DNA of 64,000 bases from NCBI GenBank assembly GCA_902591565.1, contig CACJBC010000001.1, positions 34,717 through 98,716 on the forward strand, in the 5' to 3' direction. This document shows, piece by piece, positions 1 to 64,000 of this stretch. Origin of the DNA: an uncultured SAR86 cluster bacterium (GTDB lineage: Bacteria > Pseudomonadota > Gammaproteobacteria > Magnimaribacterales > D2472). The notes under the pieces are model-generated. The model was not told the origin of the DNA. It worked only from the letters and a program-made list of their open reading frames with translations, and did no database searches. A program made the translations under genes and the position numbers. Numbering within the stretch: position 1 is the stretch's first letter; the number at the start of each line of letters is the position of its first letter.

Positions 1-2
1 TG

Positions 3-1520
3 GGAATTGATACTGGAATTAAAGTTATACACCCTCTTACAAATAAACGAATCCCAGTATGGATTGGAAATTTTGTACTTCTTGATTATGGTACAGGAGT
101 TGTTATGGGTGTTCCTGGACATGATCAGAGAGACTTTGAATTTGCTTCTAAATATGATCTTGATATAAAACAAGTTATTTCAATTGGCAAAGATGATAAA
201 TTACCTGTTCTCAATAAAGGTATTTTGATTAACTCGGATAAATATGATGACTTGAACTCAGATTCAGCATCAAAAAAAATCATTGAAGATCTAAGTGAAA
301 AAAGTCTTGGTGAAGGGCTTATACAATTTAGATTAAGAGATTGGGGAGTTAGTAGACAAAGATATTGGGGATGTCCCATACCTGTGATATATGAAAATGG
401 TGATGCTAAATTAGTTGATGAAAATAAACTTCCTGTAATTCTTCCAGATTTACCAAAAAATTCTCCACCAATCCCTTTAAGTCAAAATGAAAATTTCTTC
501 AAAATATCTAATGAAGTGCAAAGAGAAACTGACACATTTGATACCTTTATGGATTCATCTTGGTACTATGCTAGATTTACTTCTGCAGATAACGACAGTG
601 AAATTTTTGATGAAAACACAAAGTATTGGCTTCCTGTAGACTTATATATTGGCGGCATTGAACACGCTATACTTCACTTACTTTATTCAAGATTTTTTCA
701 TAAGGCTCTAAGAGACATGGGTATGGTTGAGGGCAATGAACCATTTAAAAAACTATTAACCCAAGGCATGGTTCTTAAAGATGGTGCAAAGATGTCTAAA
801 TCAAAGGGCAATACGGTCGACCCACAGTCTTATATCGATAAATATGGTGCCGATACTGTTAGACTCTACATGATGTTCACTGCACCACCAGAACAAAGTT
901 TAGAATGGTCTGAATCTTCGGTCGAGGGTGCATCAAGATTTATAAAAAAGATATGGAATTTAGTTATTAATAAAAATTATGAAGAAATTAGTATCTCAAA
1001 TAACTTTTCAAAAGAAGAGCTAGAGCTAAGAAGAAAAACACACACAACATTAAAAAAAGTTACCAATGATTTTGAAACAAGATTTTCCTTTAATACTGCA
1101 ATAGCTTCGATAATGGAGCTTCTAAATGCCATACCTGATGAATTTAAAGACAAAGATGCTTCAGACTCAAAAAAATATTGTTTAAATGAAGCAATAATTA
1201 TTATTCTTAAAACTCTAAATCCTATTGCGCCACATGTGTCAGAGCACTTATGGAATCATTTTTATAAATCTAATGCTCCAGAAGAAATAGAATCTTCATG
1301 GCCAAAAGTTGAAGACAGCTTATTAGAGATATCTGAGTTTGAATTAGTAATACAAATTAATGGGAAAGTAAGAGGTAAAACAACTGCTAAAATTGAAGAT
1401 AGCCAAAATAAAATAGAAGAAATTGCAAAAAAAATTGAGAATGTTGCCATTTATCTTGAGGGAAAAAATATTAAAAAAGTAATTTATATCAAAGGAAAAA
1501 TTATTAATTTTGTTATCTAG
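3..1520 (+). CDS. leuS: Leucyl-tRNA synthetase, C-terminal ~505 aa (5' end outside window)
   Basis: Frame is open from the window edge ([47 protein letters not shown]). KMSKS loop ([10 protein letters not shown]) and a LeuRS-type C-terminal domain are present. The ORF track starts at an internal Met (105). Confidence 0.95.
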
Positions 1521-1556
1521 CTAATTTATTTTTCTTAATACTTTAATATTTTTTAT

Positions 1557-2045
1557 TTGCTAGTTAAGATAAATTTTATGAAGCATCTTTATTCTTTAAT
1601 ATTATTCATTTCTATATTTCTTGTTTCGAGTTGTAGTTTTAGTCAAATAGCATTAGGTCCTTATAATAGTGAAGACTATATAGTTTACTATGATGATTCT
1701 ATTCCTGAATCTCTTAAAGAAATGATAGATGTATCTTTAAATAACTCTTCTGCTAAAGATGAAAATAAAACTCGTATTTATATAAGAGACTTTAATTCGA
1801 CTAACTACAACATATATGCTGGATCTGCACTCAGGTCTCTAGAAGGCGAAGTGACTGCAAGCATTAAACTTGAAATTATTAGTAATTCAAAAACAAATAA
1901 TAAGAACATTAAAATAATGAAAAGATATAGTTCAAGCGAGCTTAATCCTTTTGCTGAACAAGAGGCAGTCAGAAGTCTTAAAGAAACTATTGATAATGAA
2001 ATATTTAATCAAATACTGCTAGAGGTTAATTTCTTTGAAATGTGA
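1557..2045 (+). CDS. lptE: LPS-assembly lipoprotein LptE (RlpB)-like
   Basis: Signal peptide plus lipobox (FLVSS|C). Small protein in the conserved leuS-lptE-holA position. ATG at 1578 (MKHLYSL) is a more likely start than TTG 1557. Confidence 0.6.
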   Translation: MLVKINFMKHLYSLILFISIFLVSSCSFSQIALGPYNSEDYIVYYDDSIPESLKEMIDVSLNNSSAKDENKTRIYIRDFNSTNYNIYAGSALRSLEGEVTASIKLEIISNSKTNNKNIKIMKRYSSSELNPFAEQEAVRSLKETIDNEIFNQILLEVNFFEM

Positions 2046-3015
2046 ATCACTTTCCCTAGGGAAATATCTAGAAAAATCACAAAATATTTTTTTTATATAT
2101 GGCTCTGAAGTTGTCTTAAGAAATAATTCAAAAGATTTAATAAAAGAATATTTATCTCAAAAAGGATTCAATGAAAGAAGACTGATCACCAAAGAAAATT
2201 TTGATCAAATAGAGCAAATTATTATTGAGAGTTCCGGTGGATCTCTCTTTGGATCTAAATTAATTATTGATATAAATAATGATCAAGGACGATTGCCAGA
2301 TAAATTAGAAAAAATATTTCAAATAAAGAACATTTTTAATAATGAAAATATTGCGATCATTATTAACTCTCATAATGAAAAATTAAATAGTAAAACAAAG
2401 CTTTATAAAGCTATGGAAAAAAATGCACTCATCGTTGAATGTAGAAAATTAAAATCTTTTGAAGAAAAAATATGGCTAAAGGCTCAATTAGAATTTATTC
2501 CTGAAAAAGACAGAAAAAATTTAATAAAGAGCATGAGCGATTTAAATGCTGGAAACTTGGTTGCTCAACAAAATGAAGTAAATATTCTCAAATTAATTTA
2601 TAAAAATGGTATGGATATTTCTAATCTTTTTTGTGCAGATTCAGCTGAATTTGCTCCATTCGAACTTGAAGATGCTCTTGTAAATTTAAATGTAAAACAT
2701 GCTTTAAAGATTACTAATTCAATTAAAGATTCTGAAGCACATTATGCTCCTTTATTAGTTTGGATAATTGGTAAAATTGTTACAAGTTCAGCTATTGCAA
2801 AACAACACACAAATCCTAAATTGAGTTTGGAAAAATCGGGTATCTGGAGTAGCAAAATTGCAAGTTACATGAATTTTATAAAATTTCATTCTTTACAAAA
2901 ACTCATATCGATGCAAAAAAATGTTTATGAACTTGACCTCACCAGCAAAGGTTTATCTAAAAAAAATTTCTGGGATGACGTCGATAGAATTATTGTAAAT
3001 TTAACTAATAATTAA
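2035..3015 (+). CDS. holA: DNA polymerase III delta subunit
   Basis: 326 aa. The start overlaps the lptE stop. Position after lptE is conserved, and the N-terminus (FFIYGSEVVL) resembles the E. coli HolA YLLLGNDPLL region. The call rests largely on synteny. Confidence 0.6.
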   Translation: MKCESLSLGKYLEKSQNIFFIYGSEVVLRNNSKDLIKEYLSQKGFNERRLITKENFDQIEQIIIESSGGSLFGSKLIIDINNDQGRLPDKLEKIFQIKNIFNNENIAIIINSHNEKLNSKTKLYKAMEKNALIVECRKLKSFEEKIWLKAQLEFIPEKDRKNLIKSMSDLNAGNLVAQQNEVNILKLIYKNGMDISNLFCADSAEFAPFELEDALVNLNVKHALKITNSIKDSEAHYAPLLVWIIGKIVTSSAIAKQHTNPKLSLEKSGIWSSKIASYMNFIKFHSLQKLISMQKNVYELDLTSKGLSKKNFWDDVDRIIVNLTNN

Positions 3016-3019
3016 AGTA

Positions 3020-3847
3020 TTAACCAAAGAATTTTGAGTCAAAAACTTCCTTACAAGAAATATAAAAAGGGTCATCAACATTTAATGAGTGATCAAAATC
3101 AACTATATTTTCTATTGGTGCTATTCCTTTGGTAGAGCTTGTGAGCCAGGCAGATGTCGCTGTCTTCAATTCTAGATAATTAAAATCTCCCTCAAGAACC
3201 TTAATACCTTTATTCGATAAGGCATTAATTAAGATTGCCCTGGTTATACCTGGCAAGATGTTGTTAGATAAAGACGGTGTACAAACAGTTTCATTTTTAA
3301 TAAAGAACAAATTAGATGCACCAGCCTCAGTTAGGATTCCATCTCTATGCATAATAATTTCATCACAATCATTTGACTTGGCATTATTCATATTCAAAAC
3401 ATTAGCTAAAAGTGAAGTTGATTTTATATCGCATCTTTTCCATCTTGTGTCATCACAAATCATTACATTTAATTTTTTAGTTTCAAATGAGCAAGGAGTG
3501 ATATAGCCAAAAGTCTCTGTATTAATTGTATCAGAGTACATGTGCGATCTAACTATATCCTGTCCTCTGGTAACTTGATAATAAATATAACCATTATCAA
3601 AAGCAGATGAAGATAAGAGCTGATTTATCTCATCTGTAACCTTTTTTAAATCTAACTTTATAGATAGAGCATCTATACTTCTTTGTAACCTTTCAATATG
3701 GCTTTCAAATGAAATAAATTTATTATTATAAAAAGGTATAACTTCATAAACACTATCTGAAAATGTGTATGCCCTTGAGAAAGGAGAAACTTTTATATTT
3801 TCTATGCAATCAAAATCACCATTGAATACAGCTTTAATCTGATCCAT
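3020..3847 (-). CDS. dat: Fold-type IV PLP aminotransferase, probably D-amino-acid (D-alanine) aminotransferase
   Basis: The catalytic-Lys block WKRCDIKSTSLLANVL and the segment TEAGASNLFFIK...ILPGITR resemble Bacillus D-amino-acid aminotransferase (LRCDIKSLNLL, EGSSSNVF, GITR). The start overlaps the dacA end by 14 nt. PabC- or IlvE-like alternatives are not excluded. Confidence 0.6.
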   Translation of the reverse strand: MDQIKAVFNGDFDCIENIKVSPFSRAYTFSDSVYEVIPFYNNKFISFESHIERLQRSIDALSIKLDLKKVTDEINQLLSSSAFDNGYIYYQVTRGQDIVRSHMYSDTINTETFGYITPCSFETKKLNVMICDDTRWKRCDIKSTSLLANVLNMNNAKSNDCDEIIMHRDGILTEAGASNLFFIKNETVCTPSLSNNILPGITRAILINALSNKGIKVLEGDFNYLELKTATSAWLTSSTKGIAPIENIVDFDHSLNVDDPFYISCKEVFDSKFFG

Positions 3848-4991
3848 TATCAGTCATGCCAAATAAGCTTAGAATCCACAAAACAAATTTAGACCAAAGT
3901 CTTCCAAAAAATCCCTTAGCTTTTATATTATGTAAAGCAACTAGGTCTGTAGAAAGCACTATTTCATCATTATTGACAATTTCTAGGGTTCCTATTTTTT
4001 GACCAATCTCGATAGGAGCTTGGATATTATTGCTGTAATTATAATTAACAACTAGATCTTTAAAACTAGTTCTTGGAAGCGTTATAGATATATCTTCTAA
4101 AACACCAAGACTAAGATTTTTTTCAACACCACCCCATATGTTTATTTGTTTATATTCTTGATTTGCATTAAGAATTTTTTGTGTTGCGAAAAACCTAAAA
4201 CCATATTCTAGTAATCTTTGGCTTGCCATAAATCGATTATTATCAGAGTCACTTCCAGCAACAACAGTGATTAATCGCATATCTCCTCTTTTAGCAGAAC
4301 CAACCAAACAATAACCTGCAGCTTTGGTGTGACCTGTTTTGACTCCATCTGATGAATCATCTCTCCATAAAAGCTTGTTTCTATTTAGTTGCTTGATTTC
4401 ATTAAAAGTAAATTGCTTCTCTTTATAATAGGAATAAATTTCCGGAAACTTTTTTATTAAATGAGAGGTTAATATTGCAAGATCTTTTGCTGATGAAAAA
4501 TGATTTTCGGCAGGAAGTCCAGTAGAATTTTGAAAAATGGTGTTATTCATATTTAATGAACCTGCATAGGCATTCATAAGATCAACAAAGCCTCTCTCTG
4601 TTCCTCCAACATATTCAGCAATTGCAACTGAAGCATCATTACCTGATTGAATTATTATTCCTTTAAGCAAGTCAGATACACTAATTCTTTTACCAGCTTC
4701 AATGAACATTCTTGAGCCTTCCATGCGCCATGCTTTTTCGCTTATTAGAACCTCATCATCTATAGAAATTAATTCATTGTCTATTTGATCAGCGGTAACA
4801 TATGCTGTCATTATCTTGGTCATACTCGCAGGCTCTATTTCTGAATTTGAGTTAAACTCTGCTATCACAGTATTTGTATTTGGCTCAATTAATATATAAC
4901 TCTTTAAGTTAAGTTCAGGAGCATCAGGCACAAAACTTTGTCCAAAAGCGAACGCTGATGTAAGTAAAGGGATTATTAATATTTTTTTCAT
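3834..4991 (-). CDS. dacA: D-alanyl-D-alanine carboxypeptidase (PBP5/6 family)
   Basis: Signal peptide, SxxK (SMTK), SGN (QSGNDAS) and KTG (VKTGHT) boxes. A C-terminal amphipathic anchor is present. Confidence 0.9.
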   Translation of the reverse strand: MKKILIIPLLTSAFAFGQSFVPDAPELNLKSYILIEPNTNTVIAEFNSNSEIEPASMTKIMTAYVTADQIDNELISIDDEVLISEKAWRMEGSRMFIEAGKRISVSDLLKGIIIQSGNDASVAIAEYVGGTERGFVDLMNAYAGSLNMNNTIFQNSTGLPAENHFSSAKDLAILTSHLIKKFPEIYSYYKEKQFTFNEIKQLNRNKLLWRDDSSDGVKTGHTKAAGYCLVGSAKRGDMRLITVVAGSDSDNNRFMASQRLLEYGFRFFATQKILNANQEYKQINIWGGVEKNLSLGVLEDISITLPRTSFKDLVVNYNYSNNIQAPIEIGQKIGTLEIVNNDEIVLSTDLVALHNIKAKGFFGRLWSKFVLWILSLFGMTDNGSD

Positions 4992-5875
4992 TTTCTAAGC
5001 TCTTCTGATAAGTAATAAATTGCCATGGCGTAAAAGTGACTTATATTATATTTGGTTATTGCTACAAAGTTGTCATCTCCAATGAAATATATTTCTTGCC
5101 CATTTTCATTAAAACTTAAAGGTATAAATTTTGAAAGCGTCTTATTCGGTTTAAAAACTTTTCTTACATTATTTGGGTAAGCATCATAAATAATTTTACC
5201 CTCCTTTTTCCATCCATGAATATACAAATAATTAGCTATACTTCCGATGGCATCATCAACTGAGTTAAATAAATCTGCGTATCCATCTCCATCGTAGTCA
5301 ATTGCATATGCCCTGTAACTTGAAGAAATGAATTGTCCATACCCCATTGCTCCTGCATATGAGCCCTTTATCTGATTAATGTCCAGCTCGTTTTCTCTAG
5401 TTAACAAAAAGAAATCAACAAGCTCTTTTCTAAAAAATTTGGCTCTTCTAGGATAATCAAAACCAAGTGTTAGCAAACTATCAATAACCCTATAACTACC
5501 TTGAATTTTTCCATATCTTGTTTCAACCCCAAGAATTGATGTAATAACTTCTTTTGGGACCCCAAACTCCTTTTCTGCTCTCTCAAGAATTTTAAGATTA
5601 TTTTTAATAAATAATTTTCCATTAGCAATTCTTTTTTCTTCTATGAATAACTTTTTATACCTATCCCAAGTCCAAGTAAATTCAGCAGGTTTTGAAATTG
5701 AGTCAATTATTTTTTGCTGCCTTACAGCGTTAGACAAAACATCCTCTACAAATGATTTTTCAAATCCATGCTCTAAAACAAGCTCATCGATTAATGCTTT
5801 TGATTTTGGATGTTCCAAATAGCTACTTTGCAAAGAAGGTATTAATAAAAAAGTGATTAATAAGAATTTATTCAT
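4988..5875 (-). CDS. mltB: Lytic murein transglycosylase B family
   Basis: Signal peptide, GVETRYG and GAMGYGQFISSSY motifs typical of MltB/SltB1. It sits next to rodA, as sltB1 does in Pseudomonas. Confidence 0.8.
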   Translation of the reverse strand: MNKFLLITFLLIPSLQSSYLEHPKSKALIDELVLEHGFEKSFVEDVLSNAVRQQKIIDSISKPAEFTWTWDRYKKLFIEEKRIANGKLFIKNNLKILERAEKEFGVPKEVITSILGVETRYGKIQGSYRVIDSLLTLGFDYPRRAKFFRKELVDFFLLTRENELDINQIKGSYAGAMGYGQFISSSYRAYAIDYDGDGYADLFNSVDDAIGSIANYLYIHGWKKEGKIIYDAYPNNVRKVFKPNKTLSKFIPLSFNENGQEIYFIGDDNFVAITKYNISHFYAMAIYYLSEELRK

Positions 5876-6972
5876 TTTTGCATTAATTTTTTATGTGTGG
5901 CCATAGATATAATAATTCCGAAAGCTATATAGAATGATAACAAAGATGAGCCTCCTTTGCTGATAAAGGGCATAGGCATCCCAACAACAGGCATTATCCC
6001 AACAACCATACCTATATTAATAAATAAAGTCGACGCAAAAATAAGACTAAGGCCTCCAATAGTTAATCTACAAAATCTATCTCTGGCATTAAATGCAAGA
6101 TATATACACCTTAATAAAATAAAAAAGAAAAAAGATAACAAAATACAAATACCCAGAAATCCAAATTCTTCAGCAATAACGGCAAATATAAAATCTGTTT
6201 CAGCTTCTGGTAAAAAATTTAAATTAGCTTGTGATCCATCTAGATAACCTTTACCGCTCATTCCACCCGAACCTATGGCAATTTTTGATTGAGTGATATT
6301 CCAAGCGCTTCCATAGGGATCATTAGATGGATTTATAAAGGTTAAAATTCTTTGTCTTTGAAAGGGTTCTAAAAAAGAATTCCATATAAATGGTGTTGAA
6401 AGAATTATAAAACCAAATGAAGTAAGTATAAATTTCCAACTTAGTCCTGCTAAAAATAATATATAGATTCCAGCCATAAAAACAACTAAACCAGTTCCAA
6501 GATCAGGCTGTGAATATACAAGATAAAATATAAAGCAAATTAATAGAAGTGTTTGGAGTGTATGTCTTAAGCTTATTGGTAACTTTTTATTATATAAATA
6601 TGAGGCTAAAAATATAGGAAGAGCTATTTTTATTAGCTCTGAAGTCTGAAGTGTAAAAAAACCAAGATTTAGCCACCTTTTTGCACCATTAATTTCTTTG
6701 CCAAAAATCATCGTTGCAAACATTAGACTTATAGCAATTAATAAAAATAAGCTTGAAAAAATTTTATAAAAATCAGGATCTGGTTGACTCAAAATTAACA
6801 TTATGACCAATCCAAAGCCAACATATATTGATTGTTTGATGACTGTATTAAGGTTGCCTTGAGATGCACTGTATAGAAAAAATAGACCCATCACAGACAC
6901 CAATGTTATTGATATAAATAAGTACTGATCAAAATATATTGAGAAGTTTTTAAACTCTAGTTTTTTTCTCAT
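5872..6972 (-). CDS. rodA: SEDS peptidoglycan polymerase RodA
   Basis: 366-aa polytopic membrane protein of the FtsW/RodA family, 4-nt overlapped with mrdA upstream. Confidence 0.9.
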   Translation of the reverse strand: MRKKLEFKNFSIYFDQYLFISITLVSVMGLFFLYSASQGNLNTVIKQSIYVGFGLVIMLILSQPDPDFYKIFSSLFLLIAISLMFATMIFGKEINGAKRWLNLGFFTLQTSELIKIALPIFLASYLYNKKLPISLRHTLQTLLLICFIFYLVYSQPDLGTGLVVFMAGIYILFLAGLSWKFILTSFGFIILSTPFIWNSFLEPFQRQRILTFINPSNDPYGSAWNITQSKIAIGSGGMSGKGYLDGSQANLNFLPEAETDFIFAVIAEEFGFLGICILLSFFFFILLRCIYLAFNARDRFCRLTIGGLSLIFASTLFINIGMVVGIMPVVGMPMPFISKGGSSLLSFYIAFGIIISMATHKKLMQK

Positions 6973-8807
6973 CTATCTATCAAACTATTTAATACTGCTA
7001 TAGCAACCGGACCGGCAACGGAACCTCCACTTTCTCCATTTTCTATCACAACACTAACAGCATATTTTGGATTAGGCATTGGACCAAAAGCAATGATTAT
7101 TGCATGATCCCTATTACCTTCATTCTCTCTAATAATTTTGTAATCTTCTTTGGTTTCTGTGCTTACTAACTCCACGGTCCCAGATTTAGCTGCAACTGTG
7201 AATTTTTTCAACTCTTGTAGTCTTTTTGCTGTTCCTATTGGGCTCTCTATAACACCTATCATGCTATGATGCAGTTTTTTCCAATCAAGGTTACTAATAT
7301 TTTCTGATTGAATATACGTATTCTTTTTTTCATTTTTATCATAGACAAATGACAATTTATTAGACTTTCCCATGTTAGCCAATATTGATGAGTAATAAGC
7401 TAATTGTAATGGAGTAGTACTCAGATAGCCTTGGCCTACCCCAAGATTTACAGTGTCTCCTTTAAACCACCCAAAATTAAGGTTGTTTATTTTCCATTCT
7501 GGAGTTGGTAATAAGCCTTTATCAGGGTTAAAACAATCTACACATACATTAGCTCCAAAACCAAATTTAGATAAATAGTCAATTAATTTATATATGTCCG
7601 ATTGATATGCCAAAGAGAAGAAAAAAGTATTTGAACTAACAATTATTGCTTTATTTAAATTAACTTTTCCATGGCCTCCTTCTCTCCATCCTCTATATAC
7701 TCTCTGATCTTCAGGCAAAATAAAATACCCTGGATCATCAATAGTAAAATTCCAGTCAATAATATTATTTTCCAATCCAAATAAACCAATCGCTGGCTTA
7801 ATTGTTGAAGCAGGAGAATACCTCCCCTGCGAAGCTCTATCAAAAAAGGGTTTATTATTATCCTTTATTAAGGCATTAAATGCGCTTGAAGAAATTCCAT
7901 TTGAAATTGCATTAGTTGAAAAGCTTGGTGTACTTAAATACGTAACAATTGATCCCGTATCTATTTCAATTGCAACGACAGCTCCGCGTCTATTATCCAT
8001 TTGATCATAAGCAACTTTCTGTGCATCAATATCTAAAGTTGTAAAAATATTTTTGCCATCAATTGGTTTGATGAATTGCATTTCATCTAATAATCTACCT
8101 CTTGCATCAACTTCATAAGTTTTTTTACCAAACTTACCTCTTAACAAATTATCATAGGTATTTTCAATACCTGTTTTACCAATTTGAAATCCATTTGAGT
8201 ATTTAAAAATTGTTTCGATTTGTTGTAAATTTTGGTTACTAAGTATATTTGTCAACTCATCATTACTAACACCCCCAACATAACCTATAGCATGAGAAAA
8301 TAATTTTGGATAATTGTTATATCGACTGTATCTAACATCAATAAAAGCATGAGGAAATTTATAACTTCTTACTTCAAATTTAGCAGTTTCTATTTCAGAT
8401 AAATTTTTTTTTACAACAAGCTCTCTGTTATAGCTTGCCTTGAGGTCAAAATTTTCTTTAACATAATCTAATTCGTTAGAATTTAAATCTATTATTAATG
8501 ATAAGTCGGATAAAAAACTATCAATGTTTTTTATTTGCGATGGTTTAATAATAAGATCATAAGTTGGAACATTGTTAACTATAATTTTTCCAGATCTGTC
8601 ATAAATTATTCCTCTTATTGGTTGAACTAAAACCTCTTTAGTTTTATTTTCTAATGCCGCTGTCTCGTACTCAGTATATTCAGATACCTGGATTGAATAA
8701 GTTCGATATAGAAAAAATGCGAATGCAATACCAAAAAAGGAATAAACTATTATTAATCTGTTAAAAAAACTTTTCTTTTCTTTATATCTTTGATCTAAAT
8801 CTATCAT
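6969..8807 (-). CDS. mrdA: Penicillin-binding protein 2 (elongasome transpeptidase)
   Basis: N-terminal TM anchor and PBP dimerisation domain. Motifs: SxxK (ASTIKP), SxN (VSSNTF), KSG (AKSGTV). Confidence 0.9.
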   Translation of the reverse strand: MIDLDQRYKEKKSFFNRLIIVYSFFGIAFAFFLYRTYSIQVSEYTEYETAALENKTKEVLVQPIRGIIYDRSGKIIVNNVPTYDLIIKPSQIKNIDSFLSDLSLIIDLNSNELDYVKENFDLKASYNRELVVKKNLSEIETAKFEVRSYKFPHAFIDVRYSRYNNYPKLFSHAIGYVGGVSNDELTNILSNQNLQQIETIFKYSNGFQIGKTGIENTYDNLLRGKFGKKTYEVDARGRLLDEMQFIKPIDGKNIFTTLDIDAQKVAYDQMDNRRGAVVAIEIDTGSIVTYLSTPSFSTNAISNGISSSAFNALIKDNNKPFFDRASQGRYSPASTIKPAIGLFGLENNIIDWNFTIDDPGYFILPEDQRVYRGWREGGHGKVNLNKAIIVSSNTFFFSLAYQSDIYKLIDYLSKFGFGANVCVDCFNPDKGLLPTPEWKINNLNFGWFKGDTVNLGVGQGYLSTTPLQLAYYSSILANMGKSNKLSFVYDKNEKKNTYIQSENISNLDWKKLHHSMIGVIESPIGTAKRLQELKKFTVAAKSGTVELVSTETKEDYKIIRENEGNRDHAIIIAFGPMPNPKYAVSVVIENGESGGSVAGPVAIAVLNSLIDR

Positions 8808-9268
8808 TTATGATACGGAGCATTATTTATTATTGATATTGCTCTATAAATTTGTTCTATTAAAATTATTCTAAAAAGCCTATGCGGAAATGTAAAATTT
8901 GAAGCTGATAGTACTTTATTGGATATTTTTATCAGACTTTCGGATAATCCTAATGAGCCTCCAATAACAAAGCATATTGTTAAATTTCTATGCATTAAAT
9001 CTTCAAATAACTTGCTCAGGGCACTGCTACTTAATTTATCGCCTGCAATATCACATAAAATAAGAAAACAATCATTAGGAATTTTTTGTGTAATTAAATC
9101 TGCTTCTAGCTTTAGTACTTCTGCTGTAGATCTTTTTGGATTCTGTTGACCTTTAATATTAATAAAATCAATTCGAATATTATTTTTTAACTGCTTAAGG
9201 TAATGATTAATCCCCTCTAATTCCCATTTATTTGGTTTATTGCCAACCGAAATTATAGTTAGGTTCAT
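8804..9268 (-). CDS. rlmH: 23S rRNA (pseudouridine1915-N3)-methyltransferase RlmH
   Basis: 154-aa SPOUT protein. IGGSLGLS and the C-terminal NAPYHK match the E. coli RlmH pattern (IGGPEGLS ... NHPYHRE). Conserved rsfS-rlmH-mrdA order. Confidence 0.85.
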   Translation of the reverse strand: MNLTIISVGNKPNKWELEGINHYLKQLKNNIRIDFINIKGQQNPKRSTAEVLKLEADLITQKIPNDCFLILCDIAGDKLSSSALSKLFEDLMHRNLTICFVIGGSLGLSESLIKISNKVLSASNFTFPHRLFRIILIEQIYRAISIINNAPYHK

Positions 9269-9612
9269 TTATTTGAAGAATTTAAGAGGGTATTTTCTCC
9301 CCAAAGACCTTCGAGATCATAAAACTCTCTTACCTCCTCTTTCATAATATTCACAACTACTCCTCCACAATCAACTAAGATCCAGCCAGACTCTACTTTA
9401 CCTTCTACATTTAAAATATTTATATTACTAGCTTTAATTGATTCAACTAATTTATCTGCAAGAGATTTTGCATGCCTATTCGAGTTAGCAGTTGCTATCA
9501 TTATTACATCTGCGAAAGAAGAAATGCCTTCAATATCCAGCGCTAATATATTTTCAGCTTTGTTGTCTTCTAGACTCTTTTTACATATATTTTGAAGATT
9601 TTTTTCAGACAA
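9265..9612 (-). CDS. rsfS: Ribosomal silencing factor RsfS
   Basis: 115-aa YbeB/iojap family protein (ALDIEGISSFADVIMIATANSNRHAKSLADKL...WILVDCGGVVVNIM...FYDLEGLW). Confidence 0.85.
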   Translation of the reverse strand: MSEKNLQNICKKSLEDNKAENILALDIEGISSFADVIMIATANSNRHAKSLADKLVESIKASNINILNVEGKVESGWILVDCGGVVVNIMKEEVREFYDLEGLWGENTLLNSSNK

Positions 9613-9704
9613 GATTATTTTTATTTTAATAGTTTTTAATAACTAAAAATTAATTAGCTTTAAGAGTTATACTAAAACATTATTTATTAAAAGGGTGATA
9701 AATT

Positions 9705-10133
9705 TTGGAATTAATATCAATTAATTCATTGATAGAAGTATTTAATGTTTATAAGGATTTAATATTTTGGTTTGGATCCATTTCTTTATTCGTATTTATA
9801 TTTAGTTTGATAAGCATCAAGTGGTTAGTTGCATTGATTCCAGAAGATTATTTTATAAATAAAAAAGATTCAAAAATAAAAAATAGTAATCTAATTGCAT
9901 GGTATTTTGTCTTAATCTTAAGAAATTTAGTTGGTTACTCTCTAATTTTAGGGGGCATTATGATGCTCGTTCTTCCTGGCCAAGGTCTATTTACGATTAT
10001 TATTGGATTAATGCTTAGTAATTATCCAGGTAAGTACTCTTTAGAGAAAAGATTTATTGCGATTCCTACAATTTTAAAATCTATTAACTGGCTAAGAAAA
10101 AAATCCAATAAACCACCCTTAAAAATAATCTAG
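9705..10133 (+). CDS. Small integral membrane protein (PGPGW-like motif LPGQGLF)
   Basis: 142 aa, 3-4 predicted TM helices, TTG start. The family assignment is tentative. Confidence 0.35.
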   Translation: MELISINSLIEVFNVYKDLIFWFGSISLFVFIFSLISIKWLVALIPEDYFINKKDSKIKNSNLIAWYFVLILRNLVGYSLILGGIMMLVLPGQGLFTIIIGLMLSNYPGKYSLEKRFIAIPTILKSINWLRKKSNKPPLKII

Positions 10134-10711
10134 AGTGTTGAGATTTTTTCAATATATTTTGACAATATTAAAAGCCTTTGGGAGGCATCGAAAGCTTCGA
10201 GTAAATTTTGTTTTTGAGCTGAGGTTAGTGGTATTAATCCTGCAAGATGGTAGGCTACAGAATCTGCAGAGTTAAAATCTACTTCAATAGGCAACTCATT
10301 AACTTTAGGGTGCTTAATAATCTGAGATAAAATGCTAATTATTTCTGGATACTCTGCTAACAAAGCTTGATTATCAACCTCTGGATCAATCACAGGTTTG
10401 ATATCTGCAATATGCAACCCATCTTCCAGCTGACATATATTATTAATTGAAACTTTAGTTTCTGACTTCACTGTAATGCCTAAAAGACCATTTGGCAGAT
10501 TATTAAAGTCAATTATCTCAACATAAGTACCTTTTTTTGAAATACCAAATTCAGAGGTATCACTTATTTTTAAAACAATTACAAACCCATGATTATCTGA
10601 CATACATTTTTTTATCATTTTCAAATATCTTGGTTCAAAAATTTGTAACGATTGAATACTGCCAGGCAAGGCAACTAATCCAAGAGGAAATACAGGTAGA
10701 TGATTTTTCAT
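10130..10711 (-). CDS. LON N-terminal (substrate-binding, PUA-like) domain protein
   Basis: N-terminus LPVFPLGLVALPGSIQSLQIFEPRYLKMI is the typical Lon N-domain signature. There is no AAA+ or protease domain. The 4-nt overlap with mpl suggests co-translation. Confidence 0.6.
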   Translation of the reverse strand: MKNHLPVFPLGLVALPGSIQSLQIFEPRYLKMIKKCMSDNHGFVIVLKISDTSEFGISKKGTYVEIIDFNNLPNGLLGITVKSETKVSINNICQLEDGLHIADIKPVIDPEVDNQALLAEYPEIISILSQIIKHPKVNELPIEVDFNSADSVAYHLAGLIPLTSAQKQNLLEAFDASQRLLILSKYIEKISTL

Positions 10712-12000
10712 GACAAGAAATCAATAATTGGTTTATATAGTTTGCTGCTGTCTTTGTTAGTCATTAGAAGAGCAGCATCATAATCCTTTATTATAGATTT
10801 TATTTTATCAATACACTTATCATGATTATCGCAAGAATTTTCATTTTTAATGTTTTTATTGTGATCAAGCCAAATAACTTCATCGAAAGCTTTTACTGAA
10901 TTAAAAATGGCATTTCCATGAAAACCAGAAGACATGGTGTTTGATCCGAGTTCTATGATTCCAAGTATTTTTTTTTCTTTAAATTCATTCCTTATAGCTT
11001 CTGCTGTATGTTTGATTGCAGTTGGATGATGTGCAAAATCGTCATAGATTTTTACACCCGAATGCTCTCCTTTATACTCCAATCTTCTTCGGACTCCATT
11101 AAAACTTTTTAAGGCTTCAATCGAATCATTTATTGATACGCCCGATGTTTTTGCTGCCATTATTGCAGAAACATAATTTTTAAAATTATGTTCTCCAATT
11201 AAAGGTAATGATTCTAATGAAAATTTAGCATTATCTATCTTAATTTCTTTAGATTTAAAATTAGTTTCTATATTTTTATCATTAATTTTTACAAGGTTTG
11301 ACCAGCACCCTTGATCAAGAACATCAATAATATTTTTATCATCATAGAAACACACGATGTTTCCAGAAGAAGGAATAATTTTTAAAAGATGATGAAATTG
11401 TTTTTTTATATCATCTAAATTAGTAAAAATATCAGCGTGATCAAACTCAATATTATTAATAACTAACGTATCTGGTGAATAATGAATAAATTTTGATCTT
11501 TTATCAAAAAAGGCTGAGTCATATTCATCAGCTTCAATAACAAATATCTCATCTCTTCCTAACGAAGCCGAACCTTTAATATCATTTGATACTCCACCAA
11601 CCAAATATCCAACTTCTTTACCTACAGACAAAAAAATATGAGTAAGCATATATGAGGTTGTTGTTTTACCATGTGTTCCTGACACAGCAAATACTTTCCT
11701 ATTTCCAAGAACTTCTCCCAACATTTCAGGCCCTGATTTAAATGGAAGGCGGTTGTTTAAAATATGTTCAACTGATTCATTGCCTCTTGATAATGCATTA
11801 CCTATGACATATAAATCTGCCTTTGGAAGCTGATCTAATGAATATCCCTCTATTAAATTAATTTTTAAATCATTGAGATGATCTGACATTGGTGGATAGA
11901 ATTGTATATCCGAACCTGAAACTTCATGTCCAGACTCTATGAGTAATTTCGCTAGACCTCCCATGAAGGTTCCACAGATGCCTAAGATATGTATCTTCAT
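10708..12000 (-). CDS. mpl: UDP-N-acetylmuramate:L-alanyl-gamma-D-glutamyl-meso-DAP ligase (murein peptide ligase)
   Basis: MKIHILGICGTFMGGLAKLL N-terminus and the GTHGKTTT P-loop; Mur ligase central and C-terminal domains. Its length (430 aa) and N-terminal signature fit Mpl rather than MurC. Confidence 0.85.
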   Translation of the reverse strand: MKIHILGICGTFMGGLAKLLIESGHEVSGSDIQFYPPMSDHLNDLKINLIEGYSLDQLPKADLYVIGNALSRGNESVEHILNNRLPFKSGPEMLGEVLGNRKVFAVSGTHGKTTTSYMLTHIFLSVGKEVGYLVGGVSNDIKGSASLGRDEIFVIEADEYDSAFFDKRSKFIHYSPDTLVINNIEFDHADIFTNLDDIKKQFHHLLKIIPSSGNIVCFYDDKNIIDVLDQGCWSNLVKINDKNIETNFKSKEIKIDNAKFSLESLPLIGEHNFKNYVSAIMAAKTSGVSINDSIEALKSFNGVRRRLEYKGEHSGVKIYDDFAHHPTAIKHTAEAIRNEFKEKKILGIIELGSNTMSSGFHGNAIFNSVKAFDEVIWLDHNKNIKNENSCDNHDKCIDKIKSIIKDYDAALLMTNKDSSKLYKPIIDFLS

Positions 12001-12054
12001 ATTAGTTATAATACTTGAACAAGTTTTATTACAACATATTTAGGAACATAAATA

Positions 12055-13308
12055 ATGAAAAAAAATGCTTTGTATGCTCAATCAGGAGGTGTGACTGCAG
12101 TCATTAATGCAACAGCAGGCGCATTAATCTTGGAAGCCAAAAAAAGTAATAAAATTGGAAAAGTTTTTGCTGCTAAAAATGGTATTCTGGGAGCTCTTAG
12201 AGAAGACCTTATTGACACATCAAAAGAATCAAAAAATTCTCTTTTATCTCTTAGATATAGGCCAGGTGGTATCTTTGGTTCTTGCAGATTTAAATTAAAG
12301 GATATTGATGCTAGTGAGAAAGAATATAAAAGACTTATTGAAGTTTTTAAGGCTCATAACATTGGATATTTTTTTTATAATGGTGGAAATGATTCTGCCG
12401 ATACTGCATTTAAAGTTTCTCAGATAAGTAAGAAACTTAATTATCCAATTCAATGCATTGCTATACCTAAAACAGTTGATAATGATCTAGTCTTAACTGA
12501 CTCTTGTCCTGGCTTTGGTTCAGCAGCAAAGTATATTGCTACGTCAATACTTGAAGCATCACTAGATGTTCAATCAATGTCAGAAACCTCAACAAAAGTT
12601 TTTATTCTTGAGGTTATGGGTAGGCATGCTGGATGGATGGCAGCATCTTCGGCTCTTGCTAGAACAAAAAAAGATGACGCACCTCATATCATTCTCTTAC
12701 CCGAAATAATTTTTGATGAAAAAAAATTTTTATTAGAAGTTAAAAACATTATTAAGAAGAAGGGTTTTTGTGTAATTGTTGTCTCTGAGGGTGTTAAAAA
12801 TAATAAAGGTAAATTTTTATCAGAATCAAATACCAAAGACGCATTTGGTCACGCTCAGCTTGGAGGAATAGCACCATATATTGCTGATCTTATAAATAAA
12901 AAACTTAAAATTAAAAATCATTGGGCTGTTGCAGACTATCTTCAAAGAAGTGCAAGCCATATTGCATCAAGAGTCGATCTTGATCATGCTGAAGCTGTTG
13001 GTTCACATGCAATTAAATTTGCATTATCTGGAATGAATGGAGTTATGCCAATAATTATTAGAAGTAAAACAAAAAAATATAATTGGAAAATAGAGGCTGC
13101 GCCATTATCTAAAATAGCAAACCTTGAAAAAAAATTACCAACTAACTTTATTTCGTCAAATAAAATGAATGTAACTAATAAAGCAATAGACTACCTTAGG
13201 CCTTTAATACAAGGAGAAACTGCAACACCATATAAGAATGGAATTCCAGTTTTAAAAGACTTTAATCTTGTAAAAGTTAAAAAGAAATTATCTAAATGGG
13301 AAATTTAA
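12055..13308 (+). CDS. pfp: 6-phosphofructokinase family, PPi-dependent type predicted
   Basis: PFK fold (YAQSGGVTAVINA, MGRHAGW). GGNDS and PKTVDND place Asp and Lys at the positions that are Gly104/Gly124 in ATP-dependent E. coli PfkA. That pattern is the PPi-type signature. Confidence 0.65.
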   Translation: MKKNALYAQSGGVTAVINATAGALILEAKKSNKIGKVFAAKNGILGALREDLIDTSKESKNSLLSLRYRPGGIFGSCRFKLKDIDASEKEYKRLIEVFKAHNIGYFFYNGGNDSADTAFKVSQISKKLNYPIQCIAIPKTVDNDLVLTDSCPGFGSAAKYIATSILEASLDVQSMSETSTKVFILEVMGRHAGWMAASSALARTKKDDAPHIILLPEIIFDEKKFLLEVKNIIKKKGFCVIVVSEGVKNNKGKFLSESNTKDAFGHAQLGGIAPYIADLINKKLKIKNHWAVADYLQRSASHIASRVDLDHAEAVGSHAIKFALSGMNGVMPIIIRSKTKKYNWKIEAAPLSKIANLEKKLPTNFISSNKMNVTNKAIDYLRPLIQGETATPYKNGIPVLKDFNLVKVKKKLSKWEI

Positions 13309-13787
13309 TTCAAATCATTCAGCATATCAATAATCTTTGAAATTTCTTCTCTTAAAGTTTTTTTATCTTTTTCATTAAGAAAAGTTCCTACTTCTACATC
13401 TTTACCTTTCGAACGAAAGCTTAATTTGAGAACTTTGTTAATGTCTTTAGTTACATTAAATGATGTAAAAGTTCTAAATTCCTCCCAACGATATTCAGCT
13501 TTGTGAATACCCTTTTCAACAAGAACTTTATCTTTTGATAAGAATATTTTTTCTCTTTTACTACTCCATCTAAAATTTAAATAAAAAGCAAAAAGCAAAA
13601 TAGATATTTCTAAACCAGCAAAAGGTAAAACTAGGGTTGCGCCCACAAAATAAAATACGGTTGCAATTCCTAAACATACCAATGCAATACTTAAAATAAA
13701 AATTGGCCTTGCATAACCAGTTAAAGAACTATTTGGTTTTATATTTATTACAAATGAATCCGAGCTAACTTTTTGAACAGAAATCAC
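13305..13787 (-). CDS. Hypothetical membrane protein (two TM helices plus cytoplasmic domain; DUF2244-like)
   Basis: 160 aa with two adjacent hydrophobic helices. No catalytic motifs were recognised. Confidence 0.3.
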   Translation of the reverse strand: MISVQKVSSDSFVINIKPNSSLTGYARPIFILSIALVCLGIATVFYFVGATLVLPFAGLEISILLFAFYLNFRWSSKREKIFLSKDKVLVEKGIHKAEYRWEEFRTFTSFNVTKDINKVLKLSFRSKGKDVEVGTFLNEKDKKTLREEISKIIDMLNDLN

Positions 13788-13814
13788 GAAAGAAGAAGCC
13801 TTATTTAGAAACCA

Positions 13815-16073
13815 TTAATTGTTTTTAATTGAAACATTTTCAACCTCTTCAATAATTCTATCAACTTTTCGATAGCCTTGAGGAAGCATGTTTCCACGTT
13901 TTGCCCTTGATGATATGTAATTTTCTAGATCTTTAAGCTTTAGTGTTAAAAATCTCTTACCACTATCTATTCTTAATGAGCTGGCCAATGCAATTAATTG
14001 CGCATGTGCCATAAATTCTTCTTTAGCTAAAAATTTAGGTGTTGGTATATTAATTATTTTATTGCCTTTACCTTTTGGTAGAGTTGGTAATTCATCTATT
14101 TTAAATATTAATAATCTACCAATATTTGAAATAGCAGCAATATAAACGTGATCATCTCTGACTCTTACCGCTTTCAGTAACTGAGCTTCATTTGGAAGTT
14201 TCATAAAGGCTCTTCCAGATTTTTTGTTTGAAATCATATTTTTAAATTCTGAAATATAACCATATCCAGCAGTATTCATAATCAAATATTTATCATCATC
14301 CTCACCAATTAAAGTTGATATGAATTTAACTCCTGAATCTGCTGTAACTCTGCCTGATATGGGATCACCCATCCCTCTTGCCGATGGAAGTGAATGACTT
14401 GGAAGAGAGTATGCTTTTCCATTTGAATCAAGAAAGACTGCAAGCTGATTGCTTTTACCACGACAAAAATCTTGAAGTTTGTCTTCGCCTCGATACGATA
14501 ACGACCTAGGATCAATTTCGTGGCCTTTAGCACTCCTTATCCATCCTGCTTCAGATAAAATAACTGTTATAGGCTCAGTAACAAGCGTTTCTTCTTCAGA
14601 AAAAACTTTTGCCTCAGTTGAGGCTTTAATTGGAGATTTTCTTTCATCACCAAATTCATTTTTTATTTCGATCAATTCTTTCTTAATTAATGTTTTAAGT
14701 CTAGCTTGAGACTTTAATATCTTTTCAATATCGCCTCGTTCTTCTTCCAATGAGTTTCTTTCTTGCTCAAGTTTAATTTGCTCAAGTTTTGCCAGCTGTC
14801 GCAATCTTATTTCAAGAATTGCATTAGCTTGTATATCTGATAATTTAAAGGCTTTTATAATTTCTTTTTTAGGCTCATCTGATTCTCTTATAATTTTTAT
14901 AGCCTTATCAAGATCTAAATAAACAATTAACAGTCCTTCAAGAATATGGAGCCTATCATTCAATTGATCTAGCCTGTGCTCTAATTTTCTTTTAACTGTA
15001 TTTTTTCTGAAAACAAGCCATTCTTTTAATAGCTCAATTAATGAGAAGACTTTTGGTCCACCTTTTAAAGAGATTAGGTTCATATTAGCTCTATAATTTT
15101 TTTGAAGATCTGTTGATGCAAATAAATGATTCATAACATCTTCCGCATTAACCCTATTTGATTTTAATGTTATAACCAAACGAACAGGTTCTTCATGATC
15201 ACCTTCATCGGCTAGATCAACAACCATAGGTATTTTCTTTTTTAACATTTGATCTGCTATTTGCTCAAGAATTTTTGAACCCGATGCCTGGTATGGCAGA
15301 GCGTCAATAATAATTTCGTTTTTATTCTGGATCCAATGAGCTTGAGCCTTAAACCCACCTTTACCAGTTGAATAAATTTCTTCAAGCTCATCATCACTAA
15401 TTATTACTGGAGCTTTATTCGAAAAATCTGGTCCTTTTATTATTTTTAGAAGTTCTTTTAATTCGGCTTTTGGGTTTTCTAAAACATATATAGTAGCGTC
15501 TATTACTTCATTAATATTATGTGACGGAATATCTGTTGCCATACCAACAGCAATACCAGAAGTGCCATTCAATAAAATAGAAGGTAATTTAGCAGGAAAA
15601 ATAATTGGCTCTAAGAGAGAACCATCAAAATTTGGCTGCCAATCAACGGTGCCCGATTTCAGTTCAGAAATTAGTAAATTTGCAAATTTAGTTAACTTTG
15701 ATTCCGTATACCTCATCGCAGCAAATGACTTGGGGTCGTCTTGTGAGCCCCAATTACCTTGCCCATCTACAAGAGGGTATTTAAACGAAAAGTTCTGAGC
15801 CATAAGAACCATAGCTTCATATGCAGCACTATCTCCATGTGGATGAAATTTTCCAATAACATCTCCAACGGTTCTTGCAGACTTTTTATATTTAGACCCT
15901 GCATCCAGTCCTAATTCAGACATAGCATATAAGATTCTTCTTTGAACTGGCTTTAAACCATCGCCAATATTAGGCAGAGCTCTGTCTAAAATCACATACA
16001 TTGCATAATTTAAATAAGAATCTTCAGCATATTGCTTTAAGCTAATAGAGTTTATTTTTGATTGTTCTTTCAT
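13815..16073 (-). CDS. parC: DNA topoisomerase IV subunit A
   Basis: GyrA/ParC family ([12 protein letters not shown], active-site AAMRYTE). It is 752 aa, as E. coli ParC is, and lies directly downstream of parE. Confidence 0.9.
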
Positions 16074-16075
16074 AA

Positions 16076-17971
16076 TTATATTTTTGCTAATGAACCTTTT
16101 TTCTCAAGCCACTCTTTCCTAGCAGCTGCATTTTTCTTTGATAAAAGAAGATCCATCATTGAGTTAGCATTATCACTTGGGCTTATTGATAGTTTTACAA
16201 GCTGTCTCGTAGAAGGGTCCATAACTGTTTCTCTTAGCTGAGATGGATTCATTTCTCCCAAACCTTTAAATCTTTGAATATTTATTTTTGGTTTACCTTT
16301 TTTACTTTTAAAATTTTTAACTATCTCTTCTCTTTGGGAGTCATCAAGCGCATATAAAACCTCTTTTCCACAATCGATTCTATACAAAGGGGGCATTGAT
16401 ATGAAGATACGGCCTTCCTGAACCAAGAGCTTGTAATGTCTCAAAAATAAAGCACACAGTAGCGTTGCTATATGTAATCCATCTGAGTCGGCGTCTGCCA
16501 GAATACAAATCTTCCCATATCTCAGAGACGATAGATCATTGTTACCTGGAAGAACGCCAATAGCAGTAGAAAGATTTTTTATTTCTTGAGATTTTATAAT
16601 TTCTGTACTCTCTAAATCCCATGTATTTAATATTTTCCCTCTCAGTGGCATTATTGCTTGAAATGATCTTTCTCTTGCCTGCTTCGCTGAACCTCCAGCA
16701 GAATCTCCTTCAACAAGAAATAACTCGGTTTCATTTAAGTCTTGGCTATTACAATCTGACAACTTACCTGGTAAAGCTGGACCTTTAAAAGTTTTCTTTC
16801 GTTCAACAATTTTTGATACTTTTGCTCTAGCCTGTGCAGACATGATTGCAAGTTCTGCAATTTTTTCACCTTCTTCAGTGTGAGTATTAAGCCATATACT
16901 TAAGGCATCCTTGGTTGTACTAGAAACAAATGACATATGATCTTTTGAATCCAATCTTTCTTTGGTTTGTCCAGCAAATTGAGGATTTTGTAATTTTGAA
17001 GAAACTATAAAAATAGCATTATTAATTATGTCATCTGCATTAATTTTTAAACCTTTAGGTAACAAGTTTCTGTAGTCACAAAACTCTTTTAATGAATCAA
17101 GTAATCCAGATTTAAAACCGTTAAGATGTGAGCCGCCTTGTGCTGTTGGAATTAAATTAACATAGGTTTCATCTAATTTGTTTTTTGGTGGTCGAAGTGA
17201 CCAATTAATAGCAAATTCAAGCCCTTGGGTACTTCCTGCCTTTGAGCATAAAATTGAATCAGCGAGAATAAGTTCTGATCCTTCTGAAGAGTCTATGAGA
17301 TAACTTTTAAGGCCATCTTCAAAAAACCATTTTTCTTTATCATTTGATTTTTTTTCATTTACAAATTCAATTGTTAAACCTGGACATAAAACTGCTTTTG
17401 CTTTTAATAAGTGTTTTAGTGACTTAACTTGGACATTTAAATCTTCAAAATATTCTGAATTAGGCTGGAAGGTTATTGATGTACCGGTATTTCTAACGCC
17501 GACCTCTCCAATTTCTTTAAGTTCGCTAATTTTTTCTCCATTGTTAAATGATATTTGATATTCTTTTGATTCTCTTTTTACTCTTACATCCAAGGTCTCC
17601 GAAAGAGCATTTACCACAGAAACGCCAACACCATGAAGACCTCCAGAAAAATTGTAGTCATCTCCTGAAAATTTTGCCCCTGCATGAAGTTTGCATAATA
17701 TTAATTCAACACCAGTAACTTTGTGTTCAGGATGAATATCAACAGGCATACCTCTACCATTGTCAGAAACGTTGATACAACCATCTTTTAATAAAGAAAT
17801 TTTAATGTTCGAACAATGACCAGACAAAGCCTCGTCAACTGAATTATCGAGCACTTCTTGTATAAGATGATTTGGATTAGATGTATCCGTGTACATCCCA
17901 GGTCTTTTTTTAACAGGGTCTAAACCTGATAAAACCTCGATTGCTTTCGCATCATACGAATTTTTTGCCAA
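16076..17971 (-). CDS. parE: DNA topoisomerase IV subunit B
   Basis: GHKL ATPase ([11 protein letters not shown]-like block [12 protein letters not shown]; GGLHGVG) and Toprim domain ([12 protein letters not shown]). Its ~630 aa length fits ParE rather than GyrB. Confidence 0.9.
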
Positions 17972-18056
17972 TTTTAAGATGCCTTACTGATAATTGAACT
18001 AATGGTAAATATTTTACTCTAAGAAATATTAAAAAAATTATAAAAGTCCAAAAAAT

Positions 18057-18085
18057 TATAAATGTTTACACTGTAAACATTTATA
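18057..18085. promoter_or_regulatory. Perfect 29-bp palindrome (14-bp arms, 1-nt centre) 18 nt upstream of the tolC start codon
   Basis: TATAAATGTTTACA-C-TGTAAACATTTATA. Every arm position was checked by hand and pairs perfectly. It lies in the parE/tolC divergent intergenic region. Confidence 0.5.
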
Positions 18086-18103
18086 TTGGGTTAGAATAGC
18101 ATT

Positions 18104-19435
18104 ATGAAAAAAATACTAAAATCATCATTAATATTATTTTTTATAGTTGCTGATCTTAATGCTGAGAATTTACTAGATATTTACAACGAAGCGCTTAAAA
18201 ATGATCCAACATATAAAGCAGCTGAATATTCCTATCTTTCTGATAAAGAGTTAGTTGTTCAAGGTAGAGCTGCTCTTCTGCCTAGTTTGACTCTAAGTGG
18301 TTCTACTAATTGGAATGAATACTATCAAGATAAACAGTTACAACAAGAATATAATTCTTTTTCTAGCTCAGCGAGATTTTCACAACCACTCTTTAGGCTT
18401 GATTCCTGGTTTCAATATAAGCAATCCAAATCATTATCAAATGCTGCTGAGGCTGACTTTGCATATGAACAACAAAACTTAATAGTTAGAACATCAGAGC
18501 TTTATTTTGGTGTTTTAAGAGAGATAGACAACTTAAATGCAGCTTTATCAGAAGAAAAAGCAATAAAAAAACAACTAGATCAGGCACAACAAAGATATGA
18601 AGTTGGTCTTTCGGCAATTACTGGTGTTCAAGAGGCTCAGCTGTCATTTGATATTAGTAAGGCTGCAAGGATAAATGCTGAGGGTCGTCTTTTTGCAGCT
18701 AGGGAAGCTTTAAATGCTTTAATTGGTAGAGAAATATTTAGTTTAAATGAACTTGGAGATAGTCTACTAATAGAGGAGCCTAAACCATCATCTAAAGAGC
18801 AATGGGTAGATTTGGCTCTTAAAAATAATTACCAACTTAAGGCTGCCATTCTAAGAAAAAGTGCAGCAAAAAATAGTGCTCGCAGTGCTGCTTCTAATCA
18901 TTTACCAAAAATAGACATTGTTGGAACACAATCTGAATCTGAAACAAATCAATTCAACTATGAGGGCATCAACGTAAATGGTCAAGGTATACCAGTGCCT
19001 GAGATAACCGGTAGAAAAAATTATGTTATTCAATTTAGCATGCCTATTTTTCAAAGTGGTGCCGTCACCTCCAAAAGAAAACAAGCATATGCTCAATATG
19101 AAAAAACAAATGAAAATACTTTATTTGCTCAAAGAAAAATAATACAAGAAGTTAGATCTGGTTATTCAAATGTAGTAACTCTTGTAGCAAATGTGACCGC
19201 GCAAAAACAAGCAGTTATCTCTGCTACAAGTGCTTTAGAGGCTACTCAAGTTGGGTATAAGGTTGGAACAAGAAATATTGTTGACCTTCTTCAGGCTGAA
19301 AAAAATCTTTATAGTGCTGAAAAAAATCTGGCTAATGCAAAATATGATTATATTATTGCTAAATTAAAACTTAGTCTTGCAGCTGGAACTATTACACCAG
19401 GTGATCTAGTAAATATTAATAGCCTATTAGAATAG
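18104..19435 (+). CDS. tolC: Outer-membrane efflux channel TolC
   Basis: Signal peptide, N-terminal LLDIYNEALKNDPTYKAA motif, and the duplicated OEP repeat architecture. The adjacency to parE is as in E. coli. Confidence 0.85.
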   Translation: MKKILKSSLILFFIVADLNAENLLDIYNEALKNDPTYKAAEYSYLSDKELVVQGRAALLPSLTLSGSTNWNEYYQDKQLQQEYNSFSSSARFSQPLFRLDSWFQYKQSKSLSNAAEADFAYEQQNLIVRTSELYFGVLREIDNLNAALSEEKAIKKQLDQAQQRYEVGLSAITGVQEAQLSFDISKAARINAEGRLFAAREALNALIGREIFSLNELGDSLLIEEPKPSSKEQWVDLALKNNYQLKAAILRKSAAKNSARSAASNHLPKIDIVGTQSESETNQFNYEGINVNGQGIPVPEITGRKNYVIQFSMPIFQSGAVTSKRKQAYAQYEKTNENTLFAQRKIIQEVRSGYSNVVTLVANVTAQKQAVISATSALEATQVGYKVGTRNIVDLLQAEKNLYSAEKNLANAKYDYIIAKLKLSLAAGTITPGDLVNINSLLE

Positions 19436-19438
19436 CTC

Positions 19439-20248
19439 ATGCCTGAACTTCCAGAGGTTGAAACAACCTTAAGAGCTATTAAAAAATTTCAAAGGCAGCA
19501 GTTAATTGAAATAAAGGTAAATAATAGGAATCTTCGATGGAAAGTAGCTAAAAGTATTGAAATTGATACAAAAAATCAAAGAATACTCAATCTTAAAAGA
19601 AGAGCTAAATATATTATTTTTGAATTAGAGAGCTTATCTTTATTGTTGCATCTTGGTATGTCAGGAAGTTTAAGAATTGCCAAAAGAGATGAAAATTATT
19701 TTTTAAAACACGATCACATAGAGTTCATCTTTGAGAATGAGAAAATTATTTATAATGATCCGAGAAGATTTGGTTCTTTACATATTACCAGAGACATTAA
19801 TAACCATAATTTAATCCGTTTTCTTGGACCTGAGCCATTATCTAAATCTTTTAATAACAAGTATCTATTTAATTTGTGTACAAATTCAAAAACAAATATA
19901 AAAACACTTTTGATGAATCAAAAGAATGTTGTTGGAATTGGAAATATCTATGCTTCAGAAGCTTTATTCTTGTCAAAAATTAATCCAGTTAAACAATCAA
20001 ATAAGTTAACTATTGAAGAGTGTAAGCGGCTTACAGCCTCATCAAAAAAAATTCTTAATTCTGCTATAAAGTGCGGAGGAACTACACTCAAGGATTTTTA
20101 TTCAGCTGACGGAAATGCAGGATATTTTAAAATAAAACTTAATGTATACGGAAGAGAAGGATTAGATTGTAGTAAATGTAATTCAAAAATTAAAAAAGTT
20201 ACAGTAAATAACCGTGCCACTTTTTATTGTTCGCAATGTCAAAGCTAA
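19439..20248 (+). CDS. mutM: Formamidopyrimidine-DNA glycosylase
   Basis: MPELPEVET N-terminus, H2TH region, and a C-terminal zinc finger CSKC...CSQC. Confidence 0.9.
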   Translation: MPELPEVETTLRAIKKFQRQQLIEIKVNNRNLRWKVAKSIEIDTKNQRILNLKRRAKYIIFELESLSLLLHLGMSGSLRIAKRDENYFLKHDHIEFIFENEKIIYNDPRRFGSLHITRDINNHNLIRFLGPEPLSKSFNNKYLFNLCTNSKTNIKTLLMNQKNVVGIGNIYASEALFLSKINPVKQSNKLTIEECKRLTASSKKILNSAIKCGGTTLKDFYSADGNAGYFKIKLNVYGREGLDCSKCNSKIKKVTVNNRATFYCSQCQS

Positions 20249-20727
20249 GTTTGTAATTTTGCTTTTAAAGCTTTTTCAACAACAGGATGAACAAACTTTG
20301 AAATATCACCTTTAAGATCAGATATCTCTTTTATCAAACTAGATGAAACATATATTAACGTTTCTTTCGGAGTTAAAAAAATACTTTCTATGTCAGGAGC
20401 AAGAGATCTATTCATGGTTGCTAATTGAAACTCATATTCAAAATCAGATACTGCCCTTAAGCCTCTAATAATTGCACAAGCATTATAATCCTTCGCTAAA
20501 TCAACTGTTAGCTTTCTTGGAAAACCTACAACCTCAACTTTATCATTGCCTTCATAAATTGATTTAGCTAAATTAATTCTATCTTCTAGAGTAAACATTG
20601 GGTTTTTAGCTTCACTTTTTGCAATAGCTACAACAACTTTATCGAAAAGGCCACACCCCCTTTCAATAATATCCATATGACCATATGTGATTGGATCAAA
20701 TGAACCAGGATAAATAGCAACTCTCAT
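20245..20727 (-). CDS. coaD: Phosphopantetheine adenylyltransferase
   Basis: YPGSFDPITYGHMDII nucleotidyltransferase motif; 160 aa. Confidence 0.9.
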   Translation of the reverse strand: MRVAIYPGSFDPITYGHMDIIERGCGLFDKVVVAIAKSEAKNPMFTLEDRINLAKSIYEGNDKVEVVGFPRKLTVDLAKDYNACAIIRGLRAVSDFEYEFQLATMNRSLAPDIESIFLTPKETLIYVSSSLIKEISDLKGDISKFVHPVVEKALKAKLQT

Positions 20728-20825
20728 TGTTAAATGATACTAAACAACAGCTTTTAAGCAACCACAATTAATAATACTAATATGAGGAAAATTGCAAGAA
20801 ACACAAAAAATAAAGTATTTCATAT

Positions 20826-20854
20826 TTGATACTAATGAATTTTTTATATATCAT
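20826..20854 (+). promoter_or_regulatory. Candidate sigma-70 promoter for proteorhodopsin (TTGATA-N17-TATCAT)
   Basis: Hexamers and 17-nt spacing were counted by hand. It is ~60 nt upstream of the ATG, and AGGAG lies just before the start. AT-rich DNA yields many chance matches. Confidence 0.3.
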
Positions 20855-20913
20855 CATAGGTTCATACTAACGGGGGAGTAATATTTTTACTCAAAAATAA
20901 ATAGGAGTTTAAT

Positions 20914-21660
20914 ATGAAATATTTATTAATCTTAGGTAGTGTTATTGCGCTTCCTTCTTTTGCTGCTAGTGGTGGCGACCTAGATGCTAGTGACTATACT
21001 GGTGTATCTTTTTGGTTGGTTACAGCAGCACTTTTAGCTTCAACTGTATTCTTTTTCATTGAAAGAGATAGAGTTTCAGCTAAATGGAAGACTTCATTAA
21101 CAGTATCTGGTCTTGTAACTGGTATAGCTTTTTGGCATTACCTTTATATGAGAGGTGTATGGGTAGAGACTGGTGAAACACCAACTGTATTTAGATACAT
21201 CGACTGGCTACTAACAGTACCTTTATTAATAGTTGAATTCTACTTAATTCTTGCAGCTGCTACCAATGTTGCTGGTTCTTTATTTAAGAAACTGCTTCTT
21301 GGTTCAATAGTAATGCTTGTTGCAGGGTATTTAGGTGAAGCAGGCGTATGGCCAGCTATGCCAGCATTCTTACTTGGAATGGCGGCTTGGATTTATATGA
21401 TTTATGAACTTTGGATGGGTGAAGGTAAAGCAGCCTGCAATACTGCAAGCCCAGCAGTTCAATCAGCATATAATGCAATGATGAAGATTATCATTGTTGG
21501 TTGGGCTATTTATCCTTTAGGATATGCTTCTGGCTATCTTATAGGAGATGGATCATCAGCTATGAACCTAAACTTAATATATAATCTTGCTGACTTTGTT
21601 AACAAGATTCTATTTGGTTTAATTATCTGGCATGTTGCCGTTAAAGAATCTAGTGCATAA
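20914..21660 (+). CDS. Proteorhodopsin, green-absorbing type (light-driven proton pump)
   Basis: Hand-numbered residues are H75, D97 (acceptor), L105 (tuning), E108 (donor), D227 and K231 (Schiff base, NKILFGL), plus a signal peptide. From memory, the sequence is near-identical to the archetypal SAR86 proteorhodopsin. Confidence 0.95.
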   Translation: MKYLLILGSVIALPSFAASGGDLDASDYTGVSFWLVTAALLASTVFFFIERDRVSAKWKTSLTVSGLVTGIAFWHYLYMRGVWVETGETPTVFRYIDWLLTVPLLIVEFYLILAAATNVAGSLFKKLLLGSIVMLVAGYLGEAGVWPAMPAFLLGMAAWIYMIYELWMGEGKAACNTASPAVQSAYNAMMKIIIVGWAIYPLGYASGYLIGDGSSAMNLNLIYNLADFVNKILFGLIIWHVAVKESSA

Positions 21661-21680
21661 GTAATAGATACTTAAAAAGT

Positions 21681-21706
21681 AAAACCCGGTTTATGCCGGG
21701 TTTTTT
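21681..21706. terminator. Bidirectional intrinsic terminator between proteorhodopsin and the convergent SDR gene
   Basis: AAAACCCGG-TTTATG-CCGGGTTTTTT: a GC stem flanked by an A-tract upstream and a T-tract downstream. It can therefore terminate transcription from both strands. Confidence 0.7.
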
Positions 21707-21727
21707 ATATAACAAACTTATAACAAT

Positions 21728-22450
21728 CTAGGGTGAAATAATTTCTCCGTCATAAGCTATTAGATTTCCTGAATTCTCTTTAGTTGCTTTTTCAATAACG
21801 TCTGACAGAAGTTCTCTGCTTTGCTCAGGGGAAAATAACTTACCTTTAGCTACATTCTTTTTGAAAGGCTCGCTTAGATTACTATCCACCGTTCCTGGTT
21901 GTAATCCTAATACCACTGCTTCAGGATTTGTTCTTTTTAATTCAATGCTAAAGTTTTTAATTATTTGATTTAGTGCTGTTTTGCTTGCTCTATATGAATA
22001 CCAGCCACCAAGTTTATTATCAGAAATACTACCTACTCTTGCACTCAAAAAAGCTAAGACAGACTTAGCATCTTTTCTTAGTAAAGGTATGAAATATCTT
22101 CCAATTAATGCAGGTCCAATGGTATTTACGGCCATAACTTTTGTCATAGTTGTAAAGTCTATTTCTTTAATGCTTTTTTCTGGTCCAAAATTTTCAGAGT
22201 GAAGAATTCCTGTGGCAACAATAATGGTATCAATAGGATAATCTTTTATGTTATGTGCAGCGTCCTCAATACTGGTTTGATTCTCAATATCTAGATCAAA
22301 ACTTTTTATTTTTCTGTTTTCAAAGCTTATTTTCTTTCTTGAAAATGCAAATACATTTTCTACTAATTCATCTTTTACATAATGCTCAAGAAAGGCTTTT
22401 CCAATAGCTCCCGTTGCACCTACTATTACTATATTTTTTTTAATTATCAT
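21728..22450 (-). CDS. Short-chain dehydrogenase/reductase (CsgA/C-factor-like SDR)
   Basis: IVIVGATGAIGKAF Rossmann motif and YRASKTALN (YxxxK); 240 aa. Confidence 0.7.
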   Translation of the reverse strand: MIIKKNIVIVGATGAIGKAFLEHYVKDELVENVFAFSRKKISFENRKIKSFDLDIENQTSIEDAAHNIKDYPIDTIIVATGILHSENFGPEKSIKEIDFTTMTKVMAVNTIGPALIGRYFIPLLRKDAKSVLAFLSARVGSISDNKLGGWYSYRASKTALNQIIKNFSIELKRTNPEAVVLGLQPGTVDSNLSEPFKKNVAKGKLFSPEQSRELLSDVIEKATKENSGNLIAYDGEIISP

Positions 22451-22483
22451 ATAAATATGTTTAGTTTTACTTTTTTAATAAAG

Positions 22484-23383
22484 CTAATTTGCTATTTTTT
22501 TTACGTTACTTGAGGCTACAAAATTTGAACCTTGAAGAAGCTCCTCTATGTTTTCTATAATTGTTTGCTTTACAGCTCTTACAATGGGATTAGATCTTGA
22601 AAGCTCATGTTGAATTAAATAAAAGCCTATTTTGAAAGAATACTCTTCCCTGCAATACACTTCCAATCTTGGATCATTATCGCCATCTAAATCGGTCAGG
22701 AATGTAGCTCCATTGCCAGAAGCGACAAAAGCATGAGCGTCTTGATATGAATTAGATGATATTATTACTTTAGGATTAGAAAAAAAACTATTAACAACAA
22801 AATCTGTATCCGATGAATCGTTTCTTTTGTAAGTAACCCATTCAAAATCATCAACATTTTTAATTTTCTTAAGATACTCTTTCGAAGCATAAATATGCAT
22901 ATTCATTTCACCAAGAAGGGTTGCTATTGAATCTTCAGGCGGACTGGTTGTACCAATAAATCCAATATCATACATCTCTGTAGTAAGGTCAGAAGAATCT
23001 GCATGATTCATTATATGGATATTCAAATTTGGATATTTTTTTCGAAGCTTGGTAATGATGTCCGTCATATTTTTACCACCCTCGCTTTGTTTATAAATAA
23101 CAAGCTTTCCATCCATCAAATCAGGATTAGGGATAAATCTTTCTTTTAGTGCAGATATTTTAAAATCAATTTTTTGGACTTCTTTATAAAGATCTTTGCC
23201 ATGAATAGTAAGCGCATAGCCAGAATTTCTCCTTTCAAATAATTTAATAGCTAATTCTTTTTCTAATTTTTCTATTTTTCTTGAAACGGTTGAGTGATTG
23301 ACTCCCATTTCTTTAGCACAGCCACTCAAGGTGCCATGATTTGCACATGAAATAAAATATTCTAAGTTTCCCCAATCGAGCAT
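22484..23383 (-). CDS. LysR-family transcriptional regulator
   Basis: N-terminal wHTH (GTLSGCAKEMGVNHSTVSRKIEKLEKEL) and a C-terminal substrate-binding domain. It is divergent from the sulfatase operon. Confidence 0.85.
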   Translation of the reverse strand: MLDWGNLEYFISCANHGTLSGCAKEMGVNHSTVSRKIEKLEKELAIKLFERRNSGYALTIHGKDLYKEVQKIDFKISALKERFIPNPDLMDGKLVIYKQSEGGKNMTDIITKLRKKYPNLNIHIMNHADSSDLTTEMYDIGFIGTTSPPEDSIATLLGEMNMHIYASKEYLKKIKNVDDFEWVTYKRNDSSDTDFVVNSFFSNPKVIISSNSYQDAHAFVASGNGATFLTDLDGDNDPRLEVYCREEYSFKIGFYLIQHELSRSNPIVRAVKQTIIENIEELLQGSNFVASSNVKKIAN

Positions 23384-23469
23384 TTGTAATTAATTATAAC
23401 TGTTTAAAATTGAACATAATATACTATGGCTGCTCAAATATAATCAATATATAAGCTCGAATTTGTTAT

Positions 23470-25140
23470 ATGAAGAATTCGATATTTAGATTAGACTCAA
23501 GTAATATGAAAAAAAATGTTTTGCTATATATTTTTCTGTTTCTTGTCATTACTGGATGGATATATAAACGAGAAATTGCTTTAACTCTTTTACCGATTGC
23601 TCTGAATATTAGCACCCCTATTGCAGATAATCAGGAAATTGAATGGCAAAAATCAGACTTTAAAAAAAATACAAATAAACCAAATATTATTCTTATTTTG
23701 GCAGATGACTTAGGCTTTAATGATGTTTCTTTCTACAATGGTGGGGCAGCAGATGGTAGCTTAATGACACCAAATATAGATCAGCTGGCAAAAGATGGTG
23801 TCGCATTTATGAATGGTTATGCAGCAAGTCCTGTTTGCTCGCCTTCAAGAGCTGCAATTATGACAGGAAGATATTCAAGTAGATATGGTTTTGAATTTAC
23901 GCCTTATCCTGCCTCAGCTGCAAGAATTATGAATATGTTAAGAAGAGATGGTGAGGTAGAAAATATTGAACTTGAAAATGTTCAATGGGATGAAGTTGGT
24001 TTAGCTATTGGAGGACTTCCAAACGAGGAAATAACCGTTGCAGAGTTACTAAAAGATAACGGTTATTATACTGCTCACATTGGTAAATGGCATTTAGGGG
24101 GATCTACAGATGGTATGAAACCAAATGACCAAGGTTTTGATGATAGCCTTAGGTTATATAGCAGCTTGTATCTTCCAAAAAATCATCCAGATGTAATTAA
24201 TGCAAAGATAGACTCTAGTGTTGAAGACATGATTTGGGCCTCCTCACAGTATGCAGCTGAATTTAACGGAAGTGAACCTTTTGAGCCTTCTGGATACATT
24301 ACAGATTACTATACAAATGAAACCATAAATGTAATTAACAATAATGCAGATAGACCTTTTTTTATTTATTTGGGTCATTTCGCACCTCATAATCCTCTTC
24401 AATCACTTAAAAAAGATTATGAAAAACATCAACATATGCAAAATCATACTCTTCAAGTTTATTCTGGAATGATAGAAGCACTTGATAGATCAGTTGGAAA
24501 AATAGTAAAAGCACTAGAAGAAAATGGGTTATCAGATAATACTCTAATAATCTTCACCTCAGATAACGGTGGGGCAGGATATATTGGATTACATGACATC
24601 AATAAGCCATATCGCGGTTGGAAACTTACTCATTTTGAAGGAGGAATGCACATCCCATTTTTTGCAAAATGGCCTGATAAAATTAAAAAAAATACCAAAT
24701 ATGATAAGAGAATTCATCATACTGATATATTCAGTACTATTCTTGGTGCAGCTGATATTGAACCACCGAAAAATATTCAAATAGATGGTAAAAATCTTAT
24801 TCCATATCTAACTGATGAGAAAATTGGAGAACCTCATGAAACCTTGTATTGGAAAAATGCATCCTATCAAGCAATTATTCATGATGATTGGAAATTAATG
24901 AGATCTCAATATCCAAAAAAGCAAGAGTATCTATTTGATTTAAAAAATGATCCATATGAAAAAAATAACCTTGCAAATGTTGAGATTGATATTAAAAACT
25001 CATTGCATCATATGATGGATAAGCATGTTGAATCTATGCCAAAACCCAAATGGCCACAATCAATTTTTATGCCAGTTACAATAGATAATCCAATCACAGA
25101 ATATAAAGAAGGTGATGAATTAATTTATTGGCCAAATTAA
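23470..25140 (+). CDS. Cys-type (formylglycine) sulfatase, membrane-anchored or secreted
   Basis: ILILADDLGFNDV metal-binding block and SPVCSPSRAAIMTGR (CxPxR FGly motif); GKWHLGG; TSDNGG. The N-terminal hydrophobic segment is VLLYIFLFLVITGWIY. An alternative start is at 23506. Confidence 0.85.
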   Translation: MKNSIFRLDSSNMKKNVLLYIFLFLVITGWIYKREIALTLLPIALNISTPIADNQEIEWQKSDFKKNTNKPNIILILADDLGFNDVSFYNGGAADGSLMTPNIDQLAKDGVAFMNGYAASPVCSPSRAAIMTGRYSSRYGFEFTPYPASAARIMNMLRRDGEVENIELENVQWDEVGLAIGGLPNEEITVAELLKDNGYYTAHIGKWHLGGSTDGMKPNDQGFDDSLRLYSSLYLPKNHPDVINAKIDSSVEDMIWASSQYAAEFNGSEPFEPSGYITDYYTNETINVINNNADRPFFIYLGHFAPHNPLQSLKKDYEKHQHMQNHTLQVYSGMIEALDRSVGKIVKALEENGLSDNTLIIFTSDNGGAGYIGLHDINKPYRGWKLTHFEGGMHIPFFAKWPDKIKKNTKYDKRIHHTDIFSTILGAADIEPPKNIQIDGKNLIPYLTDEKIGEPHETLYWKNASYQAIIHDDWKLMRSQYPKKQEYLFDLKNDPYEKNNLANVEIDIKNSLHHMMDKHVESMPKPKWPQSIFMPVTIDNPITEYKEGDELIYWPN

Positions 25141-25166
25141 ATTTACTAATTATTTGAGAGGAGTGA

Positions 25167-26234
25167 ATGAAAGTTTTAAGAACACCAGATGAATGTTTTA
25201 AAAATATAAAAGATTATCCATTTAATCCGGTTTATACAAATATAGAAACGAAAGATGGCACTATTTTGAGAATTCATCATATTGATGAAGGTCCTAAAGA
25301 TGGCCCTATCTTGCTAGCAATGCATGGTCAACCAGTATGGAGTTATCTTTATACCAGAATGATTCCAATCCTTACTCAAGCAGGAATAAGAGTAATAGCT
25401 CCAGACTTAGTTGGTTACGGAAAGTCAGATAAGCCAGCTACTAGAGAAGACTATTCTTATCAAAATCAAGTTGATTGGATGGGCGAATGGTTGAAAAAAA
25501 ATAATTTTCAAAATCTAAATTTTTTTGGACAAGACTGGGGTGGTTTAATTGGTTTAAGAATGATAGCAGCAGATCCGGATAGGTTTTTAAAAATTGCTAT
25601 GGGTAATACAGGTCTTCCATATAACCCTAATGCTCCTCAAGAAGTGATTGATGAAGTAAATGAATTTAGAGCATCGAATAAAAAGATAAGTTTCTTTGGA
25701 ATGATTAAAAATGTTAGCAAAATGGACAAAAACAAACACATGGCAACGAAATTTATGTACTGGCAAAAATTTACCTGGGATTCAAAAAATCTTCCAATTG
25801 GCTTAATTAATTCGTATCAAATGGAAAGTCAGTTTATGAAATCTCCGATCAAAGCATATATACATATTCTGTTACATAAAATAGGACTAGAAAAAATTTC
25901 ACCGTTTTATACTGATTTAATGAAAGCTTATGAAGCCCCCTTCCCAGATCCGTCATATAAAATGGGTCCTAGGGCAATGCCAAGTCAAGTTCCAATGATA
26001 CCTGATCAGTCTCTAGATGCTCAGAGAAAAGCAAGAGAGTTTTTTAAAACTTCCGATAAACCTTTTTTAGCTGTTTTTGCAGGCAATGATCCTGTGACAA
26101 ATGGGGCTGAGAAAGATATTCTTAGAATGGCTCCAAATGCAAAAAGTGCCCCTCATATTGGCGGAGGTCATTTTTTTCAATGGACTAAAGCAAAACCACT
26201 ATCTAAGATATTAATTGATTTTATAAAAGAGTAA
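25167..26234 (+). CDS. Haloalkane dehalogenase, HLD-I (DhlA-like)
   Basis: It aligns from memory along its length with Xanthobacter DhlA: [20 protein letters not shown] (DhlA HGEPTWSYLYRKMIP), nucleophile block [15 protein letters not shown] (DhlA YAAPFPDTSY), and C-terminal GGHF (catalytic His). The cap region is ~45 aa longer than in DhlA. Confidence 0.8.
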
Positions 26235-26239
26235 TATTT

Positions 26240-26923
26240 ATGATTCATTTGTATACAGCCTCAACACCTAACGGTCATAAAGTTTCTTGCTTGTTAGAGG
26301 CATTAGAAATGTCCTACGAAGTTCATTCAGTAAACCTTGCTGAAGGTGAACAAAAAAAACCTGAATTTTTAAAGATTAGTCCTAATGGCAGGATTCCAGC
26401 TATTGTAGATACTGAAAATGATAATCTTTCAATCTTTGAATCTGGAGCAATAATGCTCTATCTTGCAGAAAAGGCAGGAAAGCTTATCCCAAATGATGTT
26501 AAGGGAAGAGCAAAAGTTACTGAATGGCTTATGTTCCAAATGGGTGGCATCGGTCCAATGATGGGTCAAGCAAATGTTTTTTTTAGATATTTCCCTGAGA
26601 AAATTCAACCAGCAATAGATAGATATCAAAATGAATCACGGCGTCTTTTTGAGGTTTTAGATACTCATTTAGCTGACAATGAATGGTTAGCTGGAGAATA
26701 TTCCATTGCAGACATTGCTAACTGGTGCTGGGTTAGAACACATAATTGGTCAGGTGTATCAATTGATGGGCTAGCTCATTTAGAAGATTGGAAAAATAGA
26801 ATGTATGAGCAACCAGGAATGATTAAAGGAACTAAGGTTCCAGTTGATAGAGAAAGTATCTTAAAAAATAAAGAAGACGAAAAGGAATTTATAAAAAACG
26901 CACAAAAAATGGTAAAAAAATAA
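26240..26923 (+). CDS. Nu-class glutathione S-transferase (YfcG/YghU-like GSH-dependent disulfide reductase)
   Basis: [20 protein letters not shown]...[12 protein letters not shown]...[18 protein letters not shown] closely parallels E. coli YfcG (MIDLYFAPTPNGHKITLFLE...). Confidence 0.8.
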
Positions 26924-26934
26924 GGGGGAGTCTT

Positions 26935-27549
26935 ATGTTAAAAGTTTATTTTACACCTGGAACTAGAGCAGGAAGAGTAGTTTGGCTGCTCGAAGAATTA
27001 GGGTTAGATTACGATGTGAATATCTTGCCTTTTACAAAAGAGGGTTTGAAATCTCCTGAACATAGATCTAGGCACGCATTAGGTAGAGTACCAGTTCTTG
27101 AAGATGGTGGTATTTCCATATTTGAATCTGGAGCAATTATTCAATATATCCTCGAACGTCATAAAGATGGTGGTCTTAAACCTTCGACAGATTCAGAAGA
27201 GTTTCCATACTATCTTCAATGGTTTCATTATTGTGAAGGTATGGTTATGCCGCCAATGAATCAGGTTGTAGTTCAAACAGTTTTATTGCCACCTGATAGA
27301 AGAGATGAAAACGTTTTAAGGCAAGCGCAAAACTTAATAACCAAGTCTCTTGGTCCAGTTAATGATAATCTTGCTGATAAAGATTACTTAGTTGGTAATT
27401 TTTCTGCAGCCGATCTTATGCTTGGTCATTCATGCTTTATGGCCAATAGATTGGGGTGTGTTCCTGATGAAATGGAGCATATAAAAAATTATGTAGCTCG
27501 CATTGAAGCAAGGCCTGCATTTCAAAAAGCCATAACCTTAGGAGAATAA
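26935..27549 (+). CDS. Glutathione S-transferase
   Basis: GST N-domain ([24 protein letters not shown]) plus an alpha-helical C-domain. A strong SD (GGGGGAG) precedes the ATG. Confidence 0.75.
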   Translation: MLKVYFTPGTRAGRVVWLLEELGLDYDVNILPFTKEGLKSPEHRSRHALGRVPVLEDGGISIFESGAIIQYILERHKDGGLKPSTDSEEFPYYLQWFHYCEGMVMPPMNQVVVQTVLLPPDRRDENVLRQAQNLITKSLGPVNDNLADKDYLVGNFSAADLMLGHSCFMANRLGCVPDEMEHIKNYVARIEARPAFQKAITLGE

Positions 27550-27550
27550 T

Positions 27551-27964
27551 ATGGAATATAAAAATAGTGTTCATCCTACCAAAGAACAAATGGAAGGATT
27601 TCTTGAGGGTGACAATGAAGCACCTATCGCCATGCTGAATCTTTTGAAATTTAAAGAAAAAGCTGAATACGAGGATGGTCGAGATACTGATCTAACTGGC
27701 GAGCAAGCATATGCCATATATAGTGTAGAGGTTGTTGAACATTTAAAAAAAGTGGGTGGTAAAGTATCTTTTGGCGGGTCTATAAATCGCCTAATGCTTG
27801 GAGAAGCGGAAGAGCTTTGGGATGTAACTTTTATTGCTAAATATCCTAGCAAAAAGGCAATGCTCAAAATGATTACAGATCCTGACTATTTAGAAAGTAA
27901 TAAGCATAGAGTGGCAGGACTTGCAGGACAGCTTAATATCGAAGTTAAAGAATATAAATTTTGA
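27551..27964 (+). CDS. DUF1330 family protein (dimeric alpha/beta-barrel)
   Basis: 137 aa with a pattern typical of DUF1330 (IAMLNLLKFKE...GGKV...WDVTFIAKYPSKKAMLKM...Y). Function is unknown. Confidence 0.6.
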   Translation: MEYKNSVHPTKEQMEGFLEGDNEAPIAMLNLLKFKEKAEYEDGRDTDLTGEQAYAIYSVEVVEHLKKVGGKVSFGGSINRLMLGEAEELWDVTFIAKYPSKKAMLKMITDPDYLESNKHRVAGLAGQLNIEVKEYKF

Positions 27965-27983
27965 AACAATTCCAAACAGTAAG

Positions 27984-29018
27984 ATGACTGAAAAAATAAA
28001 AGTCTTTGGAGCAACACCCTCTCCTTATACACATAAAATGATTTCTATTTTAAGGTATCGACAAATTCCATATGAAGCATATATGGGAGATGTTGTAGGA
28101 AGATTAAAAAAATTAAATATTGAGCCGCCACAACCAGTTTTGCTCCCAACTATATTATTAAAAGATGAAGCCAACAATTTAATTCCAACCACGGACTCTA
28201 CTCCTATTATAAGAAGATTAGAAAAAGAGTATTCTGAGAGAAAATTACTACCAGATGACCCTGCGCTTTCCTTTATAAACTATTTACTAGAAGATTTTGG
28301 CGATGAATGGGTCACTAAATATATGTTTCACTTTAGATGGTACTTTGAAGAAGATTCAGATAATGCCGGTACAATCCTGCCTTTAGTTGATCTTGGCACT
28401 GATACACCTGATGAAGCACTCATAGAATTTAAAAAATTTATCTCAAATAGACAAATTGAAAGACTATGGGTTGTTGGCTCTAACGATATAACAGCTGGTT
28501 TAATTGATTCTAGTTTTAGAAGATTTGTGAAACTTATGGATAATCATTTATCAGCAAGTAAATTTCTTTTTGGTGAAAAGCCCTCTTCTGCCGATTTTGC
28601 TTTTTATGGTCAGTTGACTCAGCTTATTGGATTTGATCCAACTTCAAGAAAAATAGTTTATGACTCATCTAAAAGATTAATTGCTTGGGTTGATGTAATG
28701 GCTGATCTTTCAGGTCATGATGTAAACAATTGTAAATGGACGGTTCTTGAAGATAGTCCAGAGACTTTAAAAGAACTTCTCAAAGAATTTGGGAAAATGT
28801 ATGTGCCTACATTGGTTGCAAACGCGGAGGCAAAAAACTCTGGAAATGAGACATGGGAAATTGAAATAGATGGTTCGATATGGAAACAAAAGACATTCTC
28901 ATATCAAGCTAAATGTTTAGAGTGGATAAAAGATGAGTTTAATGTGTTAAATGATCATGATAAAAAAAGAGTGATGAAATATCTTGATGGAACAGGGTGT
29001 GAAAAAATCTTAGGATAA
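27984..29018 (+). CDS. Long GST-fold protein (thioredoxin-like N-domain with SPY motif plus extended C-domain)
   Basis: KVFGATPSPYTHKMISILRY, TDSTPIIRRLE and SSADFAFYGQL resemble GST_N/GST_C elements. The ATG at 27984 follows the DUF1330 stop by 19 nt and is preferred to the TTG at 27921, which would overlap DUF1330. Confidence 0.5.
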   Translation: MTEKIKVFGATPSPYTHKMISILRYRQIPYEAYMGDVVGRLKKLNIEPPQPVLLPTILLKDEANNLIPTTDSTPIIRRLEKEYSERKLLPDDPALSFINYLLEDFGDEWVTKYMFHFRWYFEEDSDNAGTILPLVDLGTDTPDEALIEFKKFISNRQIERLWVVGSNDITAGLIDSSFRRFVKLMDNHLSASKFLFGEKPSSADFAFYGQLTQLIGFDPTSRKIVYDSSKRLIAWVDVMADLSGHDVNNCKWTVLEDSPETLKELLKEFGKMYVPTLVANAEAKNSGNETWEIEIDGSIWKQKTFSYQAKCLEWIKDEFNVLNDHDKKRVMKYLDGTGCEKILG

Positions 29019-29022
29019 TAAT

Positions 29023-29835
29023 ATGAAAATAAAAGATAAAAGAATTGTTGTAACTGGTGCCGCTAGCGGTATTGGCTTAGCGCTATGTGAAGAATTTCAT
29101 GCAAGTGGAGTCAAGTCAATTGTCTGTGTTGATATAAATGAAGATGGTGCAAGGAGTATTGCAGAAAAAGTTAATGGAATTGCTATAGCTGCTGATGTGT
29201 CTAGTGAAAAAGATATTATTAATGTGATTGAAAAAGCAAATGAATATTCTGGAGGAATTGATATATTTTGTTCGAATGCTGGAGTTGGTGGTGCTCCAAT
29301 GTTTTTAGAAACAACATCTGAAGAATGGAATAGCACATGGAGTATAAACGTAATGTCTCATGTTCATGCTGCAAAACATGTATTACCTCAAATGCTTGAA
29401 AGAGGTGAAGGCTATTTAATGAATACAGCATCAGCTGCAGGTTTGTTATCACAAATAGGTGCAGCTCAGTATGCTGTTACTAAATCAGCGGCAGTAAGTT
29501 TTGCTGAGTGGATAAAAATTACTTATGGCCAAAAAGGTATTGGTGTTTCCTGTCTTTGCCCTCAAGCTGTGAGAACTGCTATGACTGCTCAAGGTGCCGG
29601 AGTTGCAGGAGTGGATGGAATGCTTGAACCAGATGTGGTTGCTAAAGATGTTTTAGACGCAATTGAAAAGGAAAGATTTTTAGTCTTGCCTCATAAAGAA
29701 GTTGGCGAATATGTGCAAAGAAAAGGTAATGACAGAGATAGATGGATAGCCGGTATGCAAAGACTGCAAACACAATATGAAGATTTTTATGAAAACTGGG
29801 TTAGTGGAAATAAAGGAGAAAATAATGAAAACTAA
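29023..29835 (+). CDS. Short-chain dehydrogenase/reductase
   Basis: VVTGAASGIGLA (TGxxxGxG), NAG, and YAVTKSA (YxxxK). Confidence 0.8.
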   Translation: MKIKDKRIVVTGAASGIGLALCEEFHASGVKSIVCVDINEDGARSIAEKVNGIAIAADVSSEKDIINVIEKANEYSGGIDIFCSNAGVGGAPMFLETTSEEWNSTWSINVMSHVHAAKHVLPQMLERGEGYLMNTASAAGLLSQIGAAQYAVTKSAAVSFAEWIKITYGQKGIGVSCLCPQAVRTAMTAQGAGVAGVDGMLEPDVVAKDVLDAIEKERFLVLPHKEVGEYVQRKGNDRDRWIAGMQRLQTQYEDFYENWVSGNKGENNEN

Positions 29836-30793
29836 AATTACAGAACTATTTGGAATTGAGAATCCTATTATTCAAGGTGGTATGCATCATGTAGGTTTTG
29901 CTGAACTTGCTGCAGCTGTTTCTAACGCTGGCGGCCTTGGAACTATTACCGGCTTAACCCAAGGAACTCCTGAAAAATTAGCTAACGAAATTGCTAGATG
30001 TAAAGAAATGACAGATAAGCCTTTTGCTGTGAATTTAACCTTTCTTCCATCTTTGACGCCTCCAGATTATCCTGGATTAATTAAAGAAATAATCGATGCA
30101 GGTGTCCCAGTGGTCGAAACTGCTGGAAGAAACCCTGCTGAATATTTGCCTGCATTAAAAGATGCTGGGATAAAAGTTATTCATAAGTGTACTTCTGTAA
30201 GACACTCTATAAAAGCTCAATCAATTGGTTGTGATGCTGTATCAGTTGATGGTTTTGAATGTGGCGGTCACCCAGGCGAAGATGATATTCCAAATTTTAT
30301 TTTACTACCAAGAGCAGCAGAGGAATTAGAAATTCCGTTTGTTGCCTCAGGCGGTATGGCTGACGGAAGAAGTTTAGTTGCTGCTATGGCTCTTGGAGCA
30401 GAAGGAATGAATATGGGAACAAGATTTATAGCAACGCAAGATGCACCTGTTCATCAAAATGTTAAAGAAGCTATTGTTAACGCAACTGAACTGGATACTC
30501 GATTAATTATGAGATCATTAACAAACACTGAAAGAGTTCTTAATAATGAAGCAGTAGAAAGACTCATGGAAAAAGAAAAAGCATTAGGTGATGATTTAAA
30601 ATTCGAGGATATCATTGACGAAGTTGCCGGAGTTTATCCAAAAATTATGCATGAAGGAACAATGGAGGCTGGAGCTTGGTCTTGTGGAATGGTTGCTGGG
30701 CTCGTGAATGATATTCCAACAGTCCAGGACTTAATAAACAATATTATGTCCCAGGCTGATGAAATAATTAAATCAAAGCTACAAAATTTCTAA
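29825..30793 (+). CDS. Nitronate monooxygenase / 2-nitropropane dioxygenase family FMN oxidoreductase (FabK-like fold)
   Basis: ENPIIQGGMHHVGFAELAAAVSNAGGLGTI, GFECGGH, and ASGGMADGRS...GAEGMNMGTRF. The ATG at 29825 is preceded by AAGGAG and overlaps the SDR end by 11 nt. The track's upstream start (29777) is unlikely. Confidence 0.75.
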   Translation: MKTKITELFGIENPIIQGGMHHVGFAELAAAVSNAGGLGTITGLTQGTPEKLANEIARCKEMTDKPFAVNLTFLPSLTPPDYPGLIKEIIDAGVPVVETAGRNPAEYLPALKDAGIKVIHKCTSVRHSIKAQSIGCDAVSVDGFECGGHPGEDDIPNFILLPRAAEELEIPFVASGGMADGRSLVAAMALGAEGMNMGTRFIATQDAPVHQNVKEAIVNATELDTRLIMRSLTNTERVLNNEAVERLMEKEKALGDDLKFEDIIDEVAGVYPKIMHEGTMEAGAWSCGMVAGLVNDIPTVQDLINNIMSQADEIIKSKLQNF

Positions 30794-30796
30794 GAT

Positions 30797-31993
30797 TTAT
30801 TTTTTATAATTTGCAGCTTCTTCTGATCCGTCAGTTGCTGTTCCTTTGGTATAAGAGTGAGCTCCCATTCCTGCAAGATCTCCGTCTTTGACAATTAAGT
30901 ATGGTTCCCTAATTGGTTCGCCGGCAAAGAAGCACTCTAGTATTTCTCTGACACCAGCAGCATACCTAGCTTGTGCAGACAATGAGGTTCCAGACGTATG
31001 AGGAGTCATGCCATGGTTAGGCATTGTCCTCCAAACATGATCATTGGGGGCTGGTTGTGGAAACCAAACATCACCAGCATAGCCACTTAACTGACCTGAC
31101 TCTAGAGCTCTAGCTATTGCATCTTTATCACATATCTTTCCTCTAGCGGTGTTAACTATATATGCTCCCCTTTTCATCTTGTTAATCATTTCATCATCAA
31201 ATAAATGTTCTGTTTTTGGATGAAGCGGACAATTAATAGTAACAACATCACATACTGAGACTAAAGATTCTACTGATTCGTGATAAGTTAAATTTAATTC
31301 TTGTTCAACTTCATCTGACAATCTATGTATATCAAAATAATGAAGATGTACATCAAATGGTTTCATCTTTCTTAAAGCATCTATACCAATTCTTCCAGCA
31401 GCAACTGTTCCAATATGCATTCCTTCAACATCATAAGATCTTTGTACGGCATCAGCTATATTCCAACCGCCCTCATTAACAATTCTATGCTGGTTGTGGT
31501 AATCCCTTACCATTGAAAGAATCATCATGACAATATGCTCCGCAACTGATCTTGAATTACAGTAAGTCACTTCCACAACATCAATGTTGTGATCCATAGC
31601 TCCTTGAAGATCAACGTGATCTGAGCCTATCCCAGCTGTTATTGCCATCTTAAGGTTTGGTGCAGATTCCATCTTTTCACGAGTCAAATAATATGGGAAG
31701 AAAGGTTGAGAAATTACAATGTCAGCATCAACTAATTCCCTATCTGCTTCACATCCCTCACCATCTTTATCTGATGTAACAACTAGTGTATGTCCAGCAT
31801 CTTCCAGAAATTTTCTAAGCCCTAGTTCACCAGATACACATCCAAGAAGTTCTCCTGGTGTAAAATCAATTGCTTTTGGAGATGGCAAAGTCATGCCATC
31901 TGGATATTTGTCTATTTTTGGTAAATCGTCTCTAGCATACGTACTAGGCATACCGGTTTTTGGATCATCGTATAAAACACATAATATCTTCAT
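30797..31993 (-). CDS. fdh: NAD-dependent formate dehydrogenase (metal-independent, D-2-hydroxyacid dehydrogenase superfamily)
   Basis: It aligns end-to-end from memory with Pseudomonas sp. 101 FDH: KILCVLYDDP, YARDDLPKID, AIDFTPGELLG.VSGELGLRK, TAGIGSDHVDL, GTVAAGRIG, NTARGK, GYAGDVWFPQPAP, and GAHSY.KG.ATDGSEEAA. Confidence 0.95.
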   Translation of the reverse strand: MKILCVLYDDPKTGMPSTYARDDLPKIDKYPDGMTLPSPKAIDFTPGELLGCVSGELGLRKFLEDAGHTLVVTSDKDGEGCEADRELVDADIVISQPFFPYYLTREKMESAPNLKMAITAGIGSDHVDLQGAMDHNIDVVEVTYCNSRSVAEHIVMMILSMVRDYHNQHRIVNEGGWNIADAVQRSYDVEGMHIGTVAAGRIGIDALRKMKPFDVHLHYFDIHRLSDEVEQELNLTYHESVESLVSVCDVVTINCPLHPKTEHLFDDEMINKMKRGAYIVNTARGKICDKDAIARALESGQLSGYAGDVWFPQPAPNDHVWRTMPNHGMTPHTSGTSLSAQARYAAGVREILECFFAGEPIREPYLIVKDGDLAGMGAHSYTKGTATDGSEEAANYKK

Positions 31994-32071
31994 AATCTTC
32001 CCCTTTATGTAAATAATTCACCTTTTACTAGAACAGAAATTATTTAAAAAAACAAGAAAAATATATAGAAG

Positions 32072-33019
32072 TTAGGCTTTGATTAGAGGATTATGCTTCA
32101 CTTTATCTGGTATATCTTCTGCACCTGGAACACCTCTTGCAATTAGGAAAGGTCTTAGAGCTTCAACTGCCTTGGGCTCATCATAATGACCAATTCCTGG
32201 ATGAAGATGATGTATAAAGTGAAGTTGCATTGAATGATTTAAATATCTAGGCATCCAATGGCTCCAAAATCTTGTATCTTTATATCTTCCTGTTTCAGTT
32301 TGATAATGAGGATACCAGCTGAAAAAGACTGAAAGATAAATAACTCCAAACTTACTTGGCAGCCACCATAATAAAAGTGTCTCTAAAGGAAAAAATACAA
32401 CTAAAGTTAAAAGAATTACTCTATATAACACTCCTATATTCAAACCTTTATTAAACGATTTCATAAATGCTTTATCATTTTCATAGATTTTAGCTATTGC
32501 TTGGTATTTAGATATGCCTGCTTGAGTGGCAACAATAACCTCCCAAAGAGATTTAGCAGATGCAGTATCATGATCTGGGTCTTTTTCTGGATTATTCGTA
32601 TAAGCATGATGCTTCATATGAGTAGCTCTCATCACATCATGAGGAAACATAAGAGTTATTAATGTGTAATGGCTTACGAATGAATCGATCCAACGTCTTT
32701 TTGGATTGCCTCTAGAATAATTACCATGCTGTGCTTCATGCGAAGGCAGGTATGCAAAACAGGCACAAATAGTTGCAATTACAAAACCAAGTAATAAAGA
32801 AATATACCCATTAATAACTAATGGCCAAAGAGAAAGCCAAACCGTTGCTTGACCAACTCCGATTAAGATCATCTCCCATTGAAATCTTTTTGAGAAACTT
32901 CTAGCGATCTCTTTTTCTTTTTCAAAGGAAAATTCTTCTGAAATCTTTTCTAGATTTTCCATAACCATGTTCCTCTTATCTTTGCTATGAGGCCAAGACA
33001 TAAACCTAATATGTAACAA
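32072..33019 (-). CDS. Membrane di-iron fatty-acid desaturase / CrtW-like ketolase-hydroxylase family protein
   Basis: Three His boxes (HEAQH, HMKHHAYTNNPEKDPD, HFIHHLH) and four or more TM helices. The box-2 context resembles CrtW (HMAHHRHAGTDDDPDF). The probable start is MVMENLEK at 32968/32962 rather than 33019. Substrate is unknown. Confidence 0.6.
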   Translation of the reverse strand: MLHIRFMSWPHSKDKRNMVMENLEKISEEFSFEKEKEIARSFSKRFQWEMILIGVGQATVWLSLWPLVINGYISLLLGFVIATICACFAYLPSHEAQHGNYSRGNPKRRWIDSFVSHYTLITLMFPHDVMRATHMKHHAYTNNPEKDPDHDTASAKSLWEVIVATQAGISKYQAIAKIYENDKAFMKSFNKGLNIGVLYRVILLTLVVFFPLETLLLWWLPSKFGVIYLSVFFSWYPHYQTETGRYKDTRFWSHWMPRYLNHSMQLHFIHHLHPGIGHYDEPKAVEALRPFLIARGVPGAEDIPDKVKHNPLIKA

Positions 33020-33150
33020 TAAATAGTAATATCAGTAAATTGATAGCGAATAGCTATAGCATTAAAGACACTTCCCCAAAAAATTAGGCCAAACCATACC
33101 ATGTTCCAATTGGAAATATGATCTGTAAGAATTATCTTAAATTTATCCAT
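32950..33150 (-). CDS. Possible 66-aa two-TM membrane protein upstream of and overlapping the desaturase-like gene
   Basis: There are two hydrophobic stretches (MVWFGLIFWGSVFNAIAI, ITIYCYILGLCLGLIA). It occupies an otherwise empty 230-nt gap. No homology was recognised, so it could be spurious. Confidence 0.2.
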   Translation of the reverse strand: MDKFKIILTDHISNWNMVWFGLIFWGSVFNAIAIRYQFTDITIYCYILGLCLGLIAKIRGTWLWKI

Positions 33151-33253
33151 TTTATTAATTATTTACTATTTTAGCCAAAAATATGAAGCAAAATATGCAT
33201 TAATTATCGCAGCATTAACAAAATATGATAAATATTGCACAAAATAAGCAAGA

Positions 33254-34081
33254 TTACTGAAAAATATCCAGATTTCTTACTAAGCTTTTTATGCTTAGAG
33301 TCTTTTCGTCATGTTTTGAGGTTTCAACAAGACATTGTCTCCATATGTAGTCTAAAAAATAAGTAAATTTGACCCAGTTTTTTAATTTTTCTGTTTCTAA
33401 TTGAAAATCTTCCTTATAGCCATTTAATAAATAACCAATCTCTTCGTTATTAAGATTATAGGAAGATATTATTGATGCTATATCAAAATAAGGACTATTA
33501 GCTGATGCGTATTCCCAATCTATAAAAAAATGTTTTTTATTCCAAAAAATATTTTCAGGATTCAAATCATTATGAGAAAAAATTAGGGATTCATTTCTGT
33601 CCAAAATAGAATCGAAAATTTTAAAGCCATGATTCAAATACCAATCATCTTTAATTTTGTTTTTAAGAATATCTCTATAATTTTCTATAGCATTTTCAAA
33701 ATTATTAATTTCAACATTATTAATTTTTATTTCATGAACTTTTTTAATTTCTTTTCCTAAAGAAATTAAACTTTCTTTTTTTTTAATTTCTGAATTTGAA
33801 ATTTTTTTTCCCTCACTGAATTTTCTTATTAGGATTCCATTGTCAAAATCATGATATAAAATATTTTGATTTCTGATTTCTGTTTCTAAAAATTTAAGTA
33901 TTTGCCATTCAGAAACTCTTCGCTTTTTTAACCAATTTGGTAGATCAATATCAACCCTTATTACAGATTTAATATCATTAAAATTACAAAGAAAAGTTTG
34001 CGAAATAAGATCAATTTTTATAGGTGAAATAATTTCAATTTTTTCATCTATCGAAGCAATTTGTTTATCAATTTTAGGCAT
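33254..34081 (-). CDS. Choline-kinase/APH-fold kinase, thiamine kinase (ThiK/YcfN)-like
   Basis: Brenner/APH motifs SHNDLNPENIFW (HxDxxxxN) and IDWEYA. It is 275 aa (E. coli ThiK is ~274 aa). It is the last gene of a TPP-riboswitch operon and overlaps the PnuC-like gene by 8 nt. Confidence 0.55.
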   Translation of the reverse strand: MPKIDKQIASIDEKIEIISPIKIDLISQTFLCNFNDIKSVIRVDIDLPNWLKKRRVSEWQILKFLETEIRNQNILYHDFDNGILIRKFSEGKKISNSEIKKKESLISLGKEIKKVHEIKINNVEINNFENAIENYRDILKNKIKDDWYLNHGFKIFDSILDRNESLIFSHNDLNPENIFWNKKHFFIDWEYASANSPYFDIASIISSYNLNNEEIGYLLNGYKEDFQLETEKLKNWVKFTYFLDYIWRQCLVETSKHDEKTLSIKSLVRNLDIFQ

Positions 34082-34676
34082 CGATTTTGTCTTTCATTTC
34101 AGTCCAAGATTTATAACCAAAATAAATAATTATTAAGTACACAAAAAATAATAATGAAGTTAAAAATAGTCCCCTTGAATAAAATAAAAATACAGAAACT
34201 GCGTCTATTACAAACCAATAAATCCAATTTTCTAAAAGCCTCTTTGCAACCATATAAGTTGTTACAATCGCTCCCCAGGTTGTCAGCGAATCAATAAAAG
34301 GTAAGGCGGCATTTGTAAAATTTTCAAGAGCCCATCCTGATGTTAGTGCTAATAAAAAGATTAACGAAATTGCTTTGATGTGTTGATTTCTATTCCACGT
34401 TTTTACGAGAAATTTTGAATTGTCCGGTAAAGATTTTCTCCACTGTGTCCACCCATAAACAGCCATAATACAATAAAATATTTGCAAGCCTGCTTCCATA
34501 TATAGACCTGCTGAATACATTACAAAGAAATATAAAAAAGAACTAATAAAAGCGGCAAACCAACAACTTATGTTCTGTTTTACTGCTAATAGTAAATAGG
34601 CAATTGCAAGAATAACGGCAGTAGGTTCTATCCAGCTAGTATTGATAAGATTAGAAATCATATCTAACTGTAACAC
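34074..34676 (-). CDS. PnuC-family transporter, predicted thiamine-type (PnuT)
   Basis: 200 aa, ~7 TM helices, PnuC-like YGWTQW motif. It is co-transcribed with a TonB receptor behind a THI-box. Confidence 0.7.
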   Translation of the reverse strand: MLQLDMISNLINTSWIEPTAVILAIAYLLLAVKQNISCWFAAFISSFLYFFVMYSAGLYMEAGLQIFYCIMAVYGWTQWRKSLPDNSKFLVKTWNRNQHIKAISLIFLLALTSGWALENFTNAALPFIDSLTTWGAIVTTYMVAKRLLENWIYWFVIDAVSVFLFYSRGLFLTSLLFFVYLIIIYFGYKSWTEMKDKIDA

Positions 34677-36744
34677 CTAGATGTCTGGGATCACCATGTC
34701 TTTCATAGAGTGTATCAATAAAATTTGGAGCTTCGTTACCAAAGTAAAAACCTCTGGTTGAATAGTACTCATCAAAAATATTTCTTCCCCAAATTGAATA
34801 CGTCCACTGACCACTAAAATAGCTATAGTTTATATTTGTTAGGAAATATGATTTAGATTTGTTGTCATGAGAATCAGAATAGTAAAAGCTACTTTTACCT
34901 ACTATATCAAATGATAAATTTGATTGTTCTGAGGGGTACCAATTAAATCCAATAGCATAACTTTTCTCAGGAGCATGAGCTTGTGCCCTTCCCTCAATTT
35001 CGGGTCTAGACTTCCAGCTTTTAATCTCAGTTTTGAGCAATCCAAAATTAATAAACGTATCTATGTTTTCAGACAGCTGTATATCCATTTCTAGTTCAAT
35101 TCCGTTATTAACTCCCTCTGCAGCATTTTGAGTTAAAAATGTAAATGTATTTGGATTATTTGGGTCAACCTGAGTTGATATTAAGACCTGCTGATTTCTC
35201 CTGTCTGAATGAAAAATTACAGCAGCTAAATTCAAATCAAATTTTTCAAATTTTGAATTAAGTCCAATTTCATAATTAATCAAAAATTCGGGATCATAAT
35301 AAAGATTGCCGTTTTGTGAATTTGGATCAAGCCCAAGATTTAAATTAAAACCTCCTTGGTTATATCCTCTTGCAACACTAAAAAAGATATTTGTATCTTT
35401 ATCTAAAATTTTATTTATCGATAGTTTGCCGCCTAAAATTTTATCTGAAGGGTTGAGCGACTCACCAAGCGAATCCGAATATTGTGATTCTGAGTCCTCC
35501 CAACGAGCACCAATAGTTAGTTTTGTTGATTGATTTATTAAATAATTTAAATTTCCAAAAATAGAAAAATTATTTACTAAAAAATTGCTTGATAGTGAAC
35601 TCTCATCAACATATGGAACCTCATAATACAATGGATCAAAATAGATACCGTCATCTTTTTTAAGATTGTCCTCTTTTGATTCAAAAAAATTCACCCCAAT
35701 GACCCATTCGTATTGTTTATTTATATTCAAATCAGCTGCATCTGATAAAAATCTAAATTCTTGACTAAAAGTTTCTCTGAATCTTAAAGTTTCTGAAAAA
35801 TAATCATATATGTATGGAGCATGAGTATCAGAATTACCCCAGTCTGCATCATAACTGAGAACAACATCAGTATCTGTTATGCTTGTTAAGGACTGAAATT
35901 CAAAATTATTTGCCTGATAATAAAATTTTATACCATAAGCGTTAGTTTTTTGAGAATCCATGCCAGGTCTGTCCGAGAGAGTGTTTAGACTTCCATCAAT
36001 CGTCCAAATATCAGCAGGATCATCGAGATGTATTTGAGTTGCTAAAAATTTTAAGATTGATTTATCATTTATTTCCCAATTAGCCTTAATTCTAAAAGTA
36101 GATTCGTCTTTCTTTGAAGTGTCTGATTTACCAGAATATAAATTTTTTCTAAATCCATCTGAATAATCTTGTCTTAAGGCAATTCTGTAGGTTAATCCAT
36201 CAATTTTTGATGGTCCGCCAAAAGCTATGCCGGTGTTGATGGTTCCATAAGCTCCCGTTGTGATTTCACTTACTCCCTCATATACTTCTGTTGGCTCTTT
36301 AGTTTTTATATATATCAGGCCTGCCATGGCATTTGATCCAATTCTGGAACCTTGTGGGCCTCTATGAACTTCAATTTGATCAACATCAAAAGTTGTTGCT
36401 ATTCCGCCTTGTCCAGAATAATCAATGTCATCAATTAAAAATCCAACTGCAGAGTTTGGAGTTCTTTCATAGCCAGACCTTTCACCAATGCCTCTTATTT
36501 GAAAGTGTCTAGCTCTTGAATCACTTGCTGCAAAATTTAAATTTGGTATAAGGTAAGATAAATTCTCAAAATGCTTTATTGGTGCAAGCTCAAGCTCTTT
36601 TGAACTTAATACTAATACACTTGAGTCTTCTTCAACGAGCTTAATCTCTCTCCAGTCACCTTTGACTATTACTTCTTCAATGTCTGCTGACACGAAAGAA
36701 ATTAAAAAGAAAAAAAGAAAAAAATTAGTTTTAATGGTTTTCAT
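34651..36744 (-). CDS. TonB-dependent outer-membrane receptor (TPP-riboswitch regulated)
   Basis: Signal peptide, plug domain (IEEVIVKG... FQIRGIG... IDQIEVHRGPQGSRIGSNAMAGLIYIKT), a long beta-barrel and a terminal aromatic residue (VTVRYDF). Confidence 0.9.
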   Translation of the reverse strand: MKTIKTNFFLFFFLISFVSADIEEVIVKGDWREIKLVEEDSSVLVLSSKELELAPIKHFENLSYLIPNLNFAASDSRARHFQIRGIGERSGYERTPNSAVGFLIDDIDYSGQGGIATTFDVDQIEVHRGPQGSRIGSNAMAGLIYIKTKEPTEVYEGVSEITTGAYGTINTGIAFGGPSKIDGLTYRIALRQDYSDGFRKNLYSGKSDTSKKDESTFRIKANWEINDKSILKFLATQIHLDDPADIWTIDGSLNTLSDRPGMDSQKTNAYGIKFYYQANNFEFQSLTSITDTDVVLSYDADWGNSDTHAPYIYDYFSETLRFRETFSQEFRFLSDAADLNINKQYEWVIGVNFFESKEDNLKKDDGIYFDPLYYEVPYVDESSLSSNFLVNNFSIFGNLNYLINQSTKLTIGARWEDSESQYSDSLGESLNPSDKILGGKLSINKILDKDTNIFFSVARGYNQGGFNLNLGLDPNSQNGNLYYDPEFLINYEIGLNSKFEKFDLNLAAVIFHSDRRNQQVLISTQVDPNNPNTFTFLTQNAAEGVNNGIELEMDIQLSENIDTFINFGLLKTEIKSWKSRPEIEGRAQAHAPEKSYAIGFNWYPSEQSNLSFDIVGKSSFYYSDSHDNKSKSYFLTNINYSYFSGQWTYSIWGRNIFDEYYSTRGFYFGNEAPNFIDTLYERHGDPRHLGVTVRYDF

Positions 36745-36827
36745 GCAATTCCTCCGCCATTATTGTATGGATCAGGTTCAAAGGGTTTCTTGTAAAAAGA
36801 TCTCAGGTTTTAGCCACCCCTTTGCAG
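36744..36827 (-). promoter_or_regulatory. TPP (THI-box) riboswitch
   Basis: The minus-strand RNA is CUGCAAAGGGGUGGCUAAAACCUGAGAUCUUUUUACAAGAAACCCUUUGAACCUGAUCCAUACAAUAAUGGCGGAGGAAUUGCAUG. The conserved blocks GGGGUG, CUGAGA, ACCCUUUGAACCUGAUC and the CCAU...AUGG hairpin plus GCGGAGGAA match the THI element consensus. P1 (UGCAA/UUGCA) reaches the start codon, and the SD GGAGGA lies inside the aptamer. Confidence 0.85.
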
Positions 36828-36868
36828 TTAGATTTTATGATATAAAATTTTATTTTATTGCGCTATAA

Positions 36869-38185
36869 CTAATTTGAAGAATCTTCACTTAAATCAATTT
36901 GAAAGGTTTCTGTTAGAAACAAAACTGATATCAAAGTTAAAAATGAAGCAAAAGAAATATAGACCGATACCCAGATTATTCCATAGTCATTCCACAATAA
37001 GGCAGCTATTGTGGGAGCAAATGCTCCACCTAAAATAGCTCCAAATTGATATCCAAGCGTTGCTCCAGAATATCTGACTTCAGTACTAAATAACTCAGTG
37101 AAAAAAGCAGCCTGGGGACCATACATCATTGAAACAAAAATAAGACCAATACTTATAGCTAAAACAATCAGCCAAAAATTACCAGTATCAACTAGTGGGA
37201 AAATTACAAAACTCCATATAGCAGTAAGAATTGCACCAAGCATAAATACACCCTTTCTTCCGTATCTATCTGAATAAGATGAAAAAAAGAATTGGAATGG
37301 AATCATTATTCCTGAACCAATAAGAACAGCAACTAACATATCGTCTCTGGTAACTTCAGTTGTAGCTACGCCGTATGCCAGCAGAAAGGCTATTAATATA
37401 TAAAAAGTAACTTGAATAGAAAGAAATGCGCCTGCTGCAAGAACTATTTTAGATGGATATTTCTTAACAGCTTCAATGATAGGCGATCTTTTAATTTCTA
37501 CTTTATTGCCAATCTTTCTAGATGCCTCAAGTTCTTTGAATGCTTTCGTATCTTCTAGGTTTAATTGTATGTACATACTTATGCCAATCAAAATAGCGCT
37601 TGCTAAAAATGGAATGCGCCAACCCCAGGCAAAAAATGATTCTTCAGATACCATTGAGCTTGTAACAATAAAAGCTAAATTTGCCAAAATAACACCAACA
37701 GGCACTCCTGCTTGAGCAAATGCTCCGTAATAACCCCTTTGATTTGCTGGAGCACTTTCCGTAACTAGCAACATAGCTCCACCCCATTGACCGCCTATAG
37801 CTAAGCCTTGGGCAAATCTTAAGATAGTCAATAATATCGGGGCTGTAACGCCTATCATGGTATAAGTTGGAAGTAGTCCTATTAAGGTTGAGGACACTCC
37901 CATTAAAATCAATGCAATTACCAAAGTCTTTTTTCGACCAACTTTGTCTCCGTAATGACCAAATACTATTCCGCCAATAGGTCTAGCTATAAATCCAGCT
38001 GCAAAAGTAAGCAAAGACAAAATCAAGGCTGTTGATGGAGTGGTCTCACCAAAGAATACGGTTGGAAAGATTAAAGCCGCTGAAGCACCATATAAAAAAA
38101 AGTCATACCATTCAATACTTGTTCCAGCTAAAGAAGTAAGTGCAACTTTTTTCATATTTGCTGTTGATAGATTTGTTTGATTCAT
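36869..38185 (-). CDS. MFS transporter, metabolite:H+ symporter (MHS; ProP/KgtP/ShiA-like) family
   Basis: LAGTSIEWYDFFLYGASAAL, GHYGDKVGRKK, 12 TM helices. The ATG at 38185 (MNQTNL) is preferred to the track start at 38275, whose extra 30 aa are not family-like. Confidence 0.8.
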   Translation of the reverse strand: MNQTNLSTANMKKVALTSLAGTSIEWYDFFLYGASAALIFPTVFFGETTPSTALILSLLTFAAGFIARPIGGIVFGHYGDKVGRKKTLVIALILMGVSSTLIGLLPTYTMIGVTAPILLTILRFAQGLAIGGQWGGAMLLVTESAPANQRGYYGAFAQAGVPVGVILANLAFIVTSSMVSEESFFAWGWRIPFLASAILIGISMYIQLNLEDTKAFKELEASRKIGNKVEIKRSPIIEAVKKYPSKIVLAAGAFLSIQVTFYILIAFLLAYGVATTEVTRDDMLVAVLIGSGIMIPFQFFFSSYSDRYGRKGVFMLGAILTAIWSFVIFPLVDTGNFWLIVLAISIGLIFVSMMYGPQAAFFTELFSTEVRYSGATLGYQFGAILGGAFAPTIAALLWNDYGIIWVSVYISFASFLTLISVLFLTETFQIDLSEDSSN

Positions 38186-38298
38186 ATTAAAAGCTAGTAT
38201 GCCAAATTTTTCATAAAGTAAAAGTGAGGGTATTGTTAATTCTAGAGTTAGAATAAGTAAAAATAACTGAGTCAATTATTAAGCTTAGTCCAATCTTA

Positions 38299-39003
38299 AT
38301 GTTAGGAGTTTACGGTATGTTTTTATTGATAGGCGTGTTGATAGTTATCGCGCTAATATTCGGACCTCATTTGTGGGTAAAGTTTGTTATGAATAGATAT
38401 TCATCAGAAAAGCCTGAAATTTCTGGTACTGGCGGTGAGCTTGCAAAACATTTAATTGATCGATTTTCTTTAAAAGACGTGGAGGTTGAGATTACTGAGC
38501 TAGGAGATCATTATGATCCAATTGAGAAAAAAGTTAGACTAGCACGACAACATTATGAATCTAAATCATTAACTGCAATAGCAATTGCAGCTCATGAGGT
38601 TGGACATGCAATTCAAGATCAGCAAAATGATAAGCGTCTGGCTACTAGAACAAAAATGATACCTATTGTAAATAAGGTAGCTCGTTGGAGTGTTGCTATT
38701 ATTTCTTTATCTCCAATAATAGGAATTGTTACACGTCATCCAATGCCATTTTCTGTATTAATTTTCTTGGGACTATCTGGTTTTTTTGCTCGGATGGTAA
38801 TTCACGCAGTAACTCTTCCAATTGAATTTGATGCAAGCTTTTCGAAAGCACTTCCTATATTAAGAGAAGGAAACTACATATCGAAGTCTAATGAGAAAGC
38901 TGTAAGCCGTGTTCTTAATGCTGCAGCACTTACTTATGTTTCCGCTGCATTAGCTGACATTTTAAATCTTGGTCGATGGCTTGTTATTTTATATAGACGA
39001 TAA
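38299..39003 (+). CDS. Putative neutral zinc metallopeptidase (YugP/Zn_peptidase_2 family), membrane-associated
   Basis: HEVGHAIQ zinc motif plus N- and C-terminal TM helices. The ATG at 38317 has a better SD (AGGAG, 8-nt spacer) than 38299. Confidence 0.7.
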   Translation: MLGVYGMFLLIGVLIVIALIFGPHLWVKFVMNRYSSEKPEISGTGGELAKHLIDRFSLKDVEVEITELGDHYDPIEKKVRLARQHYESKSLTAIAIAAHEVGHAIQDQQNDKRLATRTKMIPIVNKVARWSVAIISLSPIIGIVTRHPMPFSVLIFLGLSGFFARMVIHAVTLPIEFDASFSKALPILREGNYISKSNEKAVSRVLNAAALTYVSAALADILNLGRWLVILYRR

Positions 39004-39020
39004 AACATTTCTCTGGAAAT

Positions 39021-39098
<78 letters not shown>

Positions 39099-39164
39099 GT
39101 TTGAAACGGAAACGCATTTTAACTTTTATCTACAAAAGATAAAAGTGATTATCTAAGGTAATTT

Positions 39165-39845
39165 TTATAGATTTTTTTGAGACTGATAAAGACTAAAATA
39201 CATGTAAGACCAAGGTATAACTATTGCGTATTCAAAAATACCTAAAATAATGATTTGAGTTAATCCAGGGCCTAATAAACTAGAAAAAATTGTAGATGGA
39301 ATTAACGTTATTAGAATAAATAATAAAGTTAATCCAAATAATGTACCACCATGTTCATCAGTAGCCTCCCATGAGAGTTTTAATGAATCCAAAACTCCCT
39401 TATTTTCCATCATCATAAATGAAGGAAATAGCGCTAATCTTGCTCCAATATATACACCTGGAAGAATTAATAGAAGTAATCCAAAAAATACAGCAATTAC
39501 TGAAAGTATATATGCTCCAAATAAAGGGAAAAACTTTTTAAAACCTTGAAATAAAGCCGCCATTGGATCAATGGAATAATCACAAACTTTTGAATCAAAA
39601 GCAACAATAAGGCCGCCAATAAAAGATACGCTAGCAAGCACACCTAAAATACCTAATATAACCAAGTATTTTCCATTAGCAGCAGCGAAGTCAGCAAAAT
39701 CTTCAGGAGTTTCTATCAAACTATCTCCCATCGGAATCATAAGTTGGGCTGTAAAAACCTCAATAGCTAATATAGGTGCAGCCAATAAAGCAAAGTATTG
39801 CCAATGATTTAAATAAAAATTCCAAGCATTCTTAAACTGGTTCAT
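39165..39845 (-). CDS. Polytopic membrane protein, YciC (UPF0259)-like
   Basis: 226 aa, ~6 TM helices. The central segment LILPGVYIGARLALFPSFMMMENKGVLDSLKLSWEAT parallels E. coli YciC [37 protein letters not shown]. Confidence 0.4.
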   Translation of the reverse strand: MNQFKNAWNFYLNHWQYFALLAAPILAIEVFTAQLMIPMGDSLIETPEDFADFAAANGKYLVILGILGVLASVSFIGGLIVAFDSKVCDYSIDPMAALFQGFKKFFPLFGAYILSVIAVFFGLLLLILPGVYIGARLALFPSFMMMENKGVLDSLKLSWEATDEHGGTLFGLTLLFILITLIPSTIFSSLLGPGLTQIIILGIFEYAIVIPWSYMYFSLYQSQKNL

Positions 39846-39893
39846 GTTTTTTTAAATTGATTATTTGTTGTATTGTAAAGTATTATCCAAAAC

Positions 39894-41999
39894 ATGGGTA
39901 ATTCACTAAAACAAAGCTTTGCAGTTCTTATACTCTTATTAAGCTGTTCAAATGAACCTGAAGAAATTTCATACCCAAATTCTCAAAAAATTGATTTCGT
40001 TGAAACTATTCATGGTTATGAAATTAAAGATCAATATAGATGGCTTGAAGATTTTACTAGTTCTGATTCGCAAGAGTGGGTAAAGAAACAAAATGATTTC
40101 ACAAAAAAATTTATAGATAAAAATAAATTTAAAAAATCAATTGCAAAAAATTTAAAGAAAACATGGGATACAGAATCAATCAGCATTCCATACAAAGTAA
40201 AAGAAAAAACATTCTATTACTTTAATGATGGATCATGGCAACAAAGCAAACTCATGATTAAAGATTGTGATGATTGTAAGCCAAGGGTTTTATTAGATCC
40301 AAACAAATTTTCTCAAGACGGAACTATATCACTAGGGGGAACTAGTGTTAGCAATGATGCGTCACTATTGGCTTATGCTATTTCAGATGGCGGTTCTGAT
40401 TGGAGAACTTGGAAAGTTCTTAACATTGAAACAGGTGAAGTTTTAACAGATACCATTCAATGGGCTAAATTCTCAAATGCTACATGGGAAAATGATGATT
40501 CTGGTTTTTATTATCAAAAATATGATGAACCAAAAAATGAATTGTTAAAAGACATTAATACTGCACCTAAACTAATGTTTCATGAGCTTGGTACAGCTCA
40601 GTCTGAAGATATTGTTATATATGAAAATCCTGACAAGCCAAGATGGGGATGGGGAATAAGTGTTGTTAATGAATCAGATATTAGATTTCTATCAATTTCA
40701 AATGGCACAGATGAAAGAAATAGGCTTTATGTTCAATTAAAAAAAAATGGCTCTTTTATACCATTAATTGATGAACTAATTGGGGCATATCAATATTTAG
40801 ACAGCAAAGATGATATTTTTTGGTTTTATTCCACTGAAAATGCAAAAAATGGGAAGGTGGTATCTCTAGAAATAAAAAATAACTCTTTTATTTGGAATGA
40901 TGTAATTCCAGAAGATTCAAACTCTATTAGAAGCGTTAATTTTATCAATAACTCAATTGCTGTTACTTACTTGGTTGATACATTTTCAGAGATTAAATTT
41001 TTTAATTTAAAAGGCTCATATATAAATAAATTAGCCCTTCCAACTAAAGGAAGCATTTCAGGATTTGGGGGTGAATTAGAAGATAGCACTACTTTCTTTT
41101 CATTTACTAACTTTGTTACACCAAGAAAAATATATGAAATTGATTTAAGTGATATGAGCACTAAAACTTTTTGGGAAGAATCACTAGATGATTACAATGC
41201 AGATCAGTATATTTCTGAATTTAAATTCTATCCGTCAAAAGATGGAACAATGATCCCAATTCATATCAGTTATAAAAAATCTCTTAATATTAATGAAAAT
41301 ACTCCTGTTTTAATCTATGGATACGGTGGTTTTAATATTTCTATCTTACCAAATTTCAGTAAAAGATTTTTATCTTGGATGAATCAAGATGGTGTTGTTG
41401 CAGTCGCAAACCTAAGAGGTGGTGGAGAATATGGAGACACTTGGCATGATAGTGGTAGGCTGTTTAATAAACAAAATGTGTTTGATGATTTTGCATATGC
41501 TGCAAAGTTTCTTCATAAAAATAAGATTGGCTCCTCTGCTACAACTGCAATTCAAGGGGGTTCAAACGGAGGTTTATTGGTTGCTGCAGCACTTCTTCAG
41601 AACCCTGGACTTTATAAGGTTGCGATACCTCAGGTTGGGGTATTAGATATGTTAAGGTTTCATAAATTTACAATTGGGTGGGCATGGGAGAGCGATTATG
41701 GATCTCCAGATAAAAAAGAAGAATTTAAAAATCTACTTTCATACTCACCTCTTCATAATATTAAAAAAGGCGAATGCTATCCAACAACACTTGTTACTAC
41801 AGCAGAAAGAGACGATAGAGTTGTTCCATCTCACTCATTTAAATTTGCTGCAAAGCTTCAAGAATATCAAGGATGCCAAAATCCAATTTTAATAAGAATT
41901 GAAGGAAGAGCTGGTCATGGTGCAGGCACACCAAAAGACAAACAAATAAATCAGATTGCTGAGATATATGGATATGCTTTGTCAGTGATTGATAATTAA
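39894..41999 (+). CDS. Prolyl oligopeptidase (S9A), lipoprotein/periplasmic
   Basis: Lipobox LLLSC, YRWLED N-terminal motif, beta-propeller, and a catalytic domain with GGSNGGLL (Ser nucleophile), ERDDRV (Asp) and GRAGHGAG (His). Confidence 0.9.
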   Translation: MGNSLKQSFAVLILLLSCSNEPEEISYPNSQKIDFVETIHGYEIKDQYRWLEDFTSSDSQEWVKKQNDFTKKFIDKNKFKKSIAKNLKKTWDTESISIPYKVKEKTFYYFNDGSWQQSKLMIKDCDDCKPRVLLDPNKFSQDGTISLGGTSVSNDASLLAYAISDGGSDWRTWKVLNIETGEVLTDTIQWAKFSNATWENDDSGFYYQKYDEPKNELLKDINTAPKLMFHELGTAQSEDIVIYENPDKPRWGWGISVVNESDIRFLSISNGTDERNRLYVQLKKNGSFIPLIDELIGAYQYLDSKDDIFWFYSTENAKNGKVVSLEIKNNSFIWNDVIPEDSNSIRSVNFINNSIAVTYLVDTFSEIKFFNLKGSYINKLALPTKGSISGFGGELEDSTTFFSFTNFVTPRKIYEIDLSDMSTKTFWEESLDDYNADQYISEFKFYPSKDGTMIPIHISYKKSLNINENTPVLIYGYGGFNISILPNFSKRFLSWMNQDGVVAVANLRGGGEYGDTWHDSGRLFNKQNVFDDFAYAAKFLHKNKIGSSATTAIQGGSNGGLLVAAALLQNPGLYKVAIPQVGVLDMLRFHKFTIGWAWESDYGSPDKKEEFKNLLSYSPLHNIKKGECYPTTLVTTAERDDRVVPSHSFKFAAKLQEYQGCQNPILIRIEGRAGHGAGTPKDKQINQIAEIYGYALSVIDN

Positions 42000-42451
42000 T
42001 TAATTGCTAATAATTCTATATCAAATATTAAAATTGAATTTGATGGTATCCCAGGCCTTCCCTCATCTCCATATGCCATACTTGAATCAATATATACTCT
42101 CCATTTATCATTGAGTTTCATCATTGAAATTATCTTTTGGCAGCCTTCAATTAGCCCGGACAATTGAACTGTTAAGGGCTCACCTAATTCAATAGAACTC
42201 CAAAAAACCGTTCCATCAATAAGAGTTCCGTGGAAATGAGCAGTTATAGTATCTGATAATTCTGGCGATTTTGAATTTTGGTCTCCAGCTTGTAAAACAG
42301 CATAATGCAAGCCCTTTTCAACAACATAAATACCTTCGTTACCTTGATTTTCAATGAAAAATTTTAAATTTTCTATTTGTTTTACATTAGGGCTATCTTG
42401 CACACAGCCAGTCAGAAAAAATACTATGGGTATAATTAATAATTTTTTCAT
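41996..42451 (-). CDS. FKBP-type peptidyl-prolyl cis-trans isomerase, lipoprotein
   Basis: Lipobox LTGC. HFHGTLIDGTVFWSS and IPSNSILIFDIELLAI match FKBP signatures (HYTGxLxDGxxFDSS; IPxNxxLxFxVELL). Confidence 0.75.
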   Translation of the reverse strand: MKKLLIIPIVFFLTGCVQDSPNVKQIENLKFFIENQGNEGIYVVEKGLHYAVLQAGDQNSKSPELSDTITAHFHGTLIDGTVFWSSIELGEPLTVQLSGLIEGCQKIISMMKLNDKWRVYIDSSMAYGDEGRPGIPSNSILIFDIELLAIN

Positions 42452-43641
42452 TAATTAATTTTTATATGAAGGAATTTTCTTTTACCAACTTGATAAACCG
42501 CTTCAGAACCTTTCTTAATTTCCAATTTAGTATCAGAGACTTTTTCCGAATCTATTTTTACCCCGCCTTGTTTAATTAATCTCATGGCCTCAGATGTGCT
42601 TGAGGTCATTTCAACAGTTTTCAACAAATTAGTTAAAAGAATAGTTTCATTTTCTATATCAATATTTACTTCTTTTATATCACTAGGCATTGCACCCTTT
42701 TGAAATCTTTCTAAGAATTTTTGTTTGCAATTACTTCCCTCACCTTTTTCATGAAATCTATCAACCAATTCTTCAGCAAGAATAAATTTTATATCTCTTG
42801 GGTTGGCGCCGTTATCAACCTCTTTCTTTAATATTGATATTTCATTTTCTGGTATAAAGCTTAGTAATTCAAACCATCTCCACATTAACTCATCTGAGAT
42901 AGACATAATTTTTCCGAACATTTCATCAGGCTGCTCATCAATTGCAATAAAGTTATTTAAAGATTTAGACATTTTATTAGTGCCATCAAGGCCCTCAAGT
43001 ATTGGAACAGTTAATACAACCTGAGGCTCTTGATCATAGGAGCGTTGCAATTCTCTTCCAACAAGAAGATTAAATTTTTGGTCAGTACCGCCACATTCAA
43101 TATCAGCTTTTAAAGCTACTGAATCATAGCCTTGCACCAAAGGATAAAGAAATTCATGAACAGCAATGCTTTGATTTGCGTTATAACGCTTATTAAAATC
43201 ATCCCTTTCTAACATTCTAGCTACATTATATTTTGATGCTAAGCTTATAAGACCAGCTGCACCAAGCTCATTGCACCATTCTGAATTAAAACGAACTTCA
43301 GTGAGATCTTTTTTTAGTATCTTAAAGACTTGTTTCTCATAAGTTTTAGCATTCTTTATTAATTCTTTCTTATCAAGAGTTGGCCTGGTTTTATTTTTAC
43401 CTGATGGATCTCCAATTTGGCCAGTAAAATCACCTATTAAAAAAATTACTTTATGGCCTAAATCTTGAAAATGTCTAAGCTTGTTGAGCAAAACTGTATG
43501 ACCAAGATGAAGGTCTGGGGCAGTAGGATCAAAACCAGCTTTTATAATAAGCTGTTTACCTGATTCTAATTTCTTTTTTAAATCAGATTCAGTTAATATC
43601 TCATCTGTTCCTCTCTTAATTATGGCTAGGTCATCTTGCAT
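42451..43641 (-). CDS. tyrS: Tyrosyl-tRNA synthetase (type 2)
   Basis: HIGH-type motif ([10 protein letters not shown]), KMSKS, and a C-terminal S4 domain ([14 protein letters not shown]). Confidence 0.9.
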
Positions 43642-43661
43642 ATGCCTATGATAGTATTTTT

Positions 43662-43691
43662 CATCAATTAATAGAACATCAATTAATAGAA
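43662..43691. repeat. Perfect tandem duplication of a 15-bp unit (CATCAATTAATAGAA x2) in the tyrS/putA divergent intergenic region
   Basis: Both copies were checked base by base (43662-43676 and 43677-43691). Each contains the ATTAAT palindrome. Confidence 0.9.
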
Positions 43692-43734
43692 TGAGTAAGT
43701 TGCTACTTAATACATTAAGATTAAAATATTAATT

Positions 43735-46700
43735 ATGTCTTTGTCTGATAATAAATTTGTTTCTGAGTCAAAAATACTTCCTGTACTTATAAAAGAAACT
43801 GAATTCTTGGCTGATTCGATAATTTCTAAAAATGCGGAAAAGATAATTATTGCCTGCAGAGAAAATAAGAAGGAGCGAACAAAATTAGATGCATTTCTGA
43901 GCGAGTATGGCTTAGATAATCAAGAGGGTGTGGCCCTAATGTGTCTCGCTGAATCAATACTCAGAATTCCAGATAGCAAAACGAGAGATCTGATAATTTC
44001 AGAAAGATTGTCTGAAGGTAAATGGATTGATCATCTTAATAAAGCAGATAGTTTATTTGTAAATGCTTCTACATGGGGACTTTTACTCGCTGGAAAAGTT
44101 GTTAAAACTCCTCTTGAGTGGTCACAAAATCCAAATAAATTTTTAAGATCAATAGTTTCTAAATCAGGAGAGTTTCCCATAAGAAATGCAGTGATTGCAG
44201 CTATGCATATTCTTAGTCAAGAATTTGTTATGGGGCGTGATTTTAAAGATGTAAAAAAAATACCATACATAAATGAATCAATTTTTTCTTTCGATATGTT
44301 AGGAGAAGCGGCTCGAAATCAGGAACAAGCAGATATTTATTATGACTCATATGAGAATGCTATCTTAGAAGTTGGGAGGCTTAATGTAGCGAATAATAAA
44401 AATAATGGGGTTTCTATTAAGATCTCTGCTCTATGTCCAAGCTATGAGATGAGAAAATTTCATGAAATAAGATCGAATCTGTTACCTAAACTTATTGCTC
44501 TTACCGAGCTTGGTATGTCTAAGAATGTTGAAATCACTATTGATGCAGAAGAACAAGATCGGCTAGAGATAAGTCTTGAAATAATTAAAATTATTGCCCA
44601 ATCAAAAAAAATAAAAGATTGGACTGGCTTTGGACTGGCATTGCAGGCGTATGGCAAAAGATCCTTGCATGCTATAGATTGGATTAAAAATCTAACTGAA
44701 AGCCGAGCTTCAATGCATCTTAGGTTGGTAAAAGGTGCGTATTGGGATTACGAAATAAAACATGCTCAAGTCCATGGATATAGTGATTATCCAGTTTTTA
44801 CAAAAAAATCCATAACTGATCTTTCATATTTAGCCTGTGCCAAAAAAATATTTGAAATTAACTCAATATATCCAAAATTTGCTACCCATAATGCTCATAC
44901 ATTATCAGCAATAAATTACTTAGGAATAAATAAAAATTATGAATTTCAAAGACTTTTTGGCATGGGAGAACTTTTATATAAATGTGCAGAGGATGTACTA
45001 AACAGTAAACAAGAAACTTCTATTTATGCACCAATAGGACAATATAAGGATTTATTGCCTTATCTTGTTAGAAGGCTTTTAGAAAATGGTGCAAATAGCT
45101 CTTTCATTAATAGACTGCTTGATCCTCATACTGATGCAAAATGGTTAGCATCAGGACCAAATAAAAAAATTGAAAATGAAAGGAAAGATATTCCGCTTCC
45201 ATGTAACATATTCAGCAATAGAAAAAACTCAAAAGGAATAGATATATCTGAGATGGATAATCTTGATGCTATAAAAACTGAAATTAGTAAATTTAAAAAT
45301 CAGTCTGTTGATGCTGTGTCTATTTATCATAATAGAACAGATAAAGGAGCAAAAAATCATGATGTAGTATCTATTGCCGACGGAGCCTATATAGGAACTG
45401 TGGTATTTGACGATCCTTCTCTTGTAAAAAAATCACTTGAATCTAAAACTAATTTAAATTGGTCAAAAGCTAGTGCTAATAAAAGAGCTGAAATATTAAT
45501 AGCTATATCTAATAATCTAGAATCTAACCCCTATCAGTTAATTTATTATTTGATGCATGAAGCTGGTAAGACTATTCAAAATGCCATAGATGAGATTAGA
45601 GAAGCAGTAGATTTTCTAAGATATTACGCAAATCAAATGATTGACATAAAAGAAAAGGAAGGTGAGCTAGATGGTCCTACCGGGGAAGAAAACATTCTTT
45701 CTTACGCTGCAAAAGGACACATTATTTGTATAAGCCCTTGGAACTTTCCTGTTGCAATTCTCATTGGGCAAATTAGTGCTGCCCTGATAACTGGCAATAA
45801 AGTAACCGTAAAGCCCTCCGAACATACTTCAATTCTTGGCTATTTAGTAACAAATATATTTCATAAACATGGTGTGCCAATTGATGTACTGGAATTAATT
45901 TTAGGTGATGGTCATCATGGAAATGAATTATCAAAATTAAATAACATAAATGGGGTTGCTTTTACTGGGTCACTTAAAACAGCTAAGAAAATTCAAACTA
46001 ATTTAAATGAAAGCCAAAAAGAAATCTTACCCCTTATTGCAGAAACAGGTGGTATTAATGCAATGATTGTTGATTCAAGTGCCCTTCTTGAGCAAGCAAC
46101 TGATGATATTGTTAGATCAGCATTTGATAGCGCTGGTCAAAGATGTTCAGCCTTAAGAGTTTTGTGTATTCAAGATGATATTTATCATGATTTATTGAAA
46201 ATGATAAAAGGTAATATGCAAGAATTAAAAATTGGTAATCCTGAAGAATTAGATACTGATATTGGTCCTATAATTAATAAATCTGCTAAAGATAAGCTTG
46301 AAGAATACATAAAAAACAAAGCTAAGGAAGGGTTTAAAGTGTTCCAGGCAAATTCTGAACTCATGAAGCAACATATTTCACCAACAATCATTGAGATTAA
46401 TGCATTAAATGACATAGATGAAGAACAGTTTGGACCGATACTTCATGTCCTCAAATTTAAATCATCAGAAATTGAAAACTTAATTCAAGATATAAATAAT
46501 ACTGGCTATGGTCTGACTATGGGAATTCATACAAGAATTGAATCTAGAGCAGATTTATTTAGTCAAAAGTGTAATATCGGCAATGTTTATATAAATAGAG
46601 ATATTGTTGGAGCAGTTGTTGGATCTCAGCCCTTTGGAGGCTGTGGTCTATCTGGTAGTGGATTTAAAGCCGGTGGGCCAAACTATTTAATACAATTCTT

Positions 46701-46776
46701 AAATGAAAAAGTTGTGTCTAAAAACTCAGTTGCATTCGGGGGGAATGCAGAACTACTTAATATTCAAGAAGACTAA
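43735..46776 (+). CDS. putA: Bifunctional proline dehydrogenase / 1-pyrroline-5-carboxylate dehydrogenase (PutA without an RHH DNA-binding domain)
   Basis: 1013 aa. It has a PRODH TIM-barrel (VRLVKGAYWD, YLVRRLLENGANSSF) and an ALDH domain (FTGS, ETGGINA, catalytic GQRCSA). Confidence 0.9.
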   Translation: MSLSDNKFVSESKILPVLIKETEFLADSIISKNAEKIIIACRENKKERTKLDAFLSEYGLDNQEGVALMCLAESILRIPDSKTRDLIISERLSEGKWIDHLNKADSLFVNASTWGLLLAGKVVKTPLEWSQNPNKFLRSIVSKSGEFPIRNAVIAAMHILSQEFVMGRDFKDVKKIPYINESIFSFDMLGEAARNQEQADIYYDSYENAILEVGRLNVANNKNNGVSIKISALCPSYEMRKFHEIRSNLLPKLIALTELGMSKNVEITIDAEEQDRLEISLEIIKIIAQSKKIKDWTGFGLALQAYGKRSLHAIDWIKNLTESRASMHLRLVKGAYWDYEIKHAQVHGYSDYPVFTKKSITDLSYLACAKKIFEINSIYPKFATHNAHTLSAINYLGINKNYEFQRLFGMGELLYKCAEDVLNSKQETSIYAPIGQYKDLLPYLVRRLLENGANSSFINRLLDPHTDAKWLASGPNKKIENERKDIPLPCNIFSNRKNSKGIDISEMDNLDAIKTEISKFKNQSVDAVSIYHNRTDKGAKNHDVVSIADGAYIGTVVFDDPSLVKKSLESKTNLNWSKASANKRAEILIAISNNLESNPYQLIYYLMHEAGKTIQNAIDEIREAVDFLRYYANQMIDIKEKEGELDGPTGEENILSYAAKGHIICISPWNFPVAILIGQISAALITGNKVTVKPSEHTSILGYLVTNIFHKHGVPIDVLELILGDGHHGNELSKLNNINGVAFTGSLKTAKKIQTNLNESQKEILPLIAETGGINAMIVDSSALLEQATDDIVRSAFDSAGQRCSALRVLCIQDDIYHDLLKMIKGNMQELKIGNPEELDTDIGPIINKSAKDKLEEYIKNKAKEGFKVFQANSELMKQHISPTIIEINALNDIDEEQFGPILHVLKFKSSEIENLIQDINNTGYGLTMGIHTRIESRADLFSQKCNIGNVYINRDIVGAVVGSQPFGGCGLSGSGFKAGGPNYLIQFLNEKVVSKNSVAFGGNAELLNIQED

Positions 46777-48029
46777 TGGTTGGTTTTAAAAAAGTTCCTA
46801 CAAAGGCAGTTTTATCAATTTTCTTATTATCAATTATTTTGATCTTATTATTGTATGTTGATTTTTCAACAGATGAGTCTCTACCTGAAGAAATAATAGA
46901 AACAACAGAAAGCTTGGAAAAAACACCCACAGATGTCTTGAGTTACAAAATTCATAAAGTAAAAGATGGAGAAAACCTATCTATCATTTTTGAAGATTTT
47001 AATCTTCCCTTAAATACTGCATATAGAATTTTTAGATTAGATAACAAAAACTTGCTGTCAAAAATTAGACCTGGCGACATAATGAGATTTACCTATCTAG
47101 GAAATGAGATTACTAACATCGAGATAGGCAAGGATAGTATTAACTCTTTATTAATTGATTTAACAGACGGAATATCAATTAAAGAAATATCTAAAGAGGT
47201 TGAGTTAGTTCGATCATTCAAAAGCGGTATCATTAAAACTTCTTTCTATGAATCAGCTCTAGAGGCTGACATTCCTGATAGTGTGATAATGGATTTTGCC
47301 TATATTTTTGGTTGGGATGTTGATTTTGTATTCGATATAAGAGAAGGGGACTCTTTTTATCTTGTATATGAAACAGCATTTTCAAATGGAGAAAAAATTG
47401 AGAGTGGAGACATAGTTGTTGCAAAATTTATAAATAATGGAAATATCTATAAAGCTAATAGGTTTTTTACAAACGTAAATAAAAAAGAGTTTTTTGATGA
47501 TAATGGAAACAATCTTCAAAAAGCCTTTCTTCGGGCACCACTAGATTTTGCATATATAAGCTCTCATTTTAATCCCAATAGAATGCATCCAGTTCTTCAT
47601 ACAATAAGAGCTCATAATGGAACCGATTATGCAGCTAAAAGAGGATCTCCAGTTAGAACAACTGGAGATGGAACCATAAAATACTCTGGAAGAAGAAACG
47701 GTTGCGGTAATGAAATTGTTATTCAGCATACAAACGATTATTCAACTAGATACTGTCACCTAGATAAATTTCATTCCGGAATAAAAAAAGGTAAAAAAGT
47801 TTTTCAAGGTGAAACTATTGGTTATGTGGGTAGCACTGGTCTTGCTACTGGGCCACATCTTCACTACGAATTTAAAATAGGAAATAAACATATTGATCCA
47901 GTAAAACTTAAATTACCCTCAGCAGAGCCAATAAACATTAATCTAAAATCTGATTTTGATACACTTGTAGAAAACAACAAAATAATGATACAGAAACTAG
48001 AGTCTCTTTACCCAAATGAAGAATCATAA
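46776..48029 (+). CDS. M23 family murein DD-endopeptidase (MepM/YebA-like) with N-terminal anchor and LysM/OapA-like region
   Basis: HNGTDYAA ... GPHLHYEF zinc ligand motifs. YKIHKVKDGENLSIIF is a LysM-like segment. The start overlaps the putA stop (TAATG). Confidence 0.8.
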   Translation: MVGFKKVPTKAVLSIFLLSIILILLLYVDFSTDESLPEEIIETTESLEKTPTDVLSYKIHKVKDGENLSIIFEDFNLPLNTAYRIFRLDNKNLLSKIRPGDIMRFTYLGNEITNIEIGKDSINSLLIDLTDGISIKEISKEVELVRSFKSGIIKTSFYESALEADIPDSVIMDFAYIFGWDVDFVFDIREGDSFYLVYETAFSNGEKIESGDIVVAKFINNGNIYKANRFFTNVNKKEFFDDNGNNLQKAFLRAPLDFAYISSHFNPNRMHPVLHTIRAHNGTDYAAKRGSPVRTTGDGTIKYSGRRNGCGNEIVIQHTNDYSTRYCHLDKFHSGIKKGKKVFQGETIGYVGSTGLATGPHLHYEFKIGNKHIDPVKLKLPSAEPININLKSDFDTLVENNKIMIQKLESLYPNEES

Positions 48030-49119
48030 AAATATATATATTGGTGCGATGTCAGGAACTAGTCATGATGCAATTGATGTATCAATCTTAAAGATTGAAA
48101 AAAATTTTACTCTAGATTTCTTTCATTCAAAACGCATTCCAAACTCATTAAGAAACAGAATAAAAGATATTATGGAATCAGATAAAGTTACCCTTGATGA
48201 ACTTGGGCAGCTTAATAAGAAAATTGGGTATTTATTTGCTCAAGCTATCAATGAATCTATTGAGCAATCAAAATTAAAAAGGAACAAAGTTAAATGTGTT
48301 GCGATATCTGGTCAAACTATTAGGCATGATGTTGCAATAGCTAATCCATTTTCAATGCAGATTGGCGACCCTAATGTCGTCTGCCATGAGACCGGGCTGA
48401 CAACCATAAGTGATTTTAGAAATATGCATATCTCACTAGGAGGTGAAGGTGCTCCTCTGGTTCCTGAGTTTCATAATGAATTATTTCATTCACCTAGAAA
48501 ATCTAAAATAATTTTAAATGTAGGCGGCATAGCAAATTACTCATATGTAAAAAATAAAAATCATCTTTGGGGTTCAGATGTAGGCCCTGGCAACGCTCTT
48601 ATGGATGCCTATTGTCAAAAATATTTAAATAAACCATTTGATAAAGATGGAAAAATTGCATCAAAAGGTAAAGTTAATTCAAGAGAGCTTAGAAAACTTT
48701 TAATGCACAAATTTTTTAAACAAAAATTTCCTAAAAGTACTGGAAAAGAGTTATTTAATTTAAATTTACTGTCGAAGCAATTTCTAAAAGAATCTCCTGA
48801 AAATATATTAGCAACCCTTGTTGAATTCACTGCTTTGTCTGTAGATAAATCTATAAAGGCTAATAATCACACATTTGATGAATTTATAGTGTGTGGTGGC
48901 GGTGGAATAAATAAATTTTTAATTAAGAGATTAGCCGCAATACTTAATAATGAAGTTATATTGTCTAATGCTTATGGATATGACATTCAGGCAATTGAAT
49001 CTATGGCTTTTGCATGGATGGGATATAAAAGAATGAACAATCAAGTTATGAAAGTTCAATTAGGAAAAAATAAATTCAATAAAGGTTTGCTCGGTTCAAT
49101 AATTCAAGCTAAACCGTGA
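48016..49119 (+). CDS. anmK: Anhydro-N-acetylmuramic acid kinase
   Basis: IYIGAMSGTSHDAIDVSIL (E. coli FIGVMSGTSLDGVDVVL); the ASKHA fold has GGGGINKFL near the C-terminus. Confidence 0.85.
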   Translation: MKNHKNIYIGAMSGTSHDAIDVSILKIEKNFTLDFFHSKRIPNSLRNRIKDIMESDKVTLDELGQLNKKIGYLFAQAINESIEQSKLKRNKVKCVAISGQTIRHDVAIANPFSMQIGDPNVVCHETGLTTISDFRNMHISLGGEGAPLVPEFHNELFHSPRKSKIILNVGGIANYSYVKNKNHLWGSDVGPGNALMDAYCQKYLNKPFDKDGKIASKGKVNSRELRKLLMHKFFKQKFPKSTGKELFNLNLLSKQFLKESPENILATLVEFTALSVDKSIKANNHTFDEFIVCGGGGINKFLIKRLAAILNNEVILSNAYGYDIQAIESMAFAWMGYKRMNNQVMKVQLGKNKFNKGLLGSIIQAKP

Positions 49120-49444
49120 AAGACTCTCCACACCCACAAGTTGTTTTGGCATTAGGATTATTTATGACAAACTTGGCTCCGGATAGGTCCTCAACAAAAT
49201 CTAGGGTTGATCCGTATAAATATGGATAAGATAAAGAGTCTATTAATACCTTAAAACTGCCAAAATCAATTACGTCGTCGTCAAAAGCTTGGTCATCATC
49301 AAATTTAAAACCATACTGAAAACCTGAGCAGCCTCCTCCAGTAACATATACTCTAAACTGTGATGAATCATCTTTGCTTAATACGCTCATAATTCTCTCT
49401 GAGGCTGAGCTTGTGAGAGTTATTGAGCTATTGTTTTGATTCAT
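49109..49444 (-). CDS. erpA: A-type iron-sulfur cluster carrier (ErpA/IscA family)
   Basis: 111 aa with GGGCSGFQY and the C-terminal CGCGESF cysteine ligand pattern. Confidence 0.75.
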   Translation of the reverse strand: MNQNNSSITLTSSASERIMSVLSKDDSSQFRVYVTGGGCSGFQYGFKFDDDQAFDDDVIDFGSFKVLIDSLSYPYLYGSTLDFVEDLSGAKFVINNPNAKTTCGCGESFTV

Positions 49445-49540
49445 GCATGTATTATATCTAAAATTATGGCTAAATAATCTATCAAAGATTTAAATTGAAA
49501 AGATAAAGTATAATAATTTAAATACCAATTCAGTTATCTA

Positions 49541-50062
49541 ATGGAATCAACTCTTATTATTTACTCATCAACCGACGGCCAAACAAAAAATATTTGTTCA
49601 AGAATCGGTGAATTTTTGAGTAATGACATTCCTGCAAAAATAGTATCTTTGAGCGATGCTACAAAAGATGATATAGAAAAATATGATCGAGTGATTATTG
49701 GTGCAAGCATACGATATGGAAAACACAGAAAAGAACTCTTTGAATTTATAGAAATAAATCTTGATGAACTTACAAAAAAAAATAATGCTTTTTTCTCTGT
49801 AAATGTTGTAGCAAGAAAACCAGAAAAAAATACTCCAGAAACCAATCCGTATATGCAGAAATTTTTATTGAAAACCGCATGGGTACCGCAAAAACTAGCT
49901 GTCTTTGCAGGAAAAATTGACTATCCTAAATACAACTTTTTTGATAAACAAATGATCAGGTTTATTATGTGGGTTACAAAAGGTCCAACAAATATAAAAA
50001 ATACCTATGAATTTACTGATTGGAACAAAGTTGATTCTTTTGCTAAGGAGTTAATTTCATAA
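49541..50062 (+). CDS. hemG: Quinone-dependent protoporphyrinogen IX oxidase HemG (flavodoxin-like)
   Basis: LIIYSSTDGQTKNI, YDRVIIGASIRYGKH, and SVNVVARKPEKNTPETNPY parallel E. coli HemG (LILFSTRDGQT, YDRVVIGASIRYGHY, SVNLVARKPEKRTPQTNSY). Confidence 0.8.
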   Translation: MESTLIIYSSTDGQTKNICSRIGEFLSNDIPAKIVSLSDATKDDIEKYDRVIIGASIRYGKHRKELFEFIEINLDELTKKNNAFFSVNVVARKPEKNTPETNPYMQKFLLKTAWVPQKLAVFAGKIDYPKYNFFDKQMIRFIMWVTKGPTNIKNTYEFTDWNKVDSFAKELIS

Positions 50063-50114
50063 AAGAGTTATAATTGTTGATATCGTATAAAGCCTTTTAA
50101 CCTTTTAAATAATT

Positions 50115-51407
50115 TTGAATAAAATAGAAAAGTCTATAGTCCTCTTCGATAAAGCTAAGTTACTTATGCCGGGCGGGGTCAATTCACCAGTTCGTGCCTT
50201 CAAAAATATTAATGGTAATCCTATTTTTTTTGAAAAAGCAGAAGGCGCTTATCTTTTTGATGCTGATGGTAATAAATACATAGATTACATTGGGTCATGG
50301 GGTCCAATGATTATGGGGCATTCACACCCCGATATAGTCAATGCTATTAAAAAACAAGCTGAGCTTGGTACAAGTTATGGAGCGCCAACAAGTTTAGAGT
50401 CTAATTTGGCAGAGCTAATTATAAAAAATGTTCCGAGTATCGAGAAAATAAGAATGGTCAATTCTGGAACCGAGGCAACAATGAGTTCAATTAGATTGGC
50501 TAGAGGATTTACTAATAGAGACAAAATAATTAAATTCGACGGATGCTACCATGGTCATGTTGATTCGCTTCTAATAAAAGCAGGATCAGGAGTCTTAACC
50601 TTCGGCTTGCCAGATTCACCAGGCATTCCAGAAGATCTTGCTAAGCACACTATTACATGTCCATATAATGATATCGCAGCTTTTATCGATATTTTCAATA
50701 GTGTTAAAGATGATCTTGCTGCAGTAATTGTCGAGCCTATCGCAGGCAACATGGGCTTTGTTCCAGGAACAGAAGAGTTTTTACAAACATTAAGATCATA
50801 CACAGAATCTAATAATTCTCTCCTAATATTTGATGAAGTTATGAGTGGTTTTAGAGTCTCACTAGGGGGAGCACAAGAAATCTTTAACATAAGACCTGAC
50901 ATTACTGCTTTAGGTAAAGTAATAGGAGGCGGGCTTCCGGTTGGAGCATTTGGTGGGAAAAAAGAAATTATGGACTTTCTTGCACCAGAGGGCCCTGTAT
51001 ACCAAGCTGGAACACTTTCTGGAAATCCCTTAGCTATGGCGGCAGGGTCAACCTTGCTTAAACTTCTTATTGATAATAATCCATATAAAAAATTAGAAGA
51101 AAACGCAAAATTGATGCTTGATGGAATGAATGAAATTATGAGTTCTGCTGGAATTCCTTTTTCTAAAAATCAGATTGGAGGCATGTTTGGTTTCTTTTTT
51201 TCTGAAGAACTTCCATTAAATATTAATGACGTATCTAAAACAAATGACGAAACATTTTCAATGTTTATTAATGCATGTATAAAAAATGGAATATATTTTG
51301 CGCCCTCTAAATATGAAGCTGGATTTATTTCTTCAATGCATAGCAACAAAGAAATTGATGAAACGTTAGATGTTGTTGGTAATATAATAAAAAAGGGAAT
51401 TTTTTAA
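50115..51407 (+). CDS. hemL: Glutamate-1-semialdehyde 2,1-aminomutase
   Basis: PGGVNSPVRAF, DYIGSWGPMIMGH, FDEVMSGFR, and the PLP-Lys block LGKVIGGGLPVGAFGG. TTG start. Confidence 0.95.
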   Translation: MNKIEKSIVLFDKAKLLMPGGVNSPVRAFKNINGNPIFFEKAEGAYLFDADGNKYIDYIGSWGPMIMGHSHPDIVNAIKKQAELGTSYGAPTSLESNLAELIIKNVPSIEKIRMVNSGTEATMSSIRLARGFTNRDKIIKFDGCYHGHVDSLLIKAGSGVLTFGLPDSPGIPEDLAKHTITCPYNDIAAFIDIFNSVKDDLAAVIVEPIAGNMGFVPGTEEFLQTLRSYTESNNSLLIFDEVMSGFRVSLGGAQEIFNIRPDITALGKVIGGGLPVGAFGGKKEIMDFLAPEGPVYQAGTLSGNPLAMAAGSTLLKLLIDNNPYKKLEENAKLMLDGMNEIMSSAGIPFSKNQIGGMFGFFFSEELPLNINDVSKTNDETFSMFINACIKNGIYFAPSKYEAGFISSMHSNKEIDETLDVVGNIIKKGIF

Positions 51408-52412
51408 ATGATGAAATATGATATTAGTGCTCTTGGAAATGCTCTTGTAGATACTCAATACAAAGTAAGTCATGAATTTTTAACTAGTGTAGGACTTGAG
51501 GCTGATTCGATGACTTTGGCTTCTGCAGAAGAGCAAGCACCAATCATAGAAGAGCTAATTAATATGGGTGCAGAATCTGTATCAGATTGTGGTGGCTCTG
51601 CCACAAACTCATTGGTTGCAGCCGCAAACTATGGTTCAAAATGTCATCATGTTTGCCGCGTTTCAGATGATGAAGATGGTAGGCAATACCTCGAAAGCTT
51701 GAGATCAGCAGGAGTCCACCATATAGGCATTAGTTCAGAAAACTCTGATGCCCCTACTGGCAAGTGTTTAATATTAGTTACTCCTGATGCTAAGAGAACA
51801 ATGAGTAGCATGCTGGGTGTGAGCGCTTTTTTAGGTTCAGCTGATATTGATTTTGATGTTGTTGAAAATTCTAAAATATTTTACATAGAAGGTTATATGG
51901 TAACTAGTGAAGATAATTTTAATGCTGTTATATCCGTTTTAGAACATCTAAAAAACAAAGATACAATTAAGGCACTGTCTTTATCTGATGCAGGTATCGT
52001 TCATGGATTTAAAGAAAAGTTTGAGCAGATATTATCTTATGGTGTTGATATGATTTTTTGTAATGACGATGAAGCTATTGCCTACTCAGGTAAAGATAAC
52101 CTTGGCGAAGCTATAAATTACTATAAAAATAAAACTTATATGACCGTAATCACAAAAGGCGCAGATGGAAGTGTTGTAGTAAAAGATGGAAAGGAAATTC
52201 ATGCAGATGCTGAAAAAATTACACCAATAGATACTAATGGTGCTGGTGATATGTTCGCTGGTTCATTTATGCATGCCTATCTTCAAGACAATGATTTAAA
52301 AACATGTGCAGAGTTTAGTAATTTTGCCTCGTCTAAGATTGTTGAAACTTTTGGACCTAGATTATCTGCAGATGGATATGCAGAAGTTGCAAATAAATTA
52401 AGAAAAAGCTAG
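51408..52412 (+). CDS. PfkB-family carbohydrate/nucleoside kinase, adenosine-kinase-like
   Basis: GGSATNS and DTNGAGDMFAG (PfkB signature 2). The ATG follows the hemL stop directly. Confidence 0.6.
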   Translation: MMKYDISALGNALVDTQYKVSHEFLTSVGLEADSMTLASAEEQAPIIEELINMGAESVSDCGGSATNSLVAAANYGSKCHHVCRVSDDEDGRQYLESLRSAGVHHIGISSENSDAPTGKCLILVTPDAKRTMSSMLGVSAFLGSADIDFDVVENSKIFYIEGYMVTSEDNFNAVISVLEHLKNKDTIKALSLSDAGIVHGFKEKFEQILSYGVDMIFCNDDEAIAYSGKDNLGEAINYYKNKTYMTVITKGADGSVVVKDGKEIHADAEKITPIDTNGAGDMFAGSFMHAYLQDNDLKTCAEFSNFASSKIVETFGPRLSADGYAEVANKLRKS

Positions 52413-52471
52413 CTTATTTAGTCGGTTTCTGATATTTTTCCCAACCTAAAATTCTTATTACTTCATATTTA

Positions 52472-53023
52472 ATGGTAAAAACTAAAACAGCGTCAGCAAA
52501 AAAAACTACTCCTAAAAAAGTAGCTCCTAAAAAAACTTTGGCAAAAAAAGTTTTAAAAAAGGTAGCTGCTAAAAAAACAGTTGCAAAAAAAGCGCCCCAA
52601 AAGATTGCTAATAATAAATCTAAAATTGCTCCATACAAATCCAAAAAAAATGAGAAGTATATGAGTGCAGCAATGAAAAGGCATTTTGTAGCTGTGTTAT
52701 TGTTATGGAAAGAGCATTTATTAGACGAAATGCAAAAAACATTTGACCATCTTAAAGCAAAAGGTGAAACATATGCAGATCCTGTAGATAGAGCATCACA
52801 AGAAGAAGAATTTGCTTTTGAGCTAAGAACGAGGGATAGAGAGAGAAAACTTATAAGTAAAATAGCTATATCTATAGAAAAAATTAAACAAGATGATTAT
52901 GGTTGGTGCGATGCATGCGGATGTGAAATAGGCATTAAAAGACTTGAAGCCAGACCTACTGCAACACATTGTATTGATTGCAAGACTCTTGATGAGATTA
53001 AAGAAAAACAATTACATGGTTAA
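52472..53023 (+). CDS. dksA: RNA polymerase-binding transcription factor DksA with a Lys/Ala/Pro-rich N-terminal extension
   Basis: The core aligns to E. coli DksA: PYKSKKNEKYMS (PYQEKPGEEYMN), DPVDRASQEEEFAFELRTRDRERKLI (coiled-coil tip DxxDxA), and the Zn finger CDACGCEIGIKRLEARPTATHCIDC. The first ~46 aa are KKxA/PKK repeats. Confidence 0.9.
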   Translation: MVKTKTASAKKTTPKKVAPKKTLAKKVLKKVAAKKTVAKKAPQKIANNKSKIAPYKSKKNEKYMSAAMKRHFVAVLLLWKEHLLDEMQKTFDHLKAKGETYADPVDRASQEEEFAFELRTRDRERKLISKIAISIEKIKQDDYGWCDACGCEIGIKRLEARPTATHCIDCKTLDEIKEKQLHG

Positions 53024-53048
53024 TACTCATTAACCCCCATGAATACGT

Positions 53049-54284
53049 TTGATTGATAATACAAAAATAAGCAAATTTGCTATATCTGTTATTTCAGAAT
53101 TACAAAAAAATGACTTTCAAGCATACCTTGTTGGAGGATGTGTAAGAGATTCGCTTGCTGGAATAGAGCCAAAAGATTTTGATATTGCTACAGATGCTAC
53201 GCCTGAACAAATTAGAAAAATATTTAAAGCTTCAAGAATTATTGGTAGACGTTTCAAGCTTGTGCATGTATTTAATAGAGCAGAACTACTAGAGGTGGCG
53301 ACATTCAGATCAGGTAACAATAAAACCGAAGATGAGTCCAAGTTAATAAAAGATGAGAGTGGGAAGATTCTTAGAGACAATGTTTGGGGTACTTTAGATC
53401 AAGATTGTTATCGAAGAGACTTTACAATAAATGCTCTTTACTACTGTCCTATTTCAAAAAAAATAGAAGATAAAAATAATGGATTAAGCCATATACATAA
53501 AAAATTAATTGTATCGATTGGAGATCCTCAATTAAGATTTGAAGAAGATCCTGTAAGAAGCCTTAGAGCTATAAGATTCAGTAACAAACTTGGTTTTAAA
53601 ATAGATAGTCAAATTAAAAACGCCATTTATGATAAAGGCCATTTGCTATCAAGTATCTCAAATGCAAGATTATTTGATGAGTTTTGTAAAATATTCTTAG
53701 GGGGTATGGGGGAGAAAAATTTCAATAAGCTATGCTCATTTAATCTTAATAAGCACTTAGTCATATCTAATCCTGAAGACAGCGATTTTTCACACAATAT
53801 TATGATTCAAGCTTTGAGGAATACGGACGACAGAATAAAAAATAATCAGTCTGTTACTCCTGGTTTCTTATTGGCAGCATTGTTATGGCCAAAATTAATT
53901 TCTAGATGTATAAAAAATAATGAAATTAATATCAAAAAATTCTTTAGATCTATGGATGGGGTATTAAGAGAACAACAAAAACTTACAGCCGTTCCAAGAA
54001 AATTCAATAGCTATATAAAAGACATATGGGTTCTTCAGCTGAAACTTCATAGCAGAATTAAAAGTCAGCCCTATAAAATAATAAGACATCCAAGGTTTAG
54101 GGCTGCATATGATTTTCTTCTTGTAAGAGAAAAAGCCTCCGTTGATAAGAATGGACTCGGGAAATGGTGGACTGATTTTCAAAAAAATGATGATTCTCTC
54201 AGAGGATCGTTGATTGCAAGAATGAACGAAAAAAGTGATGCAGATTCCTCCAAAAAATTTGGCTTCTATAACGAGTTGAGATAA
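53049..54284 (+). CDS. pcnB: Poly(A) polymerase I
   Basis: AYLVGGCVRDSLAGIEPKDFDIAT, FRRDFTINALYY. The dksA-pcnB order is as in enterobacteria. TTG start. Confidence 0.85.
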   Translation: MIDNTKISKFAISVISELQKNDFQAYLVGGCVRDSLAGIEPKDFDIATDATPEQIRKIFKASRIIGRRFKLVHVFNRAELLEVATFRSGNNKTEDESKLIKDESGKILRDNVWGTLDQDCYRRDFTINALYYCPISKKIEDKNNGLSHIHKKLIVSIGDPQLRFEEDPVRSLRAIRFSNKLGFKIDSQIKNAIYDKGHLLSSISNARLFDEFCKIFLGGMGEKNFNKLCSFNLNKHLVISNPEDSDFSHNIMIQALRNTDDRIKNNQSVTPGFLLAALLWPKLISRCIKNNEINIKKFFRSMDGVLREQQKLTAVPRKFNSYIKDIWVLQLKLHSRIKSQPYKIIRHPRFRAAYDFLLVREKASVDKNGLGKWWTDFQKNDDSLRGSLIARMNEKSDADSSKKFGFYNELR

Positions 54285-54313
54285 TCTAGAGATAATAAAT
54301 AAATATGTAATTA

Positions 54314-54979
54314 ATGAAGCCAGCTATCAAAGAAGTTCCACTTCCGAAATATATTGCAATTGAAGGACCAATCGGAGTTGGAAAAACAACTTTAGCCAAT
54401 AAAATAGCTGCCACCTTTAACTATGATGCTTTTTTAGAGCAGCCTGCAGAAAATCCATTCCTAAAAAATTTCTATAGAAATCCCAGTCAGTCTGCTCTCG
54501 CTACTCAGTTGTTCTTTTTATTTCAAAGAATGCAACAAATCCAAGACTTAAAGCAGAGAAGTCTATTTGAAGCGGTAAGAGTTGCTGACTTTTTAATAGA
54601 AAAAGATAGGTTATTTGCAGAGGTTACTCTCTCAAATGAAGAAATGGATCTTTACGATAAAGTATATGATCATATTACGCTTGATGCTCCATCTCCCGAT
54701 CTTGTAATCTACTTGCAGGCACCAATAGATGTATTAAAAGATAGAATTACTAAAAGAGGAAATATTAATGAACAATACTTAACATTAGAGTATTTAGAAA
54801 AACTAAATGACGCTTATTCTAGATTTTTTCTTGATTATAACGATGCCCCCTTACTTATTATTAATGCTGCTGACATTAATTTAGAATCAAATGAAGCTGA
54901 TTATGAATCGCTTATAACAACAATAATGTCTAACCCTAAAGGCAAAAATTTTATAAATCCACAGCCTTCGATTATATAA
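54314..54979 (+). CDS. Deoxynucleoside kinase family protein
   Basis: P-loop IAIEGPIGVGKTTLA, an ERS-like region, and the lid DRITKRGNINEQ typical of the dNK/dCK/dGK family. Confidence 0.7.
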   Translation: MKPAIKEVPLPKYIAIEGPIGVGKTTLANKIAATFNYDAFLEQPAENPFLKNFYRNPSQSALATQLFFLFQRMQQIQDLKQRSLFEAVRVADFLIEKDRLFAEVTLSNEEMDLYDKVYDHITLDAPSPDLVIYLQAPIDVLKDRITKRGNINEQYLTLEYLEKLNDAYSRFFLDYNDAPLLIINAADINLESNEADYESLITTIMSNPKGKNFINPQPSII

Positions 54980-54985
54980 ACTACT

Positions 54986-56911
54986 ATGGCCGGTAACATT
55001 TTTTATCCTAAAGGTCGAACTAATCCTTTCATAAAAGATCTTGATGAATATAAGGAACTTTACCAACAGTCTTTAAATTATCCAGAAGAATTTTTTGGAA
55101 ACCTTGCAAGAGAAAATATCAAATGGATAGAAGATTTTGATTCAGTACACAATGGCAAGTTCGCAGAAACAAAATGGTTTGAAGGTGGTAAAACTAATGT
55201 TAGTTTGAATTGTATTGATAGGCATCTTAAAGACAGCGCTAATAAAACTGCAATAATTTGGGAAGGCGACAATCCAAATGATTTTAAAGAACTATCTTAT
55301 CAAGAGCTTCATGATGAAGTTTGTAAATTTGCTAACGTTTTAAAAAATCTTGGAGTAAAAAAGGGTTCACGAGTATGTATATACATGCCGATGATAGTTG
55401 AAGTTGCTTATGCAATGTTGGCTTGTACAAGAATTGGTGCTATTCACTCAGTTGTATTTGGTGGATTTTCTCCTGAATCTTTAAAAGATAGAATCCTTGA
55501 TGCTGATTGCAGAATTGTAATCACTGCAGATGAAGGGGTAAGAGGTGGTAAAGCTATTCCTCTTAAGGCTAATGTAGATGAAGCATTAGCAAAATGTCCA
55601 AACGTAAAAAATACATTAGTAATCAAAAGAACTGGCAATAATATTAGCTGGAATTCAAACAGGGATGTTTGGTATGAGGATCTTGTTAAAGATGTCAGCA
55701 ATGTATGTCAACCAGAGCCAATGGATTCTGAGGATCCCCTTTTTATACTCTACACGTCTGGTTCAACTGGTAAACCCAAAGGAGTACTTCATTCAACTGC
55801 AGGCTATTTATTAGGAGCTCATATAAGCTTTAAATATATATTTGGAATTAAACCTGAAGATAAGTACTGGTGTACAGCTGATGTTGGATGGATTACAGGG
55901 CATACCTATATTTTATATGGTCCATTGTCTAATGGAGCAACTACTTTGATGTTTGAGGGTGTCCCAACCTATCCTTCCGCATCAAGATGTTGGGAAATTT
56001 GTGATAAACATGAGATTACTATCTTTTACACTGCCCCAACAGCAATAAGAGCCTTAATGGCTAAAGGTGATGAGCCAGTAACGCAAACAAAGAGAGATAG
56101 TCTCAGAATTCTTGGAACTGTTGGAGAACCAATAAATCCTGAAGCGTGGGATTGGTATTATAGTGTTGTTGGAAATTCTAAGTGTGAGATTGTCGATACA
56201 TGGTGGCAAACAGAAACGGGTTCTGTATTGATTACTCCTATTGCTGGCGTTACTCCAACAAAACCTGGATCAGCTACATTGCCATTTTTTGGAGTGAAGC
56301 CAGAGCTTTATGATGAGACTGGGGTTAAATTAGATGGCGCTAATTCTGGAAATCTTGTCATTGAAAAATCATGGCCAAGTCAAATAAGAAGTGTTTATGG
56401 TGATCATAAAAGACTCATAAATACATATTTTAGTATGTATGAAGGCATCTATTTCACAGGAGATGGAGCAAGGAGAGATGAAGATGGCTACTTTTGGATT
56501 ACTGGTAGAGTTGATGACGTCTTAAACGTATCAGGTCACAGACTTGGCACAGCAGAAATTGAAAGCGCCTTAGTTCTTCATCCAAAAATTGCTGAAGCTG
56601 CTGTAGTTGGATTCGATCATCCAATAAAAGGTCAGGGTATTTATGCATATATTACACTCATGATTGGTGAATCTTTTTATGAAAGCTTTGATGAAGATAT
56701 AAAGCAATTTGTTGCAAAAGAGATAGGCCCTATTGCAAAACCTGATCTTATTCAAAATGCTCCAGGACTTCCAAAAACTAGATCAGGTAAAATTATGAGA
56801 AGAATTCTTAGAAAGATAGCAGAAGGAGACTTATCAAATTTAGGAGATACATCAACTTTAGCTGATCCATCTGTTGTAAATTCACTAATTGAAAATAAAC
56901 AAAGTTTATGA
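54986..56911 (+). CDS. acs: Acetyl-CoA synthetase (AMP-forming)
   Basis: [43 protein letters not shown] and [11 protein letters not shown]; 641 aa. Confidence 0.95.
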
Positions 56912-57285
56912 AAAAAGTCTTAGTGCTTTTCTCCTTAACATTAATACAAGGGTGTCTAGTATCAAATAAAGAATTTGAAGAACTTGATTCTGATAGCAGT
57001 TTTTTTACATCTGCTCAATCAATTAAATGCATGCAAATGGTTACACCTCAGCAGCCTACCCCGATTAATGATAAAGGTGACACAATTGAAGTATATGATC
57101 AAAGCGATTGTTATGACGACCTTGCAAAAAAAAACATAAGAAAATTAAATCTCGAATTAAAAAAAATAGAAATAGTTATTGATACCAAAGAAGAAGAAAT
57201 TAAACTTCTTGATAATTCTTCTCAAGAAATTGACATAGAAGATATTGAAGAAAAAGTTCTAAAAAATGAAAAAGGGTCAAATTAA
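56908..57285 (+). CDS. Small acidic lipoprotein, unknown function
   Basis: Signal peptide with lipobox LIQGC and a Glu/Asp/Lys-rich C-terminus. The start overlaps the acs stop by 4 nt. Confidence 0.4.
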
Positions 57286-58074
57286 CTTATAAAAGTCGTT
57301 ATTTTTCTCAACCTTCTTTTCATTCATAAGTTTTATTAAGTGAGCATCTAAACTATATAAGGCAATAGGATGCAGCTGTTCTGAGACGTCGTCATACACG
57401 AACTTAACTAAATTATCTAATGTGTTCTCTCCAAAATCCTTGAGCTTTCTTAAAACTTTATTTTCTCTAGATAGTCTATGACGGATTATAGACTGTATTG
57501 TTTTTTTTGGTTCATGCATAAAATTACCATGTCCGGGGGCAAAAAAATCAACTTTATAAGACAACAAACGTTGTAAAGAATTAAGATAATCGTTCATATT
57601 GCCATCAGGTGGTCCTATGACCACAGTTGATCCGTCCATAATATGATCACCAGTTATAAGACAGTTATTGTCTTTTATTAGAAAGCAAAAATGATTTGAT
57701 GCATGTCCAGGAGTATGAATTGCTTCTAATGTATATTCTTCTGTTTCTATAATATCTTTGTCTTTTAAGACAACATCTGGATTAAATGTTTCATCCTCCC
57801 ATGATGAATCTCCATCAACTAATCTGCCATACATAGGAACATCTAATATTTTTGCAATTGGTAAAGCAGCCGGAGAATGATCTGTATGAGTATGCGTAAC
57901 TATTATTCTTTTTATGTTTCCATTACCTTGTTTAATTATTTCATCAATATGCTCAGAAATATTTGGGCCTGGATCTATCAAAGAAATATCTTGTTTACCT
58001 ATTAAATAAGTATTAGTCCCCTTTCCAGTAAAAACACTTGGATTAGGTGCAGTAATTTTCTTTATTAAATCCAT
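57277..58074 (-). CDS. Metallo-beta-lactamase-fold hydrolase (LACTB2-like, with C-terminal winged-helix)
   Basis: VTHTHTDHS (HxHxDH), HTPGH, GDHIM and PGHG metal ligands. Confidence 0.75.
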   Translation of the reverse strand: MDLIKKITAPNPSVFTGKGTNTYLIGKQDISLIDPGPNISEHIDEIIKQGNGNIKRIIVTHTHTDHSPAALPIAKILDVPMYGRLVDGDSSWEDETFNPDVVLKDKDIIETEEYTLEAIHTPGHASNHFCFLIKDNNCLITGDHIMDGSTVVIGPPDGNMNDYLNSLQRLLSYKVDFFAPGHGNFMHEPKKTIQSIIRHRLSRENKVLRKLKDFGENTLDNLVKFVYDDVSEQLHPIALYSLDAHLIKLMNEKKVEKNNDFYKLI

Positions 58075-58083
58075 TTTTTTATA

Positions 58084-58878
58084 TTAATACTTGTCATAAT
58101 CTAAATCATCAGGCAATAAACCAATCCATCTACCTTCTTTTTTTAAAAATTTAGGCAATATTGTTGGAATATCATCATTAGTAAGTTTTGATTGGTGTTC
58201 TAGCAAATCTTTTCCTGAATCAAATTTCAAGCATTGTTCAAGAGTTTTTGTTGTAGGCATTATCATTGGCATTTGACCAGTTGATGATAATTCTAATGCT
58301 TTTTTTGGAGAGATCCATAAACTTTCTGTAAGCTCGGTTCCATCATGCTTTTCAGTTTGTTTCGATGGAATATATGCTATGAAAAATCTTGTATCAAACC
58401 TTTTAACTTCAACGTCGGGAGTAATCCAGTGAGAAAAAGGTTCTATGCTATCTAAATTTAAAATTAATCTTTCTTTTTGACAGATCTCTTTAAGACTTAT
58501 TTGATTATCTATAAGCATCTTTCGATAATTTATAAACTTTTGTTTTTCTATGCCATTTAAATCAAGCTCTTCTCCGTTATTTCTTTTAGCCAGTAAAACT
58601 CCAACCTCCTCGAAACACTCTCTGATGCAAGCAACCCAGTACGAGAGCCCTCCCTCATCTATTCCAAGCTTATTAGAGGCTAATTTATCATCAAGAGTAT
58701 TTGAAAAATTTACTAGTTTTTGATCTTTATCAGACTGATCTATCTTACCTCCAGGAAAAACATAAAGATTTTCAAATGGAGGTCTTTTAGACCTTTTAAC
58801 CATTAAAACTTGCAATCCCTCATCAGAATCTCTTATTAAAAGTACTGTTGCTGCTGGTATAAGCGAAAGATTATTCAT
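58084..58878 (-). CDS. NUDIX hydrolase
   Basis: The Nudix box is split by an insertion: FPGGKID ... ACIRECFEEVGVLLA (REx2EExGU). Confidence 0.65.
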   Translation of the reverse strand: MNNLSLIPAATVLLIRDSDEGLQVLMVKRSKRPPFENLYVFPGGKIDQSDKDQKLVNFSNTLDDKLASNKLGIDEGGLSYWVACIRECFEEVGVLLAKRNNGEELDLNGIEKQKFINYRKMLIDNQISLKEICQKERLILNLDSIEPFSHWITPDVEVKRFDTRFFIAYIPSKQTEKHDGTELTESLWISPKKALELSSTGQMPMIMPTTKTLEQCLKFDSGKDLLEHQSKLTNDDIPTILPKFLKKEGRWIGLLPDDLDYDKY

Positions 58879-58910
58879 AATTCATAATTTATTAGCTTAG
58901 AATACTGTCT

Positions 58911-59798
58911 ATGAATATAACTAACAATCTAAAAGATGACATTCTTCATGCCCCTAATTGGTTTCATCAAGCCATTCAAGACAAGCCTGAAGATAAAATA
59001 TTTGAACATAAATTAGGAAATGTTTCATACTCAAAGTGGGTAACTAGCTCAGCTAATAAAAACCTCATTGTTCTATTGCATGGAGGTGGAGCTCACAAAA
59101 AATGGTGGGATCCTATTGGGCCCCAAATAAAAGAAATTGGAAACATAATAGCAATAGATTTGCCTGGCATGGGTTACTCTGACTTTAGAGAAAAATATAG
59201 CATTGTAGATTATGGAAATTGCGTTACAGACATAATAGAAAAAGAAAAATTAGACCACGGGTTGGAGACTGTAAATATAGTTGGGCATTCTCTTGGAGGG
59301 CATGTAGCAGGATATATCGCAACAGAAAGAAAGGATCTGATTACTAACGTCATTATTATTGATACCTTCATAAGACCTCCTAACTATGATCCTTCGAAGC
59401 ATAGAGGACCTCTTGCCATGATTAGATATTATCCTGATAAAAATACTATTCTGAATAGGTTTAAATTAATGCCAAGTCAAGAATGTTTGAATGATTGGTA
59501 TGTGAGATATATTGCCGAATACTCTATCAAACAAACTAAAGATGGTTGGAGGTGGCGTTTTGATGAGGTTGTATTTACCAGTCTTGAAAGACTTTTTGAG
59601 TATCATTACTCATTTTCTTGTCCTGCGCTATTTGTCCATGGAGCTAATAGTTTATTAACAAGCGGTCATTTATTAGAAAATGTTAAAAACATGTATGGAA
59701 ATATAATGGAATTTATAGAAATACATGGTGCAGCTCATCATGTGCCTCTAGATAAACCTCATGAAGTTATTAAGCTTATCAAGGATAGATGTGGTTAG
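58911..59798 (+). CDS. Alpha/beta-fold hydrolase
   Basis: LLHGGGAHKKWW oxyanion region, nucleophile elbow GHSLGG, and C-terminal GAAHHVPLDKP (His). Confidence 0.7.
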   Translation: MNITNNLKDDILHAPNWFHQAIQDKPEDKIFEHKLGNVSYSKWVTSSANKNLIVLLHGGGAHKKWWDPIGPQIKEIGNIIAIDLPGMGYSDFREKYSIVDYGNCVTDIIEKEKLDHGLETVNIVGHSLGGHVAGYIATERKDLITNVIIIDTFIRPPNYDPSKHRGPLAMIRYYPDKNTILNRFKLMPSQECLNDWYVRYIAEYSIKQTKDGWRWRFDEVVFTSLERLFEYHYSFSCPALFVHGANSLLTSGHLLENVKNMYGNIMEFIEIHGAAHHVPLDKPHEVIKLIKDRCG

Positions 59799-59807
59799 AA
59801 TAAATCT

Positions 59808-61175
59808 ATGAATTATTTTTACTTTTTCTTTTTTCTTTTCTTAGCCCTACTTATACAACTTAAGCCTCTAATTTTTTATATATGTAAAAAAATAGATAAA
59901 GCTGAAAATTTAAATATATTAGGTTGTCTTACTTTTTCAATAGGTATAGCAATGACGATATTTGCCTCAAATGCTTCTTGGGACGAAAGACTCTGGATTT
60001 TTGTTACTTTAATTCTTGGAATTCTTTTATGTATTAGAGGTTTGGTAATTATATTTTTTTTAGAAAAGATAAAAAAAATTCTACCAATTTATCTCAATCA
60101 TTATTATAAATTCAGCATTCCAATATCTATAGCAATGATATCTCTGGCATTCTTTATGCTTACTACTGATTATATTGGACCTCAAAAAGATATAAGTGAG
60201 TGTAAATCAGACAAAACTATCTTTGTGATATGTGGAATTTCTAATCCAGAGGATATCGTAATTACTCCTGATAATAAATATCTTTTAATTTCTGAGTTTG
60301 GCGGTATCAGGCCATATGATTCTACCAAACCTGGAGGCTTTGCTTTACTAAGGTTGTTAGACAAAAAAATTCTTGAACCAAAAATTTTCTTTGGTGAAAA
60401 TGCATGGGGAGAAAGTTCATGTAAGCAAAATAATATCTTCGGTCCTCATGGCATAGATCTTATAGAAAGAGAAGATGGTCGTTATCAATTAGGGGTGATA
60501 AATCATTATCCTCATGAAAGTATAGAGATGTTTGAGCTGATCCAGAGTACCGAAAATGGAGAATGGTCGTTTGTTTGGAGGGGTTGTGTAGGTGTTCCCA
60601 AAAAATATTATCTTAATGATATCGCCTTAAAAAAAGATGGTACTTTTTATGTATCTCATATGTACCCAAGAGATATCTCGATGGCAGAATGGCTAATCAC
60701 AACTATTTTGAAAAAAAATTCTGGTGTAGTACTCAATTGGAATAAAAATAATTTTGAAGAAATTGTGAATTCTGAGGGAAGTGGTCCAAATGGAATAGCT
60801 CTAAATGAGTTAACGAATGATTTATTCATAAGTTATAACCAAGGAGATCAAATCGTAAGGTTTGACATATCAAACAATAAAAAACTTCAGAGCTTTAAAA
60901 TAGATTCCCCAGATAATATTTATATTCATGGAAATTCTCTTTGGTTAACGTCATTAGATTTTCAACCAAAAGATGCGGGTGACTGCATCAAAAGACCAGC
61001 ATGCTCATTACCATTCTCTATTTATGAAATAGATAGAGAAACTTTTGTTCTTAAAAATGAGAACTCATTTAACAACACAGTCTTTGGACTGCCTACAATA
61101 GCCGTTCCTGTTGAAAATACCATCTTTATGGGTTCCTTCCATTCAGATAGGCTTGGTTACTTCACTCAAAAATAA
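59808..61175 (+). CDS. Membrane-anchored six-bladed beta-propeller protein, paraoxonase/arylesterase (PON/SMP-30)-like
   Basis: ~120 aa with 3-4 TM helices come first. The rest shows PON-like blocks: PEDIVITPDNKYLLISEFGG, GPHGIDL, LNDIALKKDGTFYVSH, and GPNGIALN. The assignment comes from motif resemblance only. Confidence 0.45.
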   Translation: MNYFYFFFFLFLALLIQLKPLIFYICKKIDKAENLNILGCLTFSIGIAMTIFASNASWDERLWIFVTLILGILLCIRGLVIIFFLEKIKKILPIYLNHYYKFSIPISIAMISLAFFMLTTDYIGPQKDISECKSDKTIFVICGISNPEDIVITPDNKYLLISEFGGIRPYDSTKPGGFALLRLLDKKILEPKIFFGENAWGESSCKQNNIFGPHGIDLIEREDGRYQLGVINHYPHESIEMFELIQSTENGEWSFVWRGCVGVPKKYYLNDIALKKDGTFYVSHMYPRDISMAEWLITTILKKNSGVVLNWNKNNFEEIVNSEGSGPNGIALNELTNDLFISYNQGDQIVRFDISNNKKLQSFKIDSPDNIYIHGNSLWLTSLDFQPKDAGDCIKRPACSLPFSIYEIDRETFVLKNENSFNNTVFGLPTIAVPVENTIFMGSFHSDRLGYFTQK

Positions 61176-61179
61176 CATT

Positions 61180-62007
61180 ATGAACAAGCCCTTCACTTTT
61201 GAGAATTTAAATATTGTTATACCTAAAAGAAAATCAAATTCACACAAAGGCATTAATGGAAGAGTTCTTGTTATAGCTGGATCTAATGGGCTTGGTGGAG
61301 CAGGAATAATGGCGTCTGAAGCTAGCTTATATTCAGGTGCAGGATTAGTAAGTCTGTATACGCATGAATCAAATGTAAATGCATCTCTTATAAGAAACCC
61401 TGAAGTAATGACATTAGGAATCAGTGAATTTTTTCAAATTTCAGAAAAATTCAATGTAATACTTTATGGTCCTGGAATGCAAAAAGATGAATGGTCCAAT
61501 AAGATGCTAGAGCATCTTCATAATCTTCCTAAAGAATCAAAATTAATTATTGACGCAGGAGGACTTCAACATATAAAAGATCAAAATAGAACAATTTCTA
61601 ATGAGATTATTCTTACTCCGCATCCAGGAGAAGCAAGTAATTTGCTTGGTATTTCTATATCTGAAATACAGAAAAATAGAGAAGAAACAGCCAAGATTAT
61701 TTCAGAAAAATTTAATGCATCTTGTGTAATATTAAAAGGAAATAAAACTGTTATTTATCTCAATCAGTCTAAGGAAATTTATATATGTGAAAATGGTGGG
61801 CCAGAACTCTCCACAGGCGGAACAGGAGACGTATTAAGTGGCGTGATTGCTGCTTTGCTTGGACAAAATCTATCAATACATGAGGCGAGTTTGTTGGGTG
61901 TTGCAGTTCATGCAAAAGCTGGAGAAATATATGCTAATAAATATGGAGAAATTGGTTTAAATGCTACTTCATTAATTCATATAATAAGAAAACTTTTAAA
62001 TAAATGA
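61180..62007 (+). CDS. nnrD: ADP-dependent NAD(P)H-hydrate dehydratase (YjeF C-terminal domain only)
   Basis: HKGINGRVLVIAGS..GLGGAGIMA, TPHPGE, and GGTGDVLSGVIAAL. The ATG at 61180 follows the upstream stop. The track start at 61111 would overlap the preceding gene by 65 nt. Confidence 0.8.
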   Translation: MNKPFTFENLNIVIPKRKSNSHKGINGRVLVIAGSNGLGGAGIMASEASLYSGAGLVSLYTHESNVNASLIRNPEVMTLGISEFFQISEKFNVILYGPGMQKDEWSNKMLEHLHNLPKESKLIIDAGGLQHIKDQNRTISNEIILTPHPGEASNLLGISISEIQKNREETAKIISEKFNASCVILKGNKTVIYLNQSKEIYICENGGPELSTGGTGDVLSGVIAALLGQNLSIHEASLLGVAVHAKAGEIYANKYGEIGLNATSLIHIIRKLLNK

Positions 62008-62465
62008 AAAATCTAATTCTTGAAAATGATAGAGCTACTAACATGCTCGGCCAAAAAATTTCTGAGATAATACTTAACTCCGACAAGCAAGATATTGAAA
62101 TACATCTTCAGGGTGATTTGGGTGCTGGAAAAACTTTTATTACAAGATCAATTATTAAAAACTCTGGTTGGAAGGATTTGGTAAAGAGTCCAACATATAC
62201 GCTTTGCGAAGAGTATGATTTAGGCGAAATTCTTTTTTTGCATATTGATTTATATAGAACAAATGAAGCACAAGACATAGATATTTTTGATCTAAATAGA
62301 GGTTCACATAAAAAGAAAATTATTTTAATCGAATGGCCAGAAAGACTTAAGTTTGAAAGAAAGTTTGATCTAAAAATTAATTTTTTTCATTATGAAAACA
62401 AGCGTAAAATTAACATTACATATGGCACGGACATTTTTAAAGCTCTAGAAAAAAATTATGTATAA
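62004..62465 (+). CDS. tsaE: tRNA t6A37 biosynthesis ATPase TsaE (YjeE)
   Basis: LQGDLGAGKTFITRSI P-loop, SPTYTL and HIDLYR motifs. The conserved yjeF-yjeE-amiB order is retained. Confidence 0.85.
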   Translation: MKNLILENDRATNMLGQKISEIILNSDKQDIEIHLQGDLGAGKTFITRSIIKNSGWKDLVKSPTYTLCEEYDLGEILFLHIDLYRTNEAQDIDIFDLNRGSHKKKIILIEWPERLKFERKFDLKINFFHYENKRKINITYGTDIFKALEKNYV

Positions 62466-63708
62466 ATTTTTACCTATATTAATTTTTAACTATTTTATCT
62501 TTGCAAATGAAATTACGTTTGTTGGTATTGATGAACAAAAGGATGGGGAAATAAATATTTCGTTGATTTTAGATAAAGTTGCATATATAAACTCATACTC
62601 ACAAGAAGACCCATCAAGGTTAGTATTAGAAATTAATGATGCTAATTCTAAAGAATCTATTAGTGAGATTTATAACTATCCCATTAAGCAAATAAAATCT
62701 AACAAAGACGGTGATCATACAAAAATTGTTATTGATTTATATGATGATGTATTTTGGCGCAAGCCAATCCAAGAGGTAACAGACTCAGGCATTCTTCTAA
62801 ACCTTAAGTTAAATAAAGATAAATCCTTAGAACAAAATGCTAGAGATATTATTGTTGCAATTGATGCTGGGCATGGAGGCAAATATCCTGGGGCTGTAGG
62901 CCCGAACAATATATTAGAAAAAGATGTAACATTACTAATTGCAAAAGAGCTTGAAAGAACACTTCGCGATACTAAAGGCTATCAACCAGTAATGATTAGA
63001 GACGGAGACCAAACCGTAAGTCTTAATGATAGATTCCAAATTGCTAGAAGATATGGAGCAGATATTTTTATCTCTATTCATGCAGATGGATTTAAGCTTT
63101 CTTCGGTTAAAGGTGCATCTGTTTTTATTTGGTCTGAAGAGGCATCAAGTACAATTGCAAGAAATCTTTCTGATACAAAGAGAGATCGTATCCTAGCTGA
63201 AATCAAAAACTTAAAGCCAACTGACTTTAATGAAGACTATGCTAGAGAGCAATATCCAGAAGTATATGAAAAGAAAATTGAGCAAAGTAAGATTCTTGGA
63301 AGCAAAATATTAGATCAACTTAAGAAAGATCCATATACAAAAATTCATAAGAAAAATGTTGAGTATGCTGACTTTAGGGTTCTAAAATCAATTGATATTC
63401 CATCTGTACTGGTCGAATCAGGGTTCATAACCAACCCTGAAGATGCTGCGAGACTAAAAGGAAAACCTGGCAGAAGAATGATTGCAAGATCTATCTTTCT
63501 TGGAATAAATAATTATTTTATTGAAAATCCTATATCTGGCACTTTAATAAATGAAAACACAGATCATTTAAAATATACGATACAAAAAGGAGACGTTCTT
63601 TCAGAGATTGCAATTAGATTTGGCGTCACTGTAGAGTCAATTGATGAAAAAAATAAATTAAATAATAAGCCAATATATCCTGGGCAAACATTAAAAATAT
63701 ATTTCTAG
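62458..63708 (+). CDS. amiB: N-acetylmuramoyl-L-alanine amidase (AMIN + Amidase_3 + C-terminal LysM)
   Basis: IDAGHGGKYPGAVG, ISIHADG, VLVESGFITNPED, and a LysM segment YTIQKGDVLSEIAIRFGV...PGQTLKI. Confidence 0.85.
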   Translation: MYKFLPILIFNYFIFANEITFVGIDEQKDGEINISLILDKVAYINSYSQEDPSRLVLEINDANSKESISEIYNYPIKQIKSNKDGDHTKIVIDLYDDVFWRKPIQEVTDSGILLNLKLNKDKSLEQNARDIIVAIDAGHGGKYPGAVGPNNILEKDVTLLIAKELERTLRDTKGYQPVMIRDGDQTVSLNDRFQIARRYGADIFISIHADGFKLSSVKGASVFIWSEEASSTIARNLSDTKRDRILAEIKNLKPTDFNEDYAREQYPEVYEKKIEQSKILGSKILDQLKKDPYTKIHKKNVEYADFRVLKSIDIPSVLVESGFITNPEDAARLKGKPGRRMIARSIFLGINNYFIENPISGTLINENTDHLKYTIQKGDVLSEIAIRFGVTVESIDEKNKLNNKPIYPGQTLKIYF

Positions 63709-64000
63709 TTAATATCTATTGGGTCTATATCATATGACCATTTAACCTTCTTGGCTTCTGGCCAGCCTTCAAATTCTTTTACAAGAAACTTTAAAACTTT
63801 ATTTAAGTATGTCCTTTTAGGAGTCTGAACATAAATATTATGCCTATAATTACCTTTTGCTTTCGCAATCATGGATGGAATTGGTCCAATGACATATATG
63901 TCATTTCTATTAACTAATTTATTAATAACTTTCTCTAAAAAAGCCAAATTGCTCTTTTGTGTTGGGGATGAACATCTTATTAGACACATTGCCGCATAGG
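63705..64000 (-). CDS. priA: Primosomal protein N' (PriA), C-terminal ~98 aa (5' part outside window)
   Basis: The frame stays open to the window edge. The C-terminus VIGPIPSMIAKAKGNYRHNIYVQ...KKVKWSYDIDPID parallels E. coli PriA [23 protein letters not shown]...RKVKWVLDVDPIE. Confidence 0.85.
   Translation of the reverse strand, partial: YAAMCLIRCSSPTQKSNLAFLEKVINKLVNRNDIYVIGPIPSMIAKAKGNYRHNIYVQTPKRTYLNKVLKFLVKEFEGWPEAKKVKWSYDIDPIDIN

Follow-up and report, generated by a model that had tools for sequence, protein, structure and literature searches.

An eight-gene block of a SAR86 bacterium as a possible version of a glutathione-centred, modular marine gene cluster

In the window analysed here, a stretch of 64,000 nucleotides from an uncultured SAR86 cluster bacterium, a compact block of genes raises the question of whether its members form a single functional unit and, if so, which chemistry this unit supports. 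The original prediction saw in it a LysR-controlled regulon stripping sulfate and halide from algal metabolites and oxidising the products. Regarding gene anatomy, its description holds. Eight same-strand genes (forward strand) span positions 23470-30793, with spacings of 26, 5, 11, 1, 19 and 4 nt and a single 11-nt overlap, coordinates and spacings being identical to those claimed, and a LysR-family regulator gene (22484-23383, reverse strand; HTH_1 and LysR_substrate domains) indeed lies divergently upstream. The Shine-Dalgarno-like sequences described as strong are present ahead of four starts, namely those of the haloalkane dehalogenase, HLD (GAGAGGAG), of the 204-aa glutathione transferase, GST204 (AGGGGGAG), of the DUF1330-type protein (TAGGAG) and of the NMO-family protein (AAGGAG). 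The 86-bp divergent intergenic region (23384-23469) presumably harbours promoter and operator; scans for consensus promoters and terminators were uninformative in this AT-rich DNA. That all else in the window is housekeeping is only roughly correct, given the presence in the flanks of a formate-dehydrogenase-like gene, a fatty-acid desaturase, a TonB-receptor/PnuC/kinase set and an MFS transporter. The window showed neither a dedicated inner-membrane transporter nor a sulfatase-maturing enzyme.

The two hydrolases heading the block are of the predicted families. The first gene (23470-25140, forward) encodes a formylglycine-type (S1) sulfatase with an N-terminal membrane anchor (PF00884, E 1.7e-57), whose expected catalytic residues are present, C123-S-P-S-R127 and D79-D80 being kept in 33 of 33 cluster homologues. 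A hydrophobic segment can be read from the translation at about residues 16-32, and the enzyme, judging from its sequence, probably faces the periplasm. As SAR86 has neither sulfate uptake nor assimilatory reduction (PMC3358033), it is unlikely to serve sulfur assimilation. The second gene (25167-26234, forward) encodes an HLD-I haloalkane dehalogenase of the alpha/beta-hydrolase type, which scores 323.7 bits against the subfamily model NF002043 (cutoff 265) and retrieves DccA, DpcA and DmrA from the PDB with E 1e-73 to 1e-76. Its expected catalytic residues are in place, D123, W124, W199, D308 and H335 being kept in 27-29 of 29 homologues, and with its AF2 model (pLDDT 76.5) the best 50 Foldseek matches are all HLDs. 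The cap region (154-252) is enlarged, being about 60 aa longer than that of DccA.

Domain searches revealed GST folds in three of the eight proteins. GST227 (26240-26923, forward; 227 aa, GST_N/GST_C domains) is a Nu-class, YfcG-like glutathione transferase, scoring under cutoff against the YfcG and YghU NCBIfam models (186 and 169 bits), with PDB matches to 4eci (E 5e-87), YfcG (3gx0, E 8e-52) and 5uun (E 6e-35), the last of which we take to be NaGSTNu; the TPNGHK motif is aligned in this comparison. GST204 (26935-27549, forward), a second cytosolic enzyme with GST_N/GST_C domains, has generic GST matches only in the PDB. It is followed by the DUF1330-type protein (27551-27964, forward), which falls just short of the Pfam threshold (22.3 bits against 23) and is clearly homologous to the DUF1330-type structure RPA0582 (3dca, E 1.8e-25). 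The third GST-fold protein, GSTL344 (27984-29018, forward), has weak GST_N_3/GST_C matches and an additional C-terminal region of about 95 residues; its ATG start gives 344 aa, with which homologue lengths agree. Its homologues form 1885 representative clusters at E<=1e-3, and S13 and P14 are invariant in 49 diverse ones. With the AF2 model of GSTL344 (pLDDT 74), the top Foldseek matches are StyI (9qd3) and 4kf9, the TM-score to the StyI/IsoI type being about 0.5/0.68 at 18% identity, and the sole NCBIfam match is IsoI, at 32 bits against a cutoff of 300. Sequence and model thus place GSTL344 nearest, though only distantly, to the epoxide-opening StyI/IsoI type. The proposal of a DcmA-type GST was not borne out, no such enzyme being found among the best matches in NCBIfam (three GSTs), the PDB (GST227, GST204 and a GSTL344 profile) or Foldseek (GSTL344).

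Two redox enzymes close the block. SDR2 (29023-29835, forward) is a classical SDR oxidoreductase (adh_short, E 5e-42) for which the PDB search found no close solved structure, and its stop overlaps the start of the NMO-family gene (29825-30793, forward; PF03060), whose product has 322 aa, as in homologues. Called a nitronate monooxygenase in the original prediction and by Pfam, the latter matches PA1024 of Pseudomonas aeruginosa (2gjl/6e2a) over its full length with 362 bits (E 3e-107), well beyond FabK (about 190 bits) or genuine NMOs (about 95 bits), and this name needs correcting. PA1024 is an NADH:quinone oxidoreductase (PMC10033279), and we name the window protein a PA1024-type FMN NADH:quinone oxidoreductase (NQO). 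The SDR2-NQO pair recurs in L005-L007, L063, L076, L085 and L088 and looks like a separable module. A further SDR on the other side of the LysR gene, SDR1 (21728-22450, reverse; adh_short), falls within the coordinates of the original prediction; all SAR86 relatives seen have it beside or close to the gene for rhodopsin, whatever follows, and this synteny suggests that it probably belongs with proteorhodopsin and not with the operon.

A conserved neighbourhood was proposed as support for one functional unit, and the conservation found is stronger than expected, spanning two proteobacterial classes despite a shuffled gene order. Indeed, among 82 loci anchored on GSTL344, from SAR86, Pelagibacterales, Halieaceae, Porticoccaceae and PS1-type Alphaproteobacteria, the sulfatase, DUF1330, Nu-class GST, NMO-family reductase, HLD, an MBL hydrolase, DsbA-like proteins and small membrane proteins recur. 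Counted within 10 kb in this non-random sample, in which many loci lie on incomplete contigs and counts are lower bounds, the sulfatase, the NMO family and the MBL hydrolase each occur in 32 of the 82 loci, DUF1330 in 31 (with a membrane-anchored paralogue in 20 further loci), HLD in 26, and GST227 and DsbA-like proteins in 25 each, GST204 being restricted to SAR86, where 11 of 21 loci have it. Same-strand runs include at least two other window families in 32/82 loci and at least three in 21/82, stop/start codon overlaps are frequent, and SAR86E has a 14-gene same-strand array with all eight window families. The wider surroundings have links to lipids, with acyl-CoA synthetase, acyl-CoA dehydrogenases and an alkenal-reductase-like MDR found repeatedly and, when representative sequences are read, a patatin-like protein and a crotonase as well. 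We found no published description of this recurring gene set. By sequence comparison, a modular cluster appears to be common to abundant marine Gamma- and Alphaproteobacteria, including SAR11. As a conserved unit, the exact set of eight does not stand: in close relatives DUF2855 or one more GST joins it, or the sulfatase is relocated, replaced or lost, being absent from one of them (L088-L090). HLD is found within 10 kb in none of nine SAR11 loci, and it is chiefly in SAR86 that the cluster has gained a dehalogenase.

The place given to LysR also needs correction. LysR is adjacent here, without an assigned NCBIfam equivalog, and the closest SAR86 relatives (L005, L006, L085-L090) retain the divergent arrangement, making it a plausible local regulator of the operon. 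Across the 82 loci, TetR occurs in 34 and LysR in 4; from these sequences, TetR seems to be the usual cluster regulator and LysR specific to the window's SAR86 subclade.

We tentatively favour the reading that the eight genes are one operon, with which this SAR86 bacterium would carry its own version of a modular, glutathione-centred cluster that strips leaving groups (sulfate, halide and perhaps epoxide) from lipid-like electrophiles and oxidises the resulting products. The membrane-anchored sulfatase, probably facing the periplasm, would take off sulfate esters, and the cytoplasmic HLD-I with its enlarged cap would turn carbon-halogen bonds into alcohols. GSTL344, as a putative Ser-type enzyme, might conjugate glutathione to an electrophilic carbon, for instance of an epoxide or an activated halide, the SDR would oxidise the alcohols formed, and the Nu-class GST, perhaps with GST204, would take the glutathionyl group off again. 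The PA1024-type flavoprotein may reduce quinones or re-oxidise NADH, DUF1330 having a presumed accessory role. Substrates would likely be natural lipid-like electrophiles, either sulfated, halogenated or epoxidised, and expression would probably be under the divergent LysR here and under TetR in other lineages. Against a lipid substrate, the sulfatase's nearest solved structures are the S1_19 carrageenan sulfatases 6prm/9hh3, that is, carbohydrate and not lipid sulfatases. The distance of GSTL344 from StyI/IsoI likewise speaks against the scheme, as does the fact that neither a dedicated transporter nor a maturing enzyme for the sulfatase was seen.

Because the content is modular, with sulfatase loss, SAR11 loci devoid of HLD and a separable SDR2-NQO pair, the set could also be a battery of independent enzymes. 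In this somewhat unlikely alternative, GSTs, quinone reductase, carbonyl and alkenal reductases, hydrolases and DJ-1 would be co-regulated without forming a pathway, as in phase-II detoxification regulons, and would shield a sunlit rhodopsin-bearing cell from quinones, lipid-peroxidation products, algal aldehydes and organohalides. Variable membership and the presence of a PA1024-type quinone reductase agree with such a general defence, as do the DJ-1/PfpI, alkenal-reductase-like MDR, DsbA/kappa-GST-like, MAPEG and beta-lactamase-fold proteins of related loci, together with the further GSTs and nitroreductase recognised there by reading sequences; stress regulons are, moreover, typically under TetR or LysR. 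However, a membrane-anchored sulfatase whose start overlaps the stop of DUF2855 (SAR86) or DUF1330 (Halieaceae), and which is thus translationally coupled to them, fits it poorly. The recurrence of DUF1330, DUF2855 and three small membrane proteins, all families of unknown function, alongside beta-oxidation-type genes suggests a specific metabolic flow, and streamlined SAR11 and SAR86 genomes would not obviously retain 6-14 genes for non-specific defence.

That sulfatase and HLD share one molecule, in a linear catabolism of compounds both halogenated and sulfated (chlorosulfolipid-type sulfated haloalkanes) or of polyhalomethanes, is improbable. The two enzymes do share an operon here and in SAR86E, L005, L007, L009 and L085, the enlarged cap could take bulky or long-chain substrates, and lipid-catabolic genes lie nearby in relatives; yet each of the two enzymes also occurs without the other, the sulfatase in SAR11 clusters and HLD in L088-L090 and L063, the GST searches described above gave no DcmA-type best match, and no computed result points to a particular compound. 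Polyhalomethanes and chlorosulfolipids as substrates are pure speculation. Accidental adjacency, with unrelated accessory genes of a flexible genomic island read through from one promoter, would account for the allele mosaicism of L005/L006 (GSTL344 71% and sulfatase 49% identical, neighbouring genes 86-98%) and for the insertions and deletions between close relatives. It is nevertheless very unlikely and largely refuted by cross-lineage conservation, since neither chance nor an island confined to one lineage would yield families co-localised in Alpha- and Gammaproteobacteria with differing order and overlapping frames; base composition, at 0.33-0.38, also exceeds the mean of the window (about 0.31) only slightly.

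How does the favoured glutathione-centred operon compare with known systems? The window HLD has in common with DccA (5esr), DpcA (6f9o), DmrA (4mj3) and DhlA the fold, the Asp-His-Asp triad and the Trp beside the nucleophile. Characterised HLD-I enzymes are about 35% identical to it over the whole model alignment and align throughout its N-terminal 153 residues (E about 1e-56), whereas its cap cannot be aligned to theirs, no solved enzyme of this cap length being found among PDB sequence and Foldseek matches, and its genomic context differs. Similarly, the predicted PA1024-type gene overlaps an SDR gene within a GST/dehalogenase operon, unlike PA1024. In the Lin pathway, by which Sphingobium japonicum UT26 degrades gamma-hexachlorocyclohexane, LinB likewise serves as haloalkane dehalogenase, LinC as SDR, LinD as GST-type dehalogenase and LinR as LysR-type regulator. 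LinB is, however, an HLD-II, in contrast to the window HLD-I with its enlarged cap. The lin genes lie scattered and are not known to include a sulfatase, their substrate is anthropogenic and cyclic, and NCBIfam family searches detected no lin homology for the window proteins.

Closer in chemical logic is the Lig beta-aryl-ether pathway of sphingomonads (LigD-type SDRs, LigE/F GST etherases, NaGSTNu), in which an SDR makes a carbonyl beside the leaving group, a GST displaces this group with glutathione and a Nu-class GST, a glutathione lyase, frees GSSG (PMC5892560). No LigE/F-type etherase was identified in the window block, the proposed leaving groups are sulfate or halide instead of aryloxide, and the hosts are marine oligotrophs. 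An unusual GST, an unlike GST and an SDR come together, as in the window, in the isoprene isoGHIJ genes of Rhodococcus AD45 and the styrene styGHIJ genes of Gordonia rubripertincta CWB2, and to our knowledge both clusters are without sulfatase and dehalogenase. Neither enzyme figures in their description in PMC8552685, according to which an epoxide-opening GST (IsoI/StyI) conjugates glutathione to an electrophilic carbon, an SDR oxidises the conjugate and an unlike Ure2p/Nu-like GST (Ure2p/beta-like) is proposed to remove glutathione. The likeness lies in GSTL344, through its StyI and IsoI matches, and in the Nu/Ure2p-related GST227; the window block has no monooxygenase or CoA-transferase genes, and GSTL344 differs from IsoI/StyI by its low identity and its C-terminal region. 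The block is best read as a variation on glutathione-dependent clusters already known from detoxification or catabolism.

The eight plus-strand genes at 23470–30793, which encode a sulfatase, a haloalkane dehalogenase (HLD), GST227 and GST204 (two GSTs named by their length), a DUF1330 protein, the 344-aa GST-like protein GSTL344, an SDR (SDR2) and a flavoprotein of the NMO family, form a cluster that is real and conserved well beyond SAR86. GSTL344 was used as the anchor of the survey: with an alignment of 49 diverse homologues as the query, one genome per species was scanned, giving 80 loci with 10-kb flanks to which four metagenomic loci were added (family counts are out of 82 loci), and families were assigned by tblastn with the window proteins and by all-against-all clustering of 1,492 ORFs. 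The same families recur near GSTL344 in SAR86, Pelagibacterales single-cell genomes, Halieaceae (OM60/NOR5), Porticoccaceae/SAR92-type bacteria and PS1-type Alphaproteobacteria. Within 10 kb were found TetR regulators (34/82 loci), sulfatases (32/82, plus seven of a second type), NMO/FabK-family proteins (32/82), a membrane-anchored MBL hydrolase (32/82), DUF1330 (31/82, plus 20 with a membrane-anchored paralogue), HLD (26/82), GST227 and a DsbA/HCCA-isomerase-like protein (25/82 each), three types of small membrane proteins (18–20/82 each), acyl-CoA dehydrogenases (16/82), DUF2855 (12/82) and GST204 (11/82), all these counts being lower bounds since many contigs are truncated. At least two other window families share a same-strand run with GSTL344 in 32 of the 82 loci, and at least three in 21.

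The order of the genes is far less stable. The long array of SAR86E reads TetR(-), then NMO-GSTL344-HLD-GST227-GST204-DUF1330-DUF1330-u157TM-DUF2855-Sulf-u125TM-MBL-SDR2-NMO, and the SAR11 order is Sulf-MBL-u125TM-DJ1-TetR(-), then FabK-like-u157TM-DUF1330-GST227-GSTL344-DsbA(+). The start of the sulfatase gene is overlapped by the stop of DUF2855 in SAR86 or of DUF1330 in Halieaceae. The original prediction had proposed to look for synteny across related genomes; in this 82-locus survey the families do co-occur, with their order shuffled, a positive outcome for that check.

Within the window, the ORF list recovered the predicted gene set and its tight packing, with spacings of 26, 5, 11, 1, 19 and 4 nt and one 11-nt overlap when GSTL344 and the last gene start at the ATG codons 27984 and 29825, two starts that agree with the lengths of their homologues (344 and 322 aa). 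Shine-Dalgarno-like sequences precede several of the operon starts, as had been claimed, and the assignments of the sulfatase, the dehalogenase, three GST-fold proteins, the SDR and the NMO-family flavoprotein agree with Pfam and NCBIfam. Named homologues identify the host as SAR86. On the minus strand lie the LysR gene (22484–23383) and SDR1 (21728–22450), a second SDR beside the proteorhodopsin gene. In scans of 20600–32200, promoter-like sites were fewer than in shuffled sequences and terminators were not significantly enriched, such scans being uninformative in AT-rich DNA. As to a foreign origin of the cluster, base composition is only slightly raised there, which makes no case for a recent transfer.

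The surrounding DNA holds further features. The rhodopsin and SDR1 genes converge on a GC-rich hairpin with a perfect 9-bp stem and T-runs (AAAACCCGG...CCGGGTTTT, 21681–21704), likely a bidirectional terminator. Convergent with the operon, the two stop codons lying just 3 nt apart, a minus-strand gene (30797–31993) encodes a 398-aa protein of the D-2-hydroxyacid dehydrogenase family that we read as an NAD-dependent formate dehydrogenase and that is present in close relatives (L005, L088), not beyond. It adjoins a fatty-acid-desaturase-family gene (32072–33019, minus strand) conserved in the same two loci. Further on, a TonB-dependent receptor, a PnuC-type transporter and a choline-kinase/APH-like kinase are encoded in tandem (33254–36744, minus strand), a set whose synteny extends to L005 and, in part, to L007 and which resembles a unit for the salvage of vitamins or nucleosides.

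Among the closest relatives, whose HLDs are 86–93% identical, the cluster undergoes rapid remodelling. Loci L085, L005 and L006 share the order HLD-GST227-(extra GST)-GST204-DUF1330-DUF2855-Sulf-GSTL-SDR2-NQO, NQO being the last gene of the operon, and the sulfatase-first order of the window was seen in no other locus retrieved. Loci L088–L090 are devoid of the sulfatase and carry between DUF1330 and GSTL344, at the DUF2855 and sulfatase site of their relatives, a 61-aa ORF (10792–10977) that is possibly a deletion scar. When L005/L006 are compared with window positions 23470–29018, most proteins are 86–98% identical while GSTL344 falls to 71% and the sulfatase to 49%; this disparity implies a replacement of alleles or paralogues inside an otherwise near-identical cluster. 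The window sulfatase shares 80% identity with its L007 counterpart. Among the surveyed loci, GST204 is limited to SAR86.

Regulation varies as well. LysR, the presumed regulator of the operon, is tied to the subclade of the window, in which the divergent LysR–operon junction is kept (window, L005, L006 and L085–L090 only; behind LysR, a TonB-dependent receptor gene is often found); elsewhere the junction is absent and TetR is found instead. The katG-adjacent LysR of locus L002 is a different protein from the operon LysR. SDR1, which lies within the coordinates of the original prediction, is a C-factor-type SDR; in all SAR86 relatives examined its gene adjoins that of proteorhodopsin or lies close to it (20914–22450 in the window; also L002, L007, L085 and L088). 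It tracks rhodopsin and is best treated as separate. As SAR86 has been reported to lack retinal biosynthesis (PMC3358033), SDR1 might interconvert scavenged retinol and retinal.

The dehalogenase passes the curated haloalkane-dehalogenase subfamily model NF002043 (323.7 bits, cutoff 265), it lies nearest, among solved structures, to DccA, DpcA and DmrA of the HLD-I subfamily (E 1e-73 to 1e-76), and its AF2/AlphaFold model (pLDDT 76.5) has an alpha/beta-hydrolase core with a helical cap for which the top 50 Foldseek matches in the PDB are all HLDs, the HLD-I enzymes DccA, DmrA, DpcA and DhlA being the best. Aligned with DccA/DpcA, the catalytic triad consists of D123 (nucleophile), H335 (base) and D308 (acid after strand 7), conserved in 29/29, 28/29 and 27/29 cluster homologues, respectively. 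W124, after the nucleophile, matches the halide-stabilising Trp, and these four residues are kept in 27–29 of the 29 homologues. Homology and modelling agree with the predicted dehalogenase, probably an HLD-I family member with its catalytic residues in place. The cap region (154–252) is about 60 residues longer than that of DccA, with which it does not align; because of this enlargement, W199 of the cap is invariant (29/29) but pairs with the DccA cap Trp only in a non-significant alignment segment. Some clusters contain a second dehalogenase-like alpha/beta-hydrolase (L009, 8953–9984; L023, 13834–14859) that has a hydrophobic segment at its N terminus and carries HGNP...GQDWGG...GHF motifs, and some SAR86 and PS1 genomes therefore hold two dehalogenase-type genes.

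The sulfatase (PF00884, E 1.7e-57) has a hydrophobic anchor at its N terminus and bears the signature C123-S-P-S-R127 which, together with the metal-site residues D79-D80, is kept in 33/33 cluster homologues. Its nearest solved structures are S1_19 carrageenan sulfatases (243 bits), steryl-sulfatase scoring lower (166 bits), and it reaches no NCBIfam equivalog. No FGE/anSME-type maturation enzyme was noticed among the conserved neighbour families, a non-exhaustive view with about one third of the window ORFs annotated. SAR11 is known to be devoid of sulfate uptake and assimilation. For SAR86, both sulfate uptake and assimilatory reduction have been reported to be missing (PMC3358033), and sulfur scavenging is hence an unlikely role for the sulfatase.

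Regarding the GST-fold proteins, GST227 is a Nu-class, YfcG-like GST whose glutathione-binding motif TPNGHK (residues 9–14) aligns to 4eci; its PDB matches are 4eci (E 5e-87), YfcG (E 8e-52), YghU (E 6e-36) and 5uun (E 6e-35), which we take to be NaGSTNu, and it stays below the NCBIfam YfcG equivalog (186 bits, cutoff 332). GST204 is a generic cytosolic GST according to a PDB sequence search. The GSTL344 family counts 1885 representative clusters at E<=1e-3, and S13-P14 is invariant in the alignment of the 49 homologues, as would suit a conjugating GST of the Ser type. Foldseek searches with its model (pLDDT 74) returned the styrene-oxide-opening GST StyI as best match (TM 0.50/0.66–0.69, 18% identity), then the uncharacterised 4kf9, and its sole NCBIfam match is IsoI, at 32 bits for a cutoff of 300; these values amount to a resemblance only, and GSTL344 is not retained as an IsoI/StyI-type epoxide-opening GST. 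Its last ~95 residues have no match. As to the DcmA-type GST once envisaged, none of the three GST-fold proteins has such an enzyme among its best matches in the searches run (NCBIfam, PDB, Foldseek). On a contig binned to Bacteroidota (L016, from a MAG labelled Cryomorphaceae), a GSTL344 homologue 53–54% identical was found, which could reflect horizontal transfer or a binning error.

The DUF1330 protein is marginal against PF07045 (22.3 bits, gathering score 23); its similarity to the solved homologue RPA0582 (3dca/3hhl, E 1.8e-25) and homologues annotated PF07045 speak for this predicted assignment. DUF1330 also has a membrane-anchored paralogue, u210TM (BLASTP E 1e-9), in Halieaceae/Porticoccaceae (e.g., L081, 16489–17121); this protein of 210 aa is hydrophobic at both ends, and it tends to appear in lineages whose soluble DUF1330 is rarer in the cluster. 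The last gene, initially called a nitronate monooxygenase, is far closer to PA1024 (362 bits) than to FabK (~190 bits) or the genuine NMOs 4q4k and 3bw2 (74–95 bits), and nitronate detoxification is rejected as its role; PA1024 is an NADH:quinone oxidoreductase (PMC10033279).

The putative function of the cluster is mechanistically constrained, and we tentatively favour, at a little under even chances, the operon being the local form of a sequential glutathione-centred system, with an order of steps that we infer. The anchored sulfatase, predicted to face the periplasm, would strip sulfate, and the long-cap HLD, presumably cytoplasmic, would hydrolyse carbon–halogen bonds. GSTL344 would add glutathione to an electrophilic carbon, SDR2 may oxidise the alcohols formed and the Nu-class GST227, by analogy, would take glutathione off again, which is the role of NaGSTNu in the Lig pathway (PMC5892560) and the one proposed for StyJ/IsoJ (PMC8552685). 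The PA1024-type enzyme may deal with quinones or NADH balance. Genes for an acyl-CoA synthetase, acyl-CoA dehydrogenases and an alkenal-reductase-like MDR recur nearby in related loci, as do, by reading of representative sequences, patatin-like, saccharopine-dehydrogenase-like and crotonase genes, which suggests that the substrates are lipid-like.

Other readings have to be weighed. That the genes are adjacent by chance is highly improbable: membership persists while gene order differs across lineages, the classic signature of functional coupling. That SAR86, SAR11, OM60/NOR5 and SAR92-type bacteria all keep a 6–14-gene cluster points towards a widespread class of substrates or stresses that has no name so far. 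An electrophile-defence battery whose enzymes act non-sequentially has a minority chance, second to that of the favoured system. The specific version of the original prediction, a pathway for substrates both halogenated and sulfated, has a sulfatase and an HLD in one operon on its side; against it stands the distribution of HLD, present in 19/21 SAR86 loci and in 0/9 SAR11 loci, and we consider this version improbable. A minority chance also goes to a broader speculation, an unrecognised ocean-wide glutathione-dependent pathway (SAR11, SAR86, OM60/NOR5, SAR92-type, PS1) that would mineralise a common class of sulfated, halogenated or epoxidised lipid-like algal metabolites. Its new enzyme types would be GSTL344 with its C-terminal extension, DUF1330, DUF2855, the long-cap HLD-I and the three small membrane proteins and, if true, it would give the most abundant heterotrophs a part in the turnover of organosulfates and organohalogens in the sea.

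The cluster supplies genomic context and testable roles for the orphan families DUF1330, DUF2855 and GSTL344 (~1,900 representative clusters), and opens a way into the natural turnover of organohalogens and organosulfates in seawater. With cultured carriers in existence (Luminiphilus sp. nBUS_07, locus L048; Congregibacter variabilis IMCC43200, L044; Pseudohalioglobus sediminis NY5, L024; and HTCC2207, L083), the question is experimentally tractable.

Full-text literature on SAR86/SAR11 with these enzymes, DUF1330 and DUF2855 gave no description of the cluster, term matches being unrelated. No alkene monooxygenase or CoA-transferase gene was found among the annotated window-region genes, the Pfam-annotated related loci or the conserved neighbour families examined; without these genes, and with the IsoI model at 32 bits for a cutoff of 300, the whole cluster is not an Iso/Sty epoxide pathway. 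Nor is it a Lin- or DcmA-type system, neither homology being detected in the searches run. The HLD-I with long cap, the S1 sulfatase, the Nu-GST and the PA1024-type NQO all fall into known families, as ordinary members or as variants. The cluster belongs to none of its nearest analogues by the features tested; these are the isoprene and styrene epoxide clusters that depend on glutathione, the Lig beta-etherase pathway and the Lin pathway, the last of which combines an HLD, an SDR, a GST and a LysR regulator.

Follow-up and report, generated by a model that had tools for sequence, protein, structure and literature searches.

Introduction

The general picture of thiamine (vitamin B1) systems under TPP riboswitches dates from the comparative genomics of THI elements. 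Genetic proof for an outer-membrane receptor (OMthi) working with the facilitator PnuT, both under TPP riboswitches, comes from Bacteroides (Costliow and Degnan 2017, PMC5613172), and in most Bacteroides/Bacteroidetes genomes OMthi, pnuT and tnr3 form one operon (PMC5613172). The PnuT of Shewanella woodyi is a facilitator with a Kd of 12 uM and a Km of 14 uM that binds neither TMP nor TPP, and the role of the WxxW(x)3D/N motif in Pnu transporters was described in the same study (Jaehme et al. 2018, PMC5749112). In marine B1 studies, the THI-regulated TonB-dependent receptor omr1 serves as a marker, and two SAR86 MAG clusters have it beside a TDP riboswitch (PMC10881298); a related paper depicts it as a transporter whose specificity is unclear (PMC12442306). 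These studies do not count pnuT or a kinase of the type described below (PMC10881298, PMC12442306), and mentions of either are at zero in PMC10881298. SAR86 has been reported to be without thiamine synthesis, and the first SAR86 genome paper left its vitamin transporters unidentified, save one for B12 (PMC3358033). As for riboswitch mechanisms, a 2024 review places SAM-II, SAM-III and preQ1-I/II together as direct-occlusion riboswitches, with the TPP class serving as its model for 'strand exchange' (PMC10907184). Direct occlusion is not a mechanism that current reviews ascribe to TPP riboswitches.

Here we analysed an operon in a window of 64,000 nucleotides (the whole stretch of DNA under analysis; contig CACJBC010000001.1 of the SAR86 assembly GCA_902591565.1). 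From its sequence and its relatives we read the operon, with a probability of about 0.8, as serving thiamine scavenging by a B1-auxotrophic, streamlined marine SAR86 gammaproteobacterium.

Results

Operon layout and conservation

We found three overlapping genes after a riboswitch, encoding a TonB-dependent receptor (TBDR), a PnuC-family channel and an APH/choline-kinase-fold kinase (Table 1). The channel and kinase genes overlap by 8 nt (ATGCCTAA), as reported in the first-pass annotation. The 26-nt overlap that it gave for the receptor and channel genes needs the GTG start at 34676, while the in-frame ATG at 34661 gives 11 nt; since the gene calls of close relatives have the 11-nt overlap, this is probably the right one. 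No convincing Shine-Dalgarno sequence of its own was found at either downstream gene.

The order riboswitch-TBDR-PnuT-kinase was identical in all 18 fetched loci, which represent six genera of the same family. In a separate sample of further gammaproteobacterial PnuT loci, 12 out of 13 had both an RF00059 match and a TBDR, and 7 of those 12 had an APH/ChoK kinase downstream. Finally, at one locus outside the family (L080) a HAD hydrolase follows pnuT.

Table 1. Features of the operon, with positions in the window.
Feature	Position	Strand	Remarks
TPP riboswitch aptamer (THI element)	36732..36831	-	RF00059 covariance-model match; P1 36826-36822/36748-36744; without separate expression platform
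Shine-Dalgarno GGAGGA, receptor gene	36750..36755	-	inside the aptamer, 5 nt before the AUG
TonB-dependent outer-membrane receptor, Omr1/OMthi-type candidate thiamine receptor	34651..36744	-	697 aa; Pfam
PnuC-family inner-membrane facilitator, read as PnuT	34074..34661 (ATG) or 34676 (GTG)	-	PF04973
APH/choline-kinase-fold small-molecule kinase, candidate thiamine kinase (trap)	33254..34081	-	275 aa; PF01633, PF01636

TPP riboswitch and start of translation

A THI-box aptamer had been claimed 5' of the receptor gene, and the Rfam model RF00059 recovered it over its full length (model positions 1-105) with 66.0 bits (E 1e-10; gathering score 54.3 bits), as a single copy in a genome-wide search of the 1.07 Mb genome. 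Every block named before was found: GGGGUG, CUGAGA, ACCCUUUGAACCUGAUC, CCAU/AUGG (corresponding to P5) and GCGGAGGAA, with P1 formed by UGCAA and UUGCA. RF00059 also scored above its cut-off in 18 out of 18 family loci and in the 12 other gammaproteobacterial loci mentioned above. Across 19 related sequences, the pyrimidine sensor CUGAGA and the pyrophosphate sensor ACCUGAUC...GCG were both invariant, and at the 19 aptamer pairs 100% of cells were paired, against 32-58% in slid controls. Compensatory changes occurred at three of these pairs, one in P1, where two genera have U-A in place of C-G, and two in P5. At the level of sequence comparison, the leader is confirmed as a TPP riboswitch, with TPP binding and an effect on expression as its predicted properties.

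The Shine-Dalgarno sequence and the start codon of the receptor gene are themselves parts of the aptamer, in agreement with the first-pass annotation. In particular, GAGG within GGAGGA is the 3' strand of P4, and the last A of the P1 3' strand is the A of the receptor ATG (36744-36742). The block GGCGGAGGAAU was invariant in 19 out of 19 family loci, and the arrangement of aptamer, Shine-Dalgarno sequence and AUG was common to all 18 related loci, so it is more than a chance coincidence. We detected no terminator-like site on the minus strand of 32900-37000, as had been stated earlier, and the aptamer leads to the receptor AUG without a spacer for any terminator. As the P4 3' strand supplies the Shine-Dalgarno sequence and the 3' strand of P1 reaches the A of the start codon, no separate expression platform is present.

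At high cellular TPP, the bound aptamer would fold so that P4 closes with the Shine-Dalgarno sequence and P1 closes up to the A of the AUG, and ribosomes could then not start on the receptor gene, which would amount to direct occlusion. At low TPP, the weak, AU-rich P1 and the P4/P5 helices would open, and all three proteins would be made. The channel and kinase genes overlap with their predecessors and are without their own Shine-Dalgarno sequences, and therefore they are probably silenced together with the receptor gene through translational coupling. As in the direct-occlusion riboswitches, the ribosome-binding site lies within the aptamer and initiation would be blocked without a second structure; that set consists mostly of small pseudoknot aptamers, whereas here a full-size TPP aptamer has a conserved P4 3' strand that is the Shine-Dalgarno sequence.

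Two results count against our main reading. The isolated leader folded no better than shuffled sequences (z-score 0.54), from which we infer that switching would depend on ligand-stabilised tertiary structure, and the upstream minus strand yielded no promoter-like site.

Receptor and channel

The receptor had Pfam matches above the cut-offs for both the plug (Plug, 42.6 bits) and the barrel (TonB_dep_Rec_b-barrel, 86.8 bits). Its N-terminus has a signal-peptide-like segment followed by the TonB-box-like motif DIEEVIVKG, its C-terminal residue is Phe, and the genome has two TonB_C matches; together these are the features of a TonB-dependent receptor. Identity of the receptor across the family was 59-85%. 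The first-pass annotation had asked whether the receptor would fall with siderophore or cobalamin receptors: the FepA, Fiu, IreA, haem and BtuB families gave at most 44.3 bits against cut-offs of 316-1197 (NCBIfam), with BtuB at 23.3 against 599.7 bits, and these assignments were rejected. The receptor resembles omr1 as a riboswitch-linked TonB-dependent receptor of small marine Gammaproteobacteria, a likeness drawn from context.

The channel, a single-copy gene in the genome, combined the PF04973 domain (167 bits, Pfam) with the TM6 motif WxxW(x)3D/N of the Pnu family, here WIYWFVID (residues 151-158 counted from the GTG). By family and motif (PF04973, WxxWxxxD) it can be likened to the PnuT of S. 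woodyi, and its best gammaproteobacterial PnuT relatives from outside the family had 38-49% identity. The NCBIfam model for PnuC, TIGR01528, scored 84.3 bits (cut-off 42.45). On that model's terms the channel would be a transporter of nicotinamide riboside and the operon would serve NAD salvage. We consider this highly improbable: in all 30 riboswitch-bearing loci examined the channel gene stands under a TPP riboswitch and not under NAD control, no NadR-type ribosylnicotinamide kinase is attached, and the presence of the channel and its operon is complementary to that of ThiE. Evidently, the TIGR01528 model captures PnuT as well. The position of the channel gene beside a kinase gene would fit, by analogy with PnuC/NadR, the principle of a Pnu facilitator with a kinase trap (metabolic trapping).

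Kinase

The kinase matched PF01633 (57 bits, cut-off 29) and PF01636 (37.6 bits, cut-off 23.2), with Choline_kinase as its best Pfam family. The HxDxxxxN loop (HNDLNPEN, 170) and the DxE metal-binding motif (DWE, 188) of the APH/choline-kinase fold were conserved across 18 operon kinases. H170, D172, N177 and D188 were scored as invariant and E190 as at least 90% conserved; two of these five catalytic residues were present in all but one or two of the 18 kinases.

The protein identities proposed before (TonB receptor, PnuC-like channel, ThiK-like kinase) agree with the Pfam domains and with the presence of ThiK among the best named bacterial matches of the kinase. For the kinase, relatedness to ThiK stood and equivalence did not: the ThiK model TIGR02721 gave 48.9 bits against an equivalog cut-off of 299.45, and GntI scored slightly above ThiK (NCBIfam). 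All 18 operon kinases matched the ThiK model at E 0.001 or better (best E 4.9e-25). Against E. coli ThiK, BLASTP aligned 24% identity over 91 residues (E 0.001), and the operon-kinase profile reached a probability of 95.3% (hhalign; E 2.3e-8, 230 columns). E. coli ThiK/YcfN (EC 2.7.1.89; TIGR02721) belongs to the same superfamily, has a similar length (274 aa, against 275 aa here) and shares HxDxxxxN and DWE, but the operon kinase is at least as close to a choline kinase. Moreover, E. coli thiK is neither riboswitch-controlled nor adjoined by a transporter gene, whereas the operon kinase has both. By these comparisons the kinase is a relative of ThiK, and a distant one only. An E. coli ThiK query recovered nothing in the genome beyond this single-copy kinase.

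Among relatives with a solved structure, the closest was LicA, a pneumococcal choline kinase (4R77; E 6.6e-6 with the single sequence, 5.2e-29 with the profile). Together with the Choline_kinase match and the widely missed ThiK cut-off, this would suit a kinase that is not a thiamine trap and acts on another alcohol, such as choline or ethanolamine (as in LicA), the thiazole compound hydroxyethylthiazole, or an analogue or breakdown product of thiamine. We regard such a substrate as unlikely. The gene stands behind PnuT in a TPP-riboswitch operon in all the loci from six genera, as it does in 7 gammaproteobacterial loci from outside the family, and the operon has no lic-type or phospholipid genes as neighbours. 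A product of the thiazole or pyrimidine type would be of no use in a genome where ThiE, ThiM and ThiD were not found. Such a substrate would also leave ThiL with no source of TMP in 67 genomes, while a thiamine kinase would provide one.

Thiamine pathway genes in the genome and the family

We searched the genome for thiC, thiD, thiE, thiG, thiM and TPK (thiamine pyrophosphokinase), and found none of them; weak ThiG and ThiD matches corresponded to HisA/F and NAD(P)HX dehydratase. As the genome is 83% complete, the main support for these absences comes from relatives with a completeness of 90-94%. They agree with the B1 auxotrophy suggested in the first-pass annotation, and its prediction that ThiL would be encoded elsewhere was met by thiL on contig C20 (234 bits, cut-off 184).

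Among 101 family genomes, the kinase was present in 67, PnuT in 67 and a ThiE-like gene in 25, and no genome had both PnuT and ThiE; at the genus level this complementarity represents few independent events (six operon genera and four ThiE genera), with one genome within genus g9 as an exception. ThiL was present in 100 of the 101 genomes. The TPK_catalytic domain (PF04263) that marks the trap of the Bacteroides-type operon was found in none of them, nor in the genome studied here. Where ThiE and TPK are both absent, ThiL has to receive its TMP from elsewhere, and the operon kinase is the only candidate; the gene content thus supports a route from thiamine to TMP by the operon kinase and from TMP to TPP by ThiL.

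A different cargo would be a phosphorylated vitamer (TMP or TPP at the receptor) or a precursor (HMP, AmMP, cHET) in place of intact thiamine. The specificity of omr1-type receptors is, as noted, called unclear (PMC12442306), and the HAD hydrolase at L080 hints at phosphate-ester processing in some lineages. Nevertheless, the genome is without the precursor-use enzymes thiD, thiM and thiE, the characterised PnuT binds neither of the two phosphate esters (PMC5749112), and no phosphatase is encoded in the operon. To this cargo we give little credence, less than to the other-alcohol kinase.

Discussion

Intact thiamine is the cargo that we favour. The TonB-dependent receptor would actively capture thiamine from seawater and deliver it to the periplasm, and PnuT would let it diffuse across the inner membrane. 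The operon kinase would then convert it to TMP, which PnuT-type channels do not bind, and ThiL would complete the route to TPP. Such a sequence of receptor, facilitated diffusion and kinase trap had been proposed in the first-pass annotation; all that could be tested of that annotation held, with corrections to the first overlap and to the closeness of the kinase to ThiK.

The operon shares with OMthi-pnuT-tnr3 of Bacteroides/Bacteroidetes a TPP riboswitch, a TonB-dependent receptor, a PnuT facilitator and a cytoplasmic enzyme that, here by prediction, phosphorylates thiamine (PMC5613172). The two differ in the trap, which in Bacteroides is a thiamine pyrophosphokinase (Tnr3/TPK) giving TPP in one step, whereas here a kinase and ThiL would take two steps. 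In addition, Bacteroides keeps de novo thiamine synthesis, and the SAR86 genome studied here is without it. The locus adds a clean case to a kind of system that was already known, and it leaves the general picture unchanged.

Two points may go beyond that picture, and for the two together we hold moderate confidence, somewhat above even. The kinase may be a separate, fast-evolving branch of the choline-kinase/APH enzymes, non-orthologous to E. coli ThiK, that would be the real thiamine kinase and alone supply ThiL with TMP in B1 auxotrophs among SAR86-type and other marine Gammaproteobacteria; and the TPP riboswitch may act by direct occlusion through its own P4 and P1 3' strands. The leader would then be a compact natural example of a TPP switch that has no expression platform, of possible use in studies of riboswitch mechanism and design, and with this kinase EC 2.7.1.89 would gain a second sequence family.

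SAR86-type bacteria are B1 auxotrophs and rank among the surface ocean's most abundant heterotrophs. For them, the locus offers a route that is complete and testable, by which receptor, channel, kinase and ThiL would turn thiamine from seawater into TPP, and the uptake operon and ThiE would make a clean pair of genomic markers for classing populations as B1 consumers.

A TPP riboswitch reaching the receptor start codon

The Rfam scan of the whole window returned two matches above the gathering score, one a tRNA and the other a TPP riboswitch aptamer (RF00059, full model, 66.0 bits against a gathering score of 54.3, E 1e-10). The THI box proposed in the first-pass annotation is thus confirmed, and all the sequence blocks that it listed are present. 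This was the only RF00059 match in the genome of the window, G000 (1.07 Mb, 34 contigs, 83% complete), and it precedes the operon of the TonB-dependent receptor, the PnuC-family channel (probable PnuT) and the kinase.

The final A of helix P1 is the A of the receptor ATG, and the 3' strand of P4 is the GAGG of the Shine-Dalgarno sequence GGAGGA, its partner being the CCU of ACCUGAUC. As both the Shine-Dalgarno sequence and the AUG lie inside P4/P1, there is room for neither a terminator nor a sequestor hairpin. The site scan of the minus strand over 32900-37000 also turned up none, in line with the earlier claim that no terminator follows the aptamer. We rejected an AU-only hairpin with a U-run in the signal-peptide codons as a terminator, since its stem lacks G+C pairs and the element is not conserved among relatives. 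When folded alone, the leader was not better than its shuffles (thermodynamic fold, z-score 0.54); we did not hold this against the riboswitch, because the leader is AU-rich and its fold is stabilised by the ligand and by tertiary contacts.

Features of the operon, its flanks and related loci (window coordinates unless a locus is named)
Feature	Position	Strand	Remark
TPP riboswitch aptamer	36732-36831	-	RF00059
P1, 5' strand	36826-36822	-	UGCAA
P1, 3' strand	36748-36744	-	UUGCA
Shine-Dalgarno of receptor gene	36755-36750	-	GGAGGA
Receptor ATG	36744-36742	-
TonB-dependent receptor	34651-36744	-	697 aa
PnuC-family channel (PnuT)	34074-34676	-	GTG start; alternative ATG at 34661
Kinase	33254-34081	-	275 aa
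MFS metabolite/H+ symporter, shikimate-transporter-like	36869-38275	-	TIGR00883, 393 bits
66-aa ORF	32950-33150	-	about 100 nt beyond operon
Fatty-acid-desaturase/CrtR-like membrane enzyme	32072-33019	-	after operon
84-88-aa ORF, locus L069	3200-3454	+	non-family
84-88-aa ORF, locus L079	3152-3418	+	non-family
84-88-aa ORF, locus L075	3091-3354	-	non-family
HAD-family hydrolase, locus L080	1772-2443	-	HAD_2, 102 bits

The block GGCGGAGGAAU was unchanged in all 19 family sequences. In 15 of them, the last nucleotide of the P1 3' strand was the A of the AUG; genus g5 (four sequences) had a P1 longer by one pair, directly followed by the AUG. All 360 cells of the 19 helix pairs in the family alignment held standard pairing, which fell to 32-58% in a control where the partners were slid. 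Both sides had changed in three pairs: one in P1, with C-G replaced by U-A at two loci of different genera, and two in P5, both in genus g5. Most non-family loci had an aptamer-to-start distance of 40-130 nt, with terminator-like or sequestor-like sequences; at two others (L073 and L074) the 3' end of the RF00059 match included the start codon.

Judged from this anatomy, the leader most closely fits a TPP riboswitch acting by direct occlusion. A review assigns TPP riboswitches to the 'strand exchange' group and keeps 'direct occlusion' largely for small pseudoknot classes, but points out that several mechanisms can occur within one class (PMC10907184).

Receptor, channel and gene overlaps

The sequence confirmed that the channel and kinase genes overlap by 8 nt, whereas the 26-nt overlap reported for the receptor and channel genes holds only if the channel starts at GTG 34676; from ATG 34661, as in the gene calls of relatives, the overlap is 11 nt. 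Otherwise, the three ORFs were as first described. The receptor comprises Plug and TonB-dependent barrel domains; DIEEVIVKG comes after a signal-peptide-like N-terminus, and the last residue is Phe. It scored at most 44 bits against siderophore, haem and B12 receptor families with curated cut-offs of 316-1197, and thus falls outside the groups that the first-pass annotation had named as incompatible with its reading. TonB C-terminal domains were found elsewhere in the genome.

The channel belongs to the PnuC family (PF04973, 167 bits) and contains the WxxWxxxD motif, which has been tied to substrate binding (PMC5749112). It also exceeded the cut-off of the NCBIfam PnuC equivalog model (84 vs 42 bits), so automatic annotation would name it, probably wrongly, as a nicotinamide riboside transporter.

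A divergent kinase of the APH/choline-kinase fold

The kinase matched Choline_kinase (57 bits) and APH (37.6 bits), and its top NCBIfam matches, GntI (56 bits) and ThiK TIGR02721 (48.9 bits), were both far under their cut-offs; the ThiK model was matched by all 18 operon kinases from the fetched family loci. Pairwise BLASTP against E. coli ThiK (MG1655) gave 24% identity over 91 residues (E 0.001). In hhalign, a profile of the 18 operon kinases could be aligned to ThiK across 230 columns (probability 95.3%, E 2.3e-8); the profile also hit LicA (4R77), a choline kinase of pneumococcus (E 5e-29). On these sequence comparisons the kinase is of the APH/choline-kinase fold and a distant relative of ThiK; the earlier label 'ThiK-like' stands in this sense, but not as an equivalog. 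Close homologues carry 'thiamine kinase-like enzyme' as a JGI pipeline label.

The HxDxxxxN loop (H170, D172, N177) and DWE (D188, E190) were kept in the 18 operon kinases (E190 in at least 90%); given these conserved catalytic motifs, the operon kinases should be active enzymes. Across the family, kinases were 27-75% identical, receptors 59-85% and channels 52-90%. The kinase is thus changing much more quickly than the other two operon proteins, with its catalytic motifs still kept and most of their residues invariant. The kinase match was split or contained several in-frame stops in three family genomes, G078, G079 (three pieces) and G091 (one TAG and three TAA), which may reflect either gene decay or faulty assembly.

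Flanking genes

The MFS symporter gene, also on the minus strand, stops only 37 nt short of the aptamer. No sigma-70-like site was detected in this gap by the promoter scan of that strand; the promoter may be located within the MFS gene, or the riboswitch operon may be reached by read-through transcription from that gene. No terminator was found between the operon and the 66-aa ORF and desaturase-like gene that follow. These two genes were syntenic in the close relatives L018, L019 and L036 but not in every genus, and for this reason we left them out of the module.

Thiamine genes in the genome and the family

The genome is small (32.4% G+C, about 1.1 Mb; relatives 0.9-1.5 Mb), and the window stretch is present in seawater, estuary and marsh metagenomes, all in keeping with published SAR86 genomes (PMC3358033). 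We found no thiC, thiE, thiM or thiamine pyrophosphokinase (TPK) in this 83% complete assembly, and weak matches to ThiG (25.7 bits) and ThiD (29.5 bits) were HisA/F and NAD(P)HX dehydratase, respectively, which agrees with the predicted auxotrophy. ThiL, which the proposed pathway needed elsewhere in the genome, is encoded on contig C20 (234 bits, cut-off 184). The kinase is single copy, and the E. coli ThiK query found no other relative in this genome.

Among the 101 sampled family genomes, ThiL was found in 100, TPK in none, and the channel and the kinase in 67 each, in the same six genera. ThiE-like genes were present in 25 genomes (full length in 24, E 1e-26 to 1e-39; the 25th a weak partial match, E 5.8e-4), belonging to four genera without channel and kinase, plus one g9 genome (G089) also without both. 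ThiE and the channel co-occurred in none of the 101 genomes, although these related genomes are not independent and the pattern represents only a few evolutionary events. This family of about 1.2 Mb genomes therefore includes six genera with the operon and without ThiE and four with the reverse, and G089 has switched to ThiE.

ThiL requires TMP. ThiE can supply it in the 25 genomes; in the other lineages the operon kinase is the only candidate supplier, which is the strongest argument for its being a thiamine kinase.

Distribution of the operon

All 18 fetched family loci, from six genera, had the order receptor-channel-kinase with RF00059 directly upstream. Outside the family, Pnu relatives were detected in 41 of 400 sampled genomes of the class; in 12 of the 13 best, the channel was preceded by RF00059 and a TonB-dependent receptor, and seven of the 12 had an APH/choline-kinase-fold gene downstream. 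The operon type is therefore widespread among Gammaproteobacteria and not peculiar to the lineage of the window.

A conserved 84-88-aa ORF lay between receptor and pnuT in nine of the 12 non-family riboswitch loci (three in the table, plus six more), with weak similarity to Pfam YkoF (18-20 bits, cut-off 21). It was found in no family locus, where the genes overlap, and tblastn detected no copy in the genome of the window. At L080, from another gammaproteobacterium, a HAD-family hydrolase follows pnuT in the place of the kinase and might act on thiamine phosphates.

Discussion

Much of this system is known. The same architecture has been genetically characterised in Bacteroides, where the trap is TPK (PMC5613172), whereas here it would be a candidate APH/choline-kinase-fold kinase. 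Trapping by a Pnu transporter coupled to a kinase is already established (PMC5749112), and B1 auxotrophy of SAR86 has been published (PMC3358033). For two SAR86 MAG clusters, a published study places the THI-linked receptor gene omr1 beside a TDP riboswitch, with no mention of pnuT or the kinase (PMC10881298). The family of the putative thiamine kinase and the apparently platform-less TPP switch are what is modestly new here.

The best-supported model of the operon combines direct occlusion with a route through receptor, PnuT, kinase and ThiL. TPP bound to the aptamer would directly occlude the ribosome-binding site of the receptor gene, and both overlapping downstream genes would follow it via translational coupling. 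The receptor would capture the substrate at the outer membrane in a TonB-energised step, PnuT would allow facilitated diffusion across the inner membrane, and the kinase would phosphorylate thiamine to TMP, from which ThiL would produce TPP. Active concentration at the outer membrane together with a cytoplasmic trap would be sensible where thiamine is scarce, because the characterised PnuT has micromolar affinity (Kd 12 µM, Km 14 µM) and binds neither TMP nor TPP (PMC5749112).
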